The notes under the pieces were generated by a model. That model did not search any database and was not told the origin of the DNA. It saw only the letters and a list, made by a program, of their open reading frames with translations. A stretch of 64,000 nt of DNA. Source: Patescibacteria group bacterium. GTDB lineage: Bacteria; Patescibacteriota; Minisyncoccia; Phycocordibacterales; CSBR16-119. The stretch covers positions 365 through 64,364 of the forward strand of contig JAUPTX010000001.1 in assembly GCA_030917865.1 (NCBI GenBank), given 5' to 3'. A program made the position numbers and the translations under genes. How positions within the stretch are numbered: the stretch's first letter is position 1; every line of letters starts with the position of its first letter. Shown piece after piece: positions 1 through 64,000 of this stretch.

Positions 1-243
1 AATGCTAAGCGACAAAAAATGTACGCTAAGTATGCTAAGAAAAGAGAAGAACTAAAAGCCGCTGGAGATTTTGAAGCACTACAAAAGCTTCCAAAAAACT
101 CTTCACCATCAAGGCTAAAAAATAGATGTGTGGCAACTGGTCGAGGACGAGGATTTCTTCGAGATTTTGGACTATCTCGAATCAAATTCCGAGAATTAGC
201 AAACGAAGGAGATATTCCAGGTGTACGAAAGTCATCTTGGTAA
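1..243 (+). CDS. rpsN: 30S ribosomal protein S14 (5' end lies outside the window)
   Basis: The frame is open from nt 1. The C-terminus [43 protein letters not shown] is S14-like, and the gene directly precedes S8 as in spc operons. Confidence 0.9.
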
Positions 244-252
244 TTTGAATAT

Positions 253-642
253 ATGGATACTATTGCACAAATGCTTATTACAATAAAGAATGCAAACAAT
301 TCTCAAAAAGAATCTGTTGCTATTCCTTATTCAGGACTTCGTCATGCTATCGCGGATTGTTTGGCGAAAACAAAATACGTTTCTTCTGTTTCAAAAAAGA
401 CAGACAAGAAAGAAAAAGCTGTTTTAGAAATCACACTTTCTTACGAAGGCAAAAAACCAAGAGTAAGTCATGTTGAAAGAATTTCTAAACCTTCAAGAAG
501 AATTTATATAAAATCAAAAGAAATAAGACCAGTTAAAAATGGTCGAGGACTTTTGGTTGTTTCTACTCCAAAGGGTGTTATGACTGGAGAAGAAGCTAAA
601 AAAGAATTGGTCGGTGGAGAGCTATTATTTAAAATTTGGTAA
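253..642 (+). CDS. rpsH: 30S ribosomal protein S8
   Basis: 129 aa, located between S14 and L6. The C-terminus GGELLFKIW is S8-like. Confidence 0.93.
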   Translation: MDTIAQMLITIKNANNSQKESVAIPYSGLRHAIADCLAKTKYVSSVSKKTDKKEKAVLEITLSYEGKKPRVSHVERISKPSRRIYIKSKEIRPVKNGRGLLVVSTPKGVMTGEEAKKELVGGELLFKIW

Positions 643-651
643 TTAATTTAT

Positions 652-1188
652 ATGTCAAGAATTGGAAAACAAATAGTTAAAATACCAAATGGAGTAAATG
701 TAACTCTTGCTGATGGTATTTTATCGGTTAAAGGACCAAAAGGTGAACTAAAAAGAGAATTCAAAACAAACATCGTTTCTGTTGATATAAATGGGGACGA
801 AGTAACTTTCTCTAAGAAACAAGACACAAACATGTCTAAGGCTCTTTGGGGAACATACGCTTCTCATGTGAAAAACATGATCAAAGGTGTTTCAGAAGGT
901 TATGAAAAGAAATTGATCATCGAAGGAGTTGGATACAAATGGGATCTTAATGGTAAGTCAATCAAAATGGCTCTAGGATTTTCTCATGATGTTTTCATGG
1001 ATATTCCAGAAGGTCTAAATGTTGTTATCGAAAAAGCTGTTATGACTATTTCTGGTATCGACAAAGAACTTGTTGGTCTTTTCTCAGCAAAAATCCGAGA
1101 TCTTAAAAAACCTGAACCATACAAAGGAAAGGGTATTAGATATGACGGTGAATTTATTAGAAGAAAGCAAGGTAAGAAATCTGCTTAA
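652..1188 (+). CDS. rplF: 50S ribosomal protein L6
   Basis: The N-terminus [15 protein letters not shown] and the 178-aa length are typical of L6, and the operon position fits. Confidence 0.95.
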
Positions 1189-1205
1189 TAATTTATTTTA
1201 GTTAT

Positions 1206-1556
1206 ATGAAATTAAACAATACTAAAACAGAAAAAAGAGCTAGAATAAAGAGAAGGATACGATCAAAAGTATCTGGAACAGCAGCACGCCCAAGACTTTC
1301 TGTTTATAAATCAAATAAAAATATCTACGCTCAACTAATAGACGACGTTAAAAACGTTACTATTGTTGCTGCATCAGATGTAAAAGAGAAAAAAGGAACA
1401 AAGAAAGAAAGAGCTGCGTTGGTTGGCAAAAATATTGCAAACAGCGCTATCGCTTTGAAAATTAATGAAGTTGTTTTTGATAGAAACGGATTTAATTACA
1501 CAGGTCGAATCAAACTTTTAGCAGACAGTGCCAGAGAAGCTGGACTAAAATTCTAA
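1206..1556 (+). CDS. rplR: 50S ribosomal protein L18
   Basis: Contains the motif [21 protein letters not shown], is 116 aa, and sits in the L18 operon position. Confidence 0.93.
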
Positions 1557-1565
1557 TTTAAATTT

Positions 1566-2153
1566 ATGTCAGACGAAAAAGTAATTAAAGAATCTGCTCC
1601 AACTGTTGATTCAGCAAAGAAACCTTTTGCAAGAAATGCTGGTGGTAAAAGACCATTTGCAGGCAAAAGAGGTCCAGGAGGAAAAGATTCAAAAGGTGGC
1701 AAAAAATTTGCAGAAAGACCAAAGCCAGAATTTGATCAAAAAATTCTAAGTATTAGAAGAGTGACTCGTGTTATGGCTGGAGGACGAAGATTTTCTTTCT
1801 CTGTTTCAATGCTTATTGGAGACAGAAAAGGTTCTGTTGGAATCGGTCTTGGTAAATCTTCTGATACAACGTTAGCTATTTCAAAAGCTGTTGCATCTGC
1901 AAGAAAAAACATGGTTAAGATTCACGCGACAAAAGAAATGTCTATCGCTCACGACGTGCAAGCTAAATACAAAGCTTCAGAAGTGTTTATTATGCCAAAC
2001 AAAGGTAAGGGGGTCGTAGCCGGAGGGGCAGTTCGTGATATATTGAATCTTGCTGGTCTAAAAAATGTGACAGGCAAGCTTCTTTCACGAAGTAAAAATC
2101 AGTTAAATAATGCTAGAGCAACAGTGAGAGCTTTTGCTAAATTAAAAGCATAA
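1566..2153 (+). CDS. rpsE: 30S ribosomal protein S5 with a Lys/Gly-rich N-terminal extension
   Basis: Core sequence RVTRVMAGGRRFSFSVSMLIGDRKGSVGIGLGKS is S5-like. About 55 aa of basic low-complexity sequence precede it. Confidence 0.93.
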   Translation: MSDEKVIKESAPTVDSAKKPFARNAGGKRPFAGKRGPGGKDSKGGKKFAERPKPEFDQKILSIRRVTRVMAGGRRFSFSVSMLIGDRKGSVGIGLGKSSDTTLAISKAVASARKNMVKIHATKEMSIAHDVQAKYKASEVFIMPNKGKGVVAGGAVRDILNLAGLKNVTGKLLSRSKNQLNNARATVRAFAKLKA

Positions 2154-2163
2154 TACTACTACT

Positions 2164-2619
2164 ATGCAACTAAACGATCTAAAAAGAAAAACAAAAAATC
2201 CAAAGCGAAAAGATGTGGGTCGCGGAGGTAAAAGAGGTAAAACCTCTGGTCGCGGTGCGAAAGGTCAAGGACAACACGGAAGTCATGGTCTACGACCTCA
2301 AATGCGTGATATAATCAAGAAGTTTCCAAAACTTCGAGGTCATGGAAAAAACAGAGCAAGAACAGTTAACAGCGGTGTTGTAAAACCTGTTTCTGTAAAT
2401 CTGTCTATGATTGACGCAAGTTTTGAAGATGGGGCAATCGTTTCTCCTAAAGAATTGGTTAAAAAAGGAGTTATATCTTTAGTAAAAGGTAAAAATCCAG
2501 AAGTAAAAATTCTTTCAACAGGTGAAATAACTAAGAAGGTTAAAATCGTTGATTGTTTCATTTCAGAAACAGCAAAAGAAAAGATTACAAAAGTTGGAGG
2601 CACTATAAAATCTAAATAA
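2164..2619 (+). CDS. rplO: 50S ribosomal protein L15
   Basis: The N-terminus GRGGKRGKTSGRGAKGQ is L15-like. The gene follows S5 directly, with no L30 gene between them. Confidence 0.9.
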   Translation: MQLNDLKRKTKNPKRKDVGRGGKRGKTSGRGAKGQGQHGSHGLRPQMRDIIKKFPKLRGHGKNRARTVNSGVVKPVSVNLSMIDASFEDGAIVSPKELVKKGVISLVKGKNPEVKILSTGEITKKVKIVDCFISETAKEKITKVGGTIKSK

Positions 2620-2627
2620 AAAATATT

Positions 2628-3899
2628 ATGAGTTTTTGGAGAAAAATAAAAACAGCTTTCGGTGATAAATCAATTCGAAGAAGAATTTTATTCGTATTGT
2701 TTATCCTTGCTGTTTTTAGACTCTTATCAACTATACCAATACCAGGAGTGGATGCTTTCAGACTTCAAGGTTTCTTGCAAAGTAGTCAATTCCTAGGAAT
2801 ACTTAATATATTCTCTGGTGGTGGATTATCAGCGCTTTCTATTGTGATGCTTGGTATTGGACCATACATTACAGCTTCAATCGTGATGCAGCTTATGACT
2901 ATGATGTCACCTAGACTAAAGTCTATGTATCACGAAGAAGGTGAAGCAGGTAGAGCAAGATTTTCTCAGTATTCAAGAATATTAACTATTCCTTTGTCAT
3001 TGATTCAGGGATTTGCACTTCTAAAACTTCTTGATAGTCAGGGTATATTAGAGTCTATGACATCTTTCGATAAGGCAGTTGCTCTTATTGTTATCACTGC
3101 GGGATCCATGTTCTTGTTATGGCTTGGTGAACTTATCAATGAAAAGGGTATCGGAAACGGTACATCTATAATAATCTTTGCTGGTATCGTGGCAGCACTT
3201 CCAGCTCAGATTAGTCAGTTCGCTTTTACATTTACAAAAGCAAGCATACCTCTTTATCTTGGATTTGCTCTTGTGGCAGTCTTGGTGATATTGGGTGTGG
3301 TTCTCGTTACTGAAGCGGAAAGAATGATTCCTATAACTTATGCAAAGCAAGCACGAGTTGGTGGGTCTTTAGGACAGTCTTCTTCATATCTACCGATCAA
3401 AATCAACCAAGCTGGAGTTATGCCGATAATTTTCGCCTTGTCGATATTGTCGCTTCCTCAACTTCTTGCACCTTTTATGACTGTTTCAAATATTGAAATA
3501 ATCAAAAAGGTTGGTGATGCGTTTACTTGGTTTACTCAAAATGCAAACTGGTGGTATTCAATCGCTTACTTTGTTTTGGTTTTCTTGTTCACATACTTCT
3601 ACACAGCTATTACAGTTGAACCAGAAGCGATGGCAACAAATCTACAAAAAAGCGGTGCGTTTATTCCAGGGATCAGACCGGGAACATCTACAACAGAATA
3701 CCTAAGTAAAATAATTACAAGAGTGACTTTCTTAGGAGCGTTGTTCTTGGGTGTTATAGCGGTTCTTCCGTTTATAATGCAACAGTTATCAGGTCTTCAG
3801 ACTTTGGCCATAGGAGGTACTGCACTTCTTATCGTTGTGTCTGTGGTGCTAGATATTCTAAAGAAAATAGATGGACAAGTTTCGATGAGACAATACTAA
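2628..3899 (+). CDS. secY: Preprotein translocase subunit SecY
   Basis: 423 aa and multi-pass. The N-terminal region RRRILFVLFILAVFRLLSTIPIPGVD is SecY-like, and the gene follows L15. Confidence 0.95.
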   Translation: MSFWRKIKTAFGDKSIRRRILFVLFILAVFRLLSTIPIPGVDAFRLQGFLQSSQFLGILNIFSGGGLSALSIVMLGIGPYITASIVMQLMTMMSPRLKSMYHEEGEAGRARFSQYSRILTIPLSLIQGFALLKLLDSQGILESMTSFDKAVALIVITAGSMFLLWLGELINEKGIGNGTSIIIFAGIVAALPAQISQFAFTFTKASIPLYLGFALVAVLVILGVVLVTEAERMIPITYAKQARVGGSLGQSSSYLPIKINQAGVMPIIFALSILSLPQLLAPFMTVSNIEIIKKVGDAFTWFTQNANWWYSIAYFVLVFLFTYFYTAITVEPEAMATNLQKSGAFIPGIRPGTSTTEYLSKIITRVTFLGALFLGVIAVLPFIMQQLSGLQTLAIGGTALLIVVSVVLDILKKIDGQVSMRQY

Positions 3900-3901
3900 A
3901 T

Positions 3902-3937
3902 AAAAACACAACCCCGGTTCTACCGGGGTTTTGTTTT
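3902..3937. terminator. Bidirectional stem-loop terminator between secY and the antisense ORF
   Basis: Stem CCCCGG / CCGGGG with A-rich and T-rich flanks. It overlaps the last codons of ORF 3920..4366. Confidence 0.7.
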
Positions 3938-4366
3938 GGGCTTTTGAAGCCTAAATGTGCTTTTCAAGTATTCTGGGTAGTATGAGAAGAATCCTCTCTT
4001 ACTTATTCCAGAAATATATTTCAATTTCATATCAGCAATTTCTTCACTATCAAATTCATTTGGAAACATATCTGTTTCCTTGTATGAAAGTAGGGTTCTC
4101 TGAAACTCACGCAGTTCACAGAACGCTCTATAGTAGACTTCACGCCTTTTTTGTAGATCTTTGAATTCTACTCGGTTTCTATATAGACCAAGGTGAAAAT
4201 CAGGTTCTTGCGCTATGCTTTTTATGGTTGAATTAAAATCACTTTCATGAATAATCGTGTAGATTTTCTTTGCCTCCCTGACTTTTTTGTGGAGTTTTGA
4301 AAGCTTGATAAACATCCATCTAACGTAGTGAGCGTAAGCTGCGAAGATTACTAAAAAGTACAACAT
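3920..4366 (-). CDS. Hypothetical membrane-anchored protein, antisense to the spc operon
   Basis: 148-aa ORF with an N-terminal hydrophobic helix (MLYFLVIFAAYAHYVRWMFI). It fills the whole secY-adk gap and contains no motif I recognise. Confidence 0.55.
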   Translation of the reverse strand: MLYFLVIFAAYAHYVRWMFIKLSKLHKKVREAKKIYTIIHESDFNSTIKSIAQEPDFHLGLYRNRVEFKDLQKRREVYYRAFCELREFQRTLLSYKETDMFPNEFDSEEIADMKLKYISGISKRGFFSYYPEYLKSTFRLQKPKTKPR

Positions 4367-4467
4367 TTTTAGGGGTTTTGTTTGAATATTATCAATTTAA
4401 GTTGTAATGGTCAAAAGTGGTTTTTTCTTGCGATATTTGTTATTCTTACTTAGTAATAATTAAATTT

Positions 4468-5067
4468 ATGGATAAACAGCAAACATTTATATTTTTTGGA
4501 AGATCAGGGTCTGGTAAGGGTACACAAGCCAAGCTTCTTATAGAGCATTTAAATAAGGTTAAAAGTAATGGTAATCTATACATAGAAACAGGTCAGCAGT
4601 TTAGAAATTTTATTGCAAAAGAACACAATCATTCAGCAAATCTCACAAGAAAAGTTTTAGATGAGGGCGGTCTTATGCCGGTTTTTATGCCAATTTGGCT
4701 TTGGACTGGGATAATAGTTGATAAATTTACAGGAAAAGAAGATTTGATTTTAGACGGTCTTTGTCGAAGAAAAGATGAGGCGCCAGTTCTAGATTCTGCG
4801 GTTAAATTTTTTGGACTTGAAAAACCAAATATTATTTATATAAATACAGGAAAAGAATGGTCTCTTGAAAGATTAAGAGATCGAGGTAGAGAAGACGACG
4901 ATAAGGAAGAAGATATGCTTCGAAAATTAAATTGGTTCGATTGGAATGTTATGCCGGCAATGTCTTATTTCCATGAAAGTCCCGACTATAATTTCATAGA
5001 AGTTAATGGTGAAAAATCTATCGAAGAAGTTCATGCTGAAATAATCCAAAAGATTTTTGGTAAATAA
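4468..5067 (+). CDS. adk: Adenylate kinase (short form, no Cys4 lid)
   Basis: P-loop FFGRSGSGKGTQAKLL. An ATG at 4468 is preferred over the GTG at 4417. The position after secY is canonical. Confidence 0.85.
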   Translation: MDKQQTFIFFGRSGSGKGTQAKLLIEHLNKVKSNGNLYIETGQQFRNFIAKEHNHSANLTRKVLDEGGLMPVFMPIWLWTGIIVDKFTGKEDLILDGLCRRKDEAPVLDSAVKFFGLEKPNIIYINTGKEWSLERLRDRGREDDDKEEDMLRKLNWFDWNVMPAMSYFHESPDYNFIEVNGEKSIEEVHAEIIQKIFGK

Positions 5068-5068
5068 A

Positions 5069-5830
5069 ATGATAACAATTAAAACAAAAGAAGATATCGA
5101 AAAACTAAGAGAGGGCGGAAAACGTCACGCGGAAATTTTGCGTAAGGTTTCTGAGATGGTTGCGCCCGGTGTAACTACAAAAGAGCTCGACGAATACGCC
5201 CATAGGCTGATAATAGAAGGCGGAGACACTCCAGCTTTTTTGAATTACACACCAGAGGGTGTTTCTTATCCGTACCCGGCTTCTCTTTGTGTTTCTGTAA
5301 ACGACGAGATTGTTCACGGGATTCCATCTGATTTTGTTTTAGAAGAAGGCGATATTGTTTCTTTAGATCTTGGACTTGTTCACAAGGGCATGATTACGGA
5401 TTCTGCGATAACTGTGCCTTGTGGTCATGTTTCAAAAGACGTGCAAAAGCTTTTAGAGGTTACAAAAGGCGCTCTTAATGTTGCTATAAAAAATATTAAA
5501 CCAGGAAATAAAACAGGAGACGTTGGTCACGCGATAGAAGAATTTGTGAAGCCTTATGGATTTGGGATTGTTAAGATTTTAGCCGGTCACGGCGTAGGGT
5601 ATTCTGTACACGAGGATCCATATGTTCCAAACTATGGAAAACCGGGTACGGGGGAAGAATTGCGACCAGGGATGGTTTTGGCTATAGAGCCTATGTTAAA
5701 CCTGGGAACTGACGAAGTATATGTCACAGAAGATGAATACACATATATTACTGCAGATGGAAAAAAGTCCGCACACTTTGAACATACTGTTGTGGTCACA
5801 GAAGAAGGTTGTGAGGTGTTAACTAAATAA
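5069..5830 (+). CDS. map: Methionine aminopeptidase, type I
   Basis: Motifs VHGIP, DLG..H.G.ITDSA, GHGVG and LAIEPM are present. The ATG at 5069 lies 1 nt after the adk stop. Confidence 0.95.
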   Translation: MITIKTKEDIEKLREGGKRHAEILRKVSEMVAPGVTTKELDEYAHRLIIEGGDTPAFLNYTPEGVSYPYPASLCVSVNDEIVHGIPSDFVLEEGDIVSLDLGLVHKGMITDSAITVPCGHVSKDVQKLLEVTKGALNVAIKNIKPGNKTGDVGHAIEEFVKPYGFGIVKILAGHGVGYSVHEDPYVPNYGKPGTGEELRPGMVLAIEPMLNLGTDEVYVTEDEYTYITADGKKSAHFEHTVVVTEEGCEVLTK

Positions 5831-5833
5831 ATT

Positions 5834-5868
5834 AAAACAAAAGTCAGGTATTATCTGGCTTTTGTTTT
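5834..5868 (+). terminator. Rho-independent terminator after map
   Basis: AAAACAAAAGTCAG / CTGGCTTTTGTTTT stem (one mismatch) with a T-run. Confidence 0.7.
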
Positions 5869-5900
5869 ATGTAAATTAGATAATTTGATACAATAAAAGA

Positions 5901-8642
5901 ATGGAAGGTACATATTTTAAAGAAGCACCAAAATTTAATTCTCCAGAAGAGGAGATTAAGTTTTTGCGCGATCATATAGAAAATAGGGAAAAAGAACTTC
6001 GAGAATCTGGAACAGAAAAAACAAAAGAACAAGTGACAAAAGAAGCTTTAACAGCGTATGATCTTTTACCTAAAGAAGAAATTTTACATAAAAATTATGT
6101 ACAAAAAGAAGAAGATATAGACGCTATTGTTTTGCGATTAAAGCCAGAGGCTCATGATGAAAAAATATCAGAGCTTTATGGCTATCTTCTAGAAAATGGT
6201 TTGAAAAATACTTTAGATTTGGTTTCTAGGATGAACGACCCACATATAGAAGACGATTTTCATCGTTTTCTTGTGCAGTTTTTGCATGCCTCTGGAGAAG
6301 TCCCAGGTCTTCGCGAAGGTTCTCCAGAATTTAAATCTTTGAATCTTGCTTTGTTTGAAGTAACTCTTCCCGGAAATGTAAAAGAAGAAAAGAAAACATT
6401 CGTAGACTTTATCACCGGCATGAAACAGTTTCTTTTGGGTATGCAGTCTATTTCTCGCGGAGAGAATAATAAAGAAAAGCAGTATTACACTTTAGAAATA
6501 GCAAATAGTGCTAATTCAAACGATTTGGTTATTTACGTTTCTATTCCAAAAGAAAAAAGAGAGCTTTTAGAAAAACAGGTCTTGGCTTTCTATCACGATG
6601 CAAAAGTTAAAGAGTGTGTAGACGACTACAATATTTTTAGTATGGATTCTTCGGTTGTGGCTTCATATGCTTCTTTGTCAAAAGAAGATGTTTTTCCGAT
6701 TACAACATACGAAGATTTAGGTCATGATCCGATGAGTGCTGTTTTGAATGCTTTTTCAAAGCTGGAAAAAGTCTCAGAAGGTGCTGCTATACAGATAGTG
6801 GTGACTCCAGTAGGTGACGGTATGATAAAGAAATTTTCTTCAATTTTAGAGAAAGTTAAAAAGGGAGAAAAGTTAAAAGACGCAATGGATGAATATGGAG
6901 AAATAAAAAAAGAATTGAAAAATTTTGCTGCTGGAATTTTTGCTCCTAAAAAAATAGATGAAGATCAAAACAAAGAAAAAGATATAGATTCTGACATAAT
7001 AGAAGCGATAAATATAAAACTCAAAAGCACGATAGTTGATACAAATATCAGAATAGTTGCTTCTGCTCAAAGCAAATCTAGAGCCGAAGATATTGCTTCA
7101 GATATCGAATCATCTTTTGAGCAGTTTAATAAAGCAAAGCACAATAGTTTTAAATGGAATAGAGTTGGTCCAAAAGACTTGTCTTTGTTTTTGCATAATT
7201 TTTCTTTCAGACTTCAAAACGAAAAACACTCAGTGCCTTTGAATTTAGAAGAGCTTTCTACTATTTTCCATTTCCCAATTAGTGAAAATGCTACACCGGA
7301 ACTCAAAGAATCAAAAGCTGGACAGGCGCCAGCTCCGACAGATATGGGCGACTCTGGCGTGCTTTTGGGTAAAAATATTTACAGAGGAAAAGAAACACCA
7401 ATTTTAATGGACTCAGAAGACCGTATGCGACACTTCTATGTTATCGGTCAAACTGGAACAGGTAAGACAACAATACTTAAAAATATGATTGCTCAAGATA
7501 TTCGCAATGGCCATGGTTGTTGCTTTATCGATCCACACGGCACAGATGTTCAAGAAATTTTAAGTTATGTTCCAAAAGAGAGAATGGAAGACGTGATATA
7601 TTTCGATCCTTCTTTTACAGAGCGTCCAATGGGGCTCAACATGCTTGAGTTTGATTCAAATTACCCAGAACAAAAAACTTTTGTTATAAACGAACTGATG
7701 GGAATTTTCAACAAGCTTTTTGATATGAAAGTGGGCGGAGGTGCGATGTTTGAACAATATTTCAGAAACAGTACTGGACTTGTGATGGAGCATCCAGAAT
7801 CAGGAAATACATTGCTTGAAATAGGGCGTGTTTTGTCTGATAAGAAATTCCGCGATATGAAACTCGCAAATTGTAAAAATCCTTTGATTAAGCAATTCTG
7901 GAAAAGTGCAGAAGCAACTTCTGGTGAACAAGGTCTTGAAAATTTCGTGCCTTATATCACTTCGAAATTTGATGGATTTTTGTCGAACGAGATTATGCGT
8001 CCGATAGTAACTCAAGAAAAATCTGCGTTTAATTTCAGAGAAATAATGGATAACAAAAAAATCCTTTTGGTAAATTTAGCAAAAGGTCGTTTGGGTGAGA
8101 TAAACTCAAACCTTATCGGTATGATTTTAGTTGGTAAACTTCAAATGGCAGCACTTTCAAGAGTTGATTTGTATGGAAAGAAAATGAATGATTTTTATCT
8201 ATACATAGACGAATTCCAAAACGTCACCACAGATTCTATCTCGTCAATTCTCTCAGAAGCTAGAAAATACAGACTTTCTCTTAATATGGCTCACCAGTAT
8301 ATCGCCCAGTTGGAAGACGGTATCCGCGATGCGGTATTTGGAAACGTTGGTTCTATGGCTGTCTACCGAGTTTCTCCTGAAGACGCAGAATTTTTAGAGA
8401 AAAAATTCCAGCCTATTTTCACCGCGACAGATATTACTAAACTCGACAACTTTAATTCATATGTAAATATGCTTTTGCGTGGAACTCCGACTAAACCTTT
8501 TAGTATGGAATGTCACTGGTCTATAATCCCGTCAGGGGACAAAGATATGGTGGATTCTCTAAAACAGCTTTCGTATTTGAAATTTGGAAGACCGAGAGCT
8601 GAGGTGGAAAATGAGATTTTGGAGAAATTTGAGAAAATGTAG
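5901..8642 (+). CDS. VirD4/TraD-like (FtsK/HerA superfamily) P-loop ATPase with an uncharacterised ~480-aa N-terminal region
   Basis: Walker A is YVIGQTGTGKTT and Walker B is FYLYIDEFQ. The RKYRLSLNMAHQ segment is typical of coupling-protein-like ATPases. No hydrophobic N-terminal helices are visible. Confidence 0.7.
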   Translation: MEGTYFKEAPKFNSPEEEIKFLRDHIENREKELRESGTEKTKEQVTKEALTAYDLLPKEEILHKNYVQKEEDIDAIVLRLKPEAHDEKISELYGYLLENGLKNTLDLVSRMNDPHIEDDFHRFLVQFLHASGEVPGLREGSPEFKSLNLALFEVTLPGNVKEEKKTFVDFITGMKQFLLGMQSISRGENNKEKQYYTLEIANSANSNDLVIYVSIPKEKRELLEKQVLAFYHDAKVKECVDDYNIFSMDSSVVASYASLSKEDVFPITTYEDLGHDPMSAVLNAFSKLEKVSEGAAIQIVVTPVGDGMIKKFSSILEKVKKGEKLKDAMDEYGEIKKELKNFAAGIFAPKKIDEDQNKEKDIDSDIIEAINIKLKSTIVDTNIRIVASAQSKSRAEDIASDIESSFEQFNKAKHNSFKWNRVGPKDLSLFLHNFSFRLQNEKHSVPLNLEELSTIFHFPISENATPELKESKAGQAPAPTDMGDSGVLLGKNIYRGKETPILMDSEDRMRHFYVIGQTGTGKTTILKNMIAQDIRNGHGCCFIDPHGTDVQEILSYVPKERMEDVIYFDPSFTERPMGLNMLEFDSNYPEQKTFVINELMGIFNKLFDMKVGGGAMFEQYFRNSTGLVMEHPESGNTLLEIGRVLSDKKFRDMKLANCKNPLIKQFWKSAEATSGEQGLENFVPYITSKFDGFLSNEIMRPIVTQEKSAFNFREIMDNKKILLVNLAKGRLGEINSNLIGMILVGKLQMAALSRVDLYGKKMNDFYLYIDEFQNVTTDSISSILSEARKYRLSLNMAHQYIAQLEDGIRDAVFGNVGSMAVYRVSPEDAEFLEKKFQPIFTATDITKLDNFNSYVNMLLRGTPTKPFSMECHWSIIPSGDKDMVDSLKQLSYLKFGRPRAEVENEILEKFEKM

Positions 8643-8666
8643 TATGGTTTATAGTCTATAGTTTTT

Positions 8667-8697
8667 AGAAAGGGCGCGCCTCTGGCGCGCCCTTTCT
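8667..8697 (+). terminator. Rho-independent terminator
   Basis: AGAAAGGGCGCGCC-TCTG-GCGCGCCCTTTCT hairpin followed by T-rich sequence. Confidence 0.85.
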
Positions 8698-8776
8698 ATT
8701 GTTAAAATCATTTGATTAAACCTCCTTAAAATGCTAATATCACTCTATTAACAGGTTAAAACTAATTTAAAAATAT

Positions 8777-9376
8777 ATGGACGGAAAGCAAGAAAGAACT
8801 TTCATAATAATAAAACATGACGGGGTTCAGAGATCTCTCGTTGGTGAAATTATTAAAAGAATTGAGAGAACAGGTCTTAAGATAACAGCTATGAAAATGT
8901 TTAAAGCAGATGAAAAATCTGTTTTGGATCACTATGGAAAAGACGATGCTTGGTGTTTGGAAAAAGGGACAAAGACAGTTGAAAATCTAAAAGCAGCTGG
9001 TCGCCCAGTAGAAAAAGAAGCTATTGAATACGGAAGAGATATAATCAGAGCTTTGGTTAAATTTATGACTTGTGGTCCGATTGTGGCGATGGTTGTAGAG
9101 GGTTCTCAGGCTGTAGGCGTTGTTAAAAAACTAGTTGGAGGTACAGAACCACTAACTTCTGATGTTGGAACTATAAGAGGAGATCTAACAACAGATTCAT
9201 ACCAACTGGCAAATCTTGATGCAAGATCTGTGCGAAACTTGATCCACTGTACAGATAAAGTAGAAGAATCAGAAAGAGAGATAAACATTTGGTTTAAACC
9301 AGAAGAGATAATGAACTACACTCATATAAATGAAAAAGTTCTACACGATATAAATTTAGACGGAATATTTGAATAA
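8777..9376 (+). CDS. ndk: Nucleoside diphosphate kinase (long form with an internal insertion)
   Basis: N-terminus ERTFIIIKHDGVQRSLVGEIIKRIE and catalytic-His context NLIHCTD (canonical N..HGSD). At 199 aa it is longer than the usual ~140-150 aa. Confidence 0.85.
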   Translation: MDGKQERTFIIIKHDGVQRSLVGEIIKRIERTGLKITAMKMFKADEKSVLDHYGKDDAWCLEKGTKTVENLKAAGRPVEKEAIEYGRDIIRALVKFMTCGPIVAMVVEGSQAVGVVKKLVGGTEPLTSDVGTIRGDLTTDSYQLANLDARSVRNLIHCTDKVEESEREINIWFKPEEIMNYTHINEKVLHDINLDGIFE

Positions 9377-9380
9377 AAAA

Positions 9381-9417
9381 CAAAAGAGGGCGCCTTCAGC
9401 GCCCGCTTTTGTTTTTT
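9381..9417 (+). terminator. Rho-independent terminator
   Basis: GGGCGC-CTTCA-GCGCCC stem followed by a T-run. Confidence 0.85.
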
Positions 9418-9688
9418 ATTTTTTCTTGTCAATGTGGATATTAAAAAGGTGAAGTTTTTTGTTTGTGTAAATATTGTTTTTTATTTTTCTAAAGTATAGA
9501 ATAAGACTACGGTTATTACAGATTATTATCTAGACAAGTATTATACGGGAGCAGTATGTTGGAATGTTCTGTGGAATATTTCACTTCGCACCCACTTAGC
9601 GTAAGAGCTAGGATAATACATCTTAATAGCCGTAAAAAGAAACTCATTCCACTTTGTGGGGATGGGTTTTTTCTGTTTTTCTAGTAAA

Positions 9689-10135
9689 ATGTATATTGTA
9701 ATGATTAATTTAAGACACAAGTTTTTTAAGTCCTTTTCGGTTTGGCTATTTTTTGTTTTTATACTTAACTCTTTAGCAAATTTTTTCTTTTGGTATTCTT
9801 CGATAAAACAATTCGATATGTTGATGCATTTTTTGGGCGGTTTTACGGCATCTCTTTTTTCTTTTTGGTTTATATATAAAAAATGTATTTTATGGATTGA
9901 GTCTGGCAACGCTTCAAAACTCTTTAGAGTTCTGCTTTTGATGGTTATAGTTATCGCACTTCTGTGGGAGATAATGGAATTTTTAGTTCAAGATATTTTT
10001 GGCGTCACTGTTTTGGCAAATATTCCAGATTCTATGAGTGACCTACTGTTCGGTGCTTTGGGAGGAGTTTTTGGATATTTATATTTGATAAGAAAATATA
10101 AGAAAGAAAAAATAAAAGATCCTATAACAATATAA
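9689..10135 (+). CDS. Hypothetical polytopic membrane protein (start uncertain: 9656, 9662 or 9689)
   Basis: Several hydrophobic segments, for example FSVWLFFVFILNSLANFFFW and VLLLMVIVIALLWEIMEF. The stop lies 1 nt before the next gene. The overlapping minus-strand ORF looks like noise. Confidence 0.6.
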   Translation: MYIVMINLRHKFFKSFSVWLFFVFILNSLANFFFWYSSIKQFDMLMHFLGGFTASLFSFWFIYKKCILWIESGNASKLFRVLLLMVIVIALLWEIMEFLVQDIFGVTVLANIPDSMSDLLFGALGGVFGYLYLIRKYKKEKIKDPITI

Positions 10136-10136
10136 T

Positions 10137-11498
10137 ATGTCTAATTTAAAGATTAAATTTTGTGGAGGTGCTGGCTCTGTGACAGGAGCGAATTTTTTGA
10201 TATACGACGATAACATAAAAGTTCTGGTTGATTGTGGGCTAGAGCAGGGTAGTAAAATGGCAGAAACGACAAACTGGGAACCTTTCCCATACAATCCTAA
10301 AGAAATAGATTTTCTTTTGGTGACACATGCTCATACAGACCATATCGGCAGGATTCCAAAACTTATACATGATGGATTTTCTGGAAAAATAATCAGTACA
10401 CCAGCAACAAAAGACTTGTCACGGATAATGCTCGAAGACACTGCACGCATACTTTCAAATTCAGAAAGTGGAAAAAAGTTTGGCTTAGATGAAATTTATA
10501 GTGAGGAAGTTATCCAAAAAATATTTTCTATTTGGGATACAGAAGATTTACATAAAGAATTTTCTTTAAATTCTGATGTTAAAATTTACATGAAAGATTC
10601 CGGACATATTCTGGGTTCTAGTATGTTTATTATCGATTGGTCTGGAAAAAAGATTGTCTTCACTGGGGATTTAGGAAATTCTCCTTCTCCGCTTTTGCCT
10701 GATACAGAATATATAGATTCTGCGGATTATGTGATCATGGAAAGTGTTTATGGAGACAGAAATCATGAAGAAAGAAACGAAAGAAGAGAAAATTTAAAGA
10801 AGATTATGAATGAGAATCATAAAAAGTCTGGCATTTTGGTTGTACCGATATTTTCTTTAGAAAGAACCCAAGAGTTTTTGTATGAAATGAACGAATTAAT
10901 AGAAGGTGGAGAAGTTCCACATATGAGTGTTTATGTTGATTCTCCCTTAGCTATAAAAGTCACGGATATTTTTTATAAATATAAAAATCTTTTCAAAGAA
11001 TCTGTCAGAAACGATATTAAGAAAGGCGACGACATATTTAATTTCAAAGGTCTTCGCGAAACAGAAAAGACTAGCGATTCAAAGGCAATACTTAATTCTA
11101 AAAACCCTAAAATAATAATGGCCGGCTCCGGGATGTCTGCTGGTGGTAGAATAATGCACCATGAAAAAAATTATCTAGGTGATCCAAATGCAACAATTTT
11201 AATAACAGGTTTTCAAACGCCTGGCACTCCAGGGCGACTTCTTCTGGACGGTGCTAAAGAGATAAATATTTTTGATGAAACGGTTAAAATTAACGCGCAG
11301 ATTAAAATGATTAAAGGATATTCTGGGCACAGAGATTCGAACGGTCTTTTTGATTTTGTTTCAAATATTAAAGATGTTAAAAAAGTTTTTTTGGCGATGG
11401 GGGAACCACGAGTCGCAATGTTTTTCGCACAAAGGATAAATGATAATTTGCCAACAAAAGCAGTTGTTCCAGAAAAAGATCAAGAATTTATTCTATAG
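10137..11498 (+). CDS. MBL-fold beta-CASP family nuclease (CPSF/RNase J-related)
   Basis: Metallo-beta-lactamase motif LVTHAHTDHIGRIP, followed by later Asp/His motifs (DSGHILGS, GYSGHRD). Confidence 0.8.
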   Translation: MSNLKIKFCGGAGSVTGANFLIYDDNIKVLVDCGLEQGSKMAETTNWEPFPYNPKEIDFLLVTHAHTDHIGRIPKLIHDGFSGKIISTPATKDLSRIMLEDTARILSNSESGKKFGLDEIYSEEVIQKIFSIWDTEDLHKEFSLNSDVKIYMKDSGHILGSSMFIIDWSGKKIVFTGDLGNSPSPLLPDTEYIDSADYVIMESVYGDRNHEERNERRENLKKIMNENHKKSGILVVPIFSLERTQEFLYEMNELIEGGEVPHMSVYVDSPLAIKVTDIFYKYKNLFKESVRNDIKKGDDIFNFKGLRETEKTSDSKAILNSKNPKIIMAGSGMSAGGRIMHHEKNYLGDPNATILITGFQTPGTPGRLLLDGAKEINIFDETVKINAQIKMIKGYSGHRDSNGLFDFVSNIKDVKKVFLAMGEPRVAMFFAQRINDNLPTKAVVPEKDQEFIL

Positions 11499-11515
11499 TT
11501 TGTTATAATATTTTT

Positions 11516-12067
11516 ATGGAGAAGAAATCTAAATTTAAAATATGTGTAGCCGGAGCTGTGGAGACAAGCGCGTGCGGACTCGATTCTTTAGAGATGGCTA
11601 AGGAGATCGGTCGTGAGATTGCAAAATCCGGAAATGTTTTGATTACCGGCGCTGGAGCTGGGTTCCCAATGTGGGCTGCAGGTGGTGCCAAAGAAGAAGA
11701 TGGTGACACTCTCATGTTTTCTCCAGCCGGAAGTAAAAGAGAGCACAAAGAGGCATATAGACTTTCTGATAATGTTCACGATATTATAATCTACACAGGT
11801 TTTGGATACGTTGGCAGCGACCTTTTGATGACCAAGTCTTCAGACGCAGTGATAATTGGTTGCGGAAAGGTTGGCACTATACATGAATTCACGATGGCAT
11901 ACGAAGAAGGAAAACCAATCGGAGTTTTAGAGGGTCCGTGGGATACAGACGAAGTAATAAGAGCTATTGTTGGAGATAAAAAGAGAACAGACAAACCAAT
12001 AGTTTTTGATAGTGATCCTAAAAGGCTGGTTAAAAAAATAATAGAAATTATTTCTCATAGGCAATAA
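11516..12067 (+). CDS. TIGR00725-like / LOG-SLOG Rossmann-fold protein
   Basis: KICVAGAVETSAC ... NVLITGAGAGFPMWAAGGA ... AVIIGCGKVGTIHEF. The pattern resembles the LOG/DprA-like (SLOG) fold. Confidence 0.5.
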   Translation: MEKKSKFKICVAGAVETSACGLDSLEMAKEIGREIAKSGNVLITGAGAGFPMWAAGGAKEEDGDTLMFSPAGSKREHKEAYRLSDNVHDIIIYTGFGYVGSDLLMTKSSDAVIIGCGKVGTIHEFTMAYEEGKPIGVLEGPWDTDEVIRAIVGDKKRTDKPIVFDSDPKRLVKKIIEIISHRQ

Positions 12068-12090
12068 ATTATCATTATAAAAATAACAAA

Positions 12091-13017
12091 ATGAATAAAC
12101 TTTTCACAAAAAATAGACTAATCGCAGGGGTGGTTGGGCTTATGGCCATAGTTTCTGTTGTAAACACTCAAGCTATTATAAAGCTTAGTTCTCGGGGTGT
12201 TGCCGGGGAAGATCAGTCCGCGCAAATTTTTAATACTAGTCTTAGTAATTGCATAAGTCTTTCAAGTGCACCATATAAGCACACAAATTTTATTAATCCT
12301 GCGGGAGATCTAGAAGACTATAATGGTCTTTCTAGAAATTCTTTTATTATAGGTATTAACATAAGAAATACCTGTAATAGAGACATTTATATTGTAAAAG
12401 ATAGCTTTGTGTTTCCTGCGGGGACTGGTTCATACGCGTCTTTAGAATTTCAAGACTTTAACAGACCAAACCAATCAACACTTCTTTCTGGATATTCTAT
12501 GAATGGTCCATTTAAATCAAACCTTAACGATATTTGGGGTTATTTGGGTCACGATATGATAATACCTGTGGGTAATTTAAATGGTGTTCAGCCTACCGGT
12601 GACGGAGAGATGAAGCTGACAAAAATACAGGCAAACACAACCAAAAGCTTTGCTTTTTCTGGTACCGGAAATGCTAGTACGGTTTCGACCCCTCATCACA
12701 CAAGACTTTCTGTCAAAAGTATAAGATGGTTTTTGGCTCAGTCATATAACGACAATATTTTAAGTTCTAATGAAATGCGAGTTTATAATTTAACTCCTAC
12801 AGAGATTGAAAAGTTTTCTTCTGGATATACTAGGTTTGATGGGGTAAGTGCGCCTTCGGGTGGGGAAGATTGCGTACCAGGAACATTAATTGGTTATGAT
12901 AAAAATGGAAATCCTATATTCTGTGATGAAGGTAATGGAGGGGGTGATTCAGACTGTATCCCAGGAATATTAATTGGATATAACAAAGACGGTTCTCCTA
13001 TTTATTGTCCAGAGTAA
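12091..13017 (+). CDS. Secreted/surface hypothetical protein with a duplicated C-terminal Cys motif
   Basis: N-terminal signal/anchor LIAGVVGLMAIVSVVNTQA. The C-terminus carries DCVPGTLIGYDKNGNPIFC and DCIPGILIGYNKDGSPIYC. Confidence 0.6.
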   Translation: MNKLFTKNRLIAGVVGLMAIVSVVNTQAIIKLSSRGVAGEDQSAQIFNTSLSNCISLSSAPYKHTNFINPAGDLEDYNGLSRNSFIIGINIRNTCNRDIYIVKDSFVFPAGTGSYASLEFQDFNRPNQSTLLSGYSMNGPFKSNLNDIWGYLGHDMIIPVGNLNGVQPTGDGEMKLTKIQANTTKSFAFSGTGNASTVSTPHHTRLSVKSIRWFLAQSYNDNILSSNEMRVYNLTPTEIEKFSSGYTRFDGVSAPSGGEDCVPGTLIGYDKNGNPIFCDEGNGGGDSDCIPGILIGYNKDGSPIYCPE

Positions 13018-13022
13018 TACTA

Positions 13023-13068
13023 AATAACAAATCAAAAAGCCCCGTTTGGGGCTTTTTGATTTGTTATT
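13023..13068. terminator. Bidirectional terminator with a 21-bp perfect stem
   Basis: AATAACAAATCAAAAAGCCCC-GTTT-GGGGCTTTTTGATTTGTTATT, lying between convergent genes. Confidence 0.85.
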
Positions 13069-13411
13069 ATTTAACTTGATTAAATATTCTTTCGAAACTT
13101 TCTGGGTTTTTCTCAGCGATTGTTGCTAGGATTTTTCTATCAACTTCGATGTTCTTTTTCTTAAGACCTTCGATGAATCTAGAATATGTCATTCCCATTG
13201 CTCTTACTGCGGCGTTGATTCTTACTTGCCATAGTCTTCTTCTGTCAGCTTTCTTATCTTTTCTGTGAGCGAAAGCATGTTGACCAGCCTTTGCAATAGC
13301 TTCACTAGCCATTGCTTCTTTTTTGCTTCGTCCAAATCTGTAGCCTTTAACTTGAGCTAGTACATTCTTTCTTTTTTTATTTTTTATTACACCTCTTTTT
13401 ACTCTTGTCAT
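13067..13411 (-). CDS. rplT: 50S ribosomal protein L20
   Basis: N-terminus [29 protein letters not shown] is L20-like, and the gene sits in infC-rpmI-rplT order. Confidence 0.95.
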
Positions 13412-13435
13412 ATTTGCGCTTTTAGTCTATTAAAA

Positions 13436-13660
13436 TTATTTTGATTCTACAGCTTTTGGCTTTCTAACTCTTGTATTGTGGAAAGGTAGGAATCGAGCTT
13501 TGTCTTTTGCAGTCATTACGAAATCAACAGCAACTTTTCCTTCTAGTTGATGTGTTCTTGATTGTCTTGAATTAAAGTGGTTAAAACCAGGCTTTCTAAC
13601 TTTAAGCTTTCCTGATTTTGTCACTTTTATTCTTTTAGTTAATGATTTATTTGTTTTCAT
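13436..13660 (-). CDS. rpmI: 50S ribosomal protein L35
   Basis: MKTNKSLTKRIKVTKSGKLKVRKPG is L35-like, and the gene lies between infC and rplT. Confidence 0.9.
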   Translation of the reverse strand: MKTNKSLTKRIKVTKSGKLKVRKPGFNHFNSRQSRTHQLEGKVAVDFVMTAKDKARFLPFHNTRVRKPKAVESK

Positions 13661-14180
13661 CTTTTTTCTTAATATTATCTCTCTCGATTGTTACCATAAC
13701 ACCTCGAGGACTTTGTTTTAATGGTTCTGAAATCTTATATTTTTCAGTGATCAGCTTTAAAACTCGCTCTAATCTTTCTTGTTTGAATGTGTTGTCTGTA
13801 AATTTTGTTCTACCTACGAGATATAGCTCCACCTTTATTCTATGACCTTCTTTTAGCCATTCCGAAGCTTTTTTGGCTTTCATTTGAAGATCACCTTCAC
13901 CAGTACCGACTTTAATCTGTATGGATTTGGTTTCTGTCGTATGAGCCTTTGATTTTATCTCTTTAGCTTTTTTATTTTGTTCGTACTGAAATTTACCATA
14001 ATCCATTATTTTTGCAATAGGGGGATTGGTTTTGTCAGAAATTTCAATCAAATCAAGGCCTCTTTCTTTGGCCATTGTCATTGCTTCTCGAGTTTTGACG
14101 ACCCCTAAATTATCGCCAGTGACGCCGTCTAAAAGGCGTACCTCAGAAGCTCTTATTTGATTGTTAATTCTATATTCCAA
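13647..14180 (-). CDS. infC: Translation initiation factor IF-3 (TTG start)
   Basis: INNQIRASEVRLLDG ... AKERGLDLIEIS is IF-3-like. The start codon reads TTG, and the ORF overlaps rpmI by 14 nt. Confidence 0.93.
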   Translation of the reverse strand: MEYRINNQIRASEVRLLDGVTGDNLGVVKTREAMTMAKERGLDLIEISDKTNPPIAKIMDYGKFQYEQNKKAKEIKSKAHTTETKSIQIKVGTGEGDLQMKAKKASEWLKEGHRIKVELYLVGRTKFTDNTFKQERLERVLKLITEKYKISEPLKQSPRGVMVTIERDNIKKKDENK

Positions 14181-14261
14181 TTTCTATTGTAAAACGTTAT
14201 GATGTTTTTGAATTCTATCGTAATATGTGTTATAAGTCAATGCCTTAGAGGCTTTTTGTAT

Positions 14262-14987
14262 ATGATTCCAAGATACGTAAAAACCTATAAAAAAATAGGG
14301 GAAACACCGCTAGAAGCTTTAAAAAGGCTTTCTTTGGAAATGCCTGAAATTAAGGACTTGTCTATGACCTACGCTGGCAGACTCGATCCTTTGGCCGAAG
14401 GCGAGCTTTTGGTGCTTTTGGGTGAAGAATGCAAGAAAAAAGACGAATATTTAGGGCTTGATAAAGAATATGAGTTTGAAATGCTTTTCGGGTTTAAGAC
14501 AGATAGTTATGATCTTTTAGGTGTTGCAGAAAAGTTTGATTTTAACAAACAAGATGTTTTAAATAATTTAGAAAAAGAGATTATTTCTCGTATTGGGAAG
14601 TTTTCTCAAAAATATCCTCCTTTTTCTTCAAAGACAGTTGGTGGTGTGCCGCTTTTCCAAAAAACCAAGAACGGAGAAGATTATGACGCCCCAGAAAAAG
14701 ATGTAGAAATTTACAAAGCAGGGTTTTTGGGTTTTAAAGAAATAAAAGGCGAAAATCTTTTATCGTTAATTAAAGAAAAGATGTTTTTAGTGTCTGGAGA
14801 TTTTAGACAAGAAGAGATAGTTAAAAAATGGGAAAATATTTTAAGCGGCGAAGAAGAGAAATATTTTTTAATTGCCAAAGCAATAATACACTGTTCTTCT
14901 GGCACTTATGTTCGGTCTTTTGTAAATGATTTGTCTTTTCCAGCTACAACTTTTTCTATAAATAGAACTAAAATATTTGGTGTTTAG
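14262..14987 (+). CDS. truB: tRNA pseudouridine synthase, TruB family
   Basis: Catalytic-Asp motif YAGRLDPLAEGELLVLLGE, then TDSYDLLG and CSSGTYVRS. The ATG at 14262 is preferred over 14199. Confidence 0.8.
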   Translation: MIPRYVKTYKKIGETPLEALKRLSLEMPEIKDLSMTYAGRLDPLAEGELLVLLGEECKKKDEYLGLDKEYEFEMLFGFKTDSYDLLGVAEKFDFNKQDVLNNLEKEIISRIGKFSQKYPPFSSKTVGGVPLFQKTKNGEDYDAPEKDVEIYKAGFLGFKEIKGENLLSLIKEKMFLVSGDFRQEEIVKKWENILSGEEEKYFLIAKAIIHCSSGTYVRSFVNDLSFPATTFSINRTKIFGV

Positions 14988-15000
14988 CTCTAAATGAAAA

Positions 15001-15029
15001 ACCCCGCGGTGCCCTTAGGGCGCCGCGGG
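15001..15029. terminator. GC-rich bidirectional hairpin
   Basis: CCCCGCGGTGCCC-TTA-GGGCGCCGCGGGG, lying between convergent genes. Confidence 0.8.
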
Positions 15030-15036
15030 GGAGAGT

Positions 15037-15465
15037 TCACTGCGCGAGCTCTCTGATATTGTCTTCGAGTATTCTGATGTGCTCTCTGATCTTTTCTCGA
15101 AGCCTTTCTCGAAGGTCTTCAACCATTTTTTCAACGTCTGCGTCTTGTGCCTCTTTGGCCTTTATCAGTTCCACTATCTCAAACACTGTCATGTCTGCAA
15201 ATAGTACATCTGGGTTTTCTAGGGCTACTTGCCAACGTAGAATTCCAGCCCTGGCGAAATTGATATAGTCTTCTGCTAACTCTCTTCCGTTTGATTCTTT
15301 ATTTAGAATTCTCTTTAAGGTGCTTATGAAAACACTATCCATTTTACTCTGCTTCGCTTCTAGCTCTTTGTACTTTTTAAATGACCTGTACAGCGTGGAG
15401 TCCGCCTGAGCAAAAGAGGATTCGAATGCAAGGATCAGAAGGGTGGTGATGATCAAAGTTCTCAT
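15037..15465 (-). CDS. Secreted hypothetical helical protein (G+C-rich orphan)
   Basis: Signal peptide MRTLIITTLLILAFESSFAQA. The rest is charged and helical. G+C is visibly higher than in the flanks. Confidence 0.6.
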   Translation of the reverse strand: MRTLIITTLLILAFESSFAQADSTLYRSFKKYKELEAKQSKMDSVFISTLKRILNKESNGRELAEDYINFARAGILRWQVALENPDVLFADMTVFEIVELIKAKEAQDADVEKMVEDLRERLREKIREHIRILEDNIRELAQ

Positions 15466-15517
15466 GGTAGGTATTTTTTATTATTAAACACTTAAAATGG
15501 TTAATTAACAAGTAGTA

Positions 15518-15546
15518 TTGACATTATTACTTAAATAAATCATAAT
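15518..15546 (+). promoter_or_regulatory. Near-consensus sigma70-type promoter for the small-ORF pair
   Basis: TTGACA, a 17-nt spacer, then CATAAT. It lies 36 nt upstream of the ATG at 15582. Confidence 0.5.
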
Positions 15547-15581
15547 CACTCTCCTAAACCGGTTCTTTAACTTAGCTGAGC

Positions 15582-15740
15582 ATGAAAAAACACGCACAAG
15601 AATTTCTTGAGAATATTGGCGAGTATTTTGCCAATATCGGTCCTGTGGGGCAAATAGCCATTGTTGCAGCGTCAATGTTGTTCGTCGTAGCAGTCGCCCA
15701 TAGGCTATTGGTTGCTGCCGGATTTAAAACCAAGAAGTGA
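15582..15740 (+). CDS. Small single-pass membrane protein (52 aa; below the ORF-track cutoff)
   Basis: ATG..TGA reads MKKHAQEFLENIGEYFANIGPVGQIAIVAASMLFVVAVAHRLLVAAGFKTKK. The stop overlaps the next start (TGATG). Confidence 0.45.
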   Translation: MKKHAQEFLENIGEYFANIGPVGQIAIVAASMLFVVAVAHRLLVAAGFKTKK

Positions 15741-15922
15741 TGGGAGCCCCAATCTTGTACCCTAAACCAGTGGAGGTGTCGGAAGGTTCAATGGTGATTG
15801 TCTATCCAGAACCACAAACACCTGATCTTGAGGAGTGTCGTCTGGAAGACGAGAAGCTCAATGCGAAGTGCAAGGGAGTGGGCGAGTGCCCAGTTATCAA
15901 GGAGATGCGGCGTGGTATTTAG
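15740..15922 (+). CDS. Small Cys-containing hypothetical protein (60 aa)
   Basis: Its start is coupled to the upstream ORF. It contains a C-x11-C-x5-C pattern and is followed by a terminator. Confidence 0.4.
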   Translation: MGAPILYPKPVEVSEGSMVIVYPEPQTPDLEECRLEDEKLNAKCKGVGECPVIKEMRRGI

Positions 15923-15934
15923 ATGCCACCCAAG

Positions 15935-15960
15935 AAGCCCGGCCAAGCGCCGGGCTTTTC
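15935..15960 (+). terminator. Rho-independent terminator
   Basis: GCCCGGC..GCCGGGC hairpin followed by TTTTCCTTTTT. Confidence 0.75.
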
Positions 15961-16005
15961 CTTTTTATATTATGGTGATTGGAATCGGTCACAAATATTT
16001 TTCTC

Positions 16006-16033
16006 AAAAAAAACAAAAGCGCCGGAAGGCGCT
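16006..16033 (-). terminator. Terminator downstream of ssrA
   Basis: AGCGCC-GGAA-GGCGCT stem, followed on the minus strand by TTTTGTTTTTTTT. Confidence 0.75.
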
Positions 16034-16047
16034 AATGTTTTTAAGAG

Positions 16048-16419
16048 TGGAGATGGGGGGAATCGAACCCCCGTGTAAATGAGTTTTTAATAAAGGTCTA
16101 CATGTTTAGAATGTTTTTTGTTTTAAACTTATAACCTATTAAACAAACAAAACGATTATAAGTCGATCTCTTGATTTTAATCCGCTGGTCGAGAATTCCA
16201 GAAGCTTATTCCGATTTTATGATACCAATTTCGCCCTATCGGAAATCGAGCAAATTGGCACTAGCATTAAATATTTATGCTAGAGCAAAACCTCTCACTT
16301 GAAATGGAGATTTTACTAGTCCGTTAGATTTTGCATCTAAGGTTTTAGAAAGTTTTACGAGTTATCAAGCTCGACATGCGTTTATTAAAAATTTTCAAAT
16401 ATCAAGACCAATCATCCCC
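16048..16419 (-). ncRNA. ssrA: tmRNA (one-piece); predicted tag AKSNGLVKSPFQVRGFALA
   Basis: The 5' GGGGATG pairs with the 3' CATCTCC-A and includes a G3.U wobble. The T-arm is GGGGG-TTCGATT-CCCCC. GCATGTCGAG...CTCGTAAAA precedes the reading frame GCA...GCT CTA GCA TAA (16334 down to 16275). CCA is not encoded. Confidence 0.9.
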
Positions 16420-16459
16420 TAAGATGCGACGATAGTTTCATCGACTCGTAGGGAAGGAC

Positions 16460-16903
16460 TTAGTTTTTAAGTCTTCTTCCAATTTCTCTTTCAATATCTC
16501 TTTTCTTTATACTTTGACGCTTGTCGACGGTTTTCTTACCGCGTGCCAAAGCTATGTCTATTTTTATGTATCTACTTTTATTATACAACGAAATAGGCAC
16601 TATTGTCAAGTTAGCTTCTTGAACTCTTTTTTTAAGTTCTAATACCTCTTTTTTATTTAAAAGTATTTTTCTTTCCCTGTATGGGTTGTAATCTTCTGGA
16701 GTATTTTTGGGTTGATATGGAGGTATATGTGCACCCACTAAGAAAACTTCATCCCCTTTAACTTTTATATATGCTTCGTTTATAGAACCTTTGCCTTCTT
16801 TAATACTTTTAACCTCAAAACCAAATAGAGAAATACCTCCAGTGTATTTATCCAGGATTTCATAATTAAAACTCGCTTTTCTGTTGTTTTGAGTTGTTTT
16901 CAT
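16460..16903 (-). CDS. smpB: SsrA-binding protein SmpB
   Basis: NRKASFNYEILDKYTGGISLFGFEVKSIK is SmpB-like. The gene lies 40 nt upstream of ssrA. Confidence 0.92.
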   Translation of the reverse strand: MKTTQNNRKASFNYEILDKYTGGISLFGFEVKSIKEGKGSINEAYIKVKGDEVFLVGAHIPPYQPKNTPEDYNPYRERKILLNKKEVLELKKRVQEANLTIVPISLYNKSRYIKIDIALARGKKTVDKRQSIKKRDIEREIGRRLKN

Positions 16904-16919
16904 TTGGTATTTATATTAT

Positions 16920-16942
16920 TGTCATTATATTGTATAATGACA
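16920..16942. promoter_or_regulatory. Perfect 10-3-10 palindrome in the smpB/ftsH divergent promoter region
   Basis: TGTCATTATA-TTG-TATAATGACA. It includes a TATAAT -10 element in both orientations. Confidence 0.4.
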
Positions 16943-16976
16943 CGACAATTAAGCCAAAATTTGGCAAATAAATCAA

Positions 16977-18908
16977 ATGGCAAAAAATAATAATAAAAAA
17001 TCAAAGAAGGCTAATGGTGGTGGTTTTATGGCAAAGCTATGGACTGTTTTTTTGGTATTTTTGGTATTTACAGCGATGTATTCTTTTGTTGTAGGAAACA
17101 AAGCTGCTAAACCAGAAGATGTTTCTTTGTCTTTTCTTTCAACTTTAATTAATCAAGGCCAGGTGGCAGATATTTTAGTTGAAGGTGACAAACTTTCTAT
17201 TACATTAAACGACGAGGCTAAAACGAAATATGTTTCTAAAAAAGAAAGAGAAGCTTCTTTAACTGAAACTTTGGCAAATTATGGAGTTACAAGTGAAGCT
17301 TTATCTAAGGCTGATATAAAAATTAAAAGTGAGTCAGGTTTTGGATTTTGGATTTTAAATATTCTACCAGTTTTGGTTCCGATAATTTTTATAGTTATTT
17401 TCTTTTGGTTTATCTCAAGACAAGTAAAAGGTCAGGGGATGCAAGCTTTTTCTTTTGGTCAATCAAGAGCAAAGATGACTGATCCAAACGATAAAAACAA
17501 AGTCACTTTCAAAGATGTTGCTGGTGTTAAAGAAGCAAAGCAAGAGCTCGAAGAAATTGTAGACTTTTTGAAAAATCCTAAAAAATTTATCGACATCGGC
17601 GCAGATATTCCAAAAGGTGTTCTTTTGGAAGGTCCTCCAGGAACAGGTAAAACTCTTTTGGCGCGTGCTGTTGCTGGTGAAGCCAATGTCCCTTTCTTTC
17701 ATCTTTCTGGTTCTGATTTCGTAGAGATGTTTGTTGGTGTTGGTGCTTCTCGTGTTCGTGATCTTTTCGGTATGGCTAAAAAAGCTGCACCTTCTATTGT
17801 TTTTATTGACGAGATAGACGCAGTTGGTAGAAAAAGAGGTAGTGGTGTTGGTGGTGGAAATGACGAACGCGAACAAACACTAAACCAGATTCTTACAGAG
17901 ATGGACGGCTTTGATCAAAATCAAAAAGTTATAGTGATCGCTGCAACAAACAGATCTGATGTATTAGATAATGCACTTCTTCGACCAGGTAGATTTGATA
18001 GAAGGGTTATGGTAGAACTTCCTGATAGAGCTGGAAGAGAAGAAATACTTAAAATACATGCACGTAAAAAGCCTTTAGAGGATAGTGTTAATTTAAAGCT
18101 TGTTGCAGAACGTACTCCAGGGTTTTCTGGAGCAGATCTTTATTCTTTGATGAACGAAGCTGCTATCCGTGCTGCAAGAGAAGATAGAAAAAAAGTTTCT
18201 CAAGATGATATTTTGCTTTCTATTGACAAAGTTTTGATTGGTCCAGAAAGAAAGAGTCATATAATGAACGATCAGGAAAAGAAAATTGTTGCATATCATG
18301 AAGCTGGTCACGCATTAGTTATGTCTGTTCTTCCAAACTCAGATCCTGTTCATAAAGTGACCATAGTTTCTCGTGGGCGTGCAGGCGGATACACAATGAA
18401 TCTTCCACTAGAAGAAAGATATTTGAACAACAGATCAGAATTTAAAGACGACATTGCTGGAACTTTGGGTGGTTATGTTGCTGAGAAAATGGTTTTCGGA
18501 GATATTACAACAGGTCCTTCAAATGATTTACAGGTTATAACGAGACTTGCTCGTTCTATGGTAACAAAATGGGGAATGAGTGATGTTATTGGTCCTGTGG
18601 CTCTAGAGGGTCGTGATTCTGAGGTAATGTTCGGTCGCGGTTTTGGTGAAAGAGAATATTCTGAAAAAATGTCAGATGTTATTGATCAAGAAGTAAAGAA
18701 AATTATAGATGAAGGCTTGAAAACTGCAGAAAAAGTTTTGACTGAAAAACGATCCGTGCTTGATGATATGGCAAAGATTTTGATTGATAAAGAAACTTTG
18801 GAGCAAGACGAATATAACGACTTTTTGAAAAAACACGGAATTCCTTTAAAAGAACTTCCACAAAAAGATACAAAACCAACAAAAACAGACGAGCCCATAA
18901 ATAATTAA
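16977..18908 (+). CDS. ftsH: ATP-dependent zinc metalloprotease FtsH
   Basis: Walker A GPPGTGKT, second region of homology, zinc motif HEAGHAL, and two N-terminal TM helices. Confidence 0.97.
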
Positions 18909-18916
18909 ATAAAATA

Positions 18917-18945
18917 AAAAAGACTAGCACCCGTTAGTCTTTTTT
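18917..18945 (+). terminator. Rho-independent terminator after ftsH
   Basis: AGACTA..TAGTCT stem with A-run and T-run flanks. Confidence 0.7.
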
Positions 18946-18997
18946 ATTTTTAATAATAGTGTATACTCTTTTGGTATTGAACATTAAAACACGAGCC

Positions 18998-19186
18998 ATG
19001 GAAAAAGACACTAAACAGCAAATTGAGCCCCGGGCTCAAGTGGTTGAAGAAGGGGAAACCCCAGAAGGTGTATTTGGTGAAAAAGAGATGCGTTCTCGTA
19101 TGTATTCTGGGGCATATTTTCCAGGGCCGACACCTTCGCATATTTTCCATGTACCAGAACATATTCGTCGCGAGTATAAGGACTAA
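18998..19186 (+). CDS. Small G+C-rich orphan ORF (62 aa; coding status uncertain)
   Basis: MEKDTKQQIEPRAQVVEEGETPEG... Other frames are also open here. It is followed by a strong hairpin. Confidence 0.35.
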   Translation: MEKDTKQQIEPRAQVVEEGETPEGVFGEKEMRSRMYSGAYFPGPTPSHIFHVPEHIRREYKD

Positions 19187-19195
19187 CGTCCTGCT

Positions 19196-19232
19196 CGAAA
19201 AGGCGTCGACCTTATGGGTCGACGCCTTTCGT
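19196..19232 (+). terminator. Rho-independent terminator
   Basis: CGAAAGGCGTCGAC..GTCGACGCCTTTCG stem followed by TTTG. Confidence 0.8.
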
Positions 19233-19273
19233 TTGATAAAAATCTATTTTTAGTATAAACTGGTTTTTGTTAA

Positions 19274-19312
19274 CCACCCAAAGCTTGTTTGGTTAAAGCA
19301 CAGAGCTTATAT
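19274..19312 (+). pseudogene. 5'-half copy of tRNA-Ile(UAU)
   Basis: 32/39 nt identical to positions 1-39 of the intact gene. It ends in the anticodon loop CTTATAT and has no 3' half attached. Confidence 0.7.
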
Positions 19313-19391
19313 TTTCTAGCGAGGGCAGAGAGAAAAACCATTTTCTCATCGCGTGAGCGACGAAAATATATGTATTTGAAAATTTTAGAGT

Positions 19392-19465
19392 CCACCCTTA
19401 GCTCAGTTGGTTAGAGCACAGAGCTTATACCTCTGGGGTCCTAGGTTCGAATCCTAGAGGGTGGA
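19392..19465 (+). tRNA. tRNA-Ile (anticodon UAU)
   Basis: Acceptor CCACCCT/AGGGTGG, D-arm GCTC/GAGC, anticodon arm CAGAG-CTTATAC-CTCTG, T-arm CTAGG-TTCGAAT-CCTAG. No CCA is encoded. Confidence 0.85.
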
Positions 19466-19480
19466 CTCTGGAATAAATCA

Positions 19481-19523
19481 TATACCTCTCTGGCCCTAGG
19501 TTCGAATCCTAGAGGGTGGACCA
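19481..19523 (+). pseudogene. 3'-half copy of tRNA-Ile(UAU), ending in CCA
   Basis: 37/40 nt identical to the intact gene from the anticodon TAT to the discriminator, then CCA. Confidence 0.7.
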
Positions 19524-19538
19524 TTAAAGGAATTATAT

Positions 19539-21692
19539 TTACTCAAAATGAATCTTTAGTGCTCGGTTTTCGAGTTCTGTTTTTGTTAGGTCTAAATCAT
19601 CTAATAGATTTTTTTCTACTATATTTGTCGCTTCTTTTCGTGCGGCTTCTACCATTTTCAGATTTTTAATAGCTTCCATGCCGAGGTCGCTCACACCCCA
19701 TTGTTTCATGCCTGCCAAGTCTCCCGAGCCACGGAGTTTTAGATCGAGCTCTGAAAGTTCAAATCCATTTTTAGCTGTTTTTAGAGCTTTTAATCTTTCG
19801 ATACTTTTTTCATTTTTACTTTCAGAGAAAATATAACAGTACGCCTGGTGATTGCTTCGTATGACACGTCCACGAAGTTGGTGGAGCTGTGAAAGGCCAA
19901 ACCTTTCTGCGCCTTCGATTATGATCATAGTCGCATTTGGTACATTCACCCCAACTTCAACTACAGATGTGGCAACTAAAATCTCCACTTCGCCATTTGC
20001 AAATTTTTCCATAACTTTTTCTTTTTCTGTTTTTGTCATTTTGCTGTGCAGGATATCTATTTTCTTGTCTTTGAAAATTTCTTTCTTTAATCTTTCTGCT
20101 TCGGCTTTTACGGATTTGGTTTGAAGAGCGAACTCTTTTTCTGGATCTGGTTCGTCTATTCGTGGACAGATAACATAAAGCTGGCGACCTTCTGCCATTT
20201 TTTCTTTTATGAAATCATAAGTTTGCTCTCGTTTGTCTGGCGTGATTATTTCTGTGATTATCGGCTTTCTACCTTCTGGCATTTGGTCTAGCAGGGTTAA
20301 ATCTAAATCTCCATATATGGTAAGCGCTAGAGTTCGTGGTATCGGTGTTGCTGTCATCGACAGGAAGTGTGGAGCGAAGCCTTCTTTGTTGGCCAGTTTA
20401 GCACGTTGTTTTGTTCCAAAGCGGTGCTGTTCATCGACAATACCTAAAGCTAAATGTTTGAATTTCACAGATTTGTAAATCAGTGAATGCGTACCGATCA
20501 GAATTGGGATTTCTCCGTTTGCGACCCATTTCAAAAGCTGTGCTTTTGAAATATTTGTTGCACCAGACGGGTCAACTTTTGAAGGGAATTTTTTACAAGT
20601 AGATCCTGTTAAAAGTCCTATCTGTATTCCGGTGTGTTTAAAATATTTTGTAAAACCTTCGAAGTGTTGACCTGCAAGTATTTCTGTCGGCGCCATATAT
20701 GCAACTTGTAAATTACCAAAATCTTTTTGGTCTGGTCTGTTTTTTATCACTGAGTATGTGGCTGTGGCCGCGACGGCTGTTTTACCAGAACCTACGTCTC
20801 CTTCGATGAGTCGTGACATTGGGTGTGCGCCCGAAAAATCTTTCCATATTTGTGAGATGGCTTTGTCTTGAGCTTTTGTGAGCTTGAAAGGGAATTTGTC
20901 TGTAAATGTTTTTATATCTTTTTCGTCAACTTTAATTTTGAAAGATTTTTTTTGATTGTTTTCAAATTTTTCTTTCTGTCTACTTAGCTGAATAAAAAAA
21001 ACTTCTTCAAAAGCAAAACGCTTGCGAGATGATTCGCTATGGTTTTTGTTTTTTGGCATGTGGACCCAGACCAGAGCAGTCGAAAGCTTAGGAAGTTTAT
21101 ATCTGTTTAGGATTTCTTCTGGGATGTAGTCTTCTAGATTTTTCACAATTCCCGATCCGACTATTTTGTGCACAGTGTGATAAATCCATTTAGAAGTTAT
21201 ACCTTTTGTTTCTTTATAAACAGGGTAGTGGAAGCCTTCATTTTGGTCTTTGGCGAAAAGAGAATTGTGCACATCTATCGGCAAAGAATTTGTTTTTTCA
21301 AATTCTGGGTTCTGTAAAGTTAGTCCGTATTTTGAATCGCTGACTTTTCCTGTTAGAGAAACTTTTTGTCCGTCGTGGAGCATTTTGGCGATATATGCCT
21401 GGCGGAACCATGTGACTTTTATTTTTCCTGTGCCGTCGCTAATGTAACCTTCTGCCATTGGCATTTTTGACTTGAAGGCTTTTTTTGTTTTAAGTCCAGA
21501 AACTTCTCCGTAAATCGTTGCCACGTCTCCGTCGGACAAATCTTTTATCGCTTTTATTTCGCTCATGTCGCTATAGCGAACAGGGAAGTAAAATAGTAAA
21601 TCTTTTAAAGTTTCAAGTCCAAGCTTTTTCAAAGCTTTTTTTTGTGCCTCCATCAGTCGGAAACTTTTTTCTATCTTGTCGGTTAATTGCAT
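19539..21692 (-). CDS. recG: ATP-dependent DNA helicase RecG
   Basis: N-terminal LKDLLFYFPVRY, wedge-domain region, helicase motifs GDVGSGKT and DEQHRFG. Confidence 0.92.
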   Translation of the reverse strand: MQLTDKIEKSFRLMEAQKKALKKLGLETLKDLLFYFPVRYSDMSEIKAIKDLSDGDVATIYGEVSGLKTKKAFKSKMPMAEGYISDGTGKIKVTWFRQAYIAKMLHDGQKVSLTGKVSDSKYGLTLQNPEFEKTNSLPIDVHNSLFAKDQNEGFHYPVYKETKGITSKWIYHTVHKIVGSGIVKNLEDYIPEEILNRYKLPKLSTALVWVHMPKNKNHSESSRKRFAFEEVFFIQLSRQKEKFENNQKKSFKIKVDEKDIKTFTDKFPFKLTKAQDKAISQIWKDFSGAHPMSRLIEGDVGSGKTAVAATATYSVIKNRPDQKDFGNLQVAYMAPTEILAGQHFEGFTKYFKHTGIQIGLLTGSTCKKFPSKVDPSGATNISKAQLLKWVANGEIPILIGTHSLIYKSVKFKHLALGIVDEQHRFGTKQRAKLANKEGFAPHFLSMTATPIPRTLALTIYGDLDLTLLDQMPEGRKPIITEIITPDKREQTYDFIKEKMAEGRQLYVICPRIDEPDPEKEFALQTKSVKAEAERLKKEIFKDKKIDILHSKMTKTEKEKVMEKFANGEVEILVATSVVEVGVNVPNATMIIIEGAERFGLSQLHQLRGRVIRSNHQAYCYIFSESKNEKSIERLKALKTAKNGFELSELDLKLRGSGDLAGMKQWGVSDLGMEAIKNLKMVEAARKEATNIVEKNLLDDLDLTKTELENRALKIHFE

Positions 21693-21711
21693 GGGTTTAT
21701 TATAGCAATAT

Positions 21712-21743
21712 AAAAGCCCGGGTGCGAAGCATCCGGGCTTTTA
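21712..21743 (-). terminator. Hairpin between the response regulator and recG
   Basis: AAAAGCCCGG..CCGGGCTTTT. Confidence 0.7.
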
Positions 21744-21747
21744 TAAT

Positions 21748-22107
21748 TTAAATCGTCTTTTCGATTTTTTCTACCAGTTCTTCTAGTGTGAAGTTTGATT
21801 TTACCAGGTAGTCTGTTGCACCAAGATCTAGTGCCTTTTTGATGTCTTTGTCGTCTGACAGGTTAGAGAAAACTATGACAGGTAAAGATTTAGAAGTTTC
21901 TCTTATACTTTTTAAAATATCAAATCCTGAAATATCAGGAAGCATTAAATCTAAAAGAATACAATTAAACTTTTCATTTGATAATTCTGTAACCGCTTCG
22001 TCTCCATCAGAAGCTGTTGTTACATCAAAACCAGCATCACCTAATTTATTAGCTGCTAATCCTTGTAAAAATGTATCGTCTTCGATTATTAAGATTTTTT
22101 TACTCAT
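21748..22107 (-). CDS. Stand-alone response-regulator receiver domain (CheY-like)
   Basis: KILIIEDD ... ILLDLMLPDISG ... VIVFSN ... K. At 119 aa it has no output domain. Confidence 0.88.
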   Translation of the reverse strand: MSKKILIIEDDTFLQGLAANKLGDAGFDVTTASDGDEAVTELSNEKFNCILLDLMLPDISGFDILKSIRETSKSLPVIVFSNLSDDKDIKKALDLGATDYLVKSNFTLEELVEKIEKTI

Positions 22108-22183
22108 GGTTTTATTTTACTTCATTATGTAAAACCTCGCAAACATAATTGCTGTATTTAAAATACCTTGATATTATTATTGA

Positions 22184-23113
22184 ATGGAATGGTTTATATT
22201 AGCTCTCCTGGCTCCTATTGTTTGGGCATTGGGTAATCATATCGATGCATTTTTGGTGAAGCGTTTTATAAAAGACGAAGCTGGAGGTGGGTCTCATGGG
22301 GTTGGATCTCTTATCATAATGTCTTGCTTAATTGGTATTTTAATTTTGCCAATTACATTTTTGTTTAACCCAGAAGTTTTTATCGTTGCAAAAGAAACAA
22401 GATTTATTCTTATCGCCGTTGGATTCCTGGAGGGTCTCTCTGTTTTGGCTTATCTTTATGCTGTTATGGAAGACGACATCGCATCTGTTACAGCTTGGTT
22501 TAATACAATTCCAATATTTAATCTTGTGTTAGGTTTTTTGGTTCTAGGTGAGGTTATAACTAAAAATCAGTTTTTAGGCTTTTTGATTATAATTATAGGG
22601 TTAGTCATTCTTTCTTTTAAGAGAACAGAGATCGGCTTGCTTTTTAAAAAGAAAGTAGTATTTCTAATGCTCTTATCTTCTTTCTCTTATGGCCTTATGA
22701 CGATTCTTTTTAAAATTGGAGCAGAGGTGGAATCTTTTTGGGTATCTTCGTTTTGGCAATATGTTGGATTGAGTGTTTTGGGGCTTATATTTTTTATTTT
22801 TATCAAGCCATATAGAAATTCTTTTTTAAAAATATTTAAAAATAAAGGGTTAAAATTTTACTCAATTAATACATTAAATGAGTTTTTGTTTATTGCGGGA
22901 ACTATGATTTCAAATTATGCCTCACTTCTTGCTCCTGTTGCACTGGTCTCACTCGTAGGATCTTTCCAGCCGGTGATTGTCGTTATACTCGGTTCTATTA
23001 TTGCTCTTTTTCTAAAGGAGAAAAACGAATACACTATTACTAAAAAACAGAGAATTGCTCAAATCGCAGGAATACTATTTACAATAGCTGGTTTACCTTT
23101 TATTTTATTCTAA
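22184..23113 (+). CDS. DMT/EamA-type permease
   Basis: About 10 hydrophobic helices in two similar halves. Confidence 0.6.
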   Translation: MEWFILALLAPIVWALGNHIDAFLVKRFIKDEAGGGSHGVGSLIIMSCLIGILILPITFLFNPEVFIVAKETRFILIAVGFLEGLSVLAYLYAVMEDDIASVTAWFNTIPIFNLVLGFLVLGEVITKNQFLGFLIIIIGLVILSFKRTEIGLLFKKKVVFLMLLSSFSYGLMTILFKIGAEVESFWVSSFWQYVGLSVLGLIFFIFIKPYRNSFLKIFKNKGLKFYSINTLNEFLFIAGTMISNYASLLAPVALVSLVGSFQPVIVVILGSIIALFLKEKNEYTITKKQRIAQIAGILFTIAGLPFILF

Positions 23114-24403
23114 ATACCCCCACAACTTCAGCTTCTCTTTACTTTCTTGGATGAATTTTATACCAATGTCATTTCTATACATGACTTTTGGGATAATAAC
23201 TTTTTCTGCAATATCATAAACCTTATTACGTGCCTCTTCTACCGTATCTCCAATACCTGTGATATATCCAACATATCCATCCTGTCCAGATATTCGATAT
23301 GTCCCATTTATGTCGCACATCACATCTTCAAAGTGTAGGTGGTTTTTTTCTTCTTCTGTTAGGTTTTCAAAATAAATTCCAATATTCTCATAAGCGTTTT
23401 CTGTTCTCGAAATACCTTTTGTGTATGGGAAAGGCGGTACTGCTAGTAATATCACAACACCATAACCATTTTTGTATTTTAAATTAAAGCTTTCTCCTTT
23501 AGCTATTGCTAATAAAAAATCAGCCCATTGGGAAACATGTATTTCTTGTTGCAGGTGTATTATCGGTGTACCAAGCCTTGTAGTCGCTTCAATTGCAAAT
23601 ATCCCTTTTTCATTGGCAATACAATTAATCTCAAAATCACCACGGAAATTTGCACTTTTTAAGAAATTTTCAAATGGTGATAATATTTTTCTAAATAAAA
23701 AATTATCTCTTTCTTCATACCAAGCAAGTGTCCCCATTTCGCTTGTTAATGGACCAATATCTCCAGGAAAAAATCTTTTATGTTCAAAATTTATTTCTGT
23801 TGGACCAATCCATTTTTCACCATTAAAATATCTTCCAACTCCAATCTCGACACCATCTATAAACTGGTGAAGGGTTACAGGGTGAGTATTTATCATTGGA
23901 TCGTTTGCGTAGTTTTGTAGCACTGAAATAACGTCTTCTCCTGATTCCGTCTTTCCTATATAAGTAATATCTTTTGATATGTGATCGTTTTGTTTGATAA
24001 CCCAACGCCCACCGTTATTTTGAACAAATTTTAGTGCTTCGTTTGGAGATGGAAAATCAAATAATTTTGTAGTTGAAATTCCATATCTTCTAAAAACCTC
24101 TTGACCATATTCTCTATTTATTTCAAGCTTTTCAGCCTCTGCGCTTCCGCCAAAAACATTAAAACCTTCTTTCCTTAAATAATCTTGATTTTCTCCGTAT
24201 CCAATATCATCAAAAACGATCAAGCCATCTTCTTTTACCCAATCAAGTTCAAGCTCCCAATTTTCTGTTTTGGGAACAATACCGTCTAAGCTTTTTTTTG
24301 ATTTTGGATTTTCTATAAAAAGTTTAACTTCGTTTCCTTCTGTGTATAGCTTTCGTGCGAGATCTCCGCCAATAAGATTTTTAGATACAAATAATATTTT
24401 CAT
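23105..24403 (-). CDS. ATP-grasp enzyme, PurD-like (phosphoribosylamine-glycine ligase family)
   Basis: EHKRFFPGDIGPLTSEMGT aligns with PurD QDHKRVGDKDTGPNTGGMG. The C-terminal YRNDIG matches CRKDIG. Confidence 0.55.
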   Translation of the reverse strand: MKILFVSKNLIGGDLARKLYTEGNEVKLFIENPKSKKSLDGIVPKTENWELELDWVKEDGLIVFDDIGYGENQDYLRKEGFNVFGGSAEAEKLEINREYGQEVFRRYGISTTKLFDFPSPNEALKFVQNNGGRWVIKQNDHISKDITYIGKTESGEDVISVLQNYANDPMINTHPVTLHQFIDGVEIGVGRYFNGEKWIGPTEINFEHKRFFPGDIGPLTSEMGTLAWYEERDNFLFRKILSPFENFLKSANFRGDFEINCIANEKGIFAIEATTRLGTPIIHLQQEIHVSQWADFLLAIAKGESFNLKYKNGYGVVILLAVPPFPYTKGISRTENAYENIGIYFENLTEEEKNHLHFEDVMCDINGTYRISGQDGYVGYITGIGDTVEEARNKVYDIAEKVIIPKVMYRNDIGIKFIQESKEKLKLWGYLE

Positions 24404-24439
24404 GATATAATTTTACTATAATAAGTAAGCAAATACATA

Positions 24440-26059
24440 ATGTATAGTTTTGATAACTTAAAAATGTGCGGAGATGCTGTTCCTGGTTTTTTGGGCCTGT
24501 TTGATTTTAGTATAGCGCCGAAACTTCTTTTTTATGCATACATACCAACTATTTTAATAGCAATGGTTTTTGCTATTATATCTGTTTATCGTGACAGGTT
24601 TTCTAAGTTATCGCTATCTTTTTTTTCAACAGCTTTATTTTTTTCACTTTGGCTTGCTAATGAAATAGTCCAATGGACAGCGGTCTATCATAAGACCATA
24701 CTAGACAGCTGGAAAATTTCTATAGTTTTTGAGAGTTTGTTCTTTGCTTCAATAATTTTTTTAATATCTTATATTGTGGGAAAATCATTGTTCCTTCATA
24801 GATTAAAATATATAAATTTGGTTTTACCAATACTTTCTGTTTTTTTAATAAATAGTGATCTAAACATACTAAGTTATGATCAAGAGCTTTGCGAGGGTGT
24901 ACCTGGTCATCTATGGAATGTTTTTTATGGAATTCAAACTCTTATGTTGATATTAGTCGGTATAATTGGTATTAAGAAGTTAAATCAAGAACCTCAAACA
25001 GATTCTTCCTATAAGAAAAAGGTTTTATTTGGTGTTTCTACACTATTCTCTATATTTTTATTTATTAATGTTGTAAGTGAGATAACGGGTGTTTACACTA
25101 TTAACATAGCTATTCCTATTGGAATGGTTGTATGCGTCGTGCTATTTGCTCTAACTGCTGTTGAATATGAGTTGTTTTCTTTCAAATTTTACAGATCCGA
25201 AGTTTTGATTTATTCTTCTGTTGCCTTGGTCGGAAGCCTAATTTTTATTCCAGATGATTATTCAAAAAATTTAATAATTATAAGTACACTTTTTGCTCTT
25301 GTTTTGCTAGGAAAAACAATAACTTCAATAAATAAAAGAGAGGCTGTGCATGCTTTAAGTTTGGGTAATTTAAATAAAAAGCTAAAAGATTTAGATGAAA
25401 AGAAAAATGAGTTTCTTTCTTTAGCAACTCATCAATTGAGAAGTCCTTTAACTTCTATAAAGTGGGGCCTTGATTCTATAAAAAATAAATACAGTTTAGA
25501 AACAGTTACTCATCTCGAAAAAACCGCAGAAGATTTAATAGGAACTGTAAATGATCTTTTAGATATATCAAAAATAGAGCAAGGCGGCATGATTCTTAAA
25601 AAAGAAGAGTTTGATTTCCTGGATTTTATTGGCCGCGTCGTTGAAGAGTTTAAATTGTCTGCGGAGAAAAAGGGGTTAAAGATAAGGTTTGAGTTTGATC
25701 ATGGGAATTATCTGATTCGCGGCGATGAAAACAAAATAAGACAAGTTTTTGTTAACTTGATAGACAACGCTATAAAATACACTTCAAAAGGCGAGATTCT
25801 GGTAAAGCTAGAACATTATCCTAAAAAGGCTGTTGTGCGTGTTATAGATACCGGTCCTGGTATTTCAAAAGAAGAACTAAATCTTTTGTTTGATAAATTT
25901 ATACGTGGCGCTGCCGGCAAGGCTTCTTCTTCTGGTTCTGGTTTGGGTCTTTATTTGGCAAAGAAAATAGTAGATATGCACAATGGAAATATTTGTGCTC
26001 ATTCTTCTGGTGTGGACAAGGGTAGTGAGTTTGAAGTTTCTTTGCCTTTAGTCAAATAA
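24440..26059 (+). CDS. Sensor histidine kinase with a polytopic N-terminal domain
   Basis: H-box FLSLATHQLRSPLTSI, N-box NLIDNAIKYT, and G-boxes DTGPGI and GSGLGL. Confidence 0.9.
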   Translation: MYSFDNLKMCGDAVPGFLGLFDFSIAPKLLFYAYIPTILIAMVFAIISVYRDRFSKLSLSFFSTALFFSLWLANEIVQWTAVYHKTILDSWKISIVFESLFFASIIFLISYIVGKSLFLHRLKYINLVLPILSVFLINSDLNILSYDQELCEGVPGHLWNVFYGIQTLMLILVGIIGIKKLNQEPQTDSSYKKKVLFGVSTLFSIFLFINVVSEITGVYTINIAIPIGMVVCVVLFALTAVEYELFSFKFYRSEVLIYSSVALVGSLIFIPDDYSKNLIIISTLFALVLLGKTITSINKREAVHALSLGNLNKKLKDLDEKKNEFLSLATHQLRSPLTSIKWGLDSIKNKYSLETVTHLEKTAEDLIGTVNDLLDISKIEQGGMILKKEEFDFLDFIGRVVEEFKLSAEKKGLKIRFEFDHGNYLIRGDENKIRQVFVNLIDNAIKYTSKGEILVKLEHYPKKAVVRVIDTGPGISKEELNLLFDKFIRGAAGKASSSGSGLGLYLAKKIVDMHNGNICAHSSGVDKGSEFEVSLPLVK

Positions 26060-26061
26060 GT

Positions 26062-27237
26062 TTATTTTCTAGCTTTTATTTTAGCTTTTAGTTCCTGGGC
26101 GGCTTTTATGTACCCACCGTCTGTTCCGTCTATGAAATTTATATATTCTTTTTCTCTTTTATGGACATAGCAGGTGATGGTCGTAGATTCGGTACCAAAA
26201 TGACCAAAAAGTATTTCACCACTTTTTTCTCTTCTTTGTAATTTTTTGAGCAACTCTTCTTTTTGTTTTTTGGTTCCGGCTATTATTGTTTTTAAAGCTC
26301 CGTCGATTTTTAGTGTATCTGTCGCAGTGGCAATATCTCCATGAATATAGTCTTCGTGGATTTGTATTGGAAGTTTGATGTTTGATTTAATATATACCTT
26401 GCTCAAGAAAGATTTAACCATCTGAAATCCGGTGTATAGAATATTTAATCTTCCATATTTTATTTTCGAAGCCTTTGAAAGAGTTTTAAAATCAGAGCTG
26501 TGTCCGATTTCTTTTTCTCCGACAGGATGCCTTCTTTTAAAAGAACCATAAACTTCTTCTATATCTTCTAGGATTTTTTTGTAAGTTATTGTTTGACCTT
26601 TTTGTTTTAATGGTTGAACTATCAAAACAAGAATGTTTTTTTTGTGTGACGGTGGCTCTATTTCGTTCCATCTACATTGAAGACCAGAAAGGTTTAGCTT
26701 CCTTTCTTCTCCTTCTTTTCTTGAAAGAAATCTTTTGTCGCTCTTGATGATTTTTTCTGCTTGAGCAAGTCCGACGCCTAAAAAGATTGCTTGAGTGTAA
26801 TCTTCTACAATTTTTATTTTCGCAACTTTTAATCTGTGTCCGTATTTTTTAAGATTTTCTATAGAAATAGATCCAACACGAAGCGAAAGTTTGAAGTTGT
26901 ATTTTGCATTGTTTCGGAGAGTTGTTAATGCCTCTAAAACTTCATCTAAAATTTTTCCTGGAATAACCATCGATGCGCCGTCGCCACCGTAAATAAAAGG
27001 AATTTCGATTCCGTATTTGTCTGCGACGTTTAGTGCGATGATAATCGAGCTGGCAGATATAATATTCATTTCTTTGTATTTGCCGTTGTTGAATTCGTCT
27101 GTTGAGTTTTCGATATCTGTGACAACTATGTGCCAGTCGTTCGGAACACTTTTAAAATACGACTCTTCTGTAAGAGCTTCTTCTAGCTGTGTTTTAATCA
27201 CAGGAATTTGTTTGTAGAAATTTTCTGTGTTTATCAT
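26062..27237 (-). CDS. DUF3095-like protein (putative nucleotidyl-cyclase-like fold)
   Basis: HIVVTDIENST ... PFIYGGDGASMVIP resembles the class III cyclase metal-binding pattern. The call rests on recollection of the family. Confidence 0.45.
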   Translation of the reverse strand: MINTENFYKQIPVIKTQLEEALTEESYFKSVPNDWHIVVTDIENSTDEFNNGKYKEMNIISASSIIIALNVADKYGIEIPFIYGGDGASMVIPGKILDEVLEALTTLRNNAKYNFKLSLRVGSISIENLKKYGHRLKVAKIKIVEDYTQAIFLGVGLAQAEKIIKSDKRFLSRKEGEERKLNLSGLQCRWNEIEPPSHKKNILVLIVQPLKQKGQTITYKKILEDIEEVYGSFKRRHPVGEKEIGHSSDFKTLSKASKIKYGRLNILYTGFQMVKSFLSKVYIKSNIKLPIQIHEDYIHGDIATATDTLKIDGALKTIIAGTKKQKEELLKKLQRREKSGEILFGHFGTESTTITCYVHKREKEYINFIDGTDGGYIKAAQELKAKIKARK

Positions 27238-27303
27238 CTGGTTATATTATATCAGGGCAGGGGTGGAATTAACTGTGTATTTGTGGTAATCTGGTGTTCA
27301 TAC

Positions 27304-27390
27304 GGAGACGTGTCAGAGTGGTCTAATGTGCCTCCTTGCTAAGGAGGTGGGCTTTAATCGGCCCCGAGAGTTCGAATCTCTCCGTCTCCG
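27304..27390 (+). tRNA. tRNA-Ser (anticodon GCU), class II
   Basis: Acceptor GGAGACG/CGTCTCC, anticodon arm CCTCC-TTGCTAA-GGAGG, long variable arm, T-arm GAGAG-TTCGAAT-CTCTC, discriminator G. The D-stem is weak (T10 opposite T25). Confidence 0.85.
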
Positions 27391-27416
27391 CAAAAGTCGA
27401 GCAAAGCGAGAGTTTT

Positions 27417-27606
27417 GCGGAGACGAGCAAAATACATTTATGTATTTTGTGTGAGGATTCGAAAGACGGAGGCGGTATACAAGACGAGCGAAGCGAGTGC
27501 TTGTCGCCGAGTCCGGGGAGGAAGTTCTTAATAAATTATGATCCGCCATGGGCGGAGAAATAATTTATTTAGAAACTTGACCCCGAATCTCTACGTCTCC
27601 GCACCA
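27417..27606 (+). other. 190-nt highly structured element closed by an acceptor-like stem and ending in ACCA (tRNA-derived remnant or ncRNA)
   Basis: GCGGAGACG (27417-27425) pairs with CGTCTCCGC (27594-27602), followed by ACCA. Internal hairpins lie at 27428-27449, 27483-27505 and 27530-27569. Confidence 0.4.
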
Positions 27607-27609
27607 CAT

Positions 27610-27696
27610 GGAGGATTGGGTGAGTGGCTTAAACCAGCGGTTTACTAAACCGCCGAGGGGTAAAACCCTCCGAGAGTTCGAATCTCTCATCCTCCG
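27610..27696 (+). tRNA. tRNA-Ser (anticodon ACU), class II
   Basis: Acceptor GGAGGAT/ATCCTCC, D-arm GGT/ACC, anticodon arm GCGGT-TTACTAA-ACCGC, variable stem GAGGG/CCCTC, T-arm GAGAG-TTCGAAT-CTCTC, discriminator G. Confidence 0.8.
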
Positions 27697-27771
27697 CATA
27701 TTTTAACGCAGTGAAAAAGAGCCCTCTAGGCTCTTTTTGTTTGAGTATAAAACTAATATATAATCAAATCC

Positions 27772-28383
27772 ATGGAAAATATTTCAACTTCGGTTATAGA
27801 ATTGATGCAGTCTGTTTCATATCCTATAAAAATTCTAATATTATCCCTTTTTTCTTTTGCAGAAGGTTTGCCTGTTATCGGAACTATTTTGCCTGGTGGA
27901 ACCATAGCCTTACTTGCCGGAGGACTTTCTTCGCAGGGTGTTTTGATTTCTCCTTTTGTTGTTGCTGTGGTTGTGGGTACGGCTGGGTTTTTGGGTGATA
28001 TGGTTGGGTTTTTCCTTGGAAGAAAATTTAGAAATATTTCTTGGATATCAAATTTAGTAACTCATGAAAAGTACAAAAAATCTTGGGATCTTTTTGATAG
28101 GCATTTGGCAATGGTGACAATATTTGGAAAGCTTTTGCCTGTTGTTCGTTCGACACCTTCTTTGTTTGCTGCAATAAAAGGCGTGCGCACGAGAAGATAT
28201 ATGGTCTATAGTTTGATTGGTTCTTATCTGTGGGGGTTTGCTGGGGTTTATGCTGGAAATATTTTTACTCAATATTTCGGTCCAAAATTTATAGGGATCA
28301 TCTTGGTTGTTTTAGTTGGTTCTGTTTTGGTAATTTCTATAAGAGCTTTAATAAAAAGAAAAATAAATTTGACCAAAGTTTAA
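27772..28383 (+). CDS. DedA family membrane protein
   Basis: FAEGLPVIGTILPGGTIALLAGGL, followed by the DedA-like topology. Confidence 0.75.
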   Translation: MENISTSVIELMQSVSYPIKILILSLFSFAEGLPVIGTILPGGTIALLAGGLSSQGVLISPFVVAVVVGTAGFLGDMVGFFLGRKFRNISWISNLVTHEKYKKSWDLFDRHLAMVTIFGKLLPVVRSTPSLFAAIKGVRTRRYMVYSLIGSYLWGFAGVYAGNIFTQYFGPKFIGIILVVLVGSVLVISIRALIKRKINLTKV

Positions 28384-28420
28384 ATAAATGCGATAAATAG
28401 GTCTGAAAAAAACGAGCACC

Positions 28421-28693
28421 ATGGAAGCAAGAGAAGAACTTACCCCGACAGAGTGGTTTTCTTTTCTTGAGAGAGAAGAGACCCGAGAATATGAGTGGAA
28501 AAGGATACTGGATAAATTCACTAACGACAGGTCTGCAATCCTTAACGCTTTTCTTGGTATGGAGGATGGTCAGGCAAAAGATGCCGTCGCAGTTCTTTTG
28601 GAGGACAGCTTTATGTATTTTCACCAAGAGCCTCAATACGAAGAGGCGATGCGTGTTGCAGGGACGGTCCCTCGTGACAGCGATATCATCTGA
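28421..28693 (+). CDS. Small acidic G+C-rich orphan protein (90 aa)
   Basis: MEAREELTPTEWFSFLEREETREYEWKRIL... It is followed by a GC-rich hairpin. A second frame is also open. Confidence 0.45.
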   Translation: MEAREELTPTEWFSFLEREETREYEWKRILDKFTNDRSAILNAFLGMEDGQAKDAVAVLLEDSFMYFHQEPQYEEAMRVAGTVPRDSDII

Positions 28694-28695
28694 GT

Positions 28696-28719
28696 GGGGC
28701 GGGCCTTTGGTCCGCCCCT
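28696..28719. terminator. GC-rich hairpin between convergent genes
   Basis: GGGGCGGGCC-TTTG-GTCCGCCCC followed by TTTATTTTT. Confidence 0.8.
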
Positions 28720-28725
28720 TTATTT

Positions 28726-29361
28726 TTAATGAGCTAATGTAAATCCATAAACTTTTTTAGCTCCAGCATTTTTCAAAATTTTCCTGGCCTCGAGAATGGT
28801 TGCGCCTGTTGTTGTTACATCATCTATTAAAATTAGAACTTTGTTTTTTATCTTATTTTTATTTTTAACTTCAAAAGAATTTTTAATATTATTTTTTCTT
28901 TCGTTTTTGTTCTTGATTTTGTTTTGGGATATATGGTTCGTCTTTTTGTATAGAATATTTGAATTTACTAAATCTTGATTTAAAGTTTTTGCTATAAATT
29001 CGGACTGATTGTAGCCTCTTTTGTTTAGACTTCTTTTTGTTATTGGGATTGGTATTAAAACAAAATCATTTTTTTTAATTTTATTTTTTTCTAGAAAAAA
29101 ATCGAATTCTTTTATGATTTCATTTTCGAGGTCTTCTAACACAGAATGCTTTTTATTAAATTTTAAAAACCAAATAATTTTCTTAACATTTTTATCTCTG
29201 TAGTTAAATATCGGGTGTATAAAATCTTCGGGAGTGCTATATATCTTTGGTAGGTTTTTAATACATTTTTCGCAAATCCAAAAATCGCTTAACCCGCACC
29301 CTATGCATTTTTTAGGGAACAGGAAAAGTAATATTTTTTTATAGATTTTGTTTATTAACAT
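28726..29361 (-). CDS. comFC: ComF family protein (ComFC-like phosphoribosyltransferase)
   Basis: N-terminal Cys pairs CIGCG...CEKC. C-terminal PRTase motif VLILIDDVTTTGATI. Confidence 0.8.
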   Translation of the reverse strand: MLINKIYKKILLFLFPKKCIGCGLSDFWICEKCIKNLPKIYSTPEDFIHPIFNYRDKNVKKIIWFLKFNKKHSVLEDLENEIIKEFDFFLEKNKIKKNDFVLIPIPITKRSLNKRGYNQSEFIAKTLNQDLVNSNILYKKTNHISQNKIKNKNERKNNIKNSFEVKNKNKIKNKVLILIDDVTTTGATILEARKILKNAGAKKVYGFTLAH

Positions 29362-29415
29362 TTAATATAATTTTACACAATTTATTTAAAATTACTCGTG
29401 GTATAATTGGAATAT

Positions 29416-30552
29416 ATGTCTAATCCACTTTCTTCGATTTTAGGAAAATTTAGCGGGCTTTTAAAAAGCAGTGGCGGCGATAGCGCTATCGGTGTTGATA
29501 TTGGTTCTTCTGCTATAAAAATTGTTCAAATTAAAAAAGAAAAAGGTCGTGCGATTTTAGAAACTTACGGCTCTCTTTCTATTGGTCCATATGCAGAGGG
29601 TCAGGTGGGCCAGGTTGTTCCTGTCTCAGAAGAGGCCCTCGTTGCTGCCCTAAACGACTTGTTAAAAGAATCTAACTCCACAACAAAAAATGCCGCCGTC
29701 TCAATACCTGCGTCTAACTCTTTAGTTTTCCTTATGGAGCTTCCTCGAAATGTTTTAGAGAAAGATATATCAAGCATCATACAAACAGAATCAAGAAAAT
29801 ACATCCCTGTGCCCATAACAGAAGTTTCTTTGGATTGGTGGATAATACCTAAAAGACCAGAAGATGGATACACAGACGATTCGCCAAAACCTGCAAAACA
29901 AGATATCAATCAAGAATCAACAAAAGTTCTTGTTGCAGCTATTCATAATGACACTCTTGCAAAATATCAGGGTTTTATCAAAAACGCCAAACTCGAAACA
30001 GATTTTTTTGAAATAGAAATGTTCAGTAACTTAAGAGCTGTGATAGGTCAGGAACTGGGAACTATAATGATCGTAGATATTGGTGCATCAAAAACAAAAG
30101 TTTCGATTATCGATCGTGGTGTAATTCAAGATTTTCACATGGTTAATAAAGCATCTCAAGACATTACGATATCTCTGTCGACAGGACTTCAGATACCTTT
30201 TCAGGATGCAGAAGATAATAAAAAAAGATACGGTATTTTAGAAAATCCTAAATATCCTAAAGCAAAAGAAATTATAATATCAACACTTGAATATATATTT
30301 TTTGAAATAAATAATGTAGTATTAAACTATGAGAAAAAGTATAACAAGAGTGTTTCCAAAGTTATACTAACAGGTGGAGGTGCAATGCTGCCAGGGATTA
30401 TGAATATTGCTCCTTCAAAATTCAGTACTGAAGTTGTTCTAGGTAATCCTTTTACAAAAATAGAAGCACCTGCTTTCTTGGAAAAAGTTTTAGCAGAATC
30501 AGGACCAGAATTTGGAGTTGCTGCGGGTCTTGCATTACGTAAATTAAGTTAA
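29416..30552 (+). CDS. pilM: Type IV pilus assembly protein PilM (actin-like ATPase)
   Basis: IGVDIGSSAIKIVQI ... DIGASKTKVSII ... LTGGGAMLPGI. Confidence 0.85.
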   Translation: MSNPLSSILGKFSGLLKSSGGDSAIGVDIGSSAIKIVQIKKEKGRAILETYGSLSIGPYAEGQVGQVVPVSEEALVAALNDLLKESNSTTKNAAVSIPASNSLVFLMELPRNVLEKDISSIIQTESRKYIPVPITEVSLDWWIIPKRPEDGYTDDSPKPAKQDINQESTKVLVAAIHNDTLAKYQGFIKNAKLETDFFEIEMFSNLRAVIGQELGTIMIVDIGASKTKVSIIDRGVIQDFHMVNKASQDITISLSTGLQIPFQDAEDNKKRYGILENPKYPKAKEIIISTLEYIFFEINNVVLNYEKKYNKSVSKVILTGGGAMLPGIMNIAPSKFSTEVVLGNPFTKIEAPAFLEKVLAESGPEFGVAAGLALRKLS

Positions 30553-30554
30553 TT

Positions 30555-31172
30555 ATGGATAAAGAGTTTCAAACATCTTTTATACCGAAGAAGACAATAG
30601 TCGAATCTCCTAAGAGGGTTAGGAGCGGAGGTGGGATTATAAATCTCATATCTTTTATTGTTTTTGTTGCGTCTCTTTTATCTGCTGGCGGAGCTTATCT
30701 TTATAGAAATTCAGTAGAATCAGATATTGCAGAGTTTAAAAGATCTTTACAGATAGCTAAAAATCAATTTGAACCAAGCTTAATAGAAGAGCTTCAGGTT
30801 TTGGATAAAAGATTAAACGCAGCTACTACAATTTTAAATAAGCACGTCGCTGTTTCTCCTATATTTGTTTTACTCCAAGATATAACTCTACCAACTGTTA
30901 GATATTCTGATTTTACTTATGAAATAGATTCGTCTACAAGTCTTGTGAATATAGAAATGAAAGGTGAGGCAAAAGGTTACAACTTTATCGCTCTTCAAGC
31001 TGATTTATTTAGTGATAATAAATTTATAAAAAATCCTATCTTTTCTGATTTTATTTTAGATCAAACTGGAAACATAGATTTCAATCTTTCTTTTAGTGTA
31101 GACAAGTCTTTAATTTCTTATGAATCATTTATAGATAGAGAACAACCAACATTAGGAGATAATCAAATTTAG
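30555..31172 (+). CDS. PilN-like bitopic pilus alignment protein
   Basis: Single TM helix (IINLISFIVFVASLLSAGGAYLY) followed by a coiled-coil region. It occupies the position after pilM. Confidence 0.55.
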   Translation: MDKEFQTSFIPKKTIVESPKRVRSGGGIINLISFIVFVASLLSAGGAYLYRNSVESDIAEFKRSLQIAKNQFEPSLIEELQVLDKRLNAATTILNKHVAVSPIFVLLQDITLPTVRYSDFTYEIDSSTSLVNIEMKGEAKGYNFIALQADLFSDNKFIKNPIFSDFILDQTGNIDFNLSFSVDKSLISYESFIDREQPTLGDNQI

Positions 31173-31174
31173 TT

Positions 31175-31801
31175 ATGAGATGGCTTTTACCTTTAATTTT
31201 AATAGGTGGCGGTATAGCGGGCTTTTTGCTTGTGACTCAACCTATATATGAAGAAGCTTCTAATTTAAAAATAGAAGCTGATAAATACAACGAAGCTCTT
31301 TCAAATGCTAAAATTTTACAACAAGAAAGAGACAGGCTCACAGAAAAATTCAATAGTCTTAATCCAGAATATTTAGCTAGGCTTGAAAAAATTGTTCCAG
31401 ACAGCGTGGATAATATAAAACTTATTCTAGAGATTCAAGAAGTTGCTCAGGAAAGGGGTATTTTGGTTAAAAATGTTGAGTTTGAACCAGAGCAGTTTTT
31501 AGAACAAGACCCAGCTCAAACAGAAAACAATACAACAAATCAAAGACAGCAAACTGGAAATTTAAGAAGACCTGGGGCTGTTAGTAATCTAGATTATGAC
31601 GTTTACGATATCGAATTTTCTATAGAAGGCAAATATCCTGCTTTTGTTGAATTTATGAAGCTTCTCGAAAAGAGTTTGAGGGTTGTTGATGTTAGAGCTA
31701 TTTCTTTTACACCTGGAACATCTGAAGATCGTGATAAAATATACACAGATAATTATCGATATACTTTTAGAATAAATACATATCGACTAAAAGATTTATG
31801 A
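31175..31801 (+). CDS. PilO-like bitopic pilus alignment protein
   Basis: N-terminal TM helix followed by a coiled coil. The call rests on position. Confidence 0.5.
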   Translation: MRWLLPLILIGGGIAGFLLVTQPIYEEASNLKIEADKYNEALSNAKILQQERDRLTEKFNSLNPEYLARLEKIVPDSVDNIKLILEIQEVAQERGILVKNVEFEPEQFLEQDPAQTENNTTNQRQQTGNLRRPGAVSNLDYDVYDIEFSIEGKYPAFVEFMKLLEKSLRVVDVRAISFTPGTSEDRDKIYTDNYRYTFRINTYRLKDL

Positions 31802-32343
31802 GTAAAGGTTTAAAAACATTGTTAATATTTTTGATTATCGTTGTCGCTGGTGCGATAGCATATCTTCTTTTGGGAGAAGGTTTTTCTGTTCCAACTCCAA
31901 CTCTTTCTTCGCCACTGCAAACAAGTACCGGTCAACCTGTTTCTGGTCTTCAAGAGCAAAATGTTCCAGACGTTGATGCAGATCAAATCGGCCAAGAGTT
32001 TTTAACTCAACTTTTAAACATAAGATCTATTAAATTAAGAGATGACATTTTCAGTAGTCCAGCTTTCATATCTCTAACAGATTTTACAATAGAGCTTAAT
32101 CAGTTGGGTAACGAAGGAAGAGACAACCCATTTGCTCCTTTTGGTGTAGAAGGTTCTCCAATGACTGACCCTTCGCTTTCAATTGATTCATCAATTATAA
32201 ATTCAACAGATTTTCAAGTTAATCCAGCATCACCTCAGTCTACATCTTCACAATCTCAAGGCGGCGTAATGTTTGGTCCAGGAAGTGTAGAGCCAACCCC
32301 TTCATTTAATGAATTAAATAACGGAGGTGTAAACAATAGTTAA
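31798..32343 (+). CDS. Bitopic hypothetical protein of the pilus operon (PilP-like?)
   Basis: ATGA overlap with the upstream gene. It has an N-terminal TM helix, a GRDNPFAPF motif and a Ser/Pro-rich tail. Confidence 0.45.
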   Translation: MSKGLKTLLIFLIIVVAGAIAYLLLGEGFSVPTPTLSSPLQTSTGQPVSGLQEQNVPDVDADQIGQEFLTQLLNIRSIKLRDDIFSSPAFISLTDFTIELNQLGNEGRDNPFAPFGVEGSPMTDPSLSIDSSIINSTDFQVNPASPQSTSSQSQGGVMFGPGSVEPTPSFNELNNGGVNNS

Positions 32344-32345
32344 TT

Positions 32346-34064
32346 ATGAGCTTTGTTAAAGAACTCGTTGATCAAGGTTTGATATCTGATACCAAGTTAC
32401 AGTCTTTAATGAAGATTGCCGACGAAAAGTATGGTGGTGACATATATCAAGCCATATATAAAGAAACAGACCTTAATCAAGAGGCTATTTTGGATTTAAA
32501 AAGTAAATACTTTGGAATTCCAAAATTTTCTTTAGGTGGCCAAAAGCTAGATTCTTCTTTGCTTAATTTTATACCCGAAGAATCTGTCGTTCAGTATAAG
32601 ATTGCGCCAATCGGTTTCTCTGACAGTGTTTTAAATGTTGGAATAGTGGACCCTTCAAATACTCGCGCAGTTGATGCATTGCAGTTTATTTCTTCTAAAA
32701 ACGGAACTCCTTTTAAATTGTTTGTTATTTCTGACGCTGATTTTGCTGCGGTGATTGAAAATTATAAAGGTCTTGGTGGAGAAGTTGATTCTGCGTTATC
32801 TGACCTTGATTCTGAGTTAACAAAAGCAGACGAGAGTTTAAACAAGAAAGAAAACGAAACAGAAATAGATAAAAAGAAAATCGTCGAAGAGGCTCCTATA
32901 ATTAAAGTCGTGGCTGTTATTTTGCGTCACGCCGTAGAAGGTAGAGCGTCAGATATTCATATCGAAAGTACCGGAGAAAAAGTAAAAGTTCGTTTCCGTG
33001 TTGACGGAGAACTTCATACGTCTCTTACACTTCCAACAAAAGTTTATAGTGGGGTTGTCGCTCGTATAAAAATCTTAGCGAAGCTTCGTCTTGATGAAAA
33101 AAGAAAACCTCAAGATGGTGGTTTTTCTGCAAAAGTTAACGGAAGAAAAGTTGATTTCCGTGTTTCAACATTTCCAGCCTATTATGGAGAAAAAGTTGTG
33201 ATGCGTATTTTGGATACAGAAAAAGGTATTAAAACTCTGGAAGACTTAAACCTAAGAGAGGAGCACTACGATATGATCAAAGAGGCTCTTAATGCTCCAT
33301 ACGGAATTATTTTGATCACAGGTCCTACTGGTTCTGGTAAAACTACTACTCTTTATGCGATGCTAAATGCATTAGACAAAGAAGGTAAGAATGTAGTTTC
33401 TTTGGAAGATCCAGTTGAATATGTAGTTGACGGAGTGAGTCAATCTCAAGTTATGCCTGAGATTGGTTACACTTTCGCATCCGGACTTCGATCGATTTTG
33501 CGACAAGATCCAGACGTTATATTGGTTGGAGAAATTCGAGACAAAGAAACAGCAAAACTTGCAATACAAGCCGCTCTTACTGGGCACTTGGTGCTTTCAA
33601 CTCTCCACACCAACAATGCCGCTGGTGTTATTCCTCGTCTTATCGACATGGAAGTTGATCCTTATCTTATCGCGCCAACGCTTCGACTTGCTATGGCTCA
33701 ACGTCTGGCAAAAGCTACATGTGAAGATGCCAAAAAAGAAGTTCCATTAGACGAACCAACTAAGGCTATGCTTTCAGAGCAGTTTAAGGATTTACCAGAA
33801 CAATACAAATCAAAGTTAAACATAAAAAATACAATGCTCCAGACTGTTCCATCAAAGACTTGTCCGTCTGGAACACGTGGGAGGGCCGCTGTGTTTGAAA
33901 TGTTCCCAATAGATAAAGATATTGAAAAAATAATCTTAGAAAATCCAACAGAACTTGGCATACAGAAAATGATTAGAGAGAAAGGAATGCTTTCAATGAA
34001 AGAGGATGCGATATTAAAATCATTACGAGGCGATATCCCAATGCAAGAAGTTTATAATTTTTAA
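32346..34064 (+). CDS. pilB: Type IV pilus assembly ATPase PilB (GspE family)
   Basis: Walker A GPTGSGKTTTLYA, Asp box, Walker B ILVGEIRD, His box LSTLHTN. Confidence 0.93.
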   Translation: MSFVKELVDQGLISDTKLQSLMKIADEKYGGDIYQAIYKETDLNQEAILDLKSKYFGIPKFSLGGQKLDSSLLNFIPEESVVQYKIAPIGFSDSVLNVGIVDPSNTRAVDALQFISSKNGTPFKLFVISDADFAAVIENYKGLGGEVDSALSDLDSELTKADESLNKKENETEIDKKKIVEEAPIIKVVAVILRHAVEGRASDIHIESTGEKVKVRFRVDGELHTSLTLPTKVYSGVVARIKILAKLRLDEKRKPQDGGFSAKVNGRKVDFRVSTFPAYYGEKVVMRILDTEKGIKTLEDLNLREEHYDMIKEALNAPYGIILITGPTGSGKTTTLYAMLNALDKEGKNVVSLEDPVEYVVDGVSQSQVMPEIGYTFASGLRSILRQDPDVILVGEIRDKETAKLAIQAALTGHLVLSTLHTNNAAGVIPRLIDMEVDPYLIAPTLRLAMAQRLAKATCEDAKKEVPLDEPTKAMLSEQFKDLPEQYKSKLNIKNTMLQTVPSKTCPSGTRGRAAVFEMFPIDKDIEKIILENPTELGIQKMIREKGMLSMKEDAILKSLRGDIPMQEVYNF

Positions 34065-34072
34065 TTAATTTT

Positions 34073-35134
34073 ATGGATACAAATCAAAAACTCTCAAAAA
34101 TAATAGAAGACGCTATAGTGGCAGGAGGATCAGACATTCATCTTTCTTCTGGGCGTATTCCTGCAATGCGCGTTAATTCTGTTTTGGTAAATATTGTAAA
34201 TCAAAATTCAATAACTCAAGCTGAGATTTTTGACTTCCTTAAAATAATGGTTGAAGACGAAAAAAGCCTTAAAAGATTTTTGGATGAACAAGAGCTAGAC
34301 TTCGCATATGATTTTAAGCCAGGGGTGCGACTTCGAGGAAATGCATTTTTTCAAAAAGGTGAGATATCGATAGCTCTTCGTATTATTCCTCACGTAAAAA
34401 CTTTTAAAGAATTAAATCTTCCAGAACAACTAAGTCAGTTCGCGTACAAAAAACAAGGTTTCTTTTTGGTGGTTGGCCCTGTTGGACAGGGCAAGTCAAC
34501 AACAATGGCTGCGATAATCGACACGATTAACAAAGAGAGAGCCGAACATATAATCACAATAGAAGAACCTATTGAGTATATTTTTGAATCTAAAAAATCT
34601 ATAATAGATCAAAGAGAGGTTGGTATTGATACAAAAAGTTTTGAATCAGCGCTAAAATCGGCATTCCGTGAAGACGCAAACGTCTTGATGATTGGAGAAA
34701 TGAGAAGCCCGGAAACTATTTCTGCTGCCGTAACCGCTGCTGAAACAGGCCACTTTGTGATATCAACACTTCACACCAACAATGCGTCTCAGACTATAGA
34801 CCGTATTATAGATTCTTTCCCTGGTGCTCAGCAGTCTCAGATTAGAAACCAATTAGCTAGCTCTCTTCTTGGAATATTTTCTCAACGTTTAGTGCCTCGT
34901 GTTTCCGGAGGGCTTGTTCCTGCTTATGAACTTTTGATTAATACAAAAGCTACAGCAAACCTTATAAGAGAGGGTAGAACTCACGAAGTTGATATGTTAA
35001 TAGAAACTGGCTCAGAACATGGGATGATAGATATGAATCACTCTTTGGTTGAGCTTGTAAGAAAAGGTGAAATATCTGTAGATGACGCTAGAAGATTTTC
35101 TCTTAACCCTAAAGCTTTTGATAATTTACTATAA
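34073..35134 (+). CDS. pilT: Type IV pilus retraction ATPase PilT
   Basis: 353 aa. GPVGQGKSTTMAA, IITIEEPIEY, LMIGEMRS, STLHTNNA. Confidence 0.88.
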   Translation: MDTNQKLSKIIEDAIVAGGSDIHLSSGRIPAMRVNSVLVNIVNQNSITQAEIFDFLKIMVEDEKSLKRFLDEQELDFAYDFKPGVRLRGNAFFQKGEISIALRIIPHVKTFKELNLPEQLSQFAYKKQGFFLVVGPVGQGKSTTMAAIIDTINKERAEHIITIEEPIEYIFESKKSIIDQREVGIDTKSFESALKSAFREDANVLMIGEMRSPETISAAVTAAETGHFVISTLHTNNASQTIDRIIDSFPGAQQSQIRNQLASSLLGIFSQRLVPRVSGGLVPAYELLINTKATANLIREGRTHEVDMLIETGSEHGMIDMNHSLVELVRKGEISVDDARRFSLNPKAFDNLL

Positions 35135-35151
35135 TACTTTACAATTAAGTT

Positions 35152-36354
35152 ATGCTTTTTAAATACACAGCTCTAGATAAAAATGGAAAAAAGACTCAAG
35201 GCGAAATAGACGCCTTGAATAAGACTGTGGCAATTTCTGCTCTTCAAAGAAGAGATCTTATTGTTGTGACAATAAAAGGTGACGAAGATAGATCTATATT
35301 AAAAGCATCTTTTTTTGATAGAGTTCCGTTAAAAGATGTTGTTATTGCATCAAGACAACTTTCTACACTTTTCACCGCAAACGTTTCTGCATTAAAAGCA
35401 TTCACTCTTTTGGCATCTAATGCTGAAAATAAAATGCTAGCAAGTCAGCTTCAAAGAATAGGTGACGACTTGCAAGCCGGCTCTTCTATCTCAGACGCTT
35501 TGGGCAAATTTCCAAACACCTTTTCGTTGTTTTATGTAAACATGGTAAAAGCCGGAGAAGAATCTGGTAAATTAAACGAAACTTTTCAATATTTGGCTGA
35601 CTATTTAGACAGACAATACGCCCTAACTTCAAAAACAAGAAGTGCTTTGATATACCCAGCTTTCGTGGTTGTTGTGTTTATTGCTGTGATGCTTTTGATG
35701 TTTACGATGGTTATACCAAACCTATCTCAGCTTCTAGTTGAATCTGGTCAAGAGATTCCTTTTTATACACGAATAGTTATAGGTATTAGTAATTTTATAA
35801 TAGATTACGGAGTGTTTATCGCGATTGCTCTTATTTTAGGTGCAGTTTATGTTCTTTGGTTTAGGAGAAATGATTCAGGAAAAGAATATATAGACAGGAT
35901 GAAACTAAGTATTCCTGTTTTAGGAGATTTGTATAAAAAAGTTTATCTTTCTCGTATATCGGATAACTTAAATACAATGCTTTCTTCTGGTATTTCCATA
36001 ATTCGTTCTATAGAGATAACAAGCGAAGTGGTGAACAATTACGTTTATAAGGGAATTCTTAACGAAACAAAAGAAGATGTAAAATCAGGAAGTTCTCTTT
36101 CAAACGCTTTAAACAAACACAAAGAAATACCGCAGATTATGATTCAGATGGTGCAGGTGGGTGAAGAGACTGGGTCTTTGGGTTCTATACTTAAAACCCT
36201 CGCAGAGTTTTATAGGCGAGAAGTAGACGACGCCGTTGATACGATGATCGGACTTATCGAGCCTGTTATGATCGTCGGGCTTGCTGTTGGTGTAGGTATC
36301 TTGCTTACTTCTATTCTTATTCCGATTTACAATATCGCAAGTTCTATTTCTTAA
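35152..36354 (+). CDS. pilC: Type IV pilus platform protein PilC (GspF family)
   Basis: 400 aa with two GspF-type repeats and three TM segments. Confidence 0.9.
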   Translation: MLFKYTALDKNGKKTQGEIDALNKTVAISALQRRDLIVVTIKGDEDRSILKASFFDRVPLKDVVIASRQLSTLFTANVSALKAFTLLASNAENKMLASQLQRIGDDLQAGSSISDALGKFPNTFSLFYVNMVKAGEESGKLNETFQYLADYLDRQYALTSKTRSALIYPAFVVVVFIAVMLLMFTMVIPNLSQLLVESGQEIPFYTRIVIGISNFIIDYGVFIAIALILGAVYVLWFRRNDSGKEYIDRMKLSIPVLGDLYKKVYLSRISDNLNTMLSSGISIIRSIEITSEVVNNYVYKGILNETKEDVKSGSSLSNALNKHKEIPQIMIQMVQVGEETGSLGSILKTLAEFYRREVDDAVDTMIGLIEPVMIVGLAVGVGILLTSILIPIYNIASSIS

Positions 36355-36360
36355 AGATAT

Positions 36361-36383
36361 GCCGGCTCGCTTCGTTCGCCGGC
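36361..36383 (+). terminator. Hairpin after pilC (no T-run; a weak terminator or a processing site)
   Basis: GCCGGC-TCGCTTCGTTC-GCCGGC. Confidence 0.35.
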
Positions 36384-36437
36384 ACGACCCAAGATTTCCA
36401 CAGATTTACCAAAAAACGCTTTCGTCTTTTAAAATCG

Positions 36438-36446
36438 TGTTATAAT
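36438..36446 (+). promoter_or_regulatory. Extended -10 element upstream of the pilin gene
   Basis: TGTTATAAT, 38 nt upstream of the ATG at 36484. Confidence 0.4.
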
Positions 36447-36483
36447 TAAATTGTTTAAAAATTATTAAAACTAAATATTATTT

Positions 36484-36915
36484 ATGAATAGAAAAAGTTT
36501 ACAAAAAGGTTTTACATTGATTGAGCTTTTGGTGGTTGTTGCCATCATTGGTATTCTTTCAGCTATCGTTCTTGTTTCTCTAAACAGCGCGAGAGAAAAG
36601 GGTAGAGATGCATCTGCAAAAGGAAGTATGTCTTCAATTAGAGCTGCTGCTGAAATTTATTTTGATACAAATAACGTTTCTTATGCTGGGGTTTGTGCTT
36701 CTCCAGACGTACTTTCTCTTATAGCTGCTGCAGAGCGTCAAACATCAGGAACTGTTAATTGTACGGAGAGTGACGATGCTTTTGCTGCAAGTATTGCACT
36801 AAATACATCACCAAATGTTTTCTGTGTAGATTCAACTGGTTTTGCTGGAGATTTTGATTCTCAAGGAAACCAAGTTATTGATCAAGGTTCAGCTACCTCT
36901 TGTCAAACTAACTAA
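36484..36915 (+). CDS. pilA: Type IV major pilin
   Basis: Class III signal KG|FTLIELLVVVAIIGILSAIVL with Glu5. C-terminal Cys pair. Confidence 0.9.
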   Translation: MNRKSLQKGFTLIELLVVVAIIGILSAIVLVSLNSAREKGRDASAKGSMSSIRAAAEIYFDTNNVSYAGVCASPDVLSLIAAAERQTSGTVNCTESDDAFAASIALNTSPNVFCVDSTGFAGDFDSQGNQVIDQGSATSCQTN

Positions 36916-36924
36916 ATTATTTCC

Positions 36925-36950
36925 AAAACCCCCGCTTCGGCGGGGTTTTT
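36925..36950 (+). terminator. Rho-independent terminator after the pilin gene
   Basis: AAAACCCCCGC-TTCG-GCGGGGTTTTT. Confidence 0.9.
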
Positions 36951-37009
36951 GTTTTGGGTTTTCCAGTTGAAAATTATTTTATTTCTATTTATCAATATAT
37001 AATTAAGCC

Positions 37010-37786
37010 ATGGGATTAATTTATATTTTAATTTTTGTCTTTGGTGCGATAATCGGAAGTTTTTTGAACGTTGTTATCGACAGATGGAATACTGGCGTAG
37101 GGCTCGGTGGCAGATCAAAATGCGACGCAACAGGTAAACCTTTAGCATGGTATGAACTTATACCTATTGTTAGTTATATTCTCCAAGGTGGTAAATCGAT
37201 ACACTCTAAAACTCCACTTTCTATTCAGTACCCACTAGTTGAGATGGCTACAGGGTTTGTTTTTGTTTTAATTTTTTTAAAATTCTGGCCACTTGCGTTT
37301 CGTTTTCCGCCAGATTTTATGTTCGGTCTTTTGTTTAACTTTATAATCTTCAGTATTTTAACCATAATATTTGTTTACGATTTAAAGCATAAAATAATCC
37401 CAGACTTTTTTGTTTGGATTTTTAACTCATTGGTTTTATTAAATGTTTTAGTGTTTTATCCAAATATTTTGCATATTCTTGCGGGGCCGATAGTTGCTTT
37501 GCCGCTTTTTTTGCTTTGGATTGTGTCAAAAGGTAGGTGGATAGGTTTTGGTGATGTGAAATTTGCTTTAGGTATGGGGTGGATGCTCGGTATTTCTTCA
37601 GGCTTTTCTGCACTTCTTATATCTTTTTGGATTGGTGCTTTGGTCGGGATAGTTCTGTTGCTTTCAAAAATTTTAAAGAATCACGAAATCCCCTTTGCAC
37701 CATTTTTAATTATCGGAACATTCTTAACTTTTTTGTATAATATAGATATGCAAAGCGTCGGTTTGTTTTTCATGAACTTAATCTAA
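37010..37786 (+). CDS. pilD: Prepilin peptidase (A24 family)
   Basis: Polytopic, with catalytic Asp contexts VYDLKHKIIPD and GFGDVKFALGMG. Confidence 0.9.
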   Translation: MGLIYILIFVFGAIIGSFLNVVIDRWNTGVGLGGRSKCDATGKPLAWYELIPIVSYILQGGKSIHSKTPLSIQYPLVEMATGFVFVLIFLKFWPLAFRFPPDFMFGLLFNFIIFSILTIIFVYDLKHKIIPDFFVWIFNSLVLLNVLVFYPNILHILAGPIVALPLFLLWIVSKGRWIGFGDVKFALGMGWMLGISSGFSALLISFWIGALVGIVLLLSKILKNHEIPFAPFLIIGTFLTFLYNIDMQSVGLFFMNLI

Positions 37787-37787
37787 A

Positions 37788-38528
37788 ATGAAAATTTTCA
37801 AATTTAAAAATCACAATAAAGGAATGACGTTTATCGAGCTCATAGTTGTTATTGGTATTTTCGCTGCTATTTCTGGAACGGTTCTTTTTAACTATAGAGA
37901 TTTTAGCGACGGTATTAAATTACAAAATCTTTCTCAGGAAATAGCTCTTCAGGGCAAGCGAGCACAAACCTTGGCTTCGCAAGGTAGAAGACCTGTTTTA
38001 TCAAACGCTCAAAGTACAAACGGTATTGATAATTTTTTACCTTTTAATTGGGTTTCTAGTTATGGTATTGCTTTTGATTCTAATTTTCAAGATCGCTTTA
38101 TCTTTTATTTTAATAGTCCTGAATATTATTTTGATCAAACTTTAACAGATGGAACTCCTGACGAACTAAGGGTAAATAGGTCTTTAGACTTTTTTGATTT
38201 TGCTGATGGTAACTATCAAGCTGGCTGCGGTTCTGCAACTTCTGAGTGCCTCGAAGAGTTTTTGATAACCGATGGTTCGAGAATCGATCTTATATGTGCG
38301 AACAGTGAGCCTGTGGGCCCAAACGCTGACCCTGAATGTACCGAAGGTGTACTTTTAAACACTCTTCACGTTTCTTATACTAGACCGTTTCTTGAAAGTT
38401 ATATTTTAGGTGACGACGGTAGCGGGCTTTCTGAATTAGCATATGCTTTTATTAGAGTTACGACTCAAGACGGCGACCAAAAAAGATATATTACATTTTG
38501 GAATACTGGACAAATTTCAGTTAATTAA
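37788..38528 (+). CDS. Minor pilin (GspH/FimT-like)
   Basis: Prepilin signal KG|MTFIELIVVIGIFAAISG. Confidence 0.75.
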   Translation: MKIFKFKNHNKGMTFIELIVVIGIFAAISGTVLFNYRDFSDGIKLQNLSQEIALQGKRAQTLASQGRRPVLSNAQSTNGIDNFLPFNWVSSYGIAFDSNFQDRFIFYFNSPEYYFDQTLTDGTPDELRVNRSLDFFDFADGNYQAGCGSATSECLEEFLITDGSRIDLICANSEPVGPNADPECTEGVLLNTLHVSYTRPFLESYILGDDGSGLSELAYAFIRVTTQDGDQKRYITFWNTGQISVN

Positions 38529-38530
38529 AA

Positions 38531-39157
38531 ATGAAAATAAAAAATACAAAAAATAATAAAGGATTTACTTTGATAGAGGTGATGATATCCGTCGGTCTTT
38601 TTACTGTTATTATGATTATCGGTATTACTGCTATTTTGGGTGTTAATAATACATATAGAAAATCTAGAAGTATGCGCGCCGCTATTGATAACCTGAGTTT
38701 TATAATGGAAGATATGTCTAGAAATATTAGATTGGGATATTCTTATCGATGTCTTGATTCAATAGAAGTTGTGCCAACGGAAATAGAAGAACCTCGTGAT
38801 GGTTTTGGATGTAAGGGTATCGCGTTTGAACCGTTTTGGGACCCTGTCTCTGGTGACTCAGGAGATCAGGTTATTTATTATATTTTTGAAGATCCCAATA
38901 CCGGTATCGGAAGTATATTTAAATCTGATGCCGGAGGGGTCGATGGATCTTTTTCTCCTATGAATTCTTTGAATGTAGATATCGACCCTATAAAATCATC
39001 ATTTTTTATTGTTGGAGCAGAGTCTGATAGCGATTTCACTCAGCCTTTTGTGGCTATAAATTTATCTGGAGTAGCTAGTTCTTCGAGTCAGTCAACAGAT
39101 TTCAGTCTTCAGACATTTGTCACTCAAAGATTATTAGACGCACCTTTAAATCCATAA
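38531..39157 (+). CDS. Minor pilin
   Basis: Prepilin signal KG|FTLIEVMISVGLFTVIMI. Confidence 0.75.
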   Translation: MKIKNTKNNKGFTLIEVMISVGLFTVIMIIGITAILGVNNTYRKSRSMRAAIDNLSFIMEDMSRNIRLGYSYRCLDSIEVVPTEIEEPRDGFGCKGIAFEPFWDPVSGDSGDQVIYYIFEDPNTGIGSIFKSDAGGVDGSFSPMNSLNVDIDPIKSSFFIVGAESDSDFTQPFVAINLSGVASSSSQSTDFSLQTFVTQRLLDAPLNP

Positions 39158-39159
39158 TT

Positions 39160-39699
39160 ATGAAATTTTTTAAATTTAAAAAAGAATCAGGGTTTACTTT
39201 GGTTGAAACGCTTGTTGCGATAGCTATTTTTGCAACCGCCATTACTGGGCTTATTGTTATATCGGGAAGAGGTATAAACGACAATGTATTTGTTAAAAAT
39301 AAATTAACAGCTTCTTATCTTGCTCAGGAGGGTGTGGAAATTATTAGAATGATGAGAGACAATGCCGCTTTGGCTAACCCATCTTCTGATTATTGGGAAA
39401 ACTTTATAAACAACATAGATGTTTGTTATTCGCCGGATGGAACAGACGTGTGTTGGGTTGACCCCGCTGGTCCTTCTATTGGTCCTTGTGATAATCAAAT
39501 CTGTGAAAACTTGGGGTACGATGAATATACTGGTATTTATGGATATGGATTTGAAGAATCAATATTTAATAGAGAGGTAAGAGTCGTTCCTGTGGAAGAT
39601 TACGAAGAGATTTTGATTATATCTGACGTTTCTTGGACCCAGGGTAGCAATACCTACAAGACTTCTTATCAGTATAATCTTTTAAATTGGGTTTATTAA
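39160..39699 (+). CDS. Minor pilin
   Basis: Prepilin signal SG|FTLVETLVAIAIFATAITG. Confidence 0.75.
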   Translation: MKFFKFKKESGFTLVETLVAIAIFATAITGLIVISGRGINDNVFVKNKLTASYLAQEGVEIIRMMRDNAALANPSSDYWENFINNIDVCYSPDGTDVCWVDPAGPSIGPCDNQICENLGYDEYTGIYGYGFEESIFNREVRVVPVEDYEEILIISDVSWTQGSNTYKTSYQYNLLNWVY

Positions 39700-39700
39700 C

Positions 39701-40192
39701 ATGAATTTTAAATATCAAAAAGATAAAGGTTTCGTCGCACTGTTCACTGTTTTGTTAGTGAGTGTTATTTTAGCAATGGCTGTCGGCATCGCTTCTATTT
39801 CTTTGAAAGAAATCGTTCTTTCTTCTTCTGCTTCAGAAGGAAACAAGGCTTTTTATGCTGCTGATTCTGGTATTGAATGCGCTCTTTATTTTGACAAGAT
39901 TAATCTTGTGCCTGGAACCCTTCTTCAGAGTTTGGTCTGTAATGGAAATAATTATATTTTAGTAGATGGTTTCCCTGATCCTGGTCCGACAAGTAATAGT
40001 TTAACAGACGAAGTTTATAATTTTGCTATACCTTTTGGAGCAAACGATGAACTTTGTGCTGATATTCAAGTTGAGAGAGCTATTATTGGAGAGGTTTTCT
40101 CTACAAGAATAGAATCAAAAGGAAGTAATGTTGCCTGTGATGATGATAGTAATCCTAAAAAGGTTGAGAGATCTATTAGAGTTACTTATTAA
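39701..40192 (+). CDS. PilX-like pilin-related protein (no Glu5)
   Basis: KG|FVALFTVLLVSVILAMAVG. It is the last gene of the minor-pilin block. Confidence 0.6.
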   Translation: MNFKYQKDKGFVALFTVLLVSVILAMAVGIASISLKEIVLSSSASEGNKAFYAADSGIECALYFDKINLVPGTLLQSLVCNGNNYILVDGFPDPGPTSNSLTDEVYNFAIPFGANDELCADIQVERAIIGEVFSTRIESKGSNVACDDDSNPKKVERSIRVTY

Positions 40193-40199
40193 TTTAAAT

Positions 40200-40243
40200 A
40201 AAAGCCCGGCGAATGGGTGCTCGCACCCATTCGCCGGGCTTTT
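40200..40243 (+). terminator. Strong terminator (17-bp GC-rich stem)
   Basis: GCCCGGCGAATGGGTGC-TC-GCACCCATTCGCCGGGC with A-run and T-run flanks. Confidence 0.9.
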
Positions 40244-40261
40244 ATTTTTAGTGTAAAATAG

Positions 40262-42283
<2,022 letters not shown>

Positions 42284-42322
42284 ATCCTTTCAAAAAAGCT
42301 GTTTTTAGGGTAATATTTGGGC

Positions 42323-42598
42323 ATGACAAACGAAGATATTTTAAAGCTGGGCGAGCTTGCTAAAATCGAAATTAAGCCAGAGGAAATCGAATCTTTTAAA
42401 AAAGACTTCGAATCTATTTTGGGATATATAAAGCAAATAGAGTCTGTAGATGTGGGCGATGTTTCGCCAAGTTATTTAACAGAAAATATAGCAAGAGAAG
42501 ATGTGTCAAAAAATACACCAGGAGAGTTTTCTTCTGATTTACTTTCTTCTGCGCCAAACACCGAAAATGGATTTATTAAAGTTAAGAAAATTCTGTAA
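42323..42598 (+). CDS. gatC: Glu/Asp-tRNA amidotransferase subunit C
   Basis: About 91 aa, directly before gatA. LAKIEIKPEE ... ILGYIKQIESVDV. Confidence 0.85.
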   Translation: MTNEDILKLGELAKIEIKPEEIESFKKDFESILGYIKQIESVDVGDVSPSYLTENIAREDVSKNTPGEFSSDLLSSAPNTENGFIKVKKIL

Positions 42599-42604
42599 TA
42601 CTTT

Positions 42605-44014
42605 ATGATAGATCTTAAAAAACTCACAATTAAAAAAGCACAAGACGGTCTACGGAACAAAGAATTTACTTCTTTGGAGTTGACGAATGCCTATATCGAG
42701 GAAATAAAAAAGACGAACGAAAATATAAATGCGTATTTAGAAATTTTTGAAGATGCGATAGATCAGGCAAAAAAAGCAGATGAAATAATTTCAAAAGGCG
42801 AATCAAAAACTTTGACCGGTGTTCCTCTGGCAATAAAAGACAACCTGCTTTTTAAGGATCACAAAGCAGGAGCCTCTTCTAAAATTTTAGAAGGATACTT
42901 TTCGACTTATGATGCGAAAGTTATAGAAACCCTAAAAGAAGAAGGCGCTGTGATAATCGGTCGAACAAATATGGATGAGTTTGCCATGGGATCTTCTACA
43001 GAAACTTCTGCTTATGGGATTACAAAAAACCCGAAAGCTCCGCATACAGTTGCAGGGGGTTCGTCTGGTGGTTCAGCAGCCACTGTGGCAGGCGATATGG
43101 CTCTTTTTTCACTCGGATCTGATACAGGTGGATCTATCAGACAGCCTGCTGGATTTTGCGGTATTGTCGGACTAAAACCTACATATGGAACTATTTCTCG
43201 AAGTGGTCTTATGGCGATGGGTTCATCACTCGATATTATTGGACCTTTTACAAAATCTGTAGAAGATGCAGAAATTGTTTTTAATACTTTAGCAAAAGAA
43301 GATGCGAAAGACAGTACATGTGTTTTAGAAAAAGACAGAATTTGCGAAAAGAAGGAGGTTAAGAAAATCGGTGTGCCGAGAAGTTTTTTAAAGGGTGAAG
43401 GAATAAATAAGGAAACGCTTGAGAATTTTGAAAAAAGTTTAGACAAACTTCGCGGGCTTGGATATGAAATCGTTGATATTGATATTCCGCTTATGGAATA
43501 TTCTTTGGCTGTTTATTACGTTTTGATGCCTGCTGAAGTTTCTACAAATCTTTCTCGTTTTGACGGTATACGATACGGGCTTTCTATTTCTGGAAAAGAT
43601 GTTGCTGAATCATACAAGAAAACAAAAGAAGCTGGATTTGGAAAAGAGGCAAAGCGAAGAATCTTGCTTGGGACTTACGTTCTGTCTCATGGATACTATG
43701 ACGCCTACTACAACAAGGCTGTAAAATTACGACACAAGATTACAGAAGAAATGAAAAAAGTTTTCAACGAGGTTGATTTGATAGCGACTCCAACAACACC
43801 GTCACCAGCATTCGCGCCTGGTGCAAAAGCAAGTCCTTTGGAAATGTATCTTTCAGATATTTTTACAGTGCCGGCAAATATTACTGGCGTGCCTGCAATC
43901 TCAATACCAGCTGGAAATTCTTCTGAAGGATTACCTCTAGATATACAATTCATGGCTCCACATTTTGGGGAAAAACTATTATTTGAAGTTGGAAAGAAAT
44001 TTGAGGTAAAATAG
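42605..44014 (+). CDS. gatA: Glu/Asp-tRNA amidotransferase subunit A
   Basis: Amidase signature GGSSGGSAATVA ... GSDTGGSIRQPA. Confidence 0.95.
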   Translation: MIDLKKLTIKKAQDGLRNKEFTSLELTNAYIEEIKKTNENINAYLEIFEDAIDQAKKADEIISKGESKTLTGVPLAIKDNLLFKDHKAGASSKILEGYFSTYDAKVIETLKEEGAVIIGRTNMDEFAMGSSTETSAYGITKNPKAPHTVAGGSSGGSAATVAGDMALFSLGSDTGGSIRQPAGFCGIVGLKPTYGTISRSGLMAMGSSLDIIGPFTKSVEDAEIVFNTLAKEDAKDSTCVLEKDRICEKKEVKKIGVPRSFLKGEGINKETLENFEKSLDKLRGLGYEIVDIDIPLMEYSLAVYYVLMPAEVSTNLSRFDGIRYGLSISGKDVAESYKKTKEAGFGKEAKRRILLGTYVLSHGYYDAYYNKAVKLRHKITEEMKKVFNEVDLIATPTTPSPAFAPGAKASPLEMYLSDIFTVPANITGVPAISIPAGNSSEGLPLDIQFMAPHFGEKLLFEVGKKFEVK

Positions 44015-44018
44015 AATC

Positions 44019-44591
44019 ATGCAATCTTTAAACATAGAATATATTTTTCAGAAACTGTATAAACTAATCACAGAAGGTTTTTCTGCTGGTCCAGGAACTG
44101 GCGAGATTAAAAACTTTGTAAATATTGTTGATAATATTTTAACTTTTATTTTTTCTATTATTGCAATAATAGCTATCACTGTTATTTTGTACGTGATAGT
44201 TAGAAAAATGGAGATGTCTCAAGAAAAGGCGAAAAAGCTAAGTCGCCCACTAGAAGCAGATATTGAACCAATGAGAAAAAATGACAGATGGCAAAAGGTT
44301 TTAGATCATGTTTATTCGCAAAATCCATCTGATTGGAGGTTGGCGATAATCGAGGCCGATACTATTTTAGAAGAGATGGTGACGCGAATGGGATATAAAG
44401 GTGATAACTTGGGAGAAAAATTAAAATCTGTTGAGCCTTCAGATTTCAATACCTTGCAAGATGCTTGGGGGGCTCACAAAGTAAGAAACAAAATTGCCCA
44501 TGAGGGTTTGAACTTTCAAATTGACCACAGAGAAGCAAAAAGAGTTATCGCTTTGTTTGAAAAAGTTTTTAAGGAATTTGAGTTTATTTAG
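44019..44591 (+). CDS. Membrane-anchored protein with a C-terminal Rx4H (HEPN-like, DUF4145-type) motif
   Basis: TM helix ILTFIFSIIAIIAITVILYVIV. The C-terminus reads AWGAHKVRNKIAHEG. The start lies 4 nt after the gatA stop. Confidence 0.4.
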   Translation: MQSLNIEYIFQKLYKLITEGFSAGPGTGEIKNFVNIVDNILTFIFSIIAIIAITVILYVIVRKMEMSQEKAKKLSRPLEADIEPMRKNDRWQKVLDHVYSQNPSDWRLAIIEADTILEEMVTRMGYKGDNLGEKLKSVEPSDFNTLQDAWGAHKVRNKIAHEGLNFQIDHREAKRVIALFEKVFKEFEFI

Positions 44592-44596
44592 TTTTG

Positions 44597-44672
44597 TGGA
44601 GCCAATGACCGGGATTGAACCGGTGACCTCACCCTTACCATGGGTGTGCTCTACCAACTGAGCTACATTGGC
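44597..44672 (-). tRNA. tRNA-Thr (anticodon GGU), CCA encoded
   Basis: GCCAATG-TA-GCTC..GAGC-A-CACCC-ATGGTAA-GGGTG-AGGTC-ACCGG-TTCAATC-CCGGT-CATTGGC-T-CCA. Confidence 0.9.
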
Positions 44673-44786
44673 AATAGTGACATATTAAAACAAAAATCTT
44701 ATAAAAACCAGCTTAAAATATAAAAACTCTCAAAAGAGGGTTTTTATATTTTGTATTACTAAACTCCTAAACGGGGCTTCTTTTTG

Positions 44787-44861
44787 CGCGATTGACGGGA
44801 CTTGAACCCGCAACCTCTCCCGTGACAGGGGAGTGCTCTAACCAAATTGAGCTACAACCGC
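44787..44861 (-). tRNA. tRNA-Asp (anticodon GUC)
   Basis: GCGGTTG..CTCCC-CTGTCAC-GGGAG..GCGGG-TTCAAGT-CCCGT-CAATCGC-G. Confidence 0.9.
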
Positions 44862-44920
44862 ATTATTTCTAACGTCGCAAGTTTATCATAAAAATGACAT
44901 AAATAGCAACACCGAAATTG

Positions 44921-44994
44921 TGTCGAGGGTGGGAGTCGAACCCACGACCTTAGCGTTATGAGTGCTACGCTCTAACCATCTGAGCTACCCCGAC
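44921..44994 (-). tRNA. tRNA-Met (anticodon CAU), elongator type (Ile2 cannot be excluded)
   Basis: GTCGGGG..TAGCA-CTCATAA-CGCTA..GTGGG-TTCGACT-CCCAC-CCTCGAC-A. Positions 1-72 are paired, and there is an A31/C39 mismatch. Confidence 0.8.
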
Positions 44995-45120
44995 AATGAA
45001 ATAAAATTAACACAGATTTGTTATTTTTTCAAGGAATTTCTATGAAAAAATAAAATATTGCAAAAAGTTTAAAAATATGTAGAATTAATAGCACTGTTGT
45101 TTAGTTTCGATCAAGAAATT

Positions 45121-45156
45121 AAATAGTAATATAGCGGGGTAGAGCAGTGGTAGCTC
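45121..45156 (+). pseudogene. Duplicated leader plus 5' 24 nt of the initiator tRNA
   Basis: AAATAGTAATATAGCGGGGTAGAGCAGTGGTAGCTC compared with AAATAATCATATAGCGGGGTAGAGCAGTGGTAGCTC at 45217-45252. No anticodon or T-arm follows. Confidence 0.7.
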
Positions 45157-45228
45157 CAATCCTGACTATAGCGCGAATAGTCTGAATAGGTTTTCGTGAA
45201 GAAGTTAAGCAAAGTTAAATAATCATAT

Positions 45229-45299
45229 AGCGGGGTAGAGCAGTGGTAGCTCATCAGGCTCATAACCTGAAGGCGGCCGTTCGAGTCGGCCCCCCGCAA
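45229..45299 (+). tRNA. Initiator tRNA-fMet (anticodon CAU)
   Basis: A1/A72 mismatch, A11:T24 pair, anticodon arm TCAGG-CTCATAA-CCTGA, T-arm GGCCG-TTCGAGT-CGGCC. Confidence 0.85.
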
Positions 45300-45306
45300 C
45301 AAATAA

Positions 45307-45333
45307 GCAAAACACCCGAAAGGGTGTTTTGCT
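45307..45333 (+). terminator. Rho-independent terminator after tRNA-fMet
   Basis: GCAAAACACCC-GAAA-GGGTGTTTTGC followed by T-rich sequence. Confidence 0.85.
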
Positions 45334-45385
45334 TTACTTTTTTATTAATTTAAGTAAAGTTTAGATAAACGAAACCTTTACAGAC

Positions 45386-45850
45386 ATGGCTAACGGCTCA
45401 GCACATATCACAAGCCAAGGGGCAAAGAATGAATTTGAAAAAGCTCTCAATGAATTAACGGGCGATCACTTTGCTCGAACATCATCCTTCTTCGTTGTTA
45501 TCGGGGTTATAAAAGGTGAAAAAGGGAAGCTTTTTGCAGAAGTCCTTTCATCTTTTACAATAAGGAAATCTGGACATCAGCGATTCTATTGTTTCCAAAA
45601 GGTGACAAAGACGAACATCAGTGTGATCGCTAGTCTTGCAACTATCCCGGGGTGTATTGGTGTAATATCTGTTGGTTTGCCAGACAAGGAAATTGTGATC
45701 CTGAAGGAATGGCTCACCAAAGGTAAGGTTTGGGGGGATTATGTACACTTGAGCAAAGAAAGGTTTGTCACGCCTTCTACGCTTAAGGCTGGCATGTCGG
45801 CCCTACTCAGGCTTACCTTCGAAGACGAACTGATGGCCCTGGTCGAATGA
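45386..45850 (+). CDS. G+C-rich orphan protein (154 aa)
   Basis: Long ORF with an ATG start. No motif I recognise. Confidence 0.55.
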   Translation: MANGSAHITSQGAKNEFEKALNELTGDHFARTSSFFVVIGVIKGEKGKLFAEVLSSFTIRKSGHQRFYCFQKVTKTNISVIASLATIPGCIGVISVGLPDKEIVILKEWLTKGKVWGDYVHLSKERFVTPSTLKAGMSALLRLTFEDELMALVE

Positions 45851-45892
45851 CCAGGGCTTTCTTCTTTTCTGCATTCTGGTAAAGTATTATCA

Positions 45893-46771
45893 ATGAACAA
45901 AGACGAAATATTATCTAAAATACAAAAACTAGAAGAGGAGATGAATTCTTCAACTTTTTGGCAAAACAAAGAAAGAGCTCAGTCTGTGATAAAAGAAATT
46001 CAATCTTTAAAAGATGGACTCGAAGGTCTTTCGAGGTACGACAAAAAAGATGCTATCTTAACTATTTTTGCAGGGGCTGGAGGTGACGATTCAGAGGATT
46101 TTGTTCGAATACTCTATGAAATGTATTCTAGATTTTTTGATAAGAAAAATTTTTCACAAAAAATTATTTATGAAAATAAAAACGGAATGAATGGGTATAG
46201 AAGCATATCTGTCTTAATTACTGGTAAAAATGCTTACGGAACTCTTAAAAAAGAATCCGGAGTTCACAGACTTGTTCGAATTTCTCCTTTTAATGCAAAT
46301 GGTAAAAGGCAAACATCTTTTGCGATGGTAGAATTTTTACCTGTAGTGGAAGATAAAAATGATTTTGTTATACCTAAAGAGGACTTAGAAGTTTCTTTTG
46401 CGCGAAGTTCTGGTCCTGGCGGGCAAAATGTAAACAAAAGAGATACTGCTGTTCGTTTAACTCACGTACCGACAGGTATTTCTGTTCACGTAGAATCTGA
46501 AAGAACTCAGGAGGCAAACAGGGAAAAAGCCGAAAGTATGATCAAGGGAAAGATCATAAAGATATTAGAAGAAGAAAAGAAAAATTCTATTGGGGAACTT
46601 TCCGTTTCTAAAACGACAGAGAACGAATGGGGTAGCCAGATCAGGTCTTATGTTTTTCATCCATATCAAATGATAAAAGACCATCGAACAGGCGTAGAAA
46701 TAAGAGATATCGATAAAGTTCTAAAATCTGGGGAAATCGACGAATTTATTGAGGCAGAAAGGGATATTTAG
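45893..46771 (+). CDS. prfB: Peptide chain release factor 2 (short domain 1, no frameshift site)
   Basis: SPF tripeptide (RISPFNANG) and GGQ motif (SGPGGQNVNKRDTAVRLTH). Confidence 0.85.
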   Translation: MNKDEILSKIQKLEEEMNSSTFWQNKERAQSVIKEIQSLKDGLEGLSRYDKKDAILTIFAGAGGDDSEDFVRILYEMYSRFFDKKNFSQKIIYENKNGMNGYRSISVLITGKNAYGTLKKESGVHRLVRISPFNANGKRQTSFAMVEFLPVVEDKNDFVIPKEDLEVSFARSSGPGGQNVNKRDTAVRLTHVPTGISVHVESERTQEANREKAESMIKGKIIKILEEEKKNSIGELSVSKTTENEWGSQIRSYVFHPYQMIKDHRTGVEIRDIDKVLKSGEIDEFIEAERDI

Positions 46772-46812
46772 GGTATTTCTGTGGATTACGATATTTTGGT
46801 ATAATATTTATC

Positions 46813-47496
46813 ATGATACGTTTTGAAAATGTTACTAAAATTTACCCAAACGCGGGCGAACCTTCTTTAGAAGATGTCAGCTTTGAAATAAAAGAAGGAG
46901 AGTTTGTTTCTATTGTCGGACACTCTGGTGCAGGAAAGACAACACTCGTAAAACTTTTATTGGGTGAAGAAAAACCAACAAGAGGAAATATATTTTTTGA
47001 AGAAGTTGAAGTTGGTAAATTAAAACCAAGTAAACTTACAAACTTAAGAAGAAGAATCGGAACAGTGTTCCAGGATTTTAGACTTTTGCCAAACAAAACC
47101 GCTTACGAAAATATCGCGTTTGCGATGGAGTCTGCCGGCAAAACAGACGAAGAGATAGAATCAGACGTGCCACACGTGCTTGATCTAGTTGATCTTGGAT
47201 CAAAAGCTTTTCATTTTCCACATCAATTATCTGGTGGAGAAAAGCAGCGCCTTTCTATTGCTCGTGCGATTATAAACAACCCAGAAGTTGTTGTTGCCGA
47301 CGAGCCAACAGGGAACCTAGACCCCGTTAACACATACGAAGTAGTTCATATATTAAAGAAAATAAATAGTCTTGGAACTACTGTTATTTTAACAACTCAC
47401 AACAAAGGGGTTGTTGATGCTATACACAAAAGAGTTATAACACTAGAAGATGGAAAGGTTATAAGAGATGATGAAAAAGGTAAATATATAATTTAA
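46813..47496 (+). CDS. ftsE: Cell-division ABC ATPase FtsE
   Basis: GHSGAGKTT, LSGGEKQR, VVADEPTGNLD. It is followed by ftsX. Confidence 0.9.
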   Translation: MIRFENVTKIYPNAGEPSLEDVSFEIKEGEFVSIVGHSGAGKTTLVKLLLGEEKPTRGNIFFEEVEVGKLKPSKLTNLRRRIGTVFQDFRLLPNKTAYENIAFAMESAGKTDEEIESDVPHVLDLVDLGSKAFHFPHQLSGGEKQRLSIARAIINNPEVVVADEPTGNLDPVNTYEVVHILKKINSLGTTVILTTHNKGVVDAIHKRVITLEDGKVIRDDEKGKYII

Positions 47497-47501
47497 TCAA
47501 T

Positions 47502-48425
47502 ATGAAAGTTTTAGATTTAAAAAGAATAGTAAGAGGTGGTTTTCTAAATTTCGTCAGAAACGGATTTGTTTCTCTTTCTTCTGTTTTAGTGATGACTATC
47601 ACTTTGTGTGTGATAACAATAATTATTTTCTCTCAAGCCGTATTGAATTTTTCATTAAGCCAGCTCCAAGACAAAGTAGACGTAACTGTATTTTTTACTG
47701 TTGGCGCATCTGAATCTGAAATCTTAGGAATTAAAAATCAGTTAGAAGAGTTGCCAGAAGTTGCGGGTGTTGAGTATATTTCTGCCGAACAAGCTTTAGA
47801 GAATTTCAAAAAAAGACATGAGACTGACTATCTGACTCTACAGGCTCTCGAAGAGCTTGACGAAAACCCGCTCGGAGCAACTTTGAATATCGAGGCCGTT
47901 GAAGCCTCCCGTTATGAACAAATAGCGAATTTCCTAGAAGATGGAGATATTCTCGCAAGCAACCAAAGGGTGATAATCGACAAGATTAACTACTTCCAAA
48001 ACAAGCTTGTTATAGACAGACTTATATCTATTACAGAAGGCGCAAAAAGACTCGGACTTGGTATAACTTTTGTCCTAGTTCTTATTTCTGTAGTTATTAC
48101 ATTTAATACATTAAGACTAACGATTTATATAGCGCGAGAAGAAATCGGCGTTATGCGTGTGGTAGGTGCGGAGAATCACTATATCAGAGGGCCGTTTATG
48201 GTTGAAGGGATGATATATGGACTTGTGTCGGCTTTCATTACAATGCTTTTCTTTTATCCAATATCTCTTTGGCTTGGTGCGAACATGACAGACTTTTTGG
48301 GTATAAATCTTAACTCATACTATTTCTCAAACTTCTTCCAACTTTTGATCATAAACGCAGTTTTCGGAATGCTTTTAGGGGTTATCTCAAGCTTTTTGGC
48401 AACCCGCGCTTATCTTAAAAAATAA
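47502..48425 (+). CDS. ftsX: Cell-division permease-like protein FtsX
   Basis: Four TM helices with a large first periplasmic loop. The position after ftsE fits. Confidence 0.85.
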   Translation: MKVLDLKRIVRGGFLNFVRNGFVSLSSVLVMTITLCVITIIIFSQAVLNFSLSQLQDKVDVTVFFTVGASESEILGIKNQLEELPEVAGVEYISAEQALENFKKRHETDYLTLQALEELDENPLGATLNIEAVEASRYEQIANFLEDGDILASNQRVIIDKINYFQNKLVIDRLISITEGAKRLGLGITFVLVLISVVITFNTLRLTIYIAREEIGVMRVVGAENHYIRGPFMVEGMIYGLVSAFITMLFFYPISLWLGANMTDFLGINLNSYYFSNFFQLLIINAVFGMLLGVISSFLATRAYLKK

Positions 48426-48435
48426 TCTTTAAAAC

Positions 48436-50085
48436 ATGGCAGACAAAAAATCTAGAACTAAATACATTTTTGTTGTTGGAGGGGTAATGTCTGGAGTGGG
48501 TAAAGGAGTCACCACTGCTTCTATTGGGACCATTTTAAAGAGTAAAGGTTTCCGAGTTAGTTTAATAAAAGCTGATCCGTATCTAAACGTAGATGCGGGG
48601 ACAATGAACCCCACCGAACACGGTGAGGTTTTTGTTATGGACTCTGGACTTGAAACTGACCAAGACATGGGGAACTATGAAAGGTTTTTAAATCAAACAT
48701 TGCCAAAAGAAAATTACATGACAAACGGAATGGTTTTTAAATATGTTATCGACAAAGAAAGAGCGCTGGGCTACAAAGGTAAATGCGTTGAGCCGACATA
48801 TCATATAACCGAAGAAATTCTAAGAAGAATAAATGAATCTGTAAAAAAGACAAATGCAGAAATCGTGGTGGTGGAAATTGGTGGAACTATCGGCGAATAT
48901 CAAAATGCTATTTTCCTAGAAGCGGCACGTCAGCTTAAAAATAAAAATCCAAAAGATGTAATGTTCGTGATGGTTTCTTATTTGCCAACACCTTCTTCTA
49001 TCGGCGAGATGAAAACAAAGCCAACTCAAAACGCAGTGATGCAAATGAACTCATATGGAGTTTCGCCAAATATTATCGTCGCGCGCGCAGAACTTCCGAT
49101 AGATAAAAAAAGAAAAGAAAAAATCGCACACATGGTTGGGCTTTTGTCTTCTGAAGACGTGATCGCTGCACCAAATGTTAGTAGTATCTATGATGTTCCG
49201 ATAAATTTTGAAAATGACGGACTGGCAAGAAGAATCCTAGATCACTTTAATTTAAAGCCAAAACAAAAAGATTTAAACGAATGGAAAAAAGTTATTTCAA
49301 AATCAAAGAAATCAAACAAAGAAGTAAATATCGCTGTTGTTGGGAAATATTTTGATACTGGTGACTTCGTTTTGTCTGACGCGTATATTTCTGTTATCGA
49401 AGCTTTGAAAATCTCTGGTATGCATTTAGGTGTGAAGACAAATCTGCATTGGCTTAATTCTAAAAACTTTGAAAAGTCTCTAGGTGGTGAAGTCAAATCT
49501 CTTTCTGGATATGATGGGGTGCTTGTGCCAGGAGGCTTCGGCGAGACTGGAATAGAAGGAAAAATAAATGCCATAAAATACGCTCGTGAAAACAAGATTC
49601 CATATTTTGGACTTTGTTATGGAATGCAGCTCATGGTCGTGGAATACGCAAGGAATGTTTTGGGTGTCAAAGACGCACACACTGTGGAAATAAACCCTAA
49701 AACTAAAAATCCTGTAATAGACATAATGCCTGATCAAAAGAAAAAATTGGAAATGAAAGATTATGGCGCTTCGATGAGACTTGGTTCATATGAAGCTGTT
49801 ATCAAAAAGGGAACTGTGGCTTTTAGCGCATATAAAAAAGAAAAAGTTTTAGAGCGACATAGACACCGATACGAAGTAAACCCAGAATACGTGAAAATGA
49901 TAGAAGAAGCCGGACTTGTTTTTTCTGGCAAATCCCCAAATGGCGTTTTGATGGAAATAGCCGAGCTGCCAAAATCTGTTCACCCGTTTTTCCTTGGAAC
50001 TCAATTTCACCCAGAATTTTTAGCGAGAGTTTTAGAACCTCATCCACTGTTTACGGATTTTATTAAGGTTTGTTTGAAGAAATAG
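48436..50085 (+). CDS. pyrG: CTP synthase
   Basis: YIFVVGGVMSGVGKG at the N-terminus. GATase motifs GLCYGMQ and HRHRYEVN. Confidence 0.96.
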   Translation: MADKKSRTKYIFVVGGVMSGVGKGVTTASIGTILKSKGFRVSLIKADPYLNVDAGTMNPTEHGEVFVMDSGLETDQDMGNYERFLNQTLPKENYMTNGMVFKYVIDKERALGYKGKCVEPTYHITEEILRRINESVKKTNAEIVVVEIGGTIGEYQNAIFLEAARQLKNKNPKDVMFVMVSYLPTPSSIGEMKTKPTQNAVMQMNSYGVSPNIIVARAELPIDKKRKEKIAHMVGLLSSEDVIAAPNVSSIYDVPINFENDGLARRILDHFNLKPKQKDLNEWKKVISKSKKSNKEVNIAVVGKYFDTGDFVLSDAYISVIEALKISGMHLGVKTNLHWLNSKNFEKSLGGEVKSLSGYDGVLVPGGFGETGIEGKINAIKYARENKIPYFGLCYGMQLMVVEYARNVLGVKDAHTVEINPKTKNPVIDIMPDQKKKLEMKDYGASMRLGSYEAVIKKGTVAFSAYKKEKVLERHRHRYEVNPEYVKMIEEAGLVFSGKSPNGVLMEIAELPKSVHPFFLGTQFHPEFLARVLEPHPLFTDFIKVCLKK

Positions 50086-50086
50086 T

Positions 50087-51025
50087 ATGGAAAATTCATT
50101 TGAAGTACCAAAGAAAAAAGAAATAGTTAGAGCTGAGGATATAGATTCTTTTATTGAAGATATAGAAAGATATGATCGTGAACATAGTTCTTCTCGTAAG
50201 ATGGGCGGATTTCTTGCTGCTATGATTATGTCCAGTATGGAAGATAAAGAAGGAATAGAAAATATTAAAAAAGATATAGAAAACAGTATAACTATAGATG
50301 ATCTAATAAAGAGAAATATAAACACCTTGCAAAAAATCGGCTTAGATTTAGAATCTCCGAACAAAGAAGGGGATATTGATATGAATGAACAATATGTAAC
50401 CGGTGAAGTCATGATTCATTTGCTTGATAGAGATTCATATATTGATTATCTAAAAAGTTTAGAGCCGGGTAAAATTTCTCCATCTCAAGAAAAGTTGCTT
50501 GAAATGATAACAAATAAAATATCTAGTCAAATTGATAGAGAATATAATTTAGAAGATTCAAAAGGCGACGAAAGACTTTTAGAAATATTTTCTGGTTTAA
50601 GAGAGATTGTTTCTGAGTATGAAAGATTAGGCTTAAGTAAAAATGTATACATTTTTAAGGAATATTTAGAATATTTAAATAGTGGATATTTAAAAGAATA
50701 TATTTTAGTAAAAAAGTCAGGTGTTTTCGAAGAGGTTGGTAGCGGCTTTAATTTGAGTACTTTTCAAATAGATTCATCTCCGGAAATGTATAAAAAATAT
50801 TGGAAATTTAGATTTTTTAATATTTTAGATAGAGTAAAACAAAACCCAGAAGCCAAAGATTTGGTAGAAAAAATGATAGAGTATGCCAAAAAATCTATTG
50901 AATTCGCAGAAAAAGATAACGAAGGGCGTATTATAAAAATGGAATCATCCGGAAAAAATATTTCTTATTATGTAAATCTTAAGCCTGTTATTTTAGAAGT
51001 TAAAGACATGTTATATAAGCTATAA
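50087..51025 (+). CDS. Acidic hypothetical protein
   Basis: 312-aa ORF starting 1 nt after the pyrG stop. No motif I recognise. Confidence 0.55.
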   Translation: MENSFEVPKKKEIVRAEDIDSFIEDIERYDREHSSSRKMGGFLAAMIMSSMEDKEGIENIKKDIENSITIDDLIKRNINTLQKIGLDLESPNKEGDIDMNEQYVTGEVMIHLLDRDSYIDYLKSLEPGKISPSQEKLLEMITNKISSQIDREYNLEDSKGDERLLEIFSGLREIVSEYERLGLSKNVYIFKEYLEYLNSGYLKEYILVKKSGVFEEVGSGFNLSTFQIDSSPEMYKKYWKFRFFNILDRVKQNPEAKDLVEKMIEYAKKSIEFAEKDNEGRIIKMESSGKNISYYVNLKPVILEVKDMLYKL

Positions 51026-51028
51026 AAT

Positions 51029-51052
51029 AAAAATCCGCGAAAGCGGATTTTT
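51029..51052. terminator. Bidirectional terminator
   Basis: AAAAATCCGC-GAAA-GCGGATTTTT. Confidence 0.85.
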
Positions 51053-51057
51053 ATTTT

Positions 51058-51777
51058 CTACTCTTCTCTCATCGGAGCGTTTTTTACCAATTCTATTATT
51101 TTATCTTCATCTTCTGTTATAGTGTATAGATCCAAGTCTTCTGGAGAAATCGTTTTAAATTCAGCGAGCAATGTTTGCTTTATAAATTTATCCAAAGGTT
51201 CCCAGAAACTTTTACCAACAAGTATTATTGGAACTTTTGAAATTTTTTCTGTTTGAACGAGTGTTAATATTTCAAAAAGTTCGTCGAGGGTTCCGTATCC
51301 ACCAGGGAAGTAGAGATAGGCTTCGGCAGAATATGCCATCAAAACTTTTCTTGAAAAAAAGAAATAAAAGGGTATTTCATCTGTCACGTATTTGTTCGTG
51401 TTTTGTTCCATCGGTAGGCGGATCGTCAGACCTAGCGATGGCTTTCCCATTTCATATGCTCCGCGGTTTCCAGCTTCCATAATGCCCGGGCCACCACCAG
51501 TGGCTATGGTGTATCCGAGTTCTCCTGCAATACGCCTAGAAAGCCTTAAGGCTCTTTGATAATCTTCGTGGTCTTCTGGTAGTCTTGCTGACCCCCAAAA
51601 TGTCACAGATTTATTATGATCTTTGTGAGATTTTATAATATCGAAACCTTGGCGGAATTCTTCGTTTATGACACATATGCGCGTTTCTGTTTCGTCGCCG
51701 TTTGTCACATAAACACATCCGTTTTTAATTTCTTCTATTGAAAGTCGCTTTGGACGCAATGGTTTGTTTTCTTGCAT
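51058..51777 (-). CDS. LOG family (TIGR00730) nucleotide phosphoribohydrolase-like protein
   Basis: TGGGPGIMEAGNRGA and PGGYGTLDELFE motifs. Confidence 0.82.
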   Translation of the reverse strand: MQENKPLRPKRLSIEEIKNGCVYVTNGDETETRICVINEEFRQGFDIIKSHKDHNKSVTFWGSARLPEDHEDYQRALRLSRRIAGELGYTIATGGGPGIMEAGNRGAYEMGKPSLGLTIRLPMEQNTNKYVTDEIPFYFFFSRKVLMAYSAEAYLYFPGGYGTLDELFEILTLVQTEKISKVPIILVGKSFWEPLDKFIKQTLLAEFKTISPEDLDLYTITEDEDKIIELVKNAPMREE

Positions 51778-51812
51778 ATGTTTTTATTATAACATATGAA
51801 AAATTTCGCTAG

Positions 51813-51883
51813 CTGCCCGGCAGGGACTCGAACCCCAATTAGCGGTGCCAGAAACCGCTGTCCTACCATTAGACGACCGGGCA
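51813..51883 (-). tRNA. tRNA-Gln (anticodon CUG)
   Basis: TGCCCGG (U1-A72) .. GCGGT-TTCTGGC-ACCGC .. TGGGG-TTCGAGT-CCCTG-CCGGGCA-G. Confidence 0.85.
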
Positions 51884-51924
51884 ATATTCCTAATTTATAC
51901 CAGAAAAATAGATAATAAAAAAGC

Positions 51925-52602
51925 TTAAAAAGTTATACCAGGCAGTATAAAAAATCCATAAAGAACAGCAAAAAAGTTAAGTATCGAGTGGCTTATTATC
52001 ATCAATATAAGGTTTGGGAATTTGATATACATAACCGCAAAAGATATTCCCGCTAAAAACGCCAGAGGTAGGGAAACGAGAAAGTTGCCGAATATTATAT
52101 GAAGATATGTAAAAAGTATTGCATTTATAAAGATAACTGTGTTTGTATTTTTGTTTGTTATTTTTCCTAACGCAGGTACCATGTATCCTCTATATGCGAT
52201 TTCTTGGAAAAAAGAAACAATAAAAAACATATAAAGAAAATGAGAATATTGCCACCAATTTTTTATTTCTTCTTTGTTTAGTATTCCTTCACTTAAATAA
52301 ATTATAAACATAATTCCTATTATCGTGAATATTGCATAAGGTAAAACAAACTTTTTGATATTTGATTTTGTGAGTCCGAGCATTTTTGAATTCCATTTTT
52401 CGTAAACAAGAATCATTGTTAAAAGAGAAACAACGAGCATTAATATCCATATTCTATTTTCCGCCGGAACAATTTTTGTTTGTATTAGAAAAACAGGAAT
52501 TATAAATACGAAAAGAATTTGTATCCATAATTCTTTTTTACTAGTTATTATTTTGTCTATAGAGTCACTCAGATATTTATTCATCTTGTTAACATTATAC
52601 AA
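51925..52602 (-). CDS. CPBP-family intramembrane metalloprotease
   Basis: FQEIAYRGY (E..xR motif) and ISHSILNFF (HxxxN) in a polytopic protein. Confidence 0.7.
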   Translation of the reverse strand: MYNVNKMNKYLSDSIDKIITSKKELWIQILFVFIIPVFLIQTKIVPAENRIWILMLVVSLLTMILVYEKWNSKMLGLTKSNIKKFVLPYAIFTIIGIMFIIYLSEGILNKEEIKNWWQYSHFLYMFFIVSFFQEIAYRGYMVPALGKITNKNTNTVIFINAILFTYLHIIFGNFLVSLPLAFLAGISFAVMYIKFPNLILMIISHSILNFFAVLYGFFILPGITF

Positions 52603-52636
52603 TAGCTTTTAATTTTTTTTGTTTTATAATAAAAAT

Positions 52637-52930
52637 ATGGATACGTTAATTCAAGCAAATATTTTCTTTTTTATAAGCTCGCTTTCGGTAATTATATTTA
52701 CTTTCTTTTTGGTTTTGCTTGTTATAAAACTTCGAAAACTTGTGATGACTGTAAATTCTTTTGTGGAAAAGCTTAAAAATACTAGCGATCAAATGAGCGA
52801 AGAGGCAAAAGAGTTAGTAGAAGACATCAAACAAAGCCCTATTTTCCGCCTTATTTTCCCGAGAAGAAAAAGAGTCTCTCAAAAGCCCGTTTCTGGCGCC
52901 GACAGTCGCGTTGTCCGAAGAAAGGTCTAG
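52637..52930 (+). CDS. Small bitopic protein (DUF948-like?)
   Basis: One TM helix, a coiled-coil region and a basic tail. The ATG at 52637 is preferred over the TTG at 52619. Confidence 0.5.
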   Translation: MDTLIQANIFFFISSLSVIIFTFFLVLLVIKLRKLVMTVNSFVEKLKNTSDQMSEEAKELVEDIKQSPIFRLIFPRRKRVSQKPVSGADSRVVRRKV

Positions 52931-52994
52931 TTTCTTAAAATAAAAAGGAGTATAATATAGCTGTCGCCTATATTATATTTTTTTATTTAATAAA

Positions 52995-53315
52995 ATGAAA
53001 AAAGTCACAAAGAAGAAAGTTGGAAAAGCATTAGCTGTTGGAGTTGTTGCGGCTGCTGCCGCTGGAGCTGCGTACGCGCTCCTTGGTCCAAACGCTAAAA
53101 AGAATCGTGCGAAAGTGAAGAAAGTGGTGGTTAATATTAAAAAGAAAATTTCTGAGAATAAAGATCTAAAGAAAGTTTCGACAGCTGTTAAAAAGGTGGC
53201 AGCTCAAGTTAAAAAAGAAGCGATGCCTACTGTTAAAAAGGCAAAATCTTCTGCGAAAAAGGTTGTTAAAGAAGCTAAATCTTACGCTAAGAAGGTTGCA
53301 AAAAAGATCTCATAA
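52995..53315 (+). CDS. Lys-rich membrane-anchored protein (YtxH-like?)
   Basis: ALAVGVVAAAAAGAAYALLGPNAKK followed by KKV/AKK-rich helices. Confidence 0.5.
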   Translation: MKKVTKKKVGKALAVGVVAAAAAGAAYALLGPNAKKNRAKVKKVVVNIKKKISENKDLKKVSTAVKKVAAQVKKEAMPTVKKAKSSAKKVVKEAKSYAKKVAKKIS

Positions 53316-53344
53316 ATTTAATTTATAATTTAATAAATTATTTG

Positions 53345-53521
53345 ATGGAAAATAAAAGTAGAGGACTTTTAAAGATGTTAATTTTCATCGTAATACTTGT
53401 TCTTTTGGTGGTGTTTATTTCTAATAGTTTTTCTAAAAAACAAGAAATTCCAGTAGAAGAAAATGTGTTAGAGGTGGACATGTCTTTGGGTGAAGAAAAT
53501 GGTGTGGCTTTGCCACAATAA
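53345..53521 (+). CDS. Small bitopic protein (58 aa; below the ORF-track cutoff)
   Basis: MENKSRGLLKMLIFIVILVLLVVFISN... It is co-oriented with its neighbours and followed by a terminator. It is preferred over the minus-strand ORF 53338..53526. Confidence 0.45.
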   Translation: MENKSRGLLKMLIFIVILVLLVVFISNSFSKKQEIPVEENVLEVDMSLGEENGVALPQ

Positions 53522-53560
53522 GACAAAAGAAAAATCCCGGAAGGGATTTTTCTTTTGTCT
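53521..53560 (+). terminator. Terminator (18-bp stem)
   Basis: AGACAAAAGAAAAATCCC-GGAA-GGGATTTTTCTTTTGTCT. Confidence 0.85.
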
Positions 53561-53649
53561 TCACAAATATCTTTATTTATGGTAGATTATAGTTCTAATA
53601 GTCCCAAAAGGGGCACCTCATTATGGGGTGAATTTTTTTTAAATAATTT

Positions 53650-55434
53650 ATGCAAATCAGAAACATCGCAATAATCGCACACGTGGACCACGGTAAGACA
53701 ACTCTTACTGATGCTATTTTACGTCAAAACGAAATGGCAGATGAGTCAGTTTCAATGGACTCAAACGACTTGGAGAAAGAAAGAGGTATTACCATCTACG
53801 CAAAAAACACTTCTATATATTACAAGGGAACAAAGATAAACATCGTTGACACTCCCGGTCACGCCGACTTCGGTTCTGAAGTGGAGCGAGTTTTGAAGGC
53901 GGTTGACTCCGTTCTTTTGGTTGTGGATGCAGCTGAGGGTCCAATGCCACAAACAAAATTCGTTTTGAAAAAATCTCTTGAGCTTGGACTTAAACCTATT
54001 CTTGTTTTAAACAAAATTGATAAACCAGCAGCAGATGTCAAAATGGCAGAAGATGCTGTTTATGAACTTTTCTTTGAACTTGGTGCGACAGAAGAGCAGC
54101 TTGATTTTAGAACTGTTTACGCTATTGGAAGAAATGGTACTGCAAAACTAAAAATGGAAGACGAAATGAAAGACCTGACTCCACTACTTGATTTGATTGT
54201 AAGTATTGTTCCAGAAGCTTCTGGTGATGAAAAAACTATCAAACCTCTTAAAGCTCAGGTATTTAACTTGGCATACGATAACTTTTTGGGAAGAATGGGT
54301 GTTTGTAGAATGTACGAAGGTGTTATAAAAGACGGACAAAAAGTTTTCGCAAAAGATACAAATGGAAATATTCACACAGGAAAGATAACAAAGCTTTTCA
54401 CTTTTGAAGGTGTTGTAAGAAAGCCTGTAGAAGAAGCGAAAGCCGGAGATATTATTATGATATCTGGTCTTCCTGAAATTTTTATCGGACAAACTATTGT
54501 AGATATTGAAACAACAGACCCGATGCCTGAAATAAAAGTAGATGAGCCAACAGTTTCTTTTAATATGATGGTTAACGATTCTCCTTTTGCTGGACGAGTT
54601 GGAAAACTTCTAACAGGTAGACAAATAAGAGAAAGACTTGAAAAAGAGCTTGAGGTAAACGTAGGTCTTCGTGTTGATTTTTCTGATCAAGGTAAATTTA
54701 AAGTTTACGGAAGAGGCGAACTTCACTTAGCAATCTTGATTGAAAATATGCGAAGAGAAGGTTTCGAACTCGCAGTTTCTCAACCAGAAGTTATCATTAA
54801 AGATATTGACGGTGTAAAAAGCGAGCCTTTCGAAGAAGCAACTATCGTTGTACCTGAAGAATTCTCTGGATCTGTGATTGAAAAGATGGGCAAGAGAAAG
54901 GGAATTATGCAAAATATGGAAAACGACGGAAAGAACGTGAAAATGATTTTCCTTGTTCCTACTCGAGGATTGCTTGGTTATAGAAATGAGTTCGTTGTTG
55001 ATACTAAAGGTGAAGGAATCTTAACAACTATTTTCCATGGATTTATGCCTTACGCTGGAGTTGTGACAAAAACAGAATTCGGATCAATGGTGTCTATGGA
55101 AAATGGAAAAGCTTTGGCTTTCGCTCTAGACAACCTGCAAGACCGAGGTGTTCTGTATATTCCAGTTAACACAGAAGTGTATGAAGGTATGGTTATTGGC
55201 TACACTGTAAAAGGCGAAGATATGGTTGTAAACCCAACAAAAGGAAAGCAGCTTACAAACATGCGAGCTTCTGGATCTGACGAAGCTGTAAAAGTTGTTC
55301 CGCCTTTGATTCTAACTTTGGAACTTGCGATGAGTGTTATAAGAAGCGACGAGCTTCTAGAGGTTACACCAGACGCTATTAGACTTAGAAAGATTTTCTT
55401 GAAGGAAGGGGAGAGAAAGAGAAATGGGAAATAA
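53650..55434 (+). CDS. typA: Translational GTPase TypA/BipA
   Basis: [27 protein letters not shown]. 594 aa. Confidence 0.94.
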
Positions 55435-55435
55435 T

Positions 55436-55478
55436 TAAATCAAAAGAGCGGCGCCCGTAGGGCGCCGCTCTTTTGATT
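55436..55478. terminator. Bidirectional terminator (20-bp stem)
   Basis: AAATCAAAAGAGCGGCGCCC-GTA-GGGCGCCGCTCTTTTGATTT. Confidence 0.9.
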
Positions 55479-56203
55479 TACAAAACCTCTTTCAAAAAAT
55501 CCGCTAATTCTTTTCCTTTCAGCTCTCTTAGCTGTCCTGGCTTTAGTTTTGCTAAAACTATATTCATGACCCTTATTCGAGTTAGTTTTTTAACTTCGTA
55601 ATTAAACGCAGCGCACATTCTTCTGATTTGTCTGTTTTTGCCTTCGGTTATTATTATCTCAAATTTTCTCGATTCGACTTTTCTGACTTTTGCTTTCTTT
55701 GTCATCTCGCCTCTACCAAGCCTTACTCCGTCCCGAAGTCTTACCATAAAAAGATGGTCAACTGGTTTGTTTACTTCTACCAAATATTCTTTTTCGTGTT
55801 CGTATTCTGGATCTAGAAGTTTTTTAGTTATCCTGCCGTCGTTGGTCATTATTATCAGCCCAGAAGAGTCTTTATCTAATCTCCCAACAGGGAAAACAGG
55901 AATAGGGAATTTAGTGACATCTTTGATTTCTTTTTCTCCCGGCTGTTTGCCGACTGTTGTAACGCCTATTGGTTTGTTATATGCATAGTAAACAAGTCTG
56001 TCAGACTCTTTTGGTTTTTCTGCTTCTACTTTGTCTCCTTCATTCACAAAATCTCCCAGAGTTGCCTTTTTGCCGTTTATGAAAACAAGACCTTTTTTAA
56101 TAAGTTCGTCAGCACTTCTTCTAGTGACTATTCCTTTATCTGCTAGATATTTGTTAAGTCTTACAGATGAACCTTCCGTCTTTTTCTTTTTATTTGGTGT
56201 CAT
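55478..56203 (-). CDS. rRNA pseudouridine synthase, RsuA/RluB/RluF family
   Basis: S4 domain (VRLNKYLADKGIVTRRSADELI) and catalytic motif VGRLDKDSSGLIIMTNDG. Confidence 0.87.
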   Translation of the reverse strand: MTPNKKKKTEGSSVRLNKYLADKGIVTRRSADELIKKGLVFINGKKATLGDFVNEGDKVEAEKPKESDRLVYYAYNKPIGVTTVGKQPGEKEIKDVTKFPIPVFPVGRLDKDSSGLIIMTNDGRITKKLLDPEYEHEKEYLVEVNKPVDHLFMVRLRDGVRLGRGEMTKKAKVRKVESRKFEIIITEGKNRQIRRMCAAFNYEVKKLTRIRVMNIVLAKLKPGQLRELKGKELADFLKEVL

Positions 56204-57356
56204 TTAATTTGTAGTTAGGTATTAGAGCGAAAAGCACTAAGACTCCTAAGATAATAAACAATTCCTGGATGTTTGCAAGCGTTAGTATTATTGTCGCAAG
56301 TGCTGGGCCTAAAAGCATGGCAATAGGCGATGCGTTTCTAAAGACAGAAATTTTGTCTGTATCGCCACTATCTATCTTTTTAAAGAAGTAGCTTTCTGTT
56401 GTAACTTGGAGCATACTTGCACCAACTCTTGTTAGAGAAAGAGCCGAAGCCCAAATCCAAAATTCATTACCTTCTATAAATCCTATTGCTATGGTGCACA
56501 CACTTAAAATAATTATTCCTGCTGCCATTATTTCTTTTTCTCCTAAAATCTGATCAGCGATTTTACCCCAAGGTATTTCTAGTGTTACATATGGTATGTG
56601 CATTATCGCAAAAATAGCACCAATTTCTTGCCAAGAAAAACCGATTATATCGTGGAGATAAATTGGCATGTAAATAGTCATCCATGCAAAGAAAAAGTTA
56701 AGCGTAAAAGCTACAAGATATACGTTTCTTAAATCTTTTATCTTTATTAGCTCAAAAAAGTTTTTTATAAAATTGCTTCCATTTTTCTTTGGATATAATT
56801 CTAGATCTTTGAATTTATGGATAAAATAATAAGCCATTATTGCAACGAATAAACCAGAAAGAAGATAGACACCATTAAACCCTGTTTTGTTTGCCATTAT
56901 TCCAGCCAAAAAAGGAGCTATTAAAAAAGCTAGGTTGTATATTGTCAGGTTAAAACCTCTTGTATTTCCAATAGTTTCTTTATCTGAGAAATGCTGCACT
57001 AGAACGTCTACTGTCAGATAAAGTGCAACGGCCGAAACGTAATATCCAAAAAATATTGGGCCAAGTAAAAATGGGTTTTTAACTGAAACTAAAAGTGCAA
57101 CACATAGTACATAAAAAGCACTAGTTGCTTTTATTGCTTTAACCATCCCAAATTTCTCTAATATGCCTGGAAGTTTGGCTAGATAAATCAGTGTTCCAAA
57201 AGACGCCATGGTAAACAAAATACCAACCATTTCTTTTTTTAGAAATGTTTCTACAAAACTAGAGTCTATGTATGAAGTCAGGGCAAGACTTATCGTAAGT
57301 ATGAAATTTACCGCAAACACCGATCGGAGTTTGTTTAAATTTTCTTTATTTAACAT
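56190..57356 (-). CDS. MFS-type transporter
   Basis: About 12 TM segments in two halves. Confidence 0.6.
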   Translation of the reverse strand: MLNKENLNKLRSVFAVNFILTISLALTSYIDSSFVETFLKKEMVGILFTMASFGTLIYLAKLPGILEKFGMVKAIKATSAFYVLCVALLVSVKNPFLLGPIFFGYYVSAVALYLTVDVLVQHFSDKETIGNTRGFNLTIYNLAFLIAPFLAGIMANKTGFNGVYLLSGLFVAIMAYYFIHKFKDLELYPKKNGSNFIKNFFELIKIKDLRNVYLVAFTLNFFFAWMTIYMPIYLHDIIGFSWQEIGAIFAIMHIPYVTLEIPWGKIADQILGEKEIMAAGIIILSVCTIAIGFIEGNEFWIWASALSLTRVGASMLQVTTESYFFKKIDSGDTDKISVFRNASPIAMLLGPALATIILTLANIQELFIILGVLVLFALIPNYKLNDTK

Positions 57357-57373
57357 GTCTTAATTTTAGCAAA

Positions 57374-59260
57374 TTAAGAACTTAGTACTACGGGGATAAC
57401 CACAGGTCTTTTACCAGTTGCTTGGAAAAGGAATTTAGTCACTTTTCTAGTAAGATTATCTTTTACGTATTCGAAATCAACAGGATCCATCCCGGCGATA
57501 GTTTCTTCTGTTGTTTTCTTTATTAAATTACGAGCTTTCTTTAGAAGTTCTTGGTTTTCTTTTAGATATACAAATCCTCGAGAAATAAGATCAGGAGATT
57601 TTCGTATTTGTTTTGTTTTCATGTTTATCATCACAACCATAACGAAAATACCGTCTTGTGCGAGAGCCTTTCGATCTCTAATAACTAAGTGTTGTGTATC
57701 AGAAACAGAAAGTCCATCAACAATAATTGCGTCACCAGGAACTTTCAGAGGGGTTTTAACTATTGAGCCACCTTCGTTTCTTATTTCAATAATACTTCCG
57801 TTGTCTGGAACTACGATATTTCCTTTTGGACATCCAAGGTTTTCTGCTAATTCTGCGTGCATCTTAAGTCTGTAGTGGTGTCCGTGAACAGGCATGAAAA
57901 ACTTATATTTTATTTGTTTATGTAGCCATTCAAGCTCTCCACGTTTTCCGTGACCAGAGGCGTGAACAACGTTATCCATATAAGTGATAACTTTTGCATC
58001 GCCTCGGTATAGATTATCTTTTAGGTTGTCTACGGCAGATTCATTTCCAGGAATAACAGATGAAGAAAGAACTATAGTGTCTGTTGGTGAAAGTTTAATC
58101 TGCTTATGTGTGCCGTTTGACATACGCATAAGAGATGCGAATTCTTCACCTTGAGCTCCTGTTGCAATCACAACTATTTTGTGTGGTGGGTGATCATCTA
58201 TTTCTTCTAGGCTTATGACATGTTTAAAGTCAGTAAGTTTAAGTTGTTGGGCGATACCTACGTTTGTTTTCATTGAACGCCCGTCAACAGCCACGTACTT
58301 ACCATAACGTGTTGCAGAGTTTATAAATTCAAGAATTCTTTCCACTTGAGAAGCGAAAGTTCCTATAACCAGTCTTCCTGGTGCATCTTTTATGATCTTG
58401 TCTATGTTTTCAACCACTTCTGATTCGGAAGCTGACCATCCTGGATAAGGTATACCAGTAGAGTCCATCGTCATAAGAAGAACGTTTCTATCTTTGAACA
58501 TTTTGTATTGTTCAAATTCTTTTGGAAGAGGAACACCGTCTTTGTTGTCTACTCTAACGTCTCCAGTAGAAACAATATCTCCAAACGGAGTTTCGATTAT
58601 TACACCTGTTGAATCTGGTATTGAGTGGGTTAGACCGAAGAATCTAACTTTGAAGTCTTCTGAAACAGGTAGTGCGCCATCGTTTGCTTCTGCTATTTTT
58701 ATATTAAGTTTAAGTCCTGGAAAATCTTCTGCTTTGGCTTTTATCAAAAGTCCTCCGAATTCTCGAGTAAAGATTGGCGGATTTCCGATTCTTTCTATTA
58801 GATAGGGAATACCTCCGATGTGGTCTAGGTGGCCGTGGGTTATAACCATCGCTTTTATTTTGTGTTTGTTTGCTTCTAGGTATTTTGTGTTAGGTATCAT
58901 GTAGTCGATACCTGGGTTGTCTTCGTCGGCAAAACCAATACCAGCATCGATAACGATTATCTGGTCGTTTAACTCTACCATCGTCATGTTTCTACCGATT
59001 TCTTCAACGCCTCCGAGTGGAATAATTCGGATAACATTTTTTTCTGCTGGTGGTATAACAAGAGACTCTTTTCTAAAAGATTTTCTTTCGCCTCTATTTT
59101 CTACTGATCTTTCTTTTGAGCCTTCTCCGCTTTTATTTTTATTCCCCCAGCTTCTTCTTTGTCCGCCTTGACCTTGTGGTCTTTGGCCTGGTCCTCGACT
59201 AAAAGATCTATTGCTTGAAGATCTTTGTCCGTGAGGTCTTCCGTTTGTTTTTTGATTCAT
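57374..59260 (-). CDS. rnj: Ribonuclease J with an Arg/Gly/Ser-rich N-terminal extension
   Basis: IIPLGGVEEIGRNM, VITHGHLDHIGGIPYL, and beta-CASP and C-terminal domains. Confidence 0.88.
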   Translation of the reverse strand: MNQKTNGRPHGQRSSSNRSFSRGPGQRPQGQGGQRRSWGNKNKSGEGSKERSVENRGERKSFRKESLVIPPAEKNVIRIIPLGGVEEIGRNMTMVELNDQIIVIDAGIGFADEDNPGIDYMIPNTKYLEANKHKIKAMVITHGHLDHIGGIPYLIERIGNPPIFTREFGGLLIKAKAEDFPGLKLNIKIAEANDGALPVSEDFKVRFFGLTHSIPDSTGVIIETPFGDIVSTGDVRVDNKDGVPLPKEFEQYKMFKDRNVLLMTMDSTGIPYPGWSASESEVVENIDKIIKDAPGRLVIGTFASQVERILEFINSATRYGKYVAVDGRSMKTNVGIAQQLKLTDFKHVISLEEIDDHPPHKIVVIATGAQGEEFASLMRMSNGTHKQIKLSPTDTIVLSSSVIPGNESAVDNLKDNLYRGDAKVITYMDNVVHASGHGKRGELEWLHKQIKYKFFMPVHGHHYRLKMHAELAENLGCPKGNIVVPDNGSIIEIRNEGGSIVKTPLKVPGDAIIVDGLSVSDTQHLVIRDRKALAQDGIFVMVVMINMKTKQIRKSPDLISRGFVYLKENQELLKKARNLIKKTTEETIAGMDPVDFEYVKDNLTRKVTKFLFQATGKRPVVIPVVLSS

Positions 59261-59282
59261 GTTTATGCTTTTAATTTTAAAT

Positions 59283-60998
59283 TTAATTATTTAGAAAATT
59301 CCAAACCTTTTCTGTTCTTGTGTACCATTTGTTTACATTGTTTAGTCTGTCATTTGGTAATACAACCTCTTGTAAGTTTATATTTTTAATTTTTTCATTA
59401 ACGGCATATATAAAGTTTGGAGAATATATAAATACCGCAGGCATATCTTTAATTATTTCAGAATCTATTTCAGACAAGATCTTTTGTTTTTCTTCAGTTT
59501 CTTTTGTGACTATTAGTTTTTGAAGTAGTCCGTCAACCTTGCTGTTTGTGTAACTTGAGATATTAAGGCCAGGATCGTTTCTCTGACTTGAGTGCCAAAA
59601 TGCGAATAAATCAGAATCATTTGTTATTATTTGTCCAAAAAATAGTGATTCGTATTCTCTTGGTCTTATTATACTTTGGTTTAGGTTTGCAATCTCGAAC
59701 ACTTTTATTTCAACAGATATTCCAAGATTTTTAAGATTTTCTTTTATTATGTTTGATGCTGTTTGTAATTCCGATGCATCTCCGGTTGATATTGAAAACG
59801 ATAGAGTTTTACCATCTTTTACTCTGTAACCACTCTCAGATATCGCCCAACCTTCTTTTGACAGAAGAGAGTTGGCTTCTTCTATTTTTAGATTATATTC
59901 TTTTTCTTGGGAAACTTCTTTAGAGAGTATTGTTGTTGGTATTGGGCCAGAGATTTTTTCTCCATATCCATTTAAAACTTCTTGTATTATTTGATCTTTA
60001 TTAATTCCAAGCTCAATGGCTTTGACTATTTGTTTATTTCTAAAAATCTCTTGCTTGTTTGCGTTAAAAAATAATCCAAAGACCCTAGATAGTTTTATGC
60101 TTCTTACTTCCGCTCCGTCTTCTTTTAGTATTTGCGCATCGTAACCACTAATAGAATTTATATTATCAACCTTGTTTTTTCTAAAGGCTTTAATTAGATC
60201 TTCTTTATTTCTATAAAATTTAAATTTTATGGTATCTATATATGCTTCACCTTCAGTGTATTTATTAAAAGATTTTAGGGTAATGCTTTCTATTAAACCA
60301 TTTTTCTTTTTATCAATATTTTTTATTTGATATGGTCCGGAACCTACTGCTTCTATGTTTAAATCAGAAAATATAAAATCACCAGACTCTATTTCTTGCC
60401 ATATGTGAGAAGGGAGAATTCCTATTGTTGTGCTTTCTAAAAAAGACGCGTATTGACTACCTAGTCTAAACTCAACTGTTCTTTCGTCTATTTTGGTTAC
60501 GGATATATTTGACCAGTTTTGTTGCTCTGGGCTTTTCAGTGTTCCGTCTTTTATTTTATTAATTGTAAATACAACATCGTCAGCTCTAACAGGGGTTCCG
60601 TCGTGAAATTTTGCAGATTCTTTGATTGTAAAAGTATATATGTTTCCATTTTCTGAAACTGTATAGCTTTGAGCTAGATTTTCTACTATGTTTTGGTTTT
60701 CATCTTTTTTCATTAATCCAGAAAATATTAAAGAAACCAAATCTTCATCAGTTGGTGTTCCTGCTAGAACAGGATTTATGAATCTGGGTGAACCAATAAC
60801 ACCTTCTGTGACAGAGCCTCCTTTAAGAGGTCTTTCTATTAGGAATTTTTGGTTAATTTTATTTAAGATTAAAAAACCGCTAACTATAAAAGCCCCAAGG
60901 GTTATTAAAAAAATAACCATTTTTTTAGAGCTAAAGGTATATATAGCCTTTCTTATCTCTTCTTTGTTAGGGAAAAAGCCCCTATTTTGTTCGTGCAT
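59283..60998 (-). CDS. ABC-transporter substrate-binding protein, family 5 (peptide/nickel type), membrane-anchored
   Basis: N-terminal TM helix. YTFTIKESAKFHDGTPVRADDVVFT is typical of SBP_bac_5. Confidence 0.75.
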   Translation of the reverse strand: MHEQNRGFFPNKEEIRKAIYTFSSKKMVIFLITLGAFIVSGFLILNKINQKFLIERPLKGGSVTEGVIGSPRFINPVLAGTPTDEDLVSLIFSGLMKKDENQNIVENLAQSYTVSENGNIYTFTIKESAKFHDGTPVRADDVVFTINKIKDGTLKSPEQQNWSNISVTKIDERTVEFRLGSQYASFLESTTIGILPSHIWQEIESGDFIFSDLNIEAVGSGPYQIKNIDKKKNGLIESITLKSFNKYTEGEAYIDTIKFKFYRNKEDLIKAFRKNKVDNINSISGYDAQILKEDGAEVRSIKLSRVFGLFFNANKQEIFRNKQIVKAIELGINKDQIIQEVLNGYGEKISGPIPTTILSKEVSQEKEYNLKIEEANSLLSKEGWAISESGYRVKDGKTLSFSISTGDASELQTASNIIKENLKNLGISVEIKVFEIANLNQSIIRPREYESLFFGQIITNDSDLFAFWHSSQRNDPGLNISSYTNSKVDGLLQKLIVTKETEEKQKILSEIDSEIIKDMPAVFIYSPNFIYAVNEKIKNINLQEVVLPNDRLNNVNKWYTRTEKVWNFLNN

Positions 60999-61032
60999 AT
61001 AAATAGATTTATAAAAGGGTAAATGAGACGGA

Positions 61033-61254
61033 TTACATTACCGCTAGGATAGAAGATGTCGCAAGTAGAATTGCAAGCACAATAGTTAGTCTAAATAGGA
61101 ATTTTTCGAAACCTCTTCTTGTGTGATACGTTGCACCAGAATCGTTTCCACTACCAAATGCGCCTCCTAATGAGGATTCAGATTTTTGTAGTAGAATACT
61201 TATTACTAATACAATAGATAGTATAATTTGTATCCAAGGTAATATACCGTTCAT
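61033..61254 (-). CDS. secG: Preprotein translocase subunit SecG
   Basis: 73 aa, two TM helices, LLQKSESSLGGAFGSG motif. Confidence 0.82.
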   Translation of the reverse strand: MNGILPWIQIILSIVLVISILLQKSESSLGGAFGSGNDSGATYHTRRGFEKFLFRLTIVLAILLATSSILAVM

Positions 61255-61367
61255 GTCCTATATAATACTAGAAAATAAAAAATATGCAAGAAGTTCAAAA
61301 AAGTGGTTTTTTATTGAAATTTATGGTGTTATAATATTTACGATATTAATTTTAAAAGATTTTGTTT

Positions 61368-61931
61368 ATGTTTTTCGAAACCTTAAAAGCCAATCTGTTA
61401 GTTATAATATTTTTTATAATAATTTTTGCCCTAGGGTACTGGGGTGTTAATTCTCTGCAGGTGGAGCCAGAAGAGTTTGACTATGTTTCTAGTGACGTAC
61501 GACCTATTGTCGTAAACGAACCGACAGGCTTTGATCCTTCTAAAGGGGTGACAGATAGAAATATTACTACCAATCCATCAGTGTCGACATCTACTGGTTC
61601 ACAAACAACAAACTCTCCAACACCAACCACTCCTACCGCTCCCGCCACCGATTCATCAACCAATTCAGAATATTCTAAATTAGTAGCCGCTCTTGAAAAA
61701 TTAATTTCTGATAATGTTTTTATGAAGAAGGGCAGTAGAGGAACAAGGGTTGGAACAGTGCAAGAATTTTTAAATATTTATAATGGAACAGATTCAAAGA
61801 TCGATAATGACTATGGTGCAACAACTGAAAGTCAGATAAGAAATTTCCAAAGAAGCGAAGGCCTAACTGCAGATGGACAAGCTGGACCAAGCACTTATAG
61901 AAAAATGATTGAGTGGTTAAACAAGCAATAA
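61368..61931 (+). CDS. Membrane-anchored peptidoglycan-binding-domain protein
   Basis: N-terminal TM helix, Thr/Pro/Ser-rich linker, and C-terminal PG_binding_1-like GTRVGTVQEFL...DYGATTESQIRNFQRSEGLTADGQAGPSTY. Confidence 0.65.
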   Translation: MFFETLKANLLVIIFFIIIFALGYWGVNSLQVEPEEFDYVSSDVRPIVVNEPTGFDPSKGVTDRNITTNPSVSTSTGSQTTNSPTPTTPTAPATDSSTNSEYSKLVAALEKLISDNVFMKKGSRGTRVGTVQEFLNIYNGTDSKIDNDYGATTESQIRNFQRSEGLTADGQAGPSTYRKMIEWLNKQ

Positions 61932-61937
61932 AAAAAT

Positions 61938-61969
61938 AAAAAACATTTTACTTTCGTAAAATGTTTTTT
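61938..61969 (+). terminator. AT-rich terminator hairpin
   Basis: AAAAAACATTTTAC-TTTC-GTAAAATGTTTTTT. Confidence 0.7.
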
Positions 61970-62173
61970 ATTTTTTGTTAAAATTATTTTGTAAAAAATT
62001 TTTTTATTTTATTTTTAAAAAAGTTTTCCACAAAAAATTTTATTTTTTATTGTATTAATATTTTTTATACGCGATAATTATAAATGTAGTTGTAATATTT
62101 TTCATAAATTATTTTTTAATTTATGTGATGTCGAAAATTTTACAAATTATTATTTAATTTTTAAATAACTATC

Positions 62174-62296
62174 ATGGCTGTAAAAAAGAAAGCTGCTAAG
62201 AAAAAAGTAGCTAAGAAAAAAGTAGCAAAAAAAGTTGCTAAAAAGAAAGTAGCAAAGAAGACAGCGAAGAAGAAAACTTCTCGCCGCCGAAGATAA
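62174..62296 (+). CDS. 40-aa polybasic protein (histone H1/Hc-like composition)
   Basis: ATG..TAA reads MAVKKKAAKKKVAKKKVAKKVAKKKVAKKTAKKKTSRRRR. It has its own terminator and is below the ORF-track cutoff. Confidence 0.5.
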   Translation: MAVKKKAAKKKVAKKKVAKKVAKKKVAKKTAKKKTSRRRR

Positions 62297-62325
62297 TATT
62301 CTCAGTTGTCTGCCTTGTAGACAAG

Positions 62326-62350
62326 AACCCCGTCAGGGGTTTTTGTTTTT
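62326..62350 (+). terminator. Rho-independent terminator
   Basis: AACCCC-GTCA-GGGGTT followed by TTTGTTTTTT. Confidence 0.85.
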
Positions 62351-62396
62351 TAGTCTTCTTTTATATAACCCTTAAAAATGGTAAGATATCTTCACT

Positions 62397-64000
62397 ATGT
62401 CATTTATAGGAAATTTAAAGGCTATTTTTGGGGATCAAAATCAATCCTTTTTAAATAAGGCTTCAAAAATAGTAGAAAAGGTAAATCTTTTAGAGAAAGA
62501 AATGGAAGTTCTAAAAGATGAAGATTTTAAGAATAAAACAGAGGAATTCAAAAAACGTTTAAGCGAAGGCTCTAAATTAGAAGATATTTTACCAGAAGCT
62601 TTTGCTCTTGTTCGTGAGGTTTCAAAAAGATACAAAAATCAAAGACACTACGATGTGCAAATCATCGGGGGTCTTGCAATACACGAAGGCAAGATTGCAG
62701 AGATGCGAACAGGAGAAGGAAAAACTTTGGTTGCAACATTGCCTGTTTATTTAAATGCACTAACTGGAAAAGGTGTTCATGTTGTTACTGTGAATGATTT
62801 CTTGGCGCGACGTGATGCGACTTGGATGGGAGAAATATATAGCAAGCTTGGTCTTTCTGTTGGTGTTGTTAATTCGCAAAATGTTTCTTATCTTTATGAT
62901 GAGGCTGTTGGTGTTGCGAGCGACGAGCAAAGAGATGAAGTTGGTTCTTTTAAAGTTGTTTATGATTTTCTAAAACCTTGTACACGAAAACAAGCTTACG
63001 ACGCAGATATAACTTATGGAACAAACAATGAATTTGGTTTTGATTATCTAAGAGATAATTTAGCTACAATTAAAAACGCCATCGTTCAAAGAGAGCACAA
63101 CTTTGCTGTTGTAGACGAGATAGACTCTATCTTAATAGATGAAGCTAGAACTCCTCTTATTATTTCTGCGCCAGCAGAAGATTCTGAAGATCTATATGTT
63201 AAGTTTTCTAAAATAGCAAAGAGTCTAAATAAAAACGAACACTACGAAGTAGACGAAAAATTAAAAGCAATAACTTTAAACGACGCAGGTATCGCGAAAG
63301 CCGAAGAACTTTTAGGTATTGAAAATATTTATACTGAAAAGGGAATCAAGTTGGTTCACCACTTAGAAACAGCCGTCCGGGCAGAAGCTCTCTTCACTTG
63401 TGACAAAGAATATGTTGTTAATAATGGCGAGGTGATCATAATCGACCAATCAACCGGCCGTATGATGCCAGGAAGAAGATTTAATCAGGGTCTTCATCAA
63501 GCTCTTGAGGCAAAAGAAGGCGTTCAGATTCAAAAAGAAACAAAAACTGTTGCATCTATTACGTATCAAAACTACTTTAAGTTTTATAAAAAACTTTCAG
63601 GTATGACAGGTACAGCTAAAACTTCTAGTGAAGAATTTTTTAGTGTTTATGGGCTCGATGTTATAACAATCCCAACCCATAGACCTATAAAAAGAGCTGA
63701 TTTAAATGACCAGATATACCAAACAGAAATTGGTAAATTTAAAGCTATCGCAAAAAGAGTAAAAGAAGTTCACTCTACTGGTCAGCCGATACTTATTGGT
63801 ACTATATCTATAGAAAGAAATGAAATGCTCTCTGATTTCTTGCAAAAAGAAGGTGTGCCACACACGATACTCAACGCTAAAAAGCACGAGAGCGAAGGAG
63901 AAATAATCGCAGGGGCGGGAAGACTCGGTGCTGTAACTATTGCTACAAACATGGCTGGGCGAGGTATTGATATAAAACTCGGCGGAGAGCTTGCAACACC
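62397..64000 (+). CDS. secA: Preprotein translocase ATPase SecA (3' end outside the window)
   Basis: The frame is open from the ATG at 62397 to the window end, so it is not in the ORF track. Contains MRTGEGKTLVATLPVYLNAL, VVTVNDFLARRD, VDEIDSILIDEARTPLIIS and GMTGTA. Confidence 0.95.
   Translation, partial: MSFIGNLKAIFGDQNQSFLNKASKIVEKVNLLEKEMEVLKDEDFKNKTEEFKKRLSEGSKLEDILPEAFALVREVSKRYKNQRHYDVQIIGGLAIHEGKIAEMRTGEGKTLVATLPVYLNALTGKGVHVVTVNDFLARRDATWMGEIYSKLGLSVGVVNSQNVSYLYDEAVGVASDEQRDEVGSFKVVYDFLKPCTRKQAYDADITYGTNNEFGFDYLRDNLATIKNAIVQREHNFAVVDEIDSILIDEARTPLIISAPAEDSEDLYVKFSKIAKSLNKNEHYEVDEKLKAITLNDAGIAKAEELLGIENIYTEKGIKLVHHLETAVRAEALFTCDKEYVVNNGEVIIIDQSTGRMMPGRRFNQGLHQALEAKEGVQIQKETKTVASITYQNYFKFYKKLSGMTGTAKTSSEEFFSVYGLDVITIPTHRPIKRADLNDQIYQTEIGKFKAIAKRVKEVHSTGQPILIGTISIERNEMLSDFLQKEGVPHTILNAKKHESEGEIIAGAGRLGAVTIATNMAGRGIDIKLGGELAT

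Follow-up and report, generated by a model that had tools for sequence, protein, structure and literature searches.

Type IV coupling proteins (T4CPs) such as TrwB of R388, VirD4, TraD and DotL combine an N-terminal transmembrane (TM) anchor with a P-loop motor marked by Walker A, IDPHG and Walker B motifs and an RK...HQ segment, in which an all-alpha domain is inserted. In Patescibacteria, most of whose genomes encode a type IV secretion system (T4SS), a recent survey counted 5,713 T4CP homologues in 2,918 of 3,035 genomes (96%), 148 of them near virB4, against VirB4 in 2,417 genomes; T4CP genes were often not linked to virB4, the VirB4 genes were located near dnaA with VirB3, VirB6 and TrsD, and in S. 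epibionticum t4cp was dispensable whereas T4SS genes were essential (PMC12102498, Quinonero-Coronel et al., 2025). The 913-aa ATPase considered here shares these motifs, and its predicted model has helices inserted between Walker A and Walker B. It departs from the T4CPs in lacking the TM anchor, in carrying a cytoplasmic region of ~480 aa ahead of the ATPase half, and in being encoded by a chromosomal core gene, with linkage to relaxase or T4SS genes absent from the window (the whole 64-kb stretch of DNA that was analysed) and from related loci. Like the orphan homologues of the survey it is of VirD4 type with no virB4 found nearby, and the NCBI names of its family members are likewise of the T4SS/TraM-recognition type; this family may be part of the survey set. 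The abundance of orphan T4CP homologues in Patescibacteria and the suggestion of their exaptation are thus already published, and the survey makes no mention of DUF8128, a VirB4-like fold, the two forms of the ATPase (TM-anchored or with a fused partner) or the synteny with the ribosomal operon (PMC12102498). What is new here is the predicted VirB4-N-terminal-domain-like fold of the DUF8128 core, the fusion of a partner protein in place of a TM helix, the conserved synteny and a sequence conservation at the level of SecY and Map.

The gene follows a ribosomal-protein cluster in the order S8-L6-S5-L15-SecY-(147 aa, minus strand)-Adk-Map-ATPase-Ndk; between 28.7 and 38.5 kb the window carries a ComFC-like/type IV pilus locus. 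With 1,215 homologues of its product at E<=1e-3, the gene is clearly real. The original prediction gave it terminators of its own on both sides; the two hairpins are real, being more stable than all of their shuffled versions, while their U-tracts are imperfect and a consensus terminator scan missed both. It is a stand-alone gene, as had been proposed: a Pfam scan of the 64 kb, which took in 46 of the 61 listed ORFs that reach 120 aa and among them every ORF of at least 239 aa, gave no match to a T4SS family (VirB4, VirB6 or any other) or to a relaxase; a few ORFs matched nothing in Pfam. The product is divided into three parts (Table 1).

Table 1. The ATPase gene, the parts and motifs of its product, and the flanking hairpins (positions in the window).
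Feature	Residues	Position	Strand	Details and basis
Terminator-like hairpin between map and the ATPase gene		5833..5869	+	17-bp stem, dG -18.6 kcal/mol, z -6.65, 0/200 shuffles as stable
Whole gene, soluble ATPase (DUF8128 plus T4CP-like ATPase half)	1-913	5901..8642	+	913 aa, ATG start
Acidic all-helical extension	1-145	5901..6335	+	AF2 helices; reciprocal HMM tests
Conserved partner motif, G-[ILV]-x-N-[AT]-L...N-P-H-[ILV]-x-D-D-F-H-R-F-L-V	93-129	6177..6287	+	homologue alignment A1
DUF8128 core, predicted alpha/beta domain	146-480	6336..7340	+	AF2 model, Foldseek
P-loop motor domain, T4CP (TrwB/VirD4/TraD) type	481-913	7341..8639	+	Pfam PF10412, PF01935, PF12696; PDB profile search; Foldseek
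Walker A, GQTGTGKTT	516-524	7446..7472	+	G516, T518, G519, G521, K522 invariant in alignment A3
Walker B, FYLYIDEFQ	765-773	8193..8219	+	D770, E771, F772 invariant in alignment A3
Putative arginine-finger/sensor segment, RKYRLSLNMAHQ	788-799	8262..8297	+	R788, K789, A797, H798, Q799 invariant in alignment A3
Conserved C-terminal tail, K..LS..K.GR.R.E.E.E	888-905	8562..8615	+	alignment A1; aligns with the SPO1 gp27.4 tail
Terminator-like GC-rich hairpin 3' of the ATPase gene		8666..8698	+	15-bp stem, dG -29.5 kcal/mol, z -7.70, 0/200 shuffles as stable

Judged by its sequence, the C-terminal half is T4CP-like with its catalytic motifs intact, in agreement with the coupling-protein-type Walker A, Walker B and RKYRLSLNMAHQ segments recognized by the original prediction. 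The catalytic residues are invariant across all 30 diverse homologues of alignment A3, and by analogy with T4CP and FtsK/HerA ATPases RKYRLSLNMAHQ would supply the arginine finger and the sensor. Pfam matches above cut-off were obtained with PF10412 (TrwB_AAD_bind, 29 bits against 20.5), PF12696 (TraG-D_C, 23.2 against 22) and DUF87 (PF01935, 27.5 against 23.2), the last covering the P-loop stretch 493-547 only. A PDB profile search from alignment A3 returned TrwB (E=2.3e-5) and DotL (E=1.4e-4). Models of TraD and VirD4-like proteins were the top NCBIfam matches, at scores far under their cut-offs (TIGR03743, 50 bits against 366; TIGR03754, 35.7 against 647; NF045973, 32 against 250). The AF2 model places the helical block between Walker A and Walker B at residues ~590-717, with a confidence of 60-80 there. 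In the tail, residues K888, L890, S891, G896, R897, R899, E901, E903 and E905 are invariant in alignment A1. HerA (4d2i) appeared as a lower-ranked Foldseek match of the full-length model (E=4e-3), and no NurA-like neighbour was seen near the ATPase gene.

The preceding 480 residues had been described in the original prediction as charged, helical and novel. Charged they are (37% of residues 1-145, 29% of residues 146-480), and the all-helical description fits residues 1-145 only, residues ~146-460 being mixed alpha/beta in the AF2 models. Novelty had been made to depend on the region matching no described family, and since it matches DUF8128 (PF26449), along with phrog_5156 and the Bacillus plasmid and phage proteins that align with it, that claim does not survive. 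PF26449 is precomputed for the database protein identical to the ATPase (P0001, which also carries PF10412 and PF01935) and for all 120 listed homologues; the assignment is taken from these database annotations. Our literature search found no paper mentioning DUF8128, and the database label of phrog_5156 is 'unknown function'.

The DUF8128 core is predicted to have a fold like that of the VirB4 N-terminal domain. The AF2 model of residues 1-480 alone reached pLDDT 80 and pTM 0.74, and the top 13 PDB matches of this model by Foldseek were all TrwK/VirB4 (E 1.4e-5 to 7e-3, ~400 aligned columns); this was the sole significant PDB fold match, and it is one at the level of fold, with a modest TMq of 0.31-0.35. 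The best fold matches of the core overall came from BFVD, namely phage G gp156 (E=3e-15), phage JL and phage Slash (TMq 0.46-0.49). By analogy with VirB4, residues 146-480 probably serve as a surface for oligomerization or partner docking. The full-length model is mediocre (pLDDT 69, pTM 0.41, with residues 770-849, including Walker B, below 50); its best PDB matches were again TrwK/VirB4, aligned across both halves, with TrwB, DotL and HerA also matched. Let us consider, then, whether the protein is not a T4CP but the VirB4 of this lineage, that is, the signature ATPase of its T4SS, as might be suggested by the structure matches and by a soluble two-domain architecture resembling that of VirB4 (TrwK of R388; PDB 7o42, 8rtd), with the alpha/beta domain at the N terminus and the motor behind it. 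This we find scarcely credible. There is no detectable VirB4 sequence signature: neither AAA_10 nor CagE_TrbE_VirB is matched in Pfam, TIGR00929 reaches 19.7 bits where its cut-off is 643, and on the P-loop only, VirB4 is not among the matches of the PDB profile search, a BLASTP comparison with VirB4 from a homologue-bearing plasmid gives E=1.8, and hhalign comparison of the DUF8128 core with VirB4 gives a probability of 2%. Moreover, no VirB3, VirB6 or VirB8 neighbours were found in the window or in related loci, and the published Patescibacteria VirB4 genes occupy the dnaA region rather than the secY-ndk locus (PMC12102498).

The first 145 residues represent a copy of a small soluble partner protein, fused to the ATPase. 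In TM-type relatives this partner has a separate upstream gene, and the fusion took the place of the one TM helix that these relatives have at the N terminus. Several observations lead to this conclusion. An HMM of residues 1-145, run against ~1,770 ORFs, had the upstream ORFs L086_up and L087_up as its two best matches, in that order (E ~1.5e-3); reciprocally, an HMM built from six upstream ORFs found 92 of its 94 matches within the DUF8128 ATPase family, mostly at residues ~85-130, with a best E of 3.8e-5. The partner motif, in which G100, P114, H115, D119, R122 and Q126 are invariant or near-invariant in alignment A1, aligns with the last 40 aa of these small ORFs. Relatives from other Patescibacteria lineages have one N-terminal TM helix each, with a separate gene for a small soluble protein abutting the ATPase gene; outside the clade of ~910-aa fusions, six of seven relatives (five of the six TM-type loci, and P0183) have a small ORF directly adjoining or overlapping the gene for the ATPase. 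The ATPase studied here has no TM helix, the 19-residue Kyte-Doolittle mean peaking at 1.28 over the whole protein and at 1.11 within residues 1-480, compared with 1.9-3.1 within the first 30 residues of the TM-type relatives, in keeping with the soluble protein that had been predicted. Lastly, the soluble ~910-aa clade is nested among the TM forms.

Distant relatives belong to mobile elements. The phrog_5156 profile is matched over almost its whole length (E=5.6e-80; positions 75-810 of 824, aligned with residues 192-912 of the ATPase); its members include SPO1 gp27.4, phage G gp156, TP-84 gp48 and D6E ORF23, and BLASTP against SPO1 gp27.4 gives E=2e-21 with the C-terminal tail included. These phage proteins, like the 913-aa ATPase, have neither a TM helix nor a T4SS; unlike it, they lack the 145-aa partner extension, and identity is just 20-22%. 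Their genes reside in a module of actin-like partition (ALP/ParM) and Replic_Relax nickase genes, in SPO1 composed of gp27.9 (actin-like partition protein), gp27.4 (ATPase) and, overlapping the latter, gp27.3 (Replic_Relax nickase). A homologue from a Bacillus/Shouchella conjugative plasmid aligns over the DUF8128 core and the ATPase half (E=2e-32, residues 192-867). These plasmid proteins, annotated as 'DUF87 domain-containing' ATPases, are soluble and of similar length (883-913 aa), and differ from the 913-aa ATPase in being plasmid-borne and without the partner extension; their genes are followed immediately by a Replic_Relax gene and then by a Tcp-like T4SS operon with its own VirB4. The original prediction had asked for a neighbourhood check for canonical T4SS islands in relatives, and the answer is divided: none was found among the Patescibacteria loci or in the phage relatives examined, and the relaxase/T4SS association within the family is confined to the distant Bacillus-plasmid relatives.

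This raises the question whether the 913-aa protein could be a genuine coupling protein for a Patescibacteria-type T4SS encoded elsewhere (near dnaA in Paceibacteria), its VirB4-like N-terminal domain docking on the VirB3/VirB4/VirB6/VirB8 inner-membrane complex and its motor powering substrate transfer to or from the host. Such a role would suit the T4CP-type sequence, the plasmid homologue, which neighbours a relaxase-like gene where a Tcp-type T4SS operon with a separate VirB4 begins, the predicted fold, which could share docking sites, and the general occurrence of T4SSs and of T4CP genes away from virB4 in the published survey. We nevertheless consider it unlikely, while granting it an appreciable chance. 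T4CP homologues occur in more Patescibacteria genomes than VirB4 does, and the dispensability of t4cp in S. epibionticum, set against its essential T4SS genes, points in the same direction (PMC12102498); no relaxase or T4SS neighbours were found in 80 plus 8 related Patescibacteria loci; the membrane anchor was lost in the soluble clade; and the phage members function without a T4SS, from which it follows that the family can work without one.

The gene was found in at least 571 species-level genomes. Across 80 genomes the median identity is 58.5% for the whole protein and 73.5% for its ATPase part, compared with 59.5% for SecY and 60.2% for Map, making its conservation as strong as that of SecY, Map and IF3. 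It is a core chromosomal gene, vertically inherited and conserved at housekeeping level. The order secY-adk-(PyrH-like)-map-X-ndk, where X is the ATPase gene, is kept across 80 sampled loci, a fixed synteny that may reflect only the close kinship of those genomes. Defence genes typically have a patchy, island-like distribution, and the syntenic vertical inheritance seen here, the opposite of such a pattern, disfavours the defence-type NTPase entertained in the original prediction, of which a relative of Mad8 (MADS system) would be an example. The PADLOC mad8 model does match with 46 bits, and weak nSTAND P-loop matches were obtained in Pfam; however, the mad8 match is limited to the ATPase core (residues 508-811), the neighbours are housekeeping genes with no other MADS or defence genes nearby, and the gene is a single one, so that we regard this reading as very improbable.

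A housekeeping motor for the chromosome, derived from a plasmid or phage partition-replication module and acting perhaps as an FtsK/SpoIIIE-like segregation or dimer-resolution pump, or as a replication or recombination helper, would accommodate the SecY-like conservation and the fixed housekeeping synteny. The actin-like partition and nickase modules of the mobile-element relatives are consistent with such a motor, and so are FtsQ-POTRA, DnaX, RmuC, DnaB and RecJ among the neighbours of the TM-type relatives. These division and replication neighbours, however, are not the same from lineage to lineage, and the context of the ATPase gene gives no consistent functional signal: FtsQ/PMT/DnaX occur beside the TM-type relatives three times, RmuC twice, and ComFC with type IV pilus genes once. 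The FtsK_SpoIIIE match (PF01580) is weak, 18.7 bits under a cut-off of 24 and over residues 480-531 only, and the Pfam scan detected no FtsK gamma (KOPS-binding) domain in the 913-aa protein. We consider a chromosome motor of this kind to have a small chance of being correct.

The scenario we favour, with moderate confidence, is that of a domesticated nucleic-acid motor of the T4CP branch, of mobile-element origin and working without a relaxase or a linked T4SS. By its sequence the protein is a cytoplasmic P-loop motor of the coupling-protein branch of the FtsK-HerA superfamily, belonging to the DUF8128/phrog_5156 family; members of this family on Firmicutes plasmids and phages are paired with a Replic_Relax nickase, and the Paceibacteria copy would have been domesticated with no relaxase. 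Let us assume that the ATPase forms a ring and that, driven by ATP, it binds nucleic acid and moves it at a membrane channel or in the direction of one. Without a lipid anchor, the soluble protein would then reach the channel by protein contacts. That the substrate is a nucleic acid is suggested by family membership and by the pairing with a nickase on mobile elements, a partner that the gene does not have in Patescibacteria. The process served would most likely be either the handling of DNA or RNA imported through a T4SS or the type IV pilus/ComEC machinery, or some other DNA transaction of a housekeeping kind; conjugative export by this ATPase would be unlikely.

To our knowledge, Patescibacteria, which are ultra-small bacteria, cannot make nucleotides. 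One member has been reported to import host RNA, with the uptake route left open (2026 preprint, bioRxiv 10.64898/2026.06.21.733656). One might imagine the orphan motor to be the missing cytoplasmic engine that pulls host-derived RNA or DNA inward at a T4SS or type IV pilus/ComEC channel, a proposal we treat as a long shot. If it were true, the motor would amount to a coupling protein working 'in reverse' to feed the cell, and a T4CP lineage with a retained VirB4-like N-terminal domain would bear on the divergence of T4CP and VirB4. Irrespective of this proposal, the orphan T4CP class gains an anatomy, made up of a T4CP motor, a DUF8128 domain of predicted VirB4-like fold and a partner that is either separate, with a TM-anchored ATPase, or fused, with a soluble one. 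If the motor acts in nucleic-acid acquisition or in chromosome handling, this would explain a core gene of a very large bacterial radiation. The family is also tied to an unstudied plasmid and phage module of actin-like partition protein, ATPase and Replic_Relax nickase, and since SPO1 infects Bacillus subtilis, its version of the module is genetically tractable. As for the link to DNA uptake suggested in the original prediction, we found a hint in one Wolfebacteria relative, whose gene lies 0.9 kb from a ComFC and type IV pilus operon. In the lineage of the ATPase gene itself, enzymes of a path from polynucleotide to NTP are encoded nearby, namely Adk, a PyrH-like kinase, a Cmk-like kinase, Ndk and a beta-CASP nuclease.

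Overall, the original description of a soluble ATPase is borne out, since the ORF and its motifs are recovered (see the table) and no TM helix is found in the protein, whose 19-residue hydropathy mean peaks at 1.28. The two terminators proposed on either side of the gene were also recovered, by direct folding, as strong hairpins, neither of which was flagged by a consensus terminator scan because their U-tracts are imperfect. One correction concerns the N-terminal half, which had been called helical: in the AF2 model this holds for residues 1-145, which are all-helical, and not for residues 146-460, which adopt an alpha/beta fold. In the C-terminal half, the Pfam families TrwB_AAD_bind, DUF87 and TraG-D_C match above their gathering cut-offs, NCBIfam gave TraD and VirD4-like models as its best matches, well short of their cut-offs, and a PDB search with a 30-sequence profile returned TrwB (E=2.3e-5) and DotL (E=1.4e-4), with HerA-like helicases marginal. 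Walker A, IDPHG, Walker B (D770/E771), R788/K789 and H798/Q799 are invariant in relatives down to 36% identity. Judging from its sequence, this half is a T4CP-type, catalytically competent motor.

Coordinates of the ATPase gene, its motifs and flanking hairpins, selected features of the window, and the actin-motor-nickase module in relatives (L-numbered loci, own coordinates)
Feature	Location	Strand	Details
ATPase gene	5901..8642	+	ORF, 913 aa
GQTGTGKTT	from residue 516		motif position
FYLYIDEFQ	from residue 765		motif position
RKYRLSLNMAHQ	from residue 788		motif position
Hairpin 5' of ATPase gene	5833-5869		dG -18.6, z -6.7; direct folding
Hairpin 3' of ATPase gene	8666-8698		dG -29.5, z -7.7; direct folding
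ORF between secY and adk	3920-4366	-	147 aa, Pfam scan empty
Ndk	8777-9376	+	199 aa, unusually long
beta-CASP nuclease	10137-11498	+	generic
RNase J	57374-59260	-	with C-terminal domain
SLOG/LOG-like proteins	11516-12067; 51058-51777
GARS-like ATP-grasp protein	23105-24403	-	weak PurD-type matches
DUF3095 protein	26062-27237	-	337 bits
ComFC/type IV pilus locus	28726-38528		20 kb from ATPase gene
Actin-motor-nickase module, L088	5034-12389
Actin-motor-nickase module, L089	5596-12068
Actin-motor-nickase module, L098 (SPO1)	2722-8232

Sequence searches of Pfam, NCBIfam and the PDB gave no match to residues 1-480. However, a precomputed annotation places PF26449 (DUF8128) on all 120 of the 120 best homologues, an identical protein among them; the name is taken only from this annotation, and a full-text search for 'PF26449' and 'DUF8128' found no paper mentioning either. 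The N-terminal region is therefore already catalogued, and the novelty once claimed for it falls. Searched against 1.84 billion representative proteins, residues 1-480 gave 1,137 matches of two architectures, namely ~910-aa proteins resembling the window protein and ~790-840-aa proteins in which a lone N-terminal TM helix (hydropathy 1.9-3.1) directly precedes the part aligned with residues ~146-480. The window protein has three parts: an extension (residues 1-145), the DUF8128 core and the motor (residues 481-913).

The AF2 model of residues 1-480, built from a diverse alignment, was good (pLDDT 80, pTM 0.74). Its significant PDB matches were limited to the R388 T4SS, from which 13 TrwK/VirB4 chains aligned over about 400 columns (best E=1.4e-5); everything ranked below them was noise. 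The full-length model aligned best with TrwK, over up to 906 columns spanning both halves (E=1.3e-9); DotL, TrwB and HerA ranked lower. The profile-profile comparison with VirB4/TcpF-type ATPases of the Bacillus plasmids that bear homologues was not significant (probability 2%), and we therefore claim likeness at the fold level only: the DUF8128 core, as modelled, resembles the N-terminal domain of VirB4. The full-length alignment might be read to mean that the protein is VirB4 itself, the least likely of the four alternatives we consider; no VirB4 family is among its Pfam matches, and VirB4 is absent from the PDB matches of the 30-sequence profile. The N-terminal model fits phage proteins better than VirB4 (E=3e-15, TMq 0.46-0.49). 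In BFVD, the DUF8128 N-terminal fold is matched by the products of two neighbouring genes of Bacillus phage G, gp155 (G3MBM1, E=1e-6) and gp156 (G3MBM2, E=3e-15), which suggests a duplicated or split arrangement in this jumbo phage.

The origin of the extension is indicated by seven relatives examined outside the clade of soluble ~910-aa forms. In six of them (five of six TM-type loci plus the relative protein P0183), a small soluble ORF of 129-162 aa abuts or overlaps the ATPase start. These ORFs are mutually homologous over their last ~50 residues. Against ~1,770 background ORFs, the top two matches of an HMM of window-family residues 1-145 were both small ORFs of this set (E about 1.5e-3 versus 0.29 for the next), aligned at residues 93-129. 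The reciprocal HMM of six small ORFs gave 94 matches at E<=1 among 1,845 ORFs; all but two of them (92) belong to the DUF8128 ATPase family, mostly within residues about 85-130, the best at E=3.8e-5. The small ORFs and the extension have in common the motif G[ILV]xx[AT]..NP[HY][ILV]xDxxH. Searching with the small partner brought up no more than 9 close relatives, and scans matched the partner proteins to no Pfam family and no PHROGs entry. In a neighbour-joining tree of the motor domain, which carries no support values, the soluble ~910-aa forms make up one clade nested among TM forms. We infer a fusion of the upstream partner gene with the ATPase gene, and loss of the TM helix. At one TM-type locus (L085, 12480-16573), the ATPase is followed by five consecutive genes without Pfam matches, several of them multi-TM, with dn1 and dn3 paralogous and one encoding a 529-aa proline-rich, secreted-looking protein; these five might form a membrane complex.

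Full-length relatives were found in at least 571 species-representative genomes, all Patescibacteria, the carriers being Paceibacteria, Nomurabacteria and Minisyncoccia. When ORFs from 81 loci were clustered, the first gene upstream was Map in 49 of 79 loci, and Map was at most three genes away in almost all; Ndk stood at +1 in 40 of 76 and at most three genes away in 63. The recurring order, with X for the ATPase, is secY-adk-(amino-acid-kinase-fold, PyrH-like)-map-X-ndk-(small TM protein)-beta-CASP-SLOG, with variable inserts including CYTH, HD, cmk-like and DUF559 genes. In the window, S8, L6, S5, L15, SecY, a minus-strand ORF, Adk and Map lie upstream and Ndk downstream. Homologues are a median 58.5% identical to the window protein, which equals the level of SecY (59.5), Map (60.2) and IF3 (60.5); the beta-CASP protein (53), Adk (36) and Ndk (35) are lower, and the motor domain alone reaches 73.5%. 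The ATPase is a core gene under housekeeping-level purifying selection. Genomic context and this conservation pattern speak against a defence-type NTPase, an idea of the original prediction that comes third in likelihood among the alternatives and that we reject. A core gene of this kind might instead be a chromosome-handling motor, the second likeliest alternative; the FtsK_SpoIIIE Pfam score is below its gathering cut-off. The MAG JBBQGX01 holds two copies on separate contigs (L016 and L042), which share 60% and 58% identity with the window protein. Each copy has map before it and ndk after it, and L016 keeps the full secY-adk-map synteny; this bin probably mixes two related organisms rather than containing true paralogues.

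The gene is linked to neither a T4SS nor a relaxase. In Pfam scans that covered most window ORFs of 120 aa or more, no family of either kind was found, in agreement with what had been reported for the 64 kb, and the neighbourhood survey proposed at that time, now covering 81 Patescibacteria loci, brought out no recurrent T4SS or relaxase-like cluster. A 2025 survey (Quinonero-Coronel et al., PMC12102498) counted 5,713 VirD4-type T4CP homologues across 2,918 of 3,035 Patescibacteria genomes, only 148 of them near virB4, with VirB4 itself in 2,417 genomes and relaxases nearly absent; in S. epibionticum t4cp is dispensable and the T4SS genes are essential, and the authors suggested exaptation of these T4CP homologues. 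By description, their orphan T4CPs are probably the same gene class; among the supplementary rows listed, none carries a DUF8128-family accession. With this class already reported and DUF8128 catalogued, the original novelty claim therefore fails as stated. The likeliest of the four alternatives is that the protein is a genuine, unlinked T4CP of a Patescibacteria T4SS, to be weighed with its motor type and the wide occurrence of VirB4 on one side and the lack of linkage and the dispensable t4cp on the other.

Relatives are also found on mobile elements. Among plasmids, tblastn gave 560 records, of which 280 are from Bacillus and 72 from Streptomyces, with others from haloarchaea and Sulfolobus; the alignments extend into the DUF8128 core. 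The Bacillus/Shouchella homologue is soluble (883-913 aa, E=2e-32 over residues 192-867) and is preceded by a ParM gene and directly followed by a Replic_Relax (PF13814) gene, after which comes a Tcp-like conjugation operon that encodes a separate AAA_10 VirB4. The match contexts in Streptomyces and haloarchaeal plasmids say little, one being unannotated and the other lying amid hypothetical genes. The family is also phrog_5156 (labelled 'unknown function' in PHROGs), which matches residues 192-912 at E=5.6e-80 and includes SPO1 gp27.4, phage G gp156, TP-84 gp48 and D6E ORF23. SPO1 gp27.4 matches the window protein, conserved C-terminal tail included, at E=2e-21, and it stands between the actin-like partition gene gp27.9 and the overlapping Replic_Relax gene gp27.3. 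A three-gene module of ParM/ALP, DUF8128 ATPase and Replic_Relax nickase-like gene is common to Bacillus/Shouchella plasmids and SPO1-like phages. These plasmid and SPO1 contexts make the DUF8128 ATPase family an old module of mobile elements, in which partition actin, motor and nickase go together, and it functions in phages as well, which have no T4SS. We rejected identity of the Bacillus relatives with the pLS20 coupling protein: pLS20 gene 48 encodes a canonical VirD4 with two TM helices, the pLS20 relaxase is not adjacent to it, and the relatives sit on other, Tcp-like plasmids.

As far as our literature search reached, the VirB4-like fold of DUF8128, the alternation of TM-anchored and partner-fused forms, the housekeeping-level conservation with ribosomal-operon synteny, and the link to the SPO1/Bacillus-plasmid module are not described. 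Considering the T4CP lineage and, by analogy, the nickase pairing in mobile elements, nucleic acid would be the substrate of the motor, which perhaps forms a ring and might be recruited to a membrane machine through protein contacts. ComFC/pilus proximity in Wolfebacteria, RmuC at two loci and the nucleotide-kinase neighbourhood of the window are hints of nucleic-acid uptake or handling, inconsistent between lineages. At the Wolfebacteria locus (L083, 10001-22379), 0.9 kb separates a TM-anchored relative from a ComFC-like gene and an entire type IV pilus operon (PilM, PilO-like, PilB, PilT, PilC, pilin, PilD); the window counterpart, at 28.7-38.5 kb, has Pfam matches to a ComFC-like gene, PilM, PilB, PilT, PilC, pilin and PilD. 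The DNA recombination protein RmuC is encoded just 3' of a TM-type ATPase at two unrelated loci, L086 (12456-13460), where its start overlaps the ATPase gene end, and L092 (10945-11955).

Nucleotide-phosphate enzymes abound in the conserved neighbourhood (4417-12067 in the window; loci L003-L082), which has Adk, Ndk, a beta-CASP nuclease and a SLOG/LOG-like protein; relatives add a PyrH-like gene in the adk-map interval (54 loci), a minus-strand cmk-like gene, and CYTH and HD proteins. It recalls the RNA-to-NTP salvage scheme proposed for the phylum in 2026; a preprint of that year reports that a cultivated member takes up host RNA, which PNPase, Adk and Cmk process (bioRxiv 10.64898/2026.06.21.733656). 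The secY-adk slot holds a minus-strand cytidylate-kinase-like gene in many relatives. The window Ndk, poorly conserved compared with its neighbours, aligns with the NDK Pfam model in two segments, suggesting an insertion or N-terminal extension. Metallo-beta-lactamase/beta-CASP nucleases and SLOG/LOG-like proteins each occur twice in the window, and Pfam matches elsewhere in it include RecG, FtsH and LigA. The DUF3095 gene adjoins a histidine kinase, and the GARS-like protein is present although the lineage is expected to lack de novo purine synthesis.

Follow-up and report, generated by a model that had tools for sequence, protein, structure and literature searches.

A tRNA-Ile(UAU) gene nested within split halves of its own isoacceptor in Patescibacteria: a probable protein-less insertion cassette that recurs in relatives

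Results

An intact tRNA-Ile gene lies between two displaced halves

We analyzed a stretch of 64,000 nt, hereafter the window, from a Patescibacteria group bacterium (GCA_030917865.1, JAUPTX010000001.1, positions 365–64,364, forward strand). The window is a core chromosomal stretch: the approximately 45 ORFs that we scanned against Pfam are housekeeping and type IV pilus genes, including pilus/competence-type genes for PilM, PilB/T-like and PilC-like proteins, and a prepilin peptidase. No integrase, transposase, or TilS was found among these ORFs. Going by the relatives of its RecG, the genome is of the Nomurabacteria/Paceibacterota type, and a JGI metagenome contig matches the window. The tRNA-Ile(UAU) locus lies between ftsH (16977–18908, plus strand) and recG (19539–21692, minus strand), with smpB and the tmRNA close upstream (Rfam, Pfam). 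Two CAU tRNAs are encoded elsewhere in the window (44920–44994 and 45229–45300). Scanning the window at the Rfam gathering thresholds, and positions 19150–19600 at E ≤ 10, recovered only tRNA and tmRNA.

The locus holds an intact tRNA-Ile gene on the plus strand (19392–19465), with the anticodon UAU at 19426–19428. This is the sole tRNA-Ile(tat) called there by ARAGORN (19392–19466), and its score of 70.1 bits against RF00005, for which the gathering score is 29, places it in the tRNA family. The gene has no encoded CCA; the bases directly 3′ of it are CTCT.

On either side of this inner tRNA lies a partial copy. The outer 5′ half (19274–19311, plus strand), recognized by its identity to the intact gene, comprises positions 1–37 of the resident tRNA and ends in TATA (19308–19311). 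Over 19274–19312, it agrees with positions 1–39 of the intact tRNA at 32 of 39 sites. It is degenerate, carrying A7, A8, and G14, and its D stem reads GCTT/AAGC as against GCTC/GAGC in the intact gene. The outer 3′ half (19481–19523, plus strand) comprises positions 34–73 of the resident tRNA; its bases 19481–19520 align with positions 35–74 of the intact tRNA (37/40 identical) and continue into an encoded CCA. When the halves were searched within the 64-kb window by blastn-short, the E-values were 1.3e-5 (5′) and 1.4e-11 (3′), and these copies are therefore not chance matches. The spacer between the 5′ half and the inner tRNA measures 79 nt (19313–19391).

Three further changes in the outer halves break the anticodon stem. 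We joined the halves computationally in two chimeras, and ARAGORN called neither as a tRNA at its default threshold; calls appeared only at a lowered threshold, with an A·A mismatch at 7:66 and irregular anticodon loops. The joined halves do not make up a canonical tRNA, U8 and A14 being gone. The initial annotation of this DNA, made from the letters alone, had described the same three pieces, and our alignments and the ARAGORN and Rfam results agree with its account of the intact gene with its TAT anticodon and no CCA, of the 5′ copy with its altered D stem and lost U8 and A14, and of the 3′ copy followed by CCA. Its term “nested duplication” is an apt description of the arrangement.

A promoter scan placed a promoter-like site (TTGATA-17 nt-TAAACT; 19233–19261, plus strand) 5′ of the outer 5′ half. 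The same promoter sequence precedes the uninterrupted tRNA in several relatives (loci L322, L003, L007, and L006). In relatives with a solo tRNA, the promoter (TTTGATAAAAA..TATAAACT) lies approximately 12–20 nt upstream of the tRNA, which abuts the end of recG; in the window, recG comes after the outer 3′ half, and a terminator-like site is found at 19561–19575.

A sister genome carries an uninterrupted gene at the same place

The sister locus L322 is a 403-kb contig encoding a RecG that is 96% identical to that of the window, and its flanks are 90–93% identical to the window at the nucleotide level. It shares with the window the small ORF, the terminator, the promoter, the 12-nt leader, and the GGGTGGACCA+TTAAAGG junction, and its tRNA is single and uninterrupted. 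In a blastn comparison, the aligned segments stop at position 19311 of the window and resume at 19481, overlapping by the four bases TATA in L322. The difference between the two loci is a clean block of 169 nt (19312–19480) with TATA, tRNA nucleotides 34–37, at both junctions. Among close relatives, the insert is either there or missing as one discrete block. The initial annotation had proposed looking for empty and occupied alleles, and both exist, in this pair and in a second one described below (L338 and L334).

Since L322 has the same flanks, promoter, and CCA tail around one uninterrupted tRNA, the outer halves of the window occupy the place of the resident gene. In agreement, the distance from the promoter to the outer 5′ half equals the distance from the promoter to the whole tRNA in L322, whose junction also delimits the outer 3′ half. 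Judging from this comparison, the native gene itself encodes the CCA found after the 3′ half. We had considered this CCA as a sign of a processed or retro-copied RNA and rejected the idea, as the native gene of L322 encodes CCA there. The best reading of the locus is that the inner tRNA would be the working copy and the outer halves would be disabled remnants standing where the resident gene stood. The inner tRNA and the solo tRNA of L322 agree at 75 of 75 positions. Because of this identity, either direction of change is possible, and the difference between the two loci may be a gain in the window or a loss in L322.

The G+C-rich ORF directly upstream (18998–19186) had been pointed out in the initial annotation. 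This 62-aa ORF has no match in loci L002–L201 and is present in L322, which carries no such insert; we found it unrelated to the inserts and rejected it as a gene of theirs.

The insert is a structured cassette

The 169-nt insert (19312–19480, plus strand), absent from L322, is a cassette composed of a hairpin (M), a leader (L5), the complete tRNA, and a trailer (L3), with TATA duplicated at its junctions. We delineated M (19312–19366, plus strand) as an irregular 55-nt hairpin using a covariance model, folding, and covariation. Its stem P1 is formed by TTTTC/GAAAA in the window (5 bp), and across copies the variants ACGGG/CCCGT, AATGG/CCGTT, and ATTAC/GTAGT also occur. In the internal loop, conserved AGCGAGG(A) faces (UCC)GAGCGA(A), a possible tandem G·A flanked by G–C pairs, and the loop is conserved asymmetrically (AGCGAGGA opposite UCCGAGCGAA). 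Stem P2 has a tip that varies across copies, and in the window its apical stem lies at 19330–19347. This apical stem is one of two small hairpins previously noted in the 79-nt spacer, and it belongs to the conserved structure; the other (19349–19360, GTGA loop) turned out to be a local alternative fold, outside the structure conserved in relatives.

Six copies of M from different organisms each fold alike, with z-scores from −4 to −6.7. In their alignment, 97% of the cells are paired and 8 of the 18 pairs show changes on both sides; the covariation score was reached by none of 500 shuffles. The covariance model matched the window at 19308–19370 with 61.9 bits, the window copy being itself among the six sequences from which the model was built.

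The leader L5 (TATATGTATTTGAAAATTTTAGAGT; 19367–19391, plus strand) and the trailer L3 (CTCTGGAATAAATCA; 19466–19480, plus strand) are complementary, and their pairing extends the acceptor stem of the inner tRNA. Such an extension is missing from the solo tRNAs of relatives. L5 is almost unchanged across six cassette-bearing loci of the type designated A below. The L5/L3 helix is 100% paired and contains covarying positions, with pair 19–105 occurring as four pair types. The U·G pair 20–104 is invariant, and the tRNA-sense strand is therefore the folding strand. Together with its outer halves, the cassette forms what we term a module; the whole module of the window folds as a nested rod (z = −6.1), and those of two relatives have z-scores of −7.6 and −4.8. 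The hairpins have been kept by compensatory changes on the tRNA-sense strand.

TATA or TA is repeated at each junction of the cassette. The tRNA-bearing unit, U, ends in TATGAATT.../...AATTCATA, and M ends in ACGGG/CCCGT or TTTTC/GAAAA. An alternative parsing of the junctions has TA duplicated around each of two foldback units, ..T34 A35 [TA]{M}[TA]{TATGAATT..tRNA..AATTCATA}[TA] C38.

Copies of these features away from tRNA-Ile modules are scarce. Searches for M gave no second copy in the 64-kb window, no match in 598 kb of unrelated and sister loci, and a single M-like hairpin outside the modules (L081:675–742) in approximately 0.8 Mb of related loci. No free copies of the cassette ends were found elsewhere in approximately 2 Mb of loci, and searching viral contigs for the M motif and the leader gave chance matches or none. 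Regular-expression and descriptor searches for M proved too noisy or too strict. An M-like hairpin at L063 sits amid ordinary GC-rich terminator hairpins and is probably a coincidence. On inspection, the conserved nucleotides of M do not fit the consensus of a hammerhead, a k-turn, a group II domain V, an integron attC site, or a bulge-helix-bulge. We also looked for a promoter within M and L5, and neither the promoter scan nor inspection revealed a plus-strand −35/−10 pair with proper spacing.

Modules recur and nest in relatives

We surveyed 80 RecG-linked loci of species-representative genomes, together with metagenome contigs and further RecG relatives. In about 55 of the 80 loci, a tRNA-Ile(UAU) stands beside recG. 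UAU-based decoding of AUA is known from Mycoplasma mobile (PMC3575796); the initial annotation had pointed to it here as a rarity, and while the anticodon is as described, it is the norm of this clade rather than a peculiarity of the locus. Modules were present in six of the 80 loci (L008, L010, L019, L047, L055, and L079), corresponding to approximately 11% of the relatives’ loci that hold the tRNA. A pattern scan of metagenome contigs (GCTTATA, a gap, and a D-arm) returned 120 matches; 116 of these were chance occurrences of GCTTATA upstream of common tRNAs, and modules were found only at L149, L159, and L188. Further RecG relatives contributed L334 and L338/L339, bringing the related loci that bear modules to at least 12.

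Two layouts were observed. In type A (the window, L008, L010, L149, L159, L188, and the inner level of L334), a closed M hairpin is followed by L5, the tRNA, and L3. In type B (L019, L055, L047, L338, and the outer level of L334), the P2 stem of M encloses the tRNA together with its leader and trailer, and a small AT-only foldback separates M from the 3′ half. In all modules, the 5′ half ends in ...CTTATA and the 3′ half starts with TATAC. The cassette is present as one copy per locus.

Two loci, L079 and L334, are multiply nested. L079 contains two 3′ halves in succession, with a separate M 3′ strand standing before each of them, and L334 has three levels. The latter can be compared with L338/L339, which carry a type-B module with an intact inner tRNA (GCGCGTG... 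type). In L334, a type-A cassette interrupts an inner tRNA of the L338 type at TATA: the additional 172 nt consist of a 168-nt cassette and the duplicated TATA, and the flanking halves are identical to the intact tRNA of L338 on both sides, up to TATA. This cassette agrees with that of the window at 149 of 169 positions, with compensatory differences in P1, the acceptor stem, and the T stem, and the resident tRNA that it splits is a different one. In L008/L010, L047, L159, L079, and L334, the inner tRNA differs in sequence type from the outer one, and type-A cassettes were found in at least three resident tRNA types. The cassette family recurs in different resident tRNA backgrounds and up to three levels deep.

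Outer halves decay, and inserts do not follow their hosts

Degeneracy, where it occurs, affects the outer copy in every case, and the inner tRNA is intact in all modules; this argues against splicing of the outer halves. The acceptor strands of the outer halves are no longer complementary in L055, only fragments remain in L047 and L079, and GC-rich hairpins have been inserted in the D or T loops in L149, L159, L334, and L338. The 3′ half is truncated in L149 and absent in L188. The outer halves of L019 and L188 are perfect.

The similarity of the inserts is, by the following comparisons, out of step with the relatedness of their hosts. The host of L188 has its nearest relative in L006, a genome with a solo tRNA (RecG 96%, FtsH 97%), and it stands nearer to the window (RecG 88%, FtsH 91.5%) than to L008; the M of L188 is approximately 90% like that of L008 and approximately 55% like that of the window. 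Similarly, L008 and L010 are 72–73% identical in their recG and ftsH DNA and 98% identical in their 252-nt modules, which lie in opposite orientation relative to the flanks.

The block of identity between L008 and L010 covers the outer halves exactly, from end to end, and the window shares with both loci the derived outer 5′-half states A7, A8, T13, and A22. For these two reasons, we think that whole modules, besides cassettes, have probably also been exchanged or conserved. Loss through recombination between the repeated halves is plausible, given that L188 lacks the 3′ side and that the solo tRNA of L006 has a mismatched acceptor pair, A3·C70 (5′ CCACCC, 3′ GGGCGG).

Discussion

We propose that a resident tRNA-Ile(UAU) gene was probably split in its anticodon loop by a 169-nt, protein-less cassette that brought a replacement tRNA, and that this would be a small, non-autonomous, site-specific insertion cassette. 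Insertion would take place at TATA (nucleotides 34–37) in the anticodon loop of the resident gene, with TATA standing on both sides thereafter. The complete tRNA-Ile(UAU) of the cassette would take over the function, and the outer halves would become disabled remnants. The whole unit would be transcribed from the resident promoter as one precursor of approximately 300 nt, in which the L5/L3 helix may keep the inner tRNA pairing with its own halves and not with the outer ones, and RNase P and 3′-end processing would then free the inner tRNA. The direct repeats formed by the halves could later permit partial or complete loss by recombination.

Site-specific insertion would require an enzyme acting in trans, for which the structured ends and M are candidate recognition features. 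Bacterial MITEs and foldback elements with a TA duplication, such as the Correia elements of Neisseria and RUP of pneumococcus, are mobilized in trans by IS630-type transposases. Read as TA duplications, and with their foldback ends, the cassettes resemble such elements, and a TA-targeting transposase is a candidate mobilizer. The other candidate is a recombinase or nuclease recognizing folded single strands: the asymmetric conservation of the M internal loop points to recognition of a folded single strand, DNA or RNA, and not of duplex terminal repeats. Several findings count against the cassette reading. No mobilizing enzyme was detected in the window, in the 10 ORFs beside modules, or in the viral contigs searched; Pfam revealed no recombinase domain in the approximately 45 window ORFs or in those 10 ORFs of relatives. 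The cassette is also single-copy at each locus, unlike typical MITEs, and free cassette copies were missing from the approximately 2 Mb of loci and the viral contigs that were searched. The outer 5′-half states common to the window, L008, and L010, the extent of the L008/L010 block, and the two possible directions of change between the window and L322 likewise weigh on this side.

Spread without any enzyme is an unlikely alternative, and one that part of the data suits. Under it, a single ancient insertion would have produced a nested unit that then moved between lineages by DNA uptake and homologous recombination through the conserved outer halves and the flanking genes, the hairpins being kept only for maturation of the inner tRNA. 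The window holds type IV pilus/competence-type genes; the 98% block of L008 and L010 starts and stops over its 252 nt at the outer tRNA ends; derived outer 5′-half states are common to these loci and the window; one junction is common to all modules; and a chimeric solo tRNA with an A3·C70 mismatch, as in L006, is expected from resolution by recombination. Taken on the sequence comparisons, uptake and recombination through the halves fits L008 and L010 and does not fit L334. There both halves match the recipient type alone as far as TATA, and a donor of the cassette’s tRNA type would share no more than 9 and 8 nt of identity at the junctions, which is not enough for RecA-type exchange. Nor does this alternative sit well with type-A cassettes in at least three resident tRNA types. 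We give still less credence to an old and inert local duplication or rearrangement of the tRNA, inherited vertically, repeatedly lost via the repeated halves, and never mobile. The patchy distribution (modules in approximately 11% of the tRNA-holding loci of relatives) suits such a history, and direct repeats ease loss, as the missing 3′ half of L188 and the truncated one of L149 may illustrate. Yet several modules combine different alleles as inner and outer tRNA, L334 represents a fresh insertion into an inner tRNA, cassette similarity is incongruent with host relatedness, and non-coding parts are 98% identical where the recG and ftsH genes of the hosts are 72–73% identical. The hairpins, being under structural constraint, are not inert.

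Fragments of a tRNA next to a complete copy classically mark an att site, and the locus had initially been interpreted as a tyrosine-integrase scar in which the part between the anticodon loop and the 3′ end was displaced. In its fuller form, this reading calls for one element with a 3′-half copy and another with a 5′-half copy, both deleted down to short remnants; we regard it as very improbable. Integrases commonly cross over in the anticodon loop, where the break is located (see also bioRxiv 10.1101/2022.07.05.498093), and small end-fragment copies of other tRNAs also occur in the window. However, an att fragment would be separated from its tRNA by a kilobase-scale element with an integrase, and here we found no integrase in the ORFs scanned and no genomic island, the pieces being only 79 and 15 nt apart. 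These supposed remnants pair with each other and recur in distant hosts. They form one structured unit inserted as a block, since block insertion is what the comparisons of the window with L322 and of L334 with L338 show. An att fragment would also reach from the crossover to the 3′ end and include an identity block of at least 7 bp; the 3′ half fits, but the 5′ half is displaced too, and the identity at the junction is just the 4 nt of TATA, 6 at most (L149). Equally remote, or slightly more so, is the prospect of an intron-like RNA, in which the outer halves would be exons spliced either by M acting as a ribozyme or by protein enzymes, an endonuclease together with a ligase, with the inner tRNA as intron cargo. 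In its favor, group I introns, which are frequent in the tRNAs of Patescibacteria (PMC13011429), likewise insert in the anticodon loop; the RNA also has a strong structure in which unpaired motifs are conserved, and L019 and L188 have perfect outer halves. Against splicing, no Rfam family other than tRNA, and thus no group I model, matched 19150–19600 at E ≤ 10; an insert of this length leaves no room for a group I core, and the base before the 3′ half is A and not a terminal G. In most modules, moreover, the outer halves are degenerate, hairpin-interrupted, truncated, or missing, while the inner tRNA is always intact.

The module does not correspond in full to any of the known systems with which we compared it. 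With tRNA-targeting integrative elements (prophages, islands, and integrase-less cis-mobilizable elements), it has in common the tRNA target, a working gene that is kept, displaced direct repeats, and tandem or nested accretion. It differs in that the cassette has 169 nt and no protein, carries a complete tRNA instead of a 3′ segment, such that both the 5′ and 3′ halves are displaced, has junction identity limited to TATA, and is defined by conserved hairpins. MITEs and foldback elements are alike in their length of 100–200 nt, their lack of an ORF, their inverted-repeat termini that fold in transcripts, their co-transcription with host genes, and junctions that allow a reading as duplicated TA (..TA{M}TA{U}TA..); the cassette indeed has terminal inverted repeats and a short target-site duplication. 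Unlike MITEs, it is single-copy, has one target and a functional tRNA cargo, and is not dispersed, no multiplicity of copies being seen in the 64-kb window and approximately 0.8 Mb of related loci; the M loop is asymmetric, and no partner transposase was found in the loci searched.

Group I introns of Patescibacteria tRNAs (PMC13011429) share with the module the phylum, the kind of host gene, the loop, and a structured intervening sequence. Such introns have a catalytic core (P3–P9), with a U ending the 5′ exon and a G ending the intron; the E ≤ 10 Rfam scan gave no match to such a core in the cassette. Its exons are not kept functional, and rescue would come from a second gene copy and not from splicing. 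Archaeal split and intron-containing tRNAs, such as the halves of Nanoarchaeum equitans, are also divided in the anticodon loop, with complementary sequences next to the halves. In contrast, our host is a bacterium, a complete tRNA stands between the halves, which decay (in most modules the outer halves are degenerate), and no bulge-helix-bulge geometry was identified, the predicted folds being a continuous rod with asymmetric loops and not of the 3-4-3 form. Full-text searches of the literature turned up no description of a bacterial tRNA gene lying whole within the anticodon loop of a gene for the same isoacceptor.

A bolder extension of the cassette reading is possible, which we offer tentatively and with some doubt: the cassette could be a selfish tRNA gene, that is, a protein-less mobile element of approximately 170 nt, defined by its folded strand and homing to the anticodon loop of its own isoacceptor. 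The self-complementary UAUA (nucleotides 34–37) could guide target choice. Such an element would survive and could re-invade because it replaces the essential gene that it destroys, and by invading its own replacement copy indefinitely it would generate Russian-doll genes.

tRNA finders report only the inner gene, such that loci of this kind are invisible in annotation, and their halves can be mistaken for integration scars. The M hairpin and the leader constitute a candidate new recognition motif for an RNA-protein or single-stranded-DNA-protein interaction, and occupied and empty alleles are already at hand for testing it. If our interpretation is true, the cassettes would be a third kind of interruption of bacterial tRNA genes, besides group I introns and integrase att sites, and bringing a full replacement copy would be a minimal route to the safe occupation of an essential single-copy gene. 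The nested halves would then serve as a built-in record of successive invasions, and as a source of recombination giving rise to chimeric tRNAs, inversions, and deletions at the locus.

Hairpins and tRNA-Ile(UAU) alleles in relatives

Beyond the tRNA-Ile modules, we found a single convincing copy of M, the conserved hairpin of the cassette. It lies in an intergenic region upstream of recG in one relative (L081:675-742; 44 bits, E 7e-7), outside any tRNA and without the flanking TATA junction sequence. Its stem P1 is formed by TCGAC and GTCGA, and the hairpin carries AAGCGAGGA...TCCGAGCGAA.

In the relative L006, the solo, uninterrupted tRNA-Ile(UAU) (L006:6782-6858) pairs a 5' acceptor strand CCACCC with a 3' strand GGGCGG, leaving an A3.C70 mismatch. 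The gene resembles a chimera made from two tRNA alleles, the product expected if recombination had resolved a nested module.

In several relatives, the disabled outer halves of the module, on either side of the cassette, hold further hairpins: GC-rich palindromes of 20-35 nt inserted in the D loop or the T loop (for example, CCCGCCCGAACGG..CGGTACGGGCGGG), in which the motifs CCGAACG and CGGTAC are common. These occur in the outer 5' halves of L149, L159, L079, and L047, and in the outer 3' halves of L159, L334:3700-3790, and L338. They may constitute a second family of short inserted hairpins.

The orientation of the tRNA-Ile unit between recG and ftsH differs among relatives (L323-L326:4719-4795; also L002, L010, L028, L044, L046, L050, L062, L067, L068, L072, L073, L077, and L081). 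The promoter and tRNA-Ile are inverted together in L323, whose RecG is 91% identical to that of the window, and an inverted 21-nt repeat of the tRNA 3' end lies approximately 30 nt downstream of tRNA-Ile in L073.

Other tRNA loci and neighboring genes of the window

Partial tRNA copies also accompany other tRNA genes of the window. The 5' end of tRNA-Met(CAT) (45229-45300) has a perfect repeat of 24-28 nt (ATAT+AGCGGGGTAGAGCAGTGGTAGCTC) located 96 nt upstream (45129-45156), and a strong promoter-like sequence precedes this fragment. The order of 5' fragment, spacer, and whole tRNA resembles that of the tRNA-Ile locus; however, the break falls after the D arm rather than in the anticodon loop, and the layout lacks an M-like hairpin. 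Similarly, tRNA-Ser(GCT) (27304-27391) is followed after 218 nt by a second tRNA-Ser with the unusual anticodon ACT (27610-27697), immediately 5' of which lies a 19-nt repeat of the tRNA-Ser(GCT) 3' end (27584-27602). Only the GCT copy was reported at the Rfam gathering threshold. Many relatives retain the pair, with the two genes arranged in tandem or divergently.

Upstream of the module lies a G+C-rich ORF of 62 amino acids (18998-19186), with a strong terminator hairpin (19197-19234) after it. The ORF had no Pfam match and no counterpart among loci L002-L201. Its counterpart in the module-free sister locus (L322:4834-5061) is conserved, with substitutions, and ORFs of 59-64 amino acids were called at the matching position in L327 and L338.

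Finally, the window encodes a complete cluster of type IV pilus/competence-like genes (29407-40192), comprising PilM, two T2SSE ATPases, T2SSF, a prepilin peptidase, and several N-methyl pilins. This cluster bears on DNA uptake as a path for swapping alleles of the tRNA locus.

Follow-up and report, generated by a model that had tools for sequence, protein, structure and literature searches.

What described systems come closest to a compact, structured element that sits directly behind a tRNA gene? Integrative elements that target tRNA genes leave the tRNA intact, produce a direct repeat of its 3' end that reaches from the T-loop to just past the discriminator, occur as presence/absence variants at orthologous tRNAs, and form tandem arrays—all features shared by the family described here. 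The family differs from them, however, in its unit of ~200 nt without integrase or cargo, in an additional inverted copy of the tRNA segment, and in an interior that is a covarying, strand-specific RNA fold, near-identical behind many tRNAs. MITEs and other palindromic repeats (REPIN, Correia, RPE, and BOX) are likewise short, non-coding, hairpin-forming, multicopy, and bounded by inverted repeats. In our family, by contrast, the inverted repeats are copies of the adjacent tRNA that vary from copy to copy, and the copies are tied to tRNA 3' ends rather than dispersed and show three-way-junction covariation. We know of no parent IS for the family.

Among tRNA-like RNAs that tRNA-processing enzymes set free, mascRNA (MALAT1), the tRNA-like domain of tmRNA, and bacterial Y-RNA modules have a closing helix that mimics an acceptor plus T stem, as does the family. 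Unlike these RNAs, the family has no T-loop/D-loop elbow (the core replaces the T-loop), its CCA is not conserved, and its helix copies the adjacent tRNA; the Rfam mascRNA and tmRNA models gave no match on the element. Riboswitch aptamers built on a three-way junction similarly combine an invariant purine-rich junction with variable covarying stems and a sequence-free closing helix that has an alternative partner. The family differs in that this partner is the upstream tRNA and in having no consistent downstream gene family, and we know of no ligand for its junction. A weak, recurrent partial match to the Xanthomonas sRNA sX4 (Rfam RF02223) spans the tRNA and, downstream of it, a strand complementary to the acceptor 3' strand; it scores 24-37.5 bits against a gathering score of 70 and covers the tRNA and first hairpin only, never the core. 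Group I introns in the tRNA genes of Patescibacteria interrupt the anticodon loop at position 35/36 and are recognized by the group I model (PMC13011429). They share the host lineage and the association with tRNA genes, four family members standing behind intron-split tRNA-Asn, but the introns are larger, and the element is located behind the tRNA, without a match to any intron model.

The element between two tRNA-Ser genes

In the window (the whole 64-kb stretch of DNA that was analyzed), positions 27392-27609, between tRNA-Ser(GCU) and tRNA-Ser(ACU), are one intact copy of an RNA element family listed in no database (Table 1). This 218-nt spacer folds with -85.2 kcal/mol, against -53.0 +/- 4.3 for shuffled sequences (z = -7.55), and none of 200 shuffles equaled it. 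The reverse strand folds nearly as well, with a similar z-score, and the G+C content of the spacer is 46%, compared with 35% for the window. All of the repeats and hairpins named in the original prediction are present, far above chance, including the inverted copy of the acceptor strand with its perfect 13-nt core and the acceptor-like closing pairing with the 3' direct copy. The last ~20 nt of tRNA-Ser(GCU) (C56 to G73, plus CA) are the source of both element arms. For the acceptor part of the inverted arm, the tRNA 3' end and the direct arm are alternative pairing partners; the direct arm is also the 3' strand of both P3 and the closing helix. The hairpin P2 is subfamily-specific; its counterpart in an orthologous copy (L005) differs in sequence but is fully compensated (GAACACAAAU/AUUUGUGUUC), and L050 has a hairpin at the analogous position. 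A tandem G.A is possible in the internal loop of P4.

Table 1. Features at and around the element, in window positions
Feature	Position	Strand	Evidence or remark
tRNA-Ser(GCU), anchor gene	27304..27390	+	ARAGORN; Rfam tRNA 51.8 bits
Trailer and first-hairpin loop (AAAAGUC...GAGUUUU), tip motif GAGCAAAGCGAG	27392..27412	+	
Acceptor part of the inverted arm, TTTTGCGGAGACG; reverse complement of 27383-27395 (tRNA 3' strand and trailer)	27413..27425	+	
Variable hairpin P2 (CAAAAUACAU/AUGUAUUUUG), between acceptor complement and T-stem complement	27426..27450	+	
T-stem complement (GUGA) and P3 5' strand GGAUUCG (reverse complement of T-loop/T-stem start)	27451..27461	+	Covarying helix 1
Junction J3/4 (AAA), within invariant GGAUUCGAAAGACGGAG block	27462..27464	+	Invariant columns
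P4 arm: GAC/GUC base, internal loop, GGC/GCC, distal hairpin 27483-27505 with tip GAGCGAAGCGAG	27465..27513	+	Helices 2 and 3 covary
P5 arm: GGG/CCC and AAGUU/AACUU base, variable distal extension 27530-27569, inner stem 27542-27556	27516..27583	+	Helices 4 and 5
Direct arm CGAAUCUCUACGUCUCCGCA, tRNA C56 to G73 plus CA, one substitution	27584..27603	+	
CCACAU: CCA and 5' leader of next tRNA	27604..27609	+	Not family-conserved
tRNA-Ser, anticodon ACU	27610..27696	+	ARAGORN; Rfam 52.5 bits
Hairpin and T-run (AAAAAGAGCC CUCUA GGCUCUUUUUGUUUG), likely terminator of the tRNA-Ser/element/tRNA-Ser unit	27701..27751	+	Inverted repeat, sequence reading
Inverted repeat, tRNA 3' end and inverted arm	27383-27398 / 27410-27425		16 nt, 94% complementary, perfect 13-nt core
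Inverted repeat, inverted arm and direct arm	27416-27425 / 27594-27603		10 nt, 100% complementary
Direct copy of tRNA 3' end	27575-27603		27584-27603 vs 27372-27392: 19/20 identical
Hairpin	27428-37/27440-49		10 bp
Hairpin	27483-90/27498-505		8 bp
Hairpin	27530-39/27560-69		10 bp
Hairpin	27542-47/27551-56		6 bp
Overlapping ORF	27313-27549	-	No Pfam match
Overlapping ORF	27336-27563	+	No Pfam match

Some details at the 3' end had been described differently. What looked like a 6-nt deletion in the direct copy is instead the junction at which the conserved P5 3' strand (consensus GUGAC, here UUGACCC) meets the tRNA-derived arm beginning at T-loop C56, and this junction is the same in all members. 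A CCA does stand at 27604-27606, but it is not conserved: the orthologous copies L005 and L084 lack it, and a CCA directly follows position 73 in 8 of 59 family arms, compared with 9 of 110 tRNA genes. A tmRNA or another CCA-ended tRNA-like RNA was rejected on this absence and on the replacement of the T-loop by the core. The two overlapping ORFs, already suspected to be noise, are interrupted by non-triplet indels in L005 and can be dismissed as such.

Positions 27392-27412 are the site at which other members carry a terminator-like module (A-tract, hairpin, T-tract), which is weak in the window copy. No strong terminator was found inside 27392-27609; the terminator scan also raised no flag at the hairpin and T-run behind the second tRNA. 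The tRNA-Ser(ACU) gene is kept in five related loci (L003, L004, L034, L044, and L095). Neither blastn nor the covariance model described below found a further copy in the window, where the element is present behind one of eight tRNAs. A genuine tmRNA lies elsewhere in the window, at 16045-16419.

A covarying RNA family behind tRNA genes

How widespread is this element beyond the window? We scanned metagenomes with an 18-mer from the core of the window copy, which gave 91 loci, most extending to the whole element, and built a covariance model (R1) from 41 of them, with the window copy as part of the seed. R1 matches the window at 27433-27612 (128.9 bits, E = 1e-38, full model 1-170) and finds 106 copies in 98 loci; the same core also occurs in L005, L084, and 60+ loci not needed for R1. 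The copy in L005 comes from another species (its neighboring protein is 78% identical) and combines long 100%-identical blocks with fully compensated hairpins. Of the checks that the original prediction had named, those on conservation, further copies, and Rfam spoke for a real feature: the element is conserved, with compensatory changes in 23 of 27 pairs of the family alignment, many copies exist elsewhere in metagenome loci, and the element falls in no Rfam family.

The family exists, and its fold is both supported by covariation and strand-specific. Common to all copies is a core in which P3, P4, and P5 meet in a three-way junction, with variable tips on P4 and P5. P3 is GGAUUCG/CGAAUCC, the purine-rich junction reads GAAAGACGGAG ... 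CCGAGUCGGGG, and the invariant core elements (GGAUUCGAAAGACGGAG ... CCGAG ... GGG ... CCGAAUC) are present in the window copy. The RNAalifold consensus contains 27 pairs, 15 of them with double changes; the paired fraction of cells in the R1 alignment is 94%, versus 78% for shuffles, and the covariation score is 0.356, compared with 0.116 for shuffles and ~0.05 for slid partners. Helix 5 (P5) shows compensatory changes in all seven of its pairs, with 22 G.U at one pair. Because G.U pairs (~21) exceed A.C (~3) in the core helices, the tRNA-sense strand is the folded strand. The elements measure ~125-215 nt, the whole unit being ~200 nt everywhere. GC-GNA-GC triloops, a feature that characterizes stable DNA mini-hairpins more than RNA, are enriched ~10-fold over expectation at the hairpin tips.

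The elements adjoin tRNA genes, and their arms derive from the local tRNA. A same-strand tRNA ends 14-52 nt upstream of 47 of the 70 strong copies, spanning 19 anticodon types, and four further copies lie behind intron-split tRNA-Asn genes missed by ARAGORN; in the window copy the R1 match starts (27433) 42 nt past tRNA-Ser(GCU). More than half of the tRNAs in some loci (L045 and L049) carry an element. The core is flanked by an inverted and a direct ~20-nt copy of the upstream tRNA 3' end, each spanning T-loop C56 through the discriminator and 1-3 nt more. In most copies the inverted arm, usually with one or two extra A residues, is most similar to its own tRNA 3' end, many scoring 19-21 of ~21, while the direct arm of most members is identical to the tRNA over 18-24 nt and then stops sharply. 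P3 also tracks T-loop variants of the neighboring tRNA (L073, L045, and L111). Being made of tRNA-derived arms, the closing helix thus imitates the stacked T-stem/acceptor-stem minihelix of the tRNA, with the core in the place of the T-loop. One arm is decayed in many copies, so that the full closing helix is not strictly required. Among decayed inverted arms that might recall a former tRNA host, L034 alone is suggestive, as its match to Ser(UGA) exceeds that to its own Ser(ACU), but those tRNAs are near-identical.

Where does the copied segment end? The duplication does not reach the tRNA terminator; similarity ends 1-3 nt after position 73, one tandem array excepted. A direct arm made as a retro-copy of the mature tRNA found no support, the encoded CCA being weakly enriched and the inverted arm copying the genomic trailer, not CCA. 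Most members have the terminator-like module between the tRNA and the element, which argues against efficient co-transcription in those genomes.

Searches for a known identity or a genetic partner were negative. Rfam 15, run on 27392-27609 at E <= 10, returned sX4 alone (37.5 of 70 bits, over the tRNA and first hairpin); nothing reached a gathering score on the element in the window or in 26 related loci, and no family fell on it at E <= 1 in 14 loci. ARAGORN and the Rfam tRNA model called the two tRNA-Ser genes at the locus and no tRNA on the element, and the group I and group II intron models did not match the element, behind an uninterrupted tRNA. Inspection by eye led us to reject RNase P CR-I, SRP domain IV, and hammerhead/hairpin ribozyme cores (motif order unfit or a defining part missing, and no model match) as well as a retron msr/msd layout, there being no RT gene. 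No protein gene is linked to the elements, as the 56 downstream ORFs are unrelated singletons on either strand, and no linked transposase, integrase, or reverse transcriptase was found. Phage and plasmid collections held no match to the element. In viral contigs, the terminal-repeat pattern had 11 matches (about the chance number, none element-like), the tRNA-Ser(ACU) anticodon-arm pattern had none, and two core patterns had three, in unrelated sequence with nothing in common beyond the pattern. Core-less precursor palindromes (GGATTCGAATCC) did not occur in 769 kb of loci, and a literature search by topic and core sequence did not find a description of the element.

Mobility and rival explanations

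Do the elements move among tRNA genes? Their interiors are decoupled from tRNA identity, they occur in arrays, and they are present or absent at orthologous sites. The nearest relative stands behind the same tRNA type for only 4 of 48 elements, and a 60-nt block of the window copy (P4 arm region) is 100% identical to elements behind tRNA-Asn (L030) and tRNA-Ser(GGA) (L099). Tandem arrays repeat the unit direct arm/hairpin/inverted arm/core, L039 is a possible 3-kb circle with one module, and elements are kept behind decayed pseudo-tRNAs. In L003 and L004 the tRNA-Ser(GCU) is 100% identical and has no element; the two tRNA-Ser genes enclose a hot spot whose cargo differs among L003, L004, and L005. 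The decoupling of interior and tRNA could also be explained by gene conversion among copies in one genome. No filled/empty site pair with identical flanks was recovered, so that insertion boundaries are inferred, not observed; same-species contigs in read-level assemblies break inside tRNAs and added no such comparison.

We favor, with moderate confidence, the view that 27392-27609 is an intact copy of an uncatalogued, tRNA-adjoining, probably mobile, structured RNA family in CPR/Patescibacteria that is released here by tRNA processing. A small, non-autonomous, RNA-structured mobile element would target the segment of tRNA genes from T-loop to 3' end, duplicate it, and carry or regenerate a complementary, guide-like arm. 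The window copy would be transcribed within a tRNA-Ser(GCU)/element/tRNA-Ser(ACU) operon, a reading based on the lack of a strong internal terminator in 27392-27609 and on the hairpin and T-run after the second tRNA. The enzymes that process the tRNA 3' and 5' ends of the two neighbors would then free a discrete ~215-nt RNA, and an RNase P cut at the 5' end of tRNA-Ser(ACU) would fix its 3' end; release by RNase P or 3'-end processing is plausible given the element's place within or beside tRNA transcription units. The conserved junction may be the functional module, serving protein or ligand binding or catalysis.

Each of the three alternatives in the original prediction is partly supported, and none is enough alone. 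A miniature mobile element agrees with a multicopy, non-coding, hairpin-rich, and apparently mobile unit, but the presumed terminal inverted repeats change with the neighboring tRNA; membership among MITEs was rejected, as the arms are not element-owned, the window has one copy in 64 kb, and the flanking direct repeat is ~20 nt, not 2-10. The idea of a degenerate tRNA-Ser copy captured the acceptor/T-stem minihelix look and the insertion in the T-loop, but this insertion is a covarying three-way junction found behind 19 tRNA kinds. A tRNA-like ncRNA fits the position inside a tRNA operon here, but not the ACCA end, which is not conserved.

A bolder version is possible, though we hold it only tentatively. 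In it, an element free of protein genes retargets among tRNA genes by making copies of ~20 nt, from T-loop C56 through the discriminator, in both orientations; it would then be a programmable mobile RNA/DNA that bears a guide. Equally novel would be a sensor RNA that gates the maturation of its tRNA. The copying might be self-primed (snap-back) at the tRNA terminator; alternatively, catalysis in the three-way junction might act at the U55|C56 junction. We know of no transposition chemistry that gives an inverted plus a direct target copy, and such copying in two orientations has, to our knowledge, been described for no transposon, intron, or integrative element.

Could the element instead belong to the host and regulate the tRNA in front of it? 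We regard as unlikely a riboswitch-like cis-regulator whose junction, as an aptamer or protein sensor, gates folding, processing, or decay of the tRNA precursor, with the inverted arm switching between two competing helices, one with the direct arm and one with the tRNA 3' end, and with copies that spread by duplication and are kept tRNA-matched by selection. Its build is aptamer-like (the junction is invariant, the variable stems covary, and the closing helix has no fixed sequence); in the window copy, the tRNA 3' end with its trailer (16 nt, 94%) and the direct arm (10 nt, 100%) are potential partners of the inverted arm on an equal footing; and the arms fit the local tRNA. Yet the aptamer comes after the competing strand, and by the time the inverted arm is transcribed the tRNA would already have folded; in the usual case a terminator-like hairpin stands between tRNA and element; and one arm is decayed in many copies. 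The core is conserved even beside a decayed tRNA copy, and the occupation of more than half of the tRNAs in L045 and L049 would be unexpected for junk in ~1-Mb genomes; arrays and pseudo-tRNA copies, however, have no tRNA left to regulate, and the same tRNA manages without an element in L003 and L004. The 56 downstream ORFs also provide no consistent gene family of the kind that marks riboswitches and leaders. We give little credence to a folded single-stranded DNA element, that is, a recombination site or ssDNA satellite comparable to the attC of integrons or the attP of the CTX phage, whose stem would imitate the duplex of a tRNA-gene 3' end and be recombined by a trans-acting recombinase (Xer or integrase). 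In the core helices G.U exceeds A.C in a strand-specific manner, which fits RNA better, although both strands of the window copy fold with similar z-scores and the GC-GNA-GC tips are enriched ~10-fold. The extra one or two A residues of the inverted arm recall the extrahelical bases of attC, and the direct repeat begins within the T-loop, as is reported for class II tRNA integration sites (Williams 2002). The unit of the tandem arrays is the expected content of a circular intermediate, and L039 is a possible circle, but no recombinase is linked, phage and plasmid collections lack a match, and a conserved three-way junction carrying two arms that are long, variable, and covarying would be superfluous in a recombinase-bound site.

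It is scarcely probable that the locus is a tRNA-Ser pseudogene or split tRNA, whether seen as a truncated copy (acceptor and T-arm) with an intron-like insertion in the T-loop or, equivalently, as an intron placed between tRNA positions 55 and 56, with a duplicate of the 3' exon at its 5' end. No splicing is needed to complete the upstream tRNA, neither ARAGORN nor the Rfam tRNA model makes a call on the region, and group I and group II intron models do not match it. The order along the RNA does suit such an origin—acceptor 5' strand (GCGGAGACG), hairpin, T-stem 5' strand, core, T-stem 3' strand, acceptor 3' strand, A, and CCA—as does the position of the junction at exactly U55|C56 in all members, and tRNA introns are abundant in Patescibacteria (PMC13011429). 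At G.U pairs of the tRNA stem, however, the inverted arm reverse-complements the 3' strand instead of copying the 5' strand (tRNA-Val, L050 and L036: GAGGG, not GGGGG), and the direct arm is mismatched in the T-stem here and has an indel in L005. That an island integrated and was then deleted, leaving an att-site scar or a decaying local duplication with chance hairpins, is exceedingly improbable and is refuted by family-wide conservation and covariation. A displaced tRNA 3' end is the classic attR, and the locus does have one, with a direct repeat identical at 19 of 20 positions, in an interval that is a hot spot with different cargo in L003, L004, and L005. The interior, however, is conserved across species with compensatory changes (106 copies in 98 loci), the unit is complete within ~200 nt everywhere, and there are no integrase remnants and no credible ORF between the repeats.

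Meaning for CPR/Patescibacteria

The inverted and direct copies of tRNA tails point to a new kind of tRNA-targeted mobile or regulatory RNA. The ultra-small CPR/Patescibacteria have the smallest and most streamlined genomes among bacteria; if this reading is true, they hold an abundant, unrecognized class of structured RNA wired to individual tRNA genes. With strong covariation and more than 100 examples, this class lends itself to tests of catalysis and of ligand or protein binding, and R1 can be used to annotate its members. The element also accounts for assembly breaks and miscalled ORFs beside tRNAs in CPR genomes. If a trans-acting recombinase moves it, it would be an unusual miniature integrative element and still a new RNA family. 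How does a gene-less 200-nt element gain arms for each new tRNA target? The question bears on RNA-guided or self-templated mobility.

A structured, strand-specific family

All of the repeats and hairpins that the original prediction placed between the two tRNA-Ser genes are present in the 218-nt spacer (Table), which folds at -85.2 kcal/mol (z = -7.55 vs. shuffles) and has 46% G+C, against 35% for the window. The overlapping ORFs, earlier taken as noise, lack a Pfam match and their frame is not kept in relatives. The ACCA tail, earlier counted as a feature of the element, is missing in both relatives (loci L005 and L084).

How large is the family? Scanned for exact matches to the core 18-mer GGATTCGAAAGACGGAGG, public metagenome contigs gave 91 loci, most extending to the full element; this one 18-mer is the source of all members beyond L005, and the sampled diversity is therefore biased. 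The consensus of a 41-sequence alignment is a three-way junction—P3 (GGAUUCG/CGAAUCC, lengthened by 4-5 variable pairs), a junction AAA, P4 (GAC..GGC[variable hairpin]GCC..GUC), and P5 (GGUCG.../...UGACC[variable hairpin]). With the derived covariance model, R1, the window copy scores 128.9 bits, and no second copy appears in the window. The original prediction had called for searches for further copies, for conservation, and for an Rfam family: R1 gave 106 matches in 98 loci, some divergent and without the 18-mer; the element is conserved in L005 and L084; and nothing similar was found in Rfam, phage and plasmid collections, or the searchable literature. No associated protein gene was found beside family elements. 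Host taxonomy is based on six GTDB loci and Patescibacteria-type tRNA-Asn introns (PMC13011429).

These elements form a new family, structured and strand-specific. Paired cells make up 94% of the R1 alignment (78% in shuffles, 29-45% with slid partners), with compensatory changes in 23 of 27 pairs, counts that lean towards structure because the alignment was fitted to the model; an independent MAFFT/RNAalifold consensus agrees with them. G.U far exceeds A.C in the core helices (~21 vs. ~3), which identifies the tRNA-sense strand as the one that folds. A tip motif often seen at P4 and P5, GA-RY-NNN-RY-GA (mostly GAGC GAA GCGA), was counted 36 times over 70 elements (~3.7 expected); joining possible tandem G.A pairs to a GNA triloop, it hints at protein binding or at a mini-hairpin of the DNA type.

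Coordinates of features in the window and in related loci (L handles)
Feature	Locus	Position	Remark
tRNA-Ser(GCU)	window	27304-27390	upstream of spacer
tRNA-Ser(ACU)	window	27610-27696	downstream of spacer; 52.5 bits, Rfam tRNA model
Inverted repeat, 16 nt, 94%	window	27383-27398 / 27410-27425	tRNA 3' strand and trailer pair with second copy
Inverted repeat, perfect, 10 nt	window	27416-27425 / 27594-27603	
Direct copy of tRNA-Ser(GCU) 3' end	window	27575-27603	
Spacer hairpins	window	27428-49, 27483-505, 27530-69	
Tip motif	window	27399-27410, 27486-27497	
Hot spot downstream of tRNA-Ser(GCU)	window	27391-27610	
	L003	245-2281	
	L004	822-2175	
	L005	1-2178	
tRNA-Ser(ACU), conserved	L003	159-245	
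	L004	735-822	
	L034	9543-9629	
	L044	115-202	
	L095	1322-1409	
Intron-split tRNA-Asn upstream of element	L037	~6200-6330	
	L042	~4192-4340 (-)	
	L107	3440-3600	
	L112	~773-920 (-)	
Element behind heavily decayed pseudo-tRNA	L084	413-520 (-)	Ser
	L033	510-600 (-)	Tyr
	L029	6500-6592	Ala
sX4 sub-threshold match	window	27290-27428	
	L035, L064, L069, L099		
tmRNA	window	16045-16419	standard, 124.7 bits
	L093	2-416	
tRNA-Ile(UAU)	window	19392-19466	
	L093	6092-6166	

tRNA linkage and the arms

Family elements are placed specifically behind tRNA genes, clamped by inverted and direct arms derived from the target. A same-strand tRNA lies upstream of 47 of 70 strong R1 matches, the element starting 14-52 nt after its end; the linked tRNAs are Tyr, all Ser isoacceptors, Gln, Asn, Arg, Leu, Glu, Trp, Val, Ile, Pro, Ala, Asp, and Lys. 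Another four copies sit behind tRNA-Asn genes split by an intron and overlooked by ARAGORN, with a 3' exon of ...GGTCGCAGGTTCGAATCCTGCCGCCGGAGC or close variants behind intron-like sequence, matching the group I introns described at position 35/36 in Patescibacteria (PMC13011429). Some remaining copies lie behind pseudo-tRNAs or another element, and good preservation beside decayed pseudo-tRNAs implies stronger constraint on the element than on the redundant tRNA copy.

The usual order is the tRNA; CA; an A-tract, hairpin, and T-tract; the reverse complement of tRNA positions 54-73 (+1-2), in which one or two extra A are frequent; the core; and positions 56-73 (+1-3) copied in direct orientation. 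In most copies the inverted arm best matches its own tRNA, while the direct arm shows 18-24 nt of identity that then ends sharply. P3 tracks T-loop changes in the adjacent tRNA (TTCGAGTCC to GGACUCGAA in L073; TTCGATTCCCC to GGGGAAUCGAA in L111), and where a tRNA stem contains a G.U pair (tRNA-Val) the inverted arm complements the 3' strand rather than copying the 5' strand. Either arm can decay with the other intact, so new copies seem to start with two perfect arms that later come under only partial constraint. Three candidate routes to the arms, none of which corresponds to a described mechanism, are T-loop integration followed by arm conversion, duplication of ~20 bp of the target combined with a guide-like inverted arm, and snap-back copying at the tRNA terminator.

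The Xanthomonas sRNA sX4 of Rfam matches repeatedly but below threshold, at 24-37 bits against a gathering score of 70, over the tRNA and the strand beyond it, which pairs with the 3' strand of the acceptor. Proteobacteria may therefore have a similar arrangement of a tRNA followed by an anti-acceptor strand.

Gain, loss, and retargeting

Over evolutionary time, family elements have been gained, lost, and retargeted. The nearest relative lies behind the same tRNA type for only 4 of 48 elements, interiors being independent of tRNA identity; a 60-nt stretch of the window copy recurs at 100% identity behind tRNA-Asn (L030) and tRNA-Ser GGA (L099). At several loci three of five tRNAs carry an element (L045, L049), and tandem arrays repeat a unit of direct arm, hairpin, inverted arm, and core. 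Among the loci compared, no two offered a filled and an empty site within identical flanks.

With the neighbouring DUF3095 gene as anchor, we gathered related loci from six related CPR genomes. L003 and L004 have an identical tRNA-Ser(GCU) and no element, with unrelated cargo between the two tRNA-Ser genes. The L005 element is 80% identical to the window copy, with 100%-identical blocks up to ~40 nt and a P2 hairpin and P5 tip that differ in sequence yet are fully complementary; in L084 the element follows a decayed pseudo-tRNA-Ser. This combination of perfect blocks, compensated stems, and non-triplet indels marks a structured nucleic acid and is unlike a coding region or neutral remnant.

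Downstream of tRNA-Ser(GCU) lies a variable hot spot, holding endonuclease/exonuclease/phosphatase-like and dCMP-deaminase-like ORFs in L004, DNA methyltransferase fragments in L005, and in L003 a G+C-rich ~1.3-kb segment without long ORFs that is probably foreign pseudogenised DNA. Logan read-level assemblies of the window species end inside both tRNA-Ser genes (L009 and L010 end at window ~27329; L012-L014 begin at ~27668), and L008, with an identical DUF3095 protein, has an additional 187-aa gene upstream of the DUF3095 gene; these point to strain-level rearrangement around the locus. L093, whose tmRNA, tRNA-Ile(UAU), and tRNA-Ser(GCU) suggest a genome related to the window's, has two tandem elements ~3.4 kb from tRNA-Ser(GCU). 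The 3200-nt contig L039 (1-3200; JACCDH011157894.1) has a 127-nt terminal direct repeat, implying a 3073-nt circle or tandem unit. It carries a DUF3800 ORF, several small unknown ORFs, and one family member with an inverted arm matching tRNA-Gln but without a tRNA or 3' direct arm, and could be a vehicle for the element or its cargo-bearing relative.

A34, found in the downstream tRNA-Ser(ACU), is unusual in bacteria except in tRNA-Arg(ACG). Conservation in five loci marks this as a real, lineage-specific tRNA; its sequence may mean inosine at position 34 or a decoding oddity.

Nature and proposed processing of the element

What kind of element is this? Its conservation rules out an att scar; the complete upstream tRNA and the absence of any intron-model match exclude a tRNA pseudogene or intron. 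Riboswitch-like control of the upstream tRNA in cis would fit the aptamer-like architecture and two alternative pairings, but accords poorly with elements behind pseudo-tRNAs, tandem arrays, and decayed arms. The G.U bias counts against a folded-ssDNA recombination site, a reading that fits in part through the additional A residues, DNA-like triloops, and boundary in the T-loop.

We infer from sequence that the element is RNA. In the window no strong terminator separates the two tRNA-Ser genes, and a hairpin and T-run follow the second. Within such a tRNA operon, 3' processing of tRNA-Ser(GCU) would cut one end and RNase P cleavage ahead of tRNA-Ser(ACU) would make the other, releasing an RNA of ~215 nt. 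Its closing helix would mimic the tRNA-Ser acceptor/T minihelix, and the invariant junction is presumably the working part of the element.
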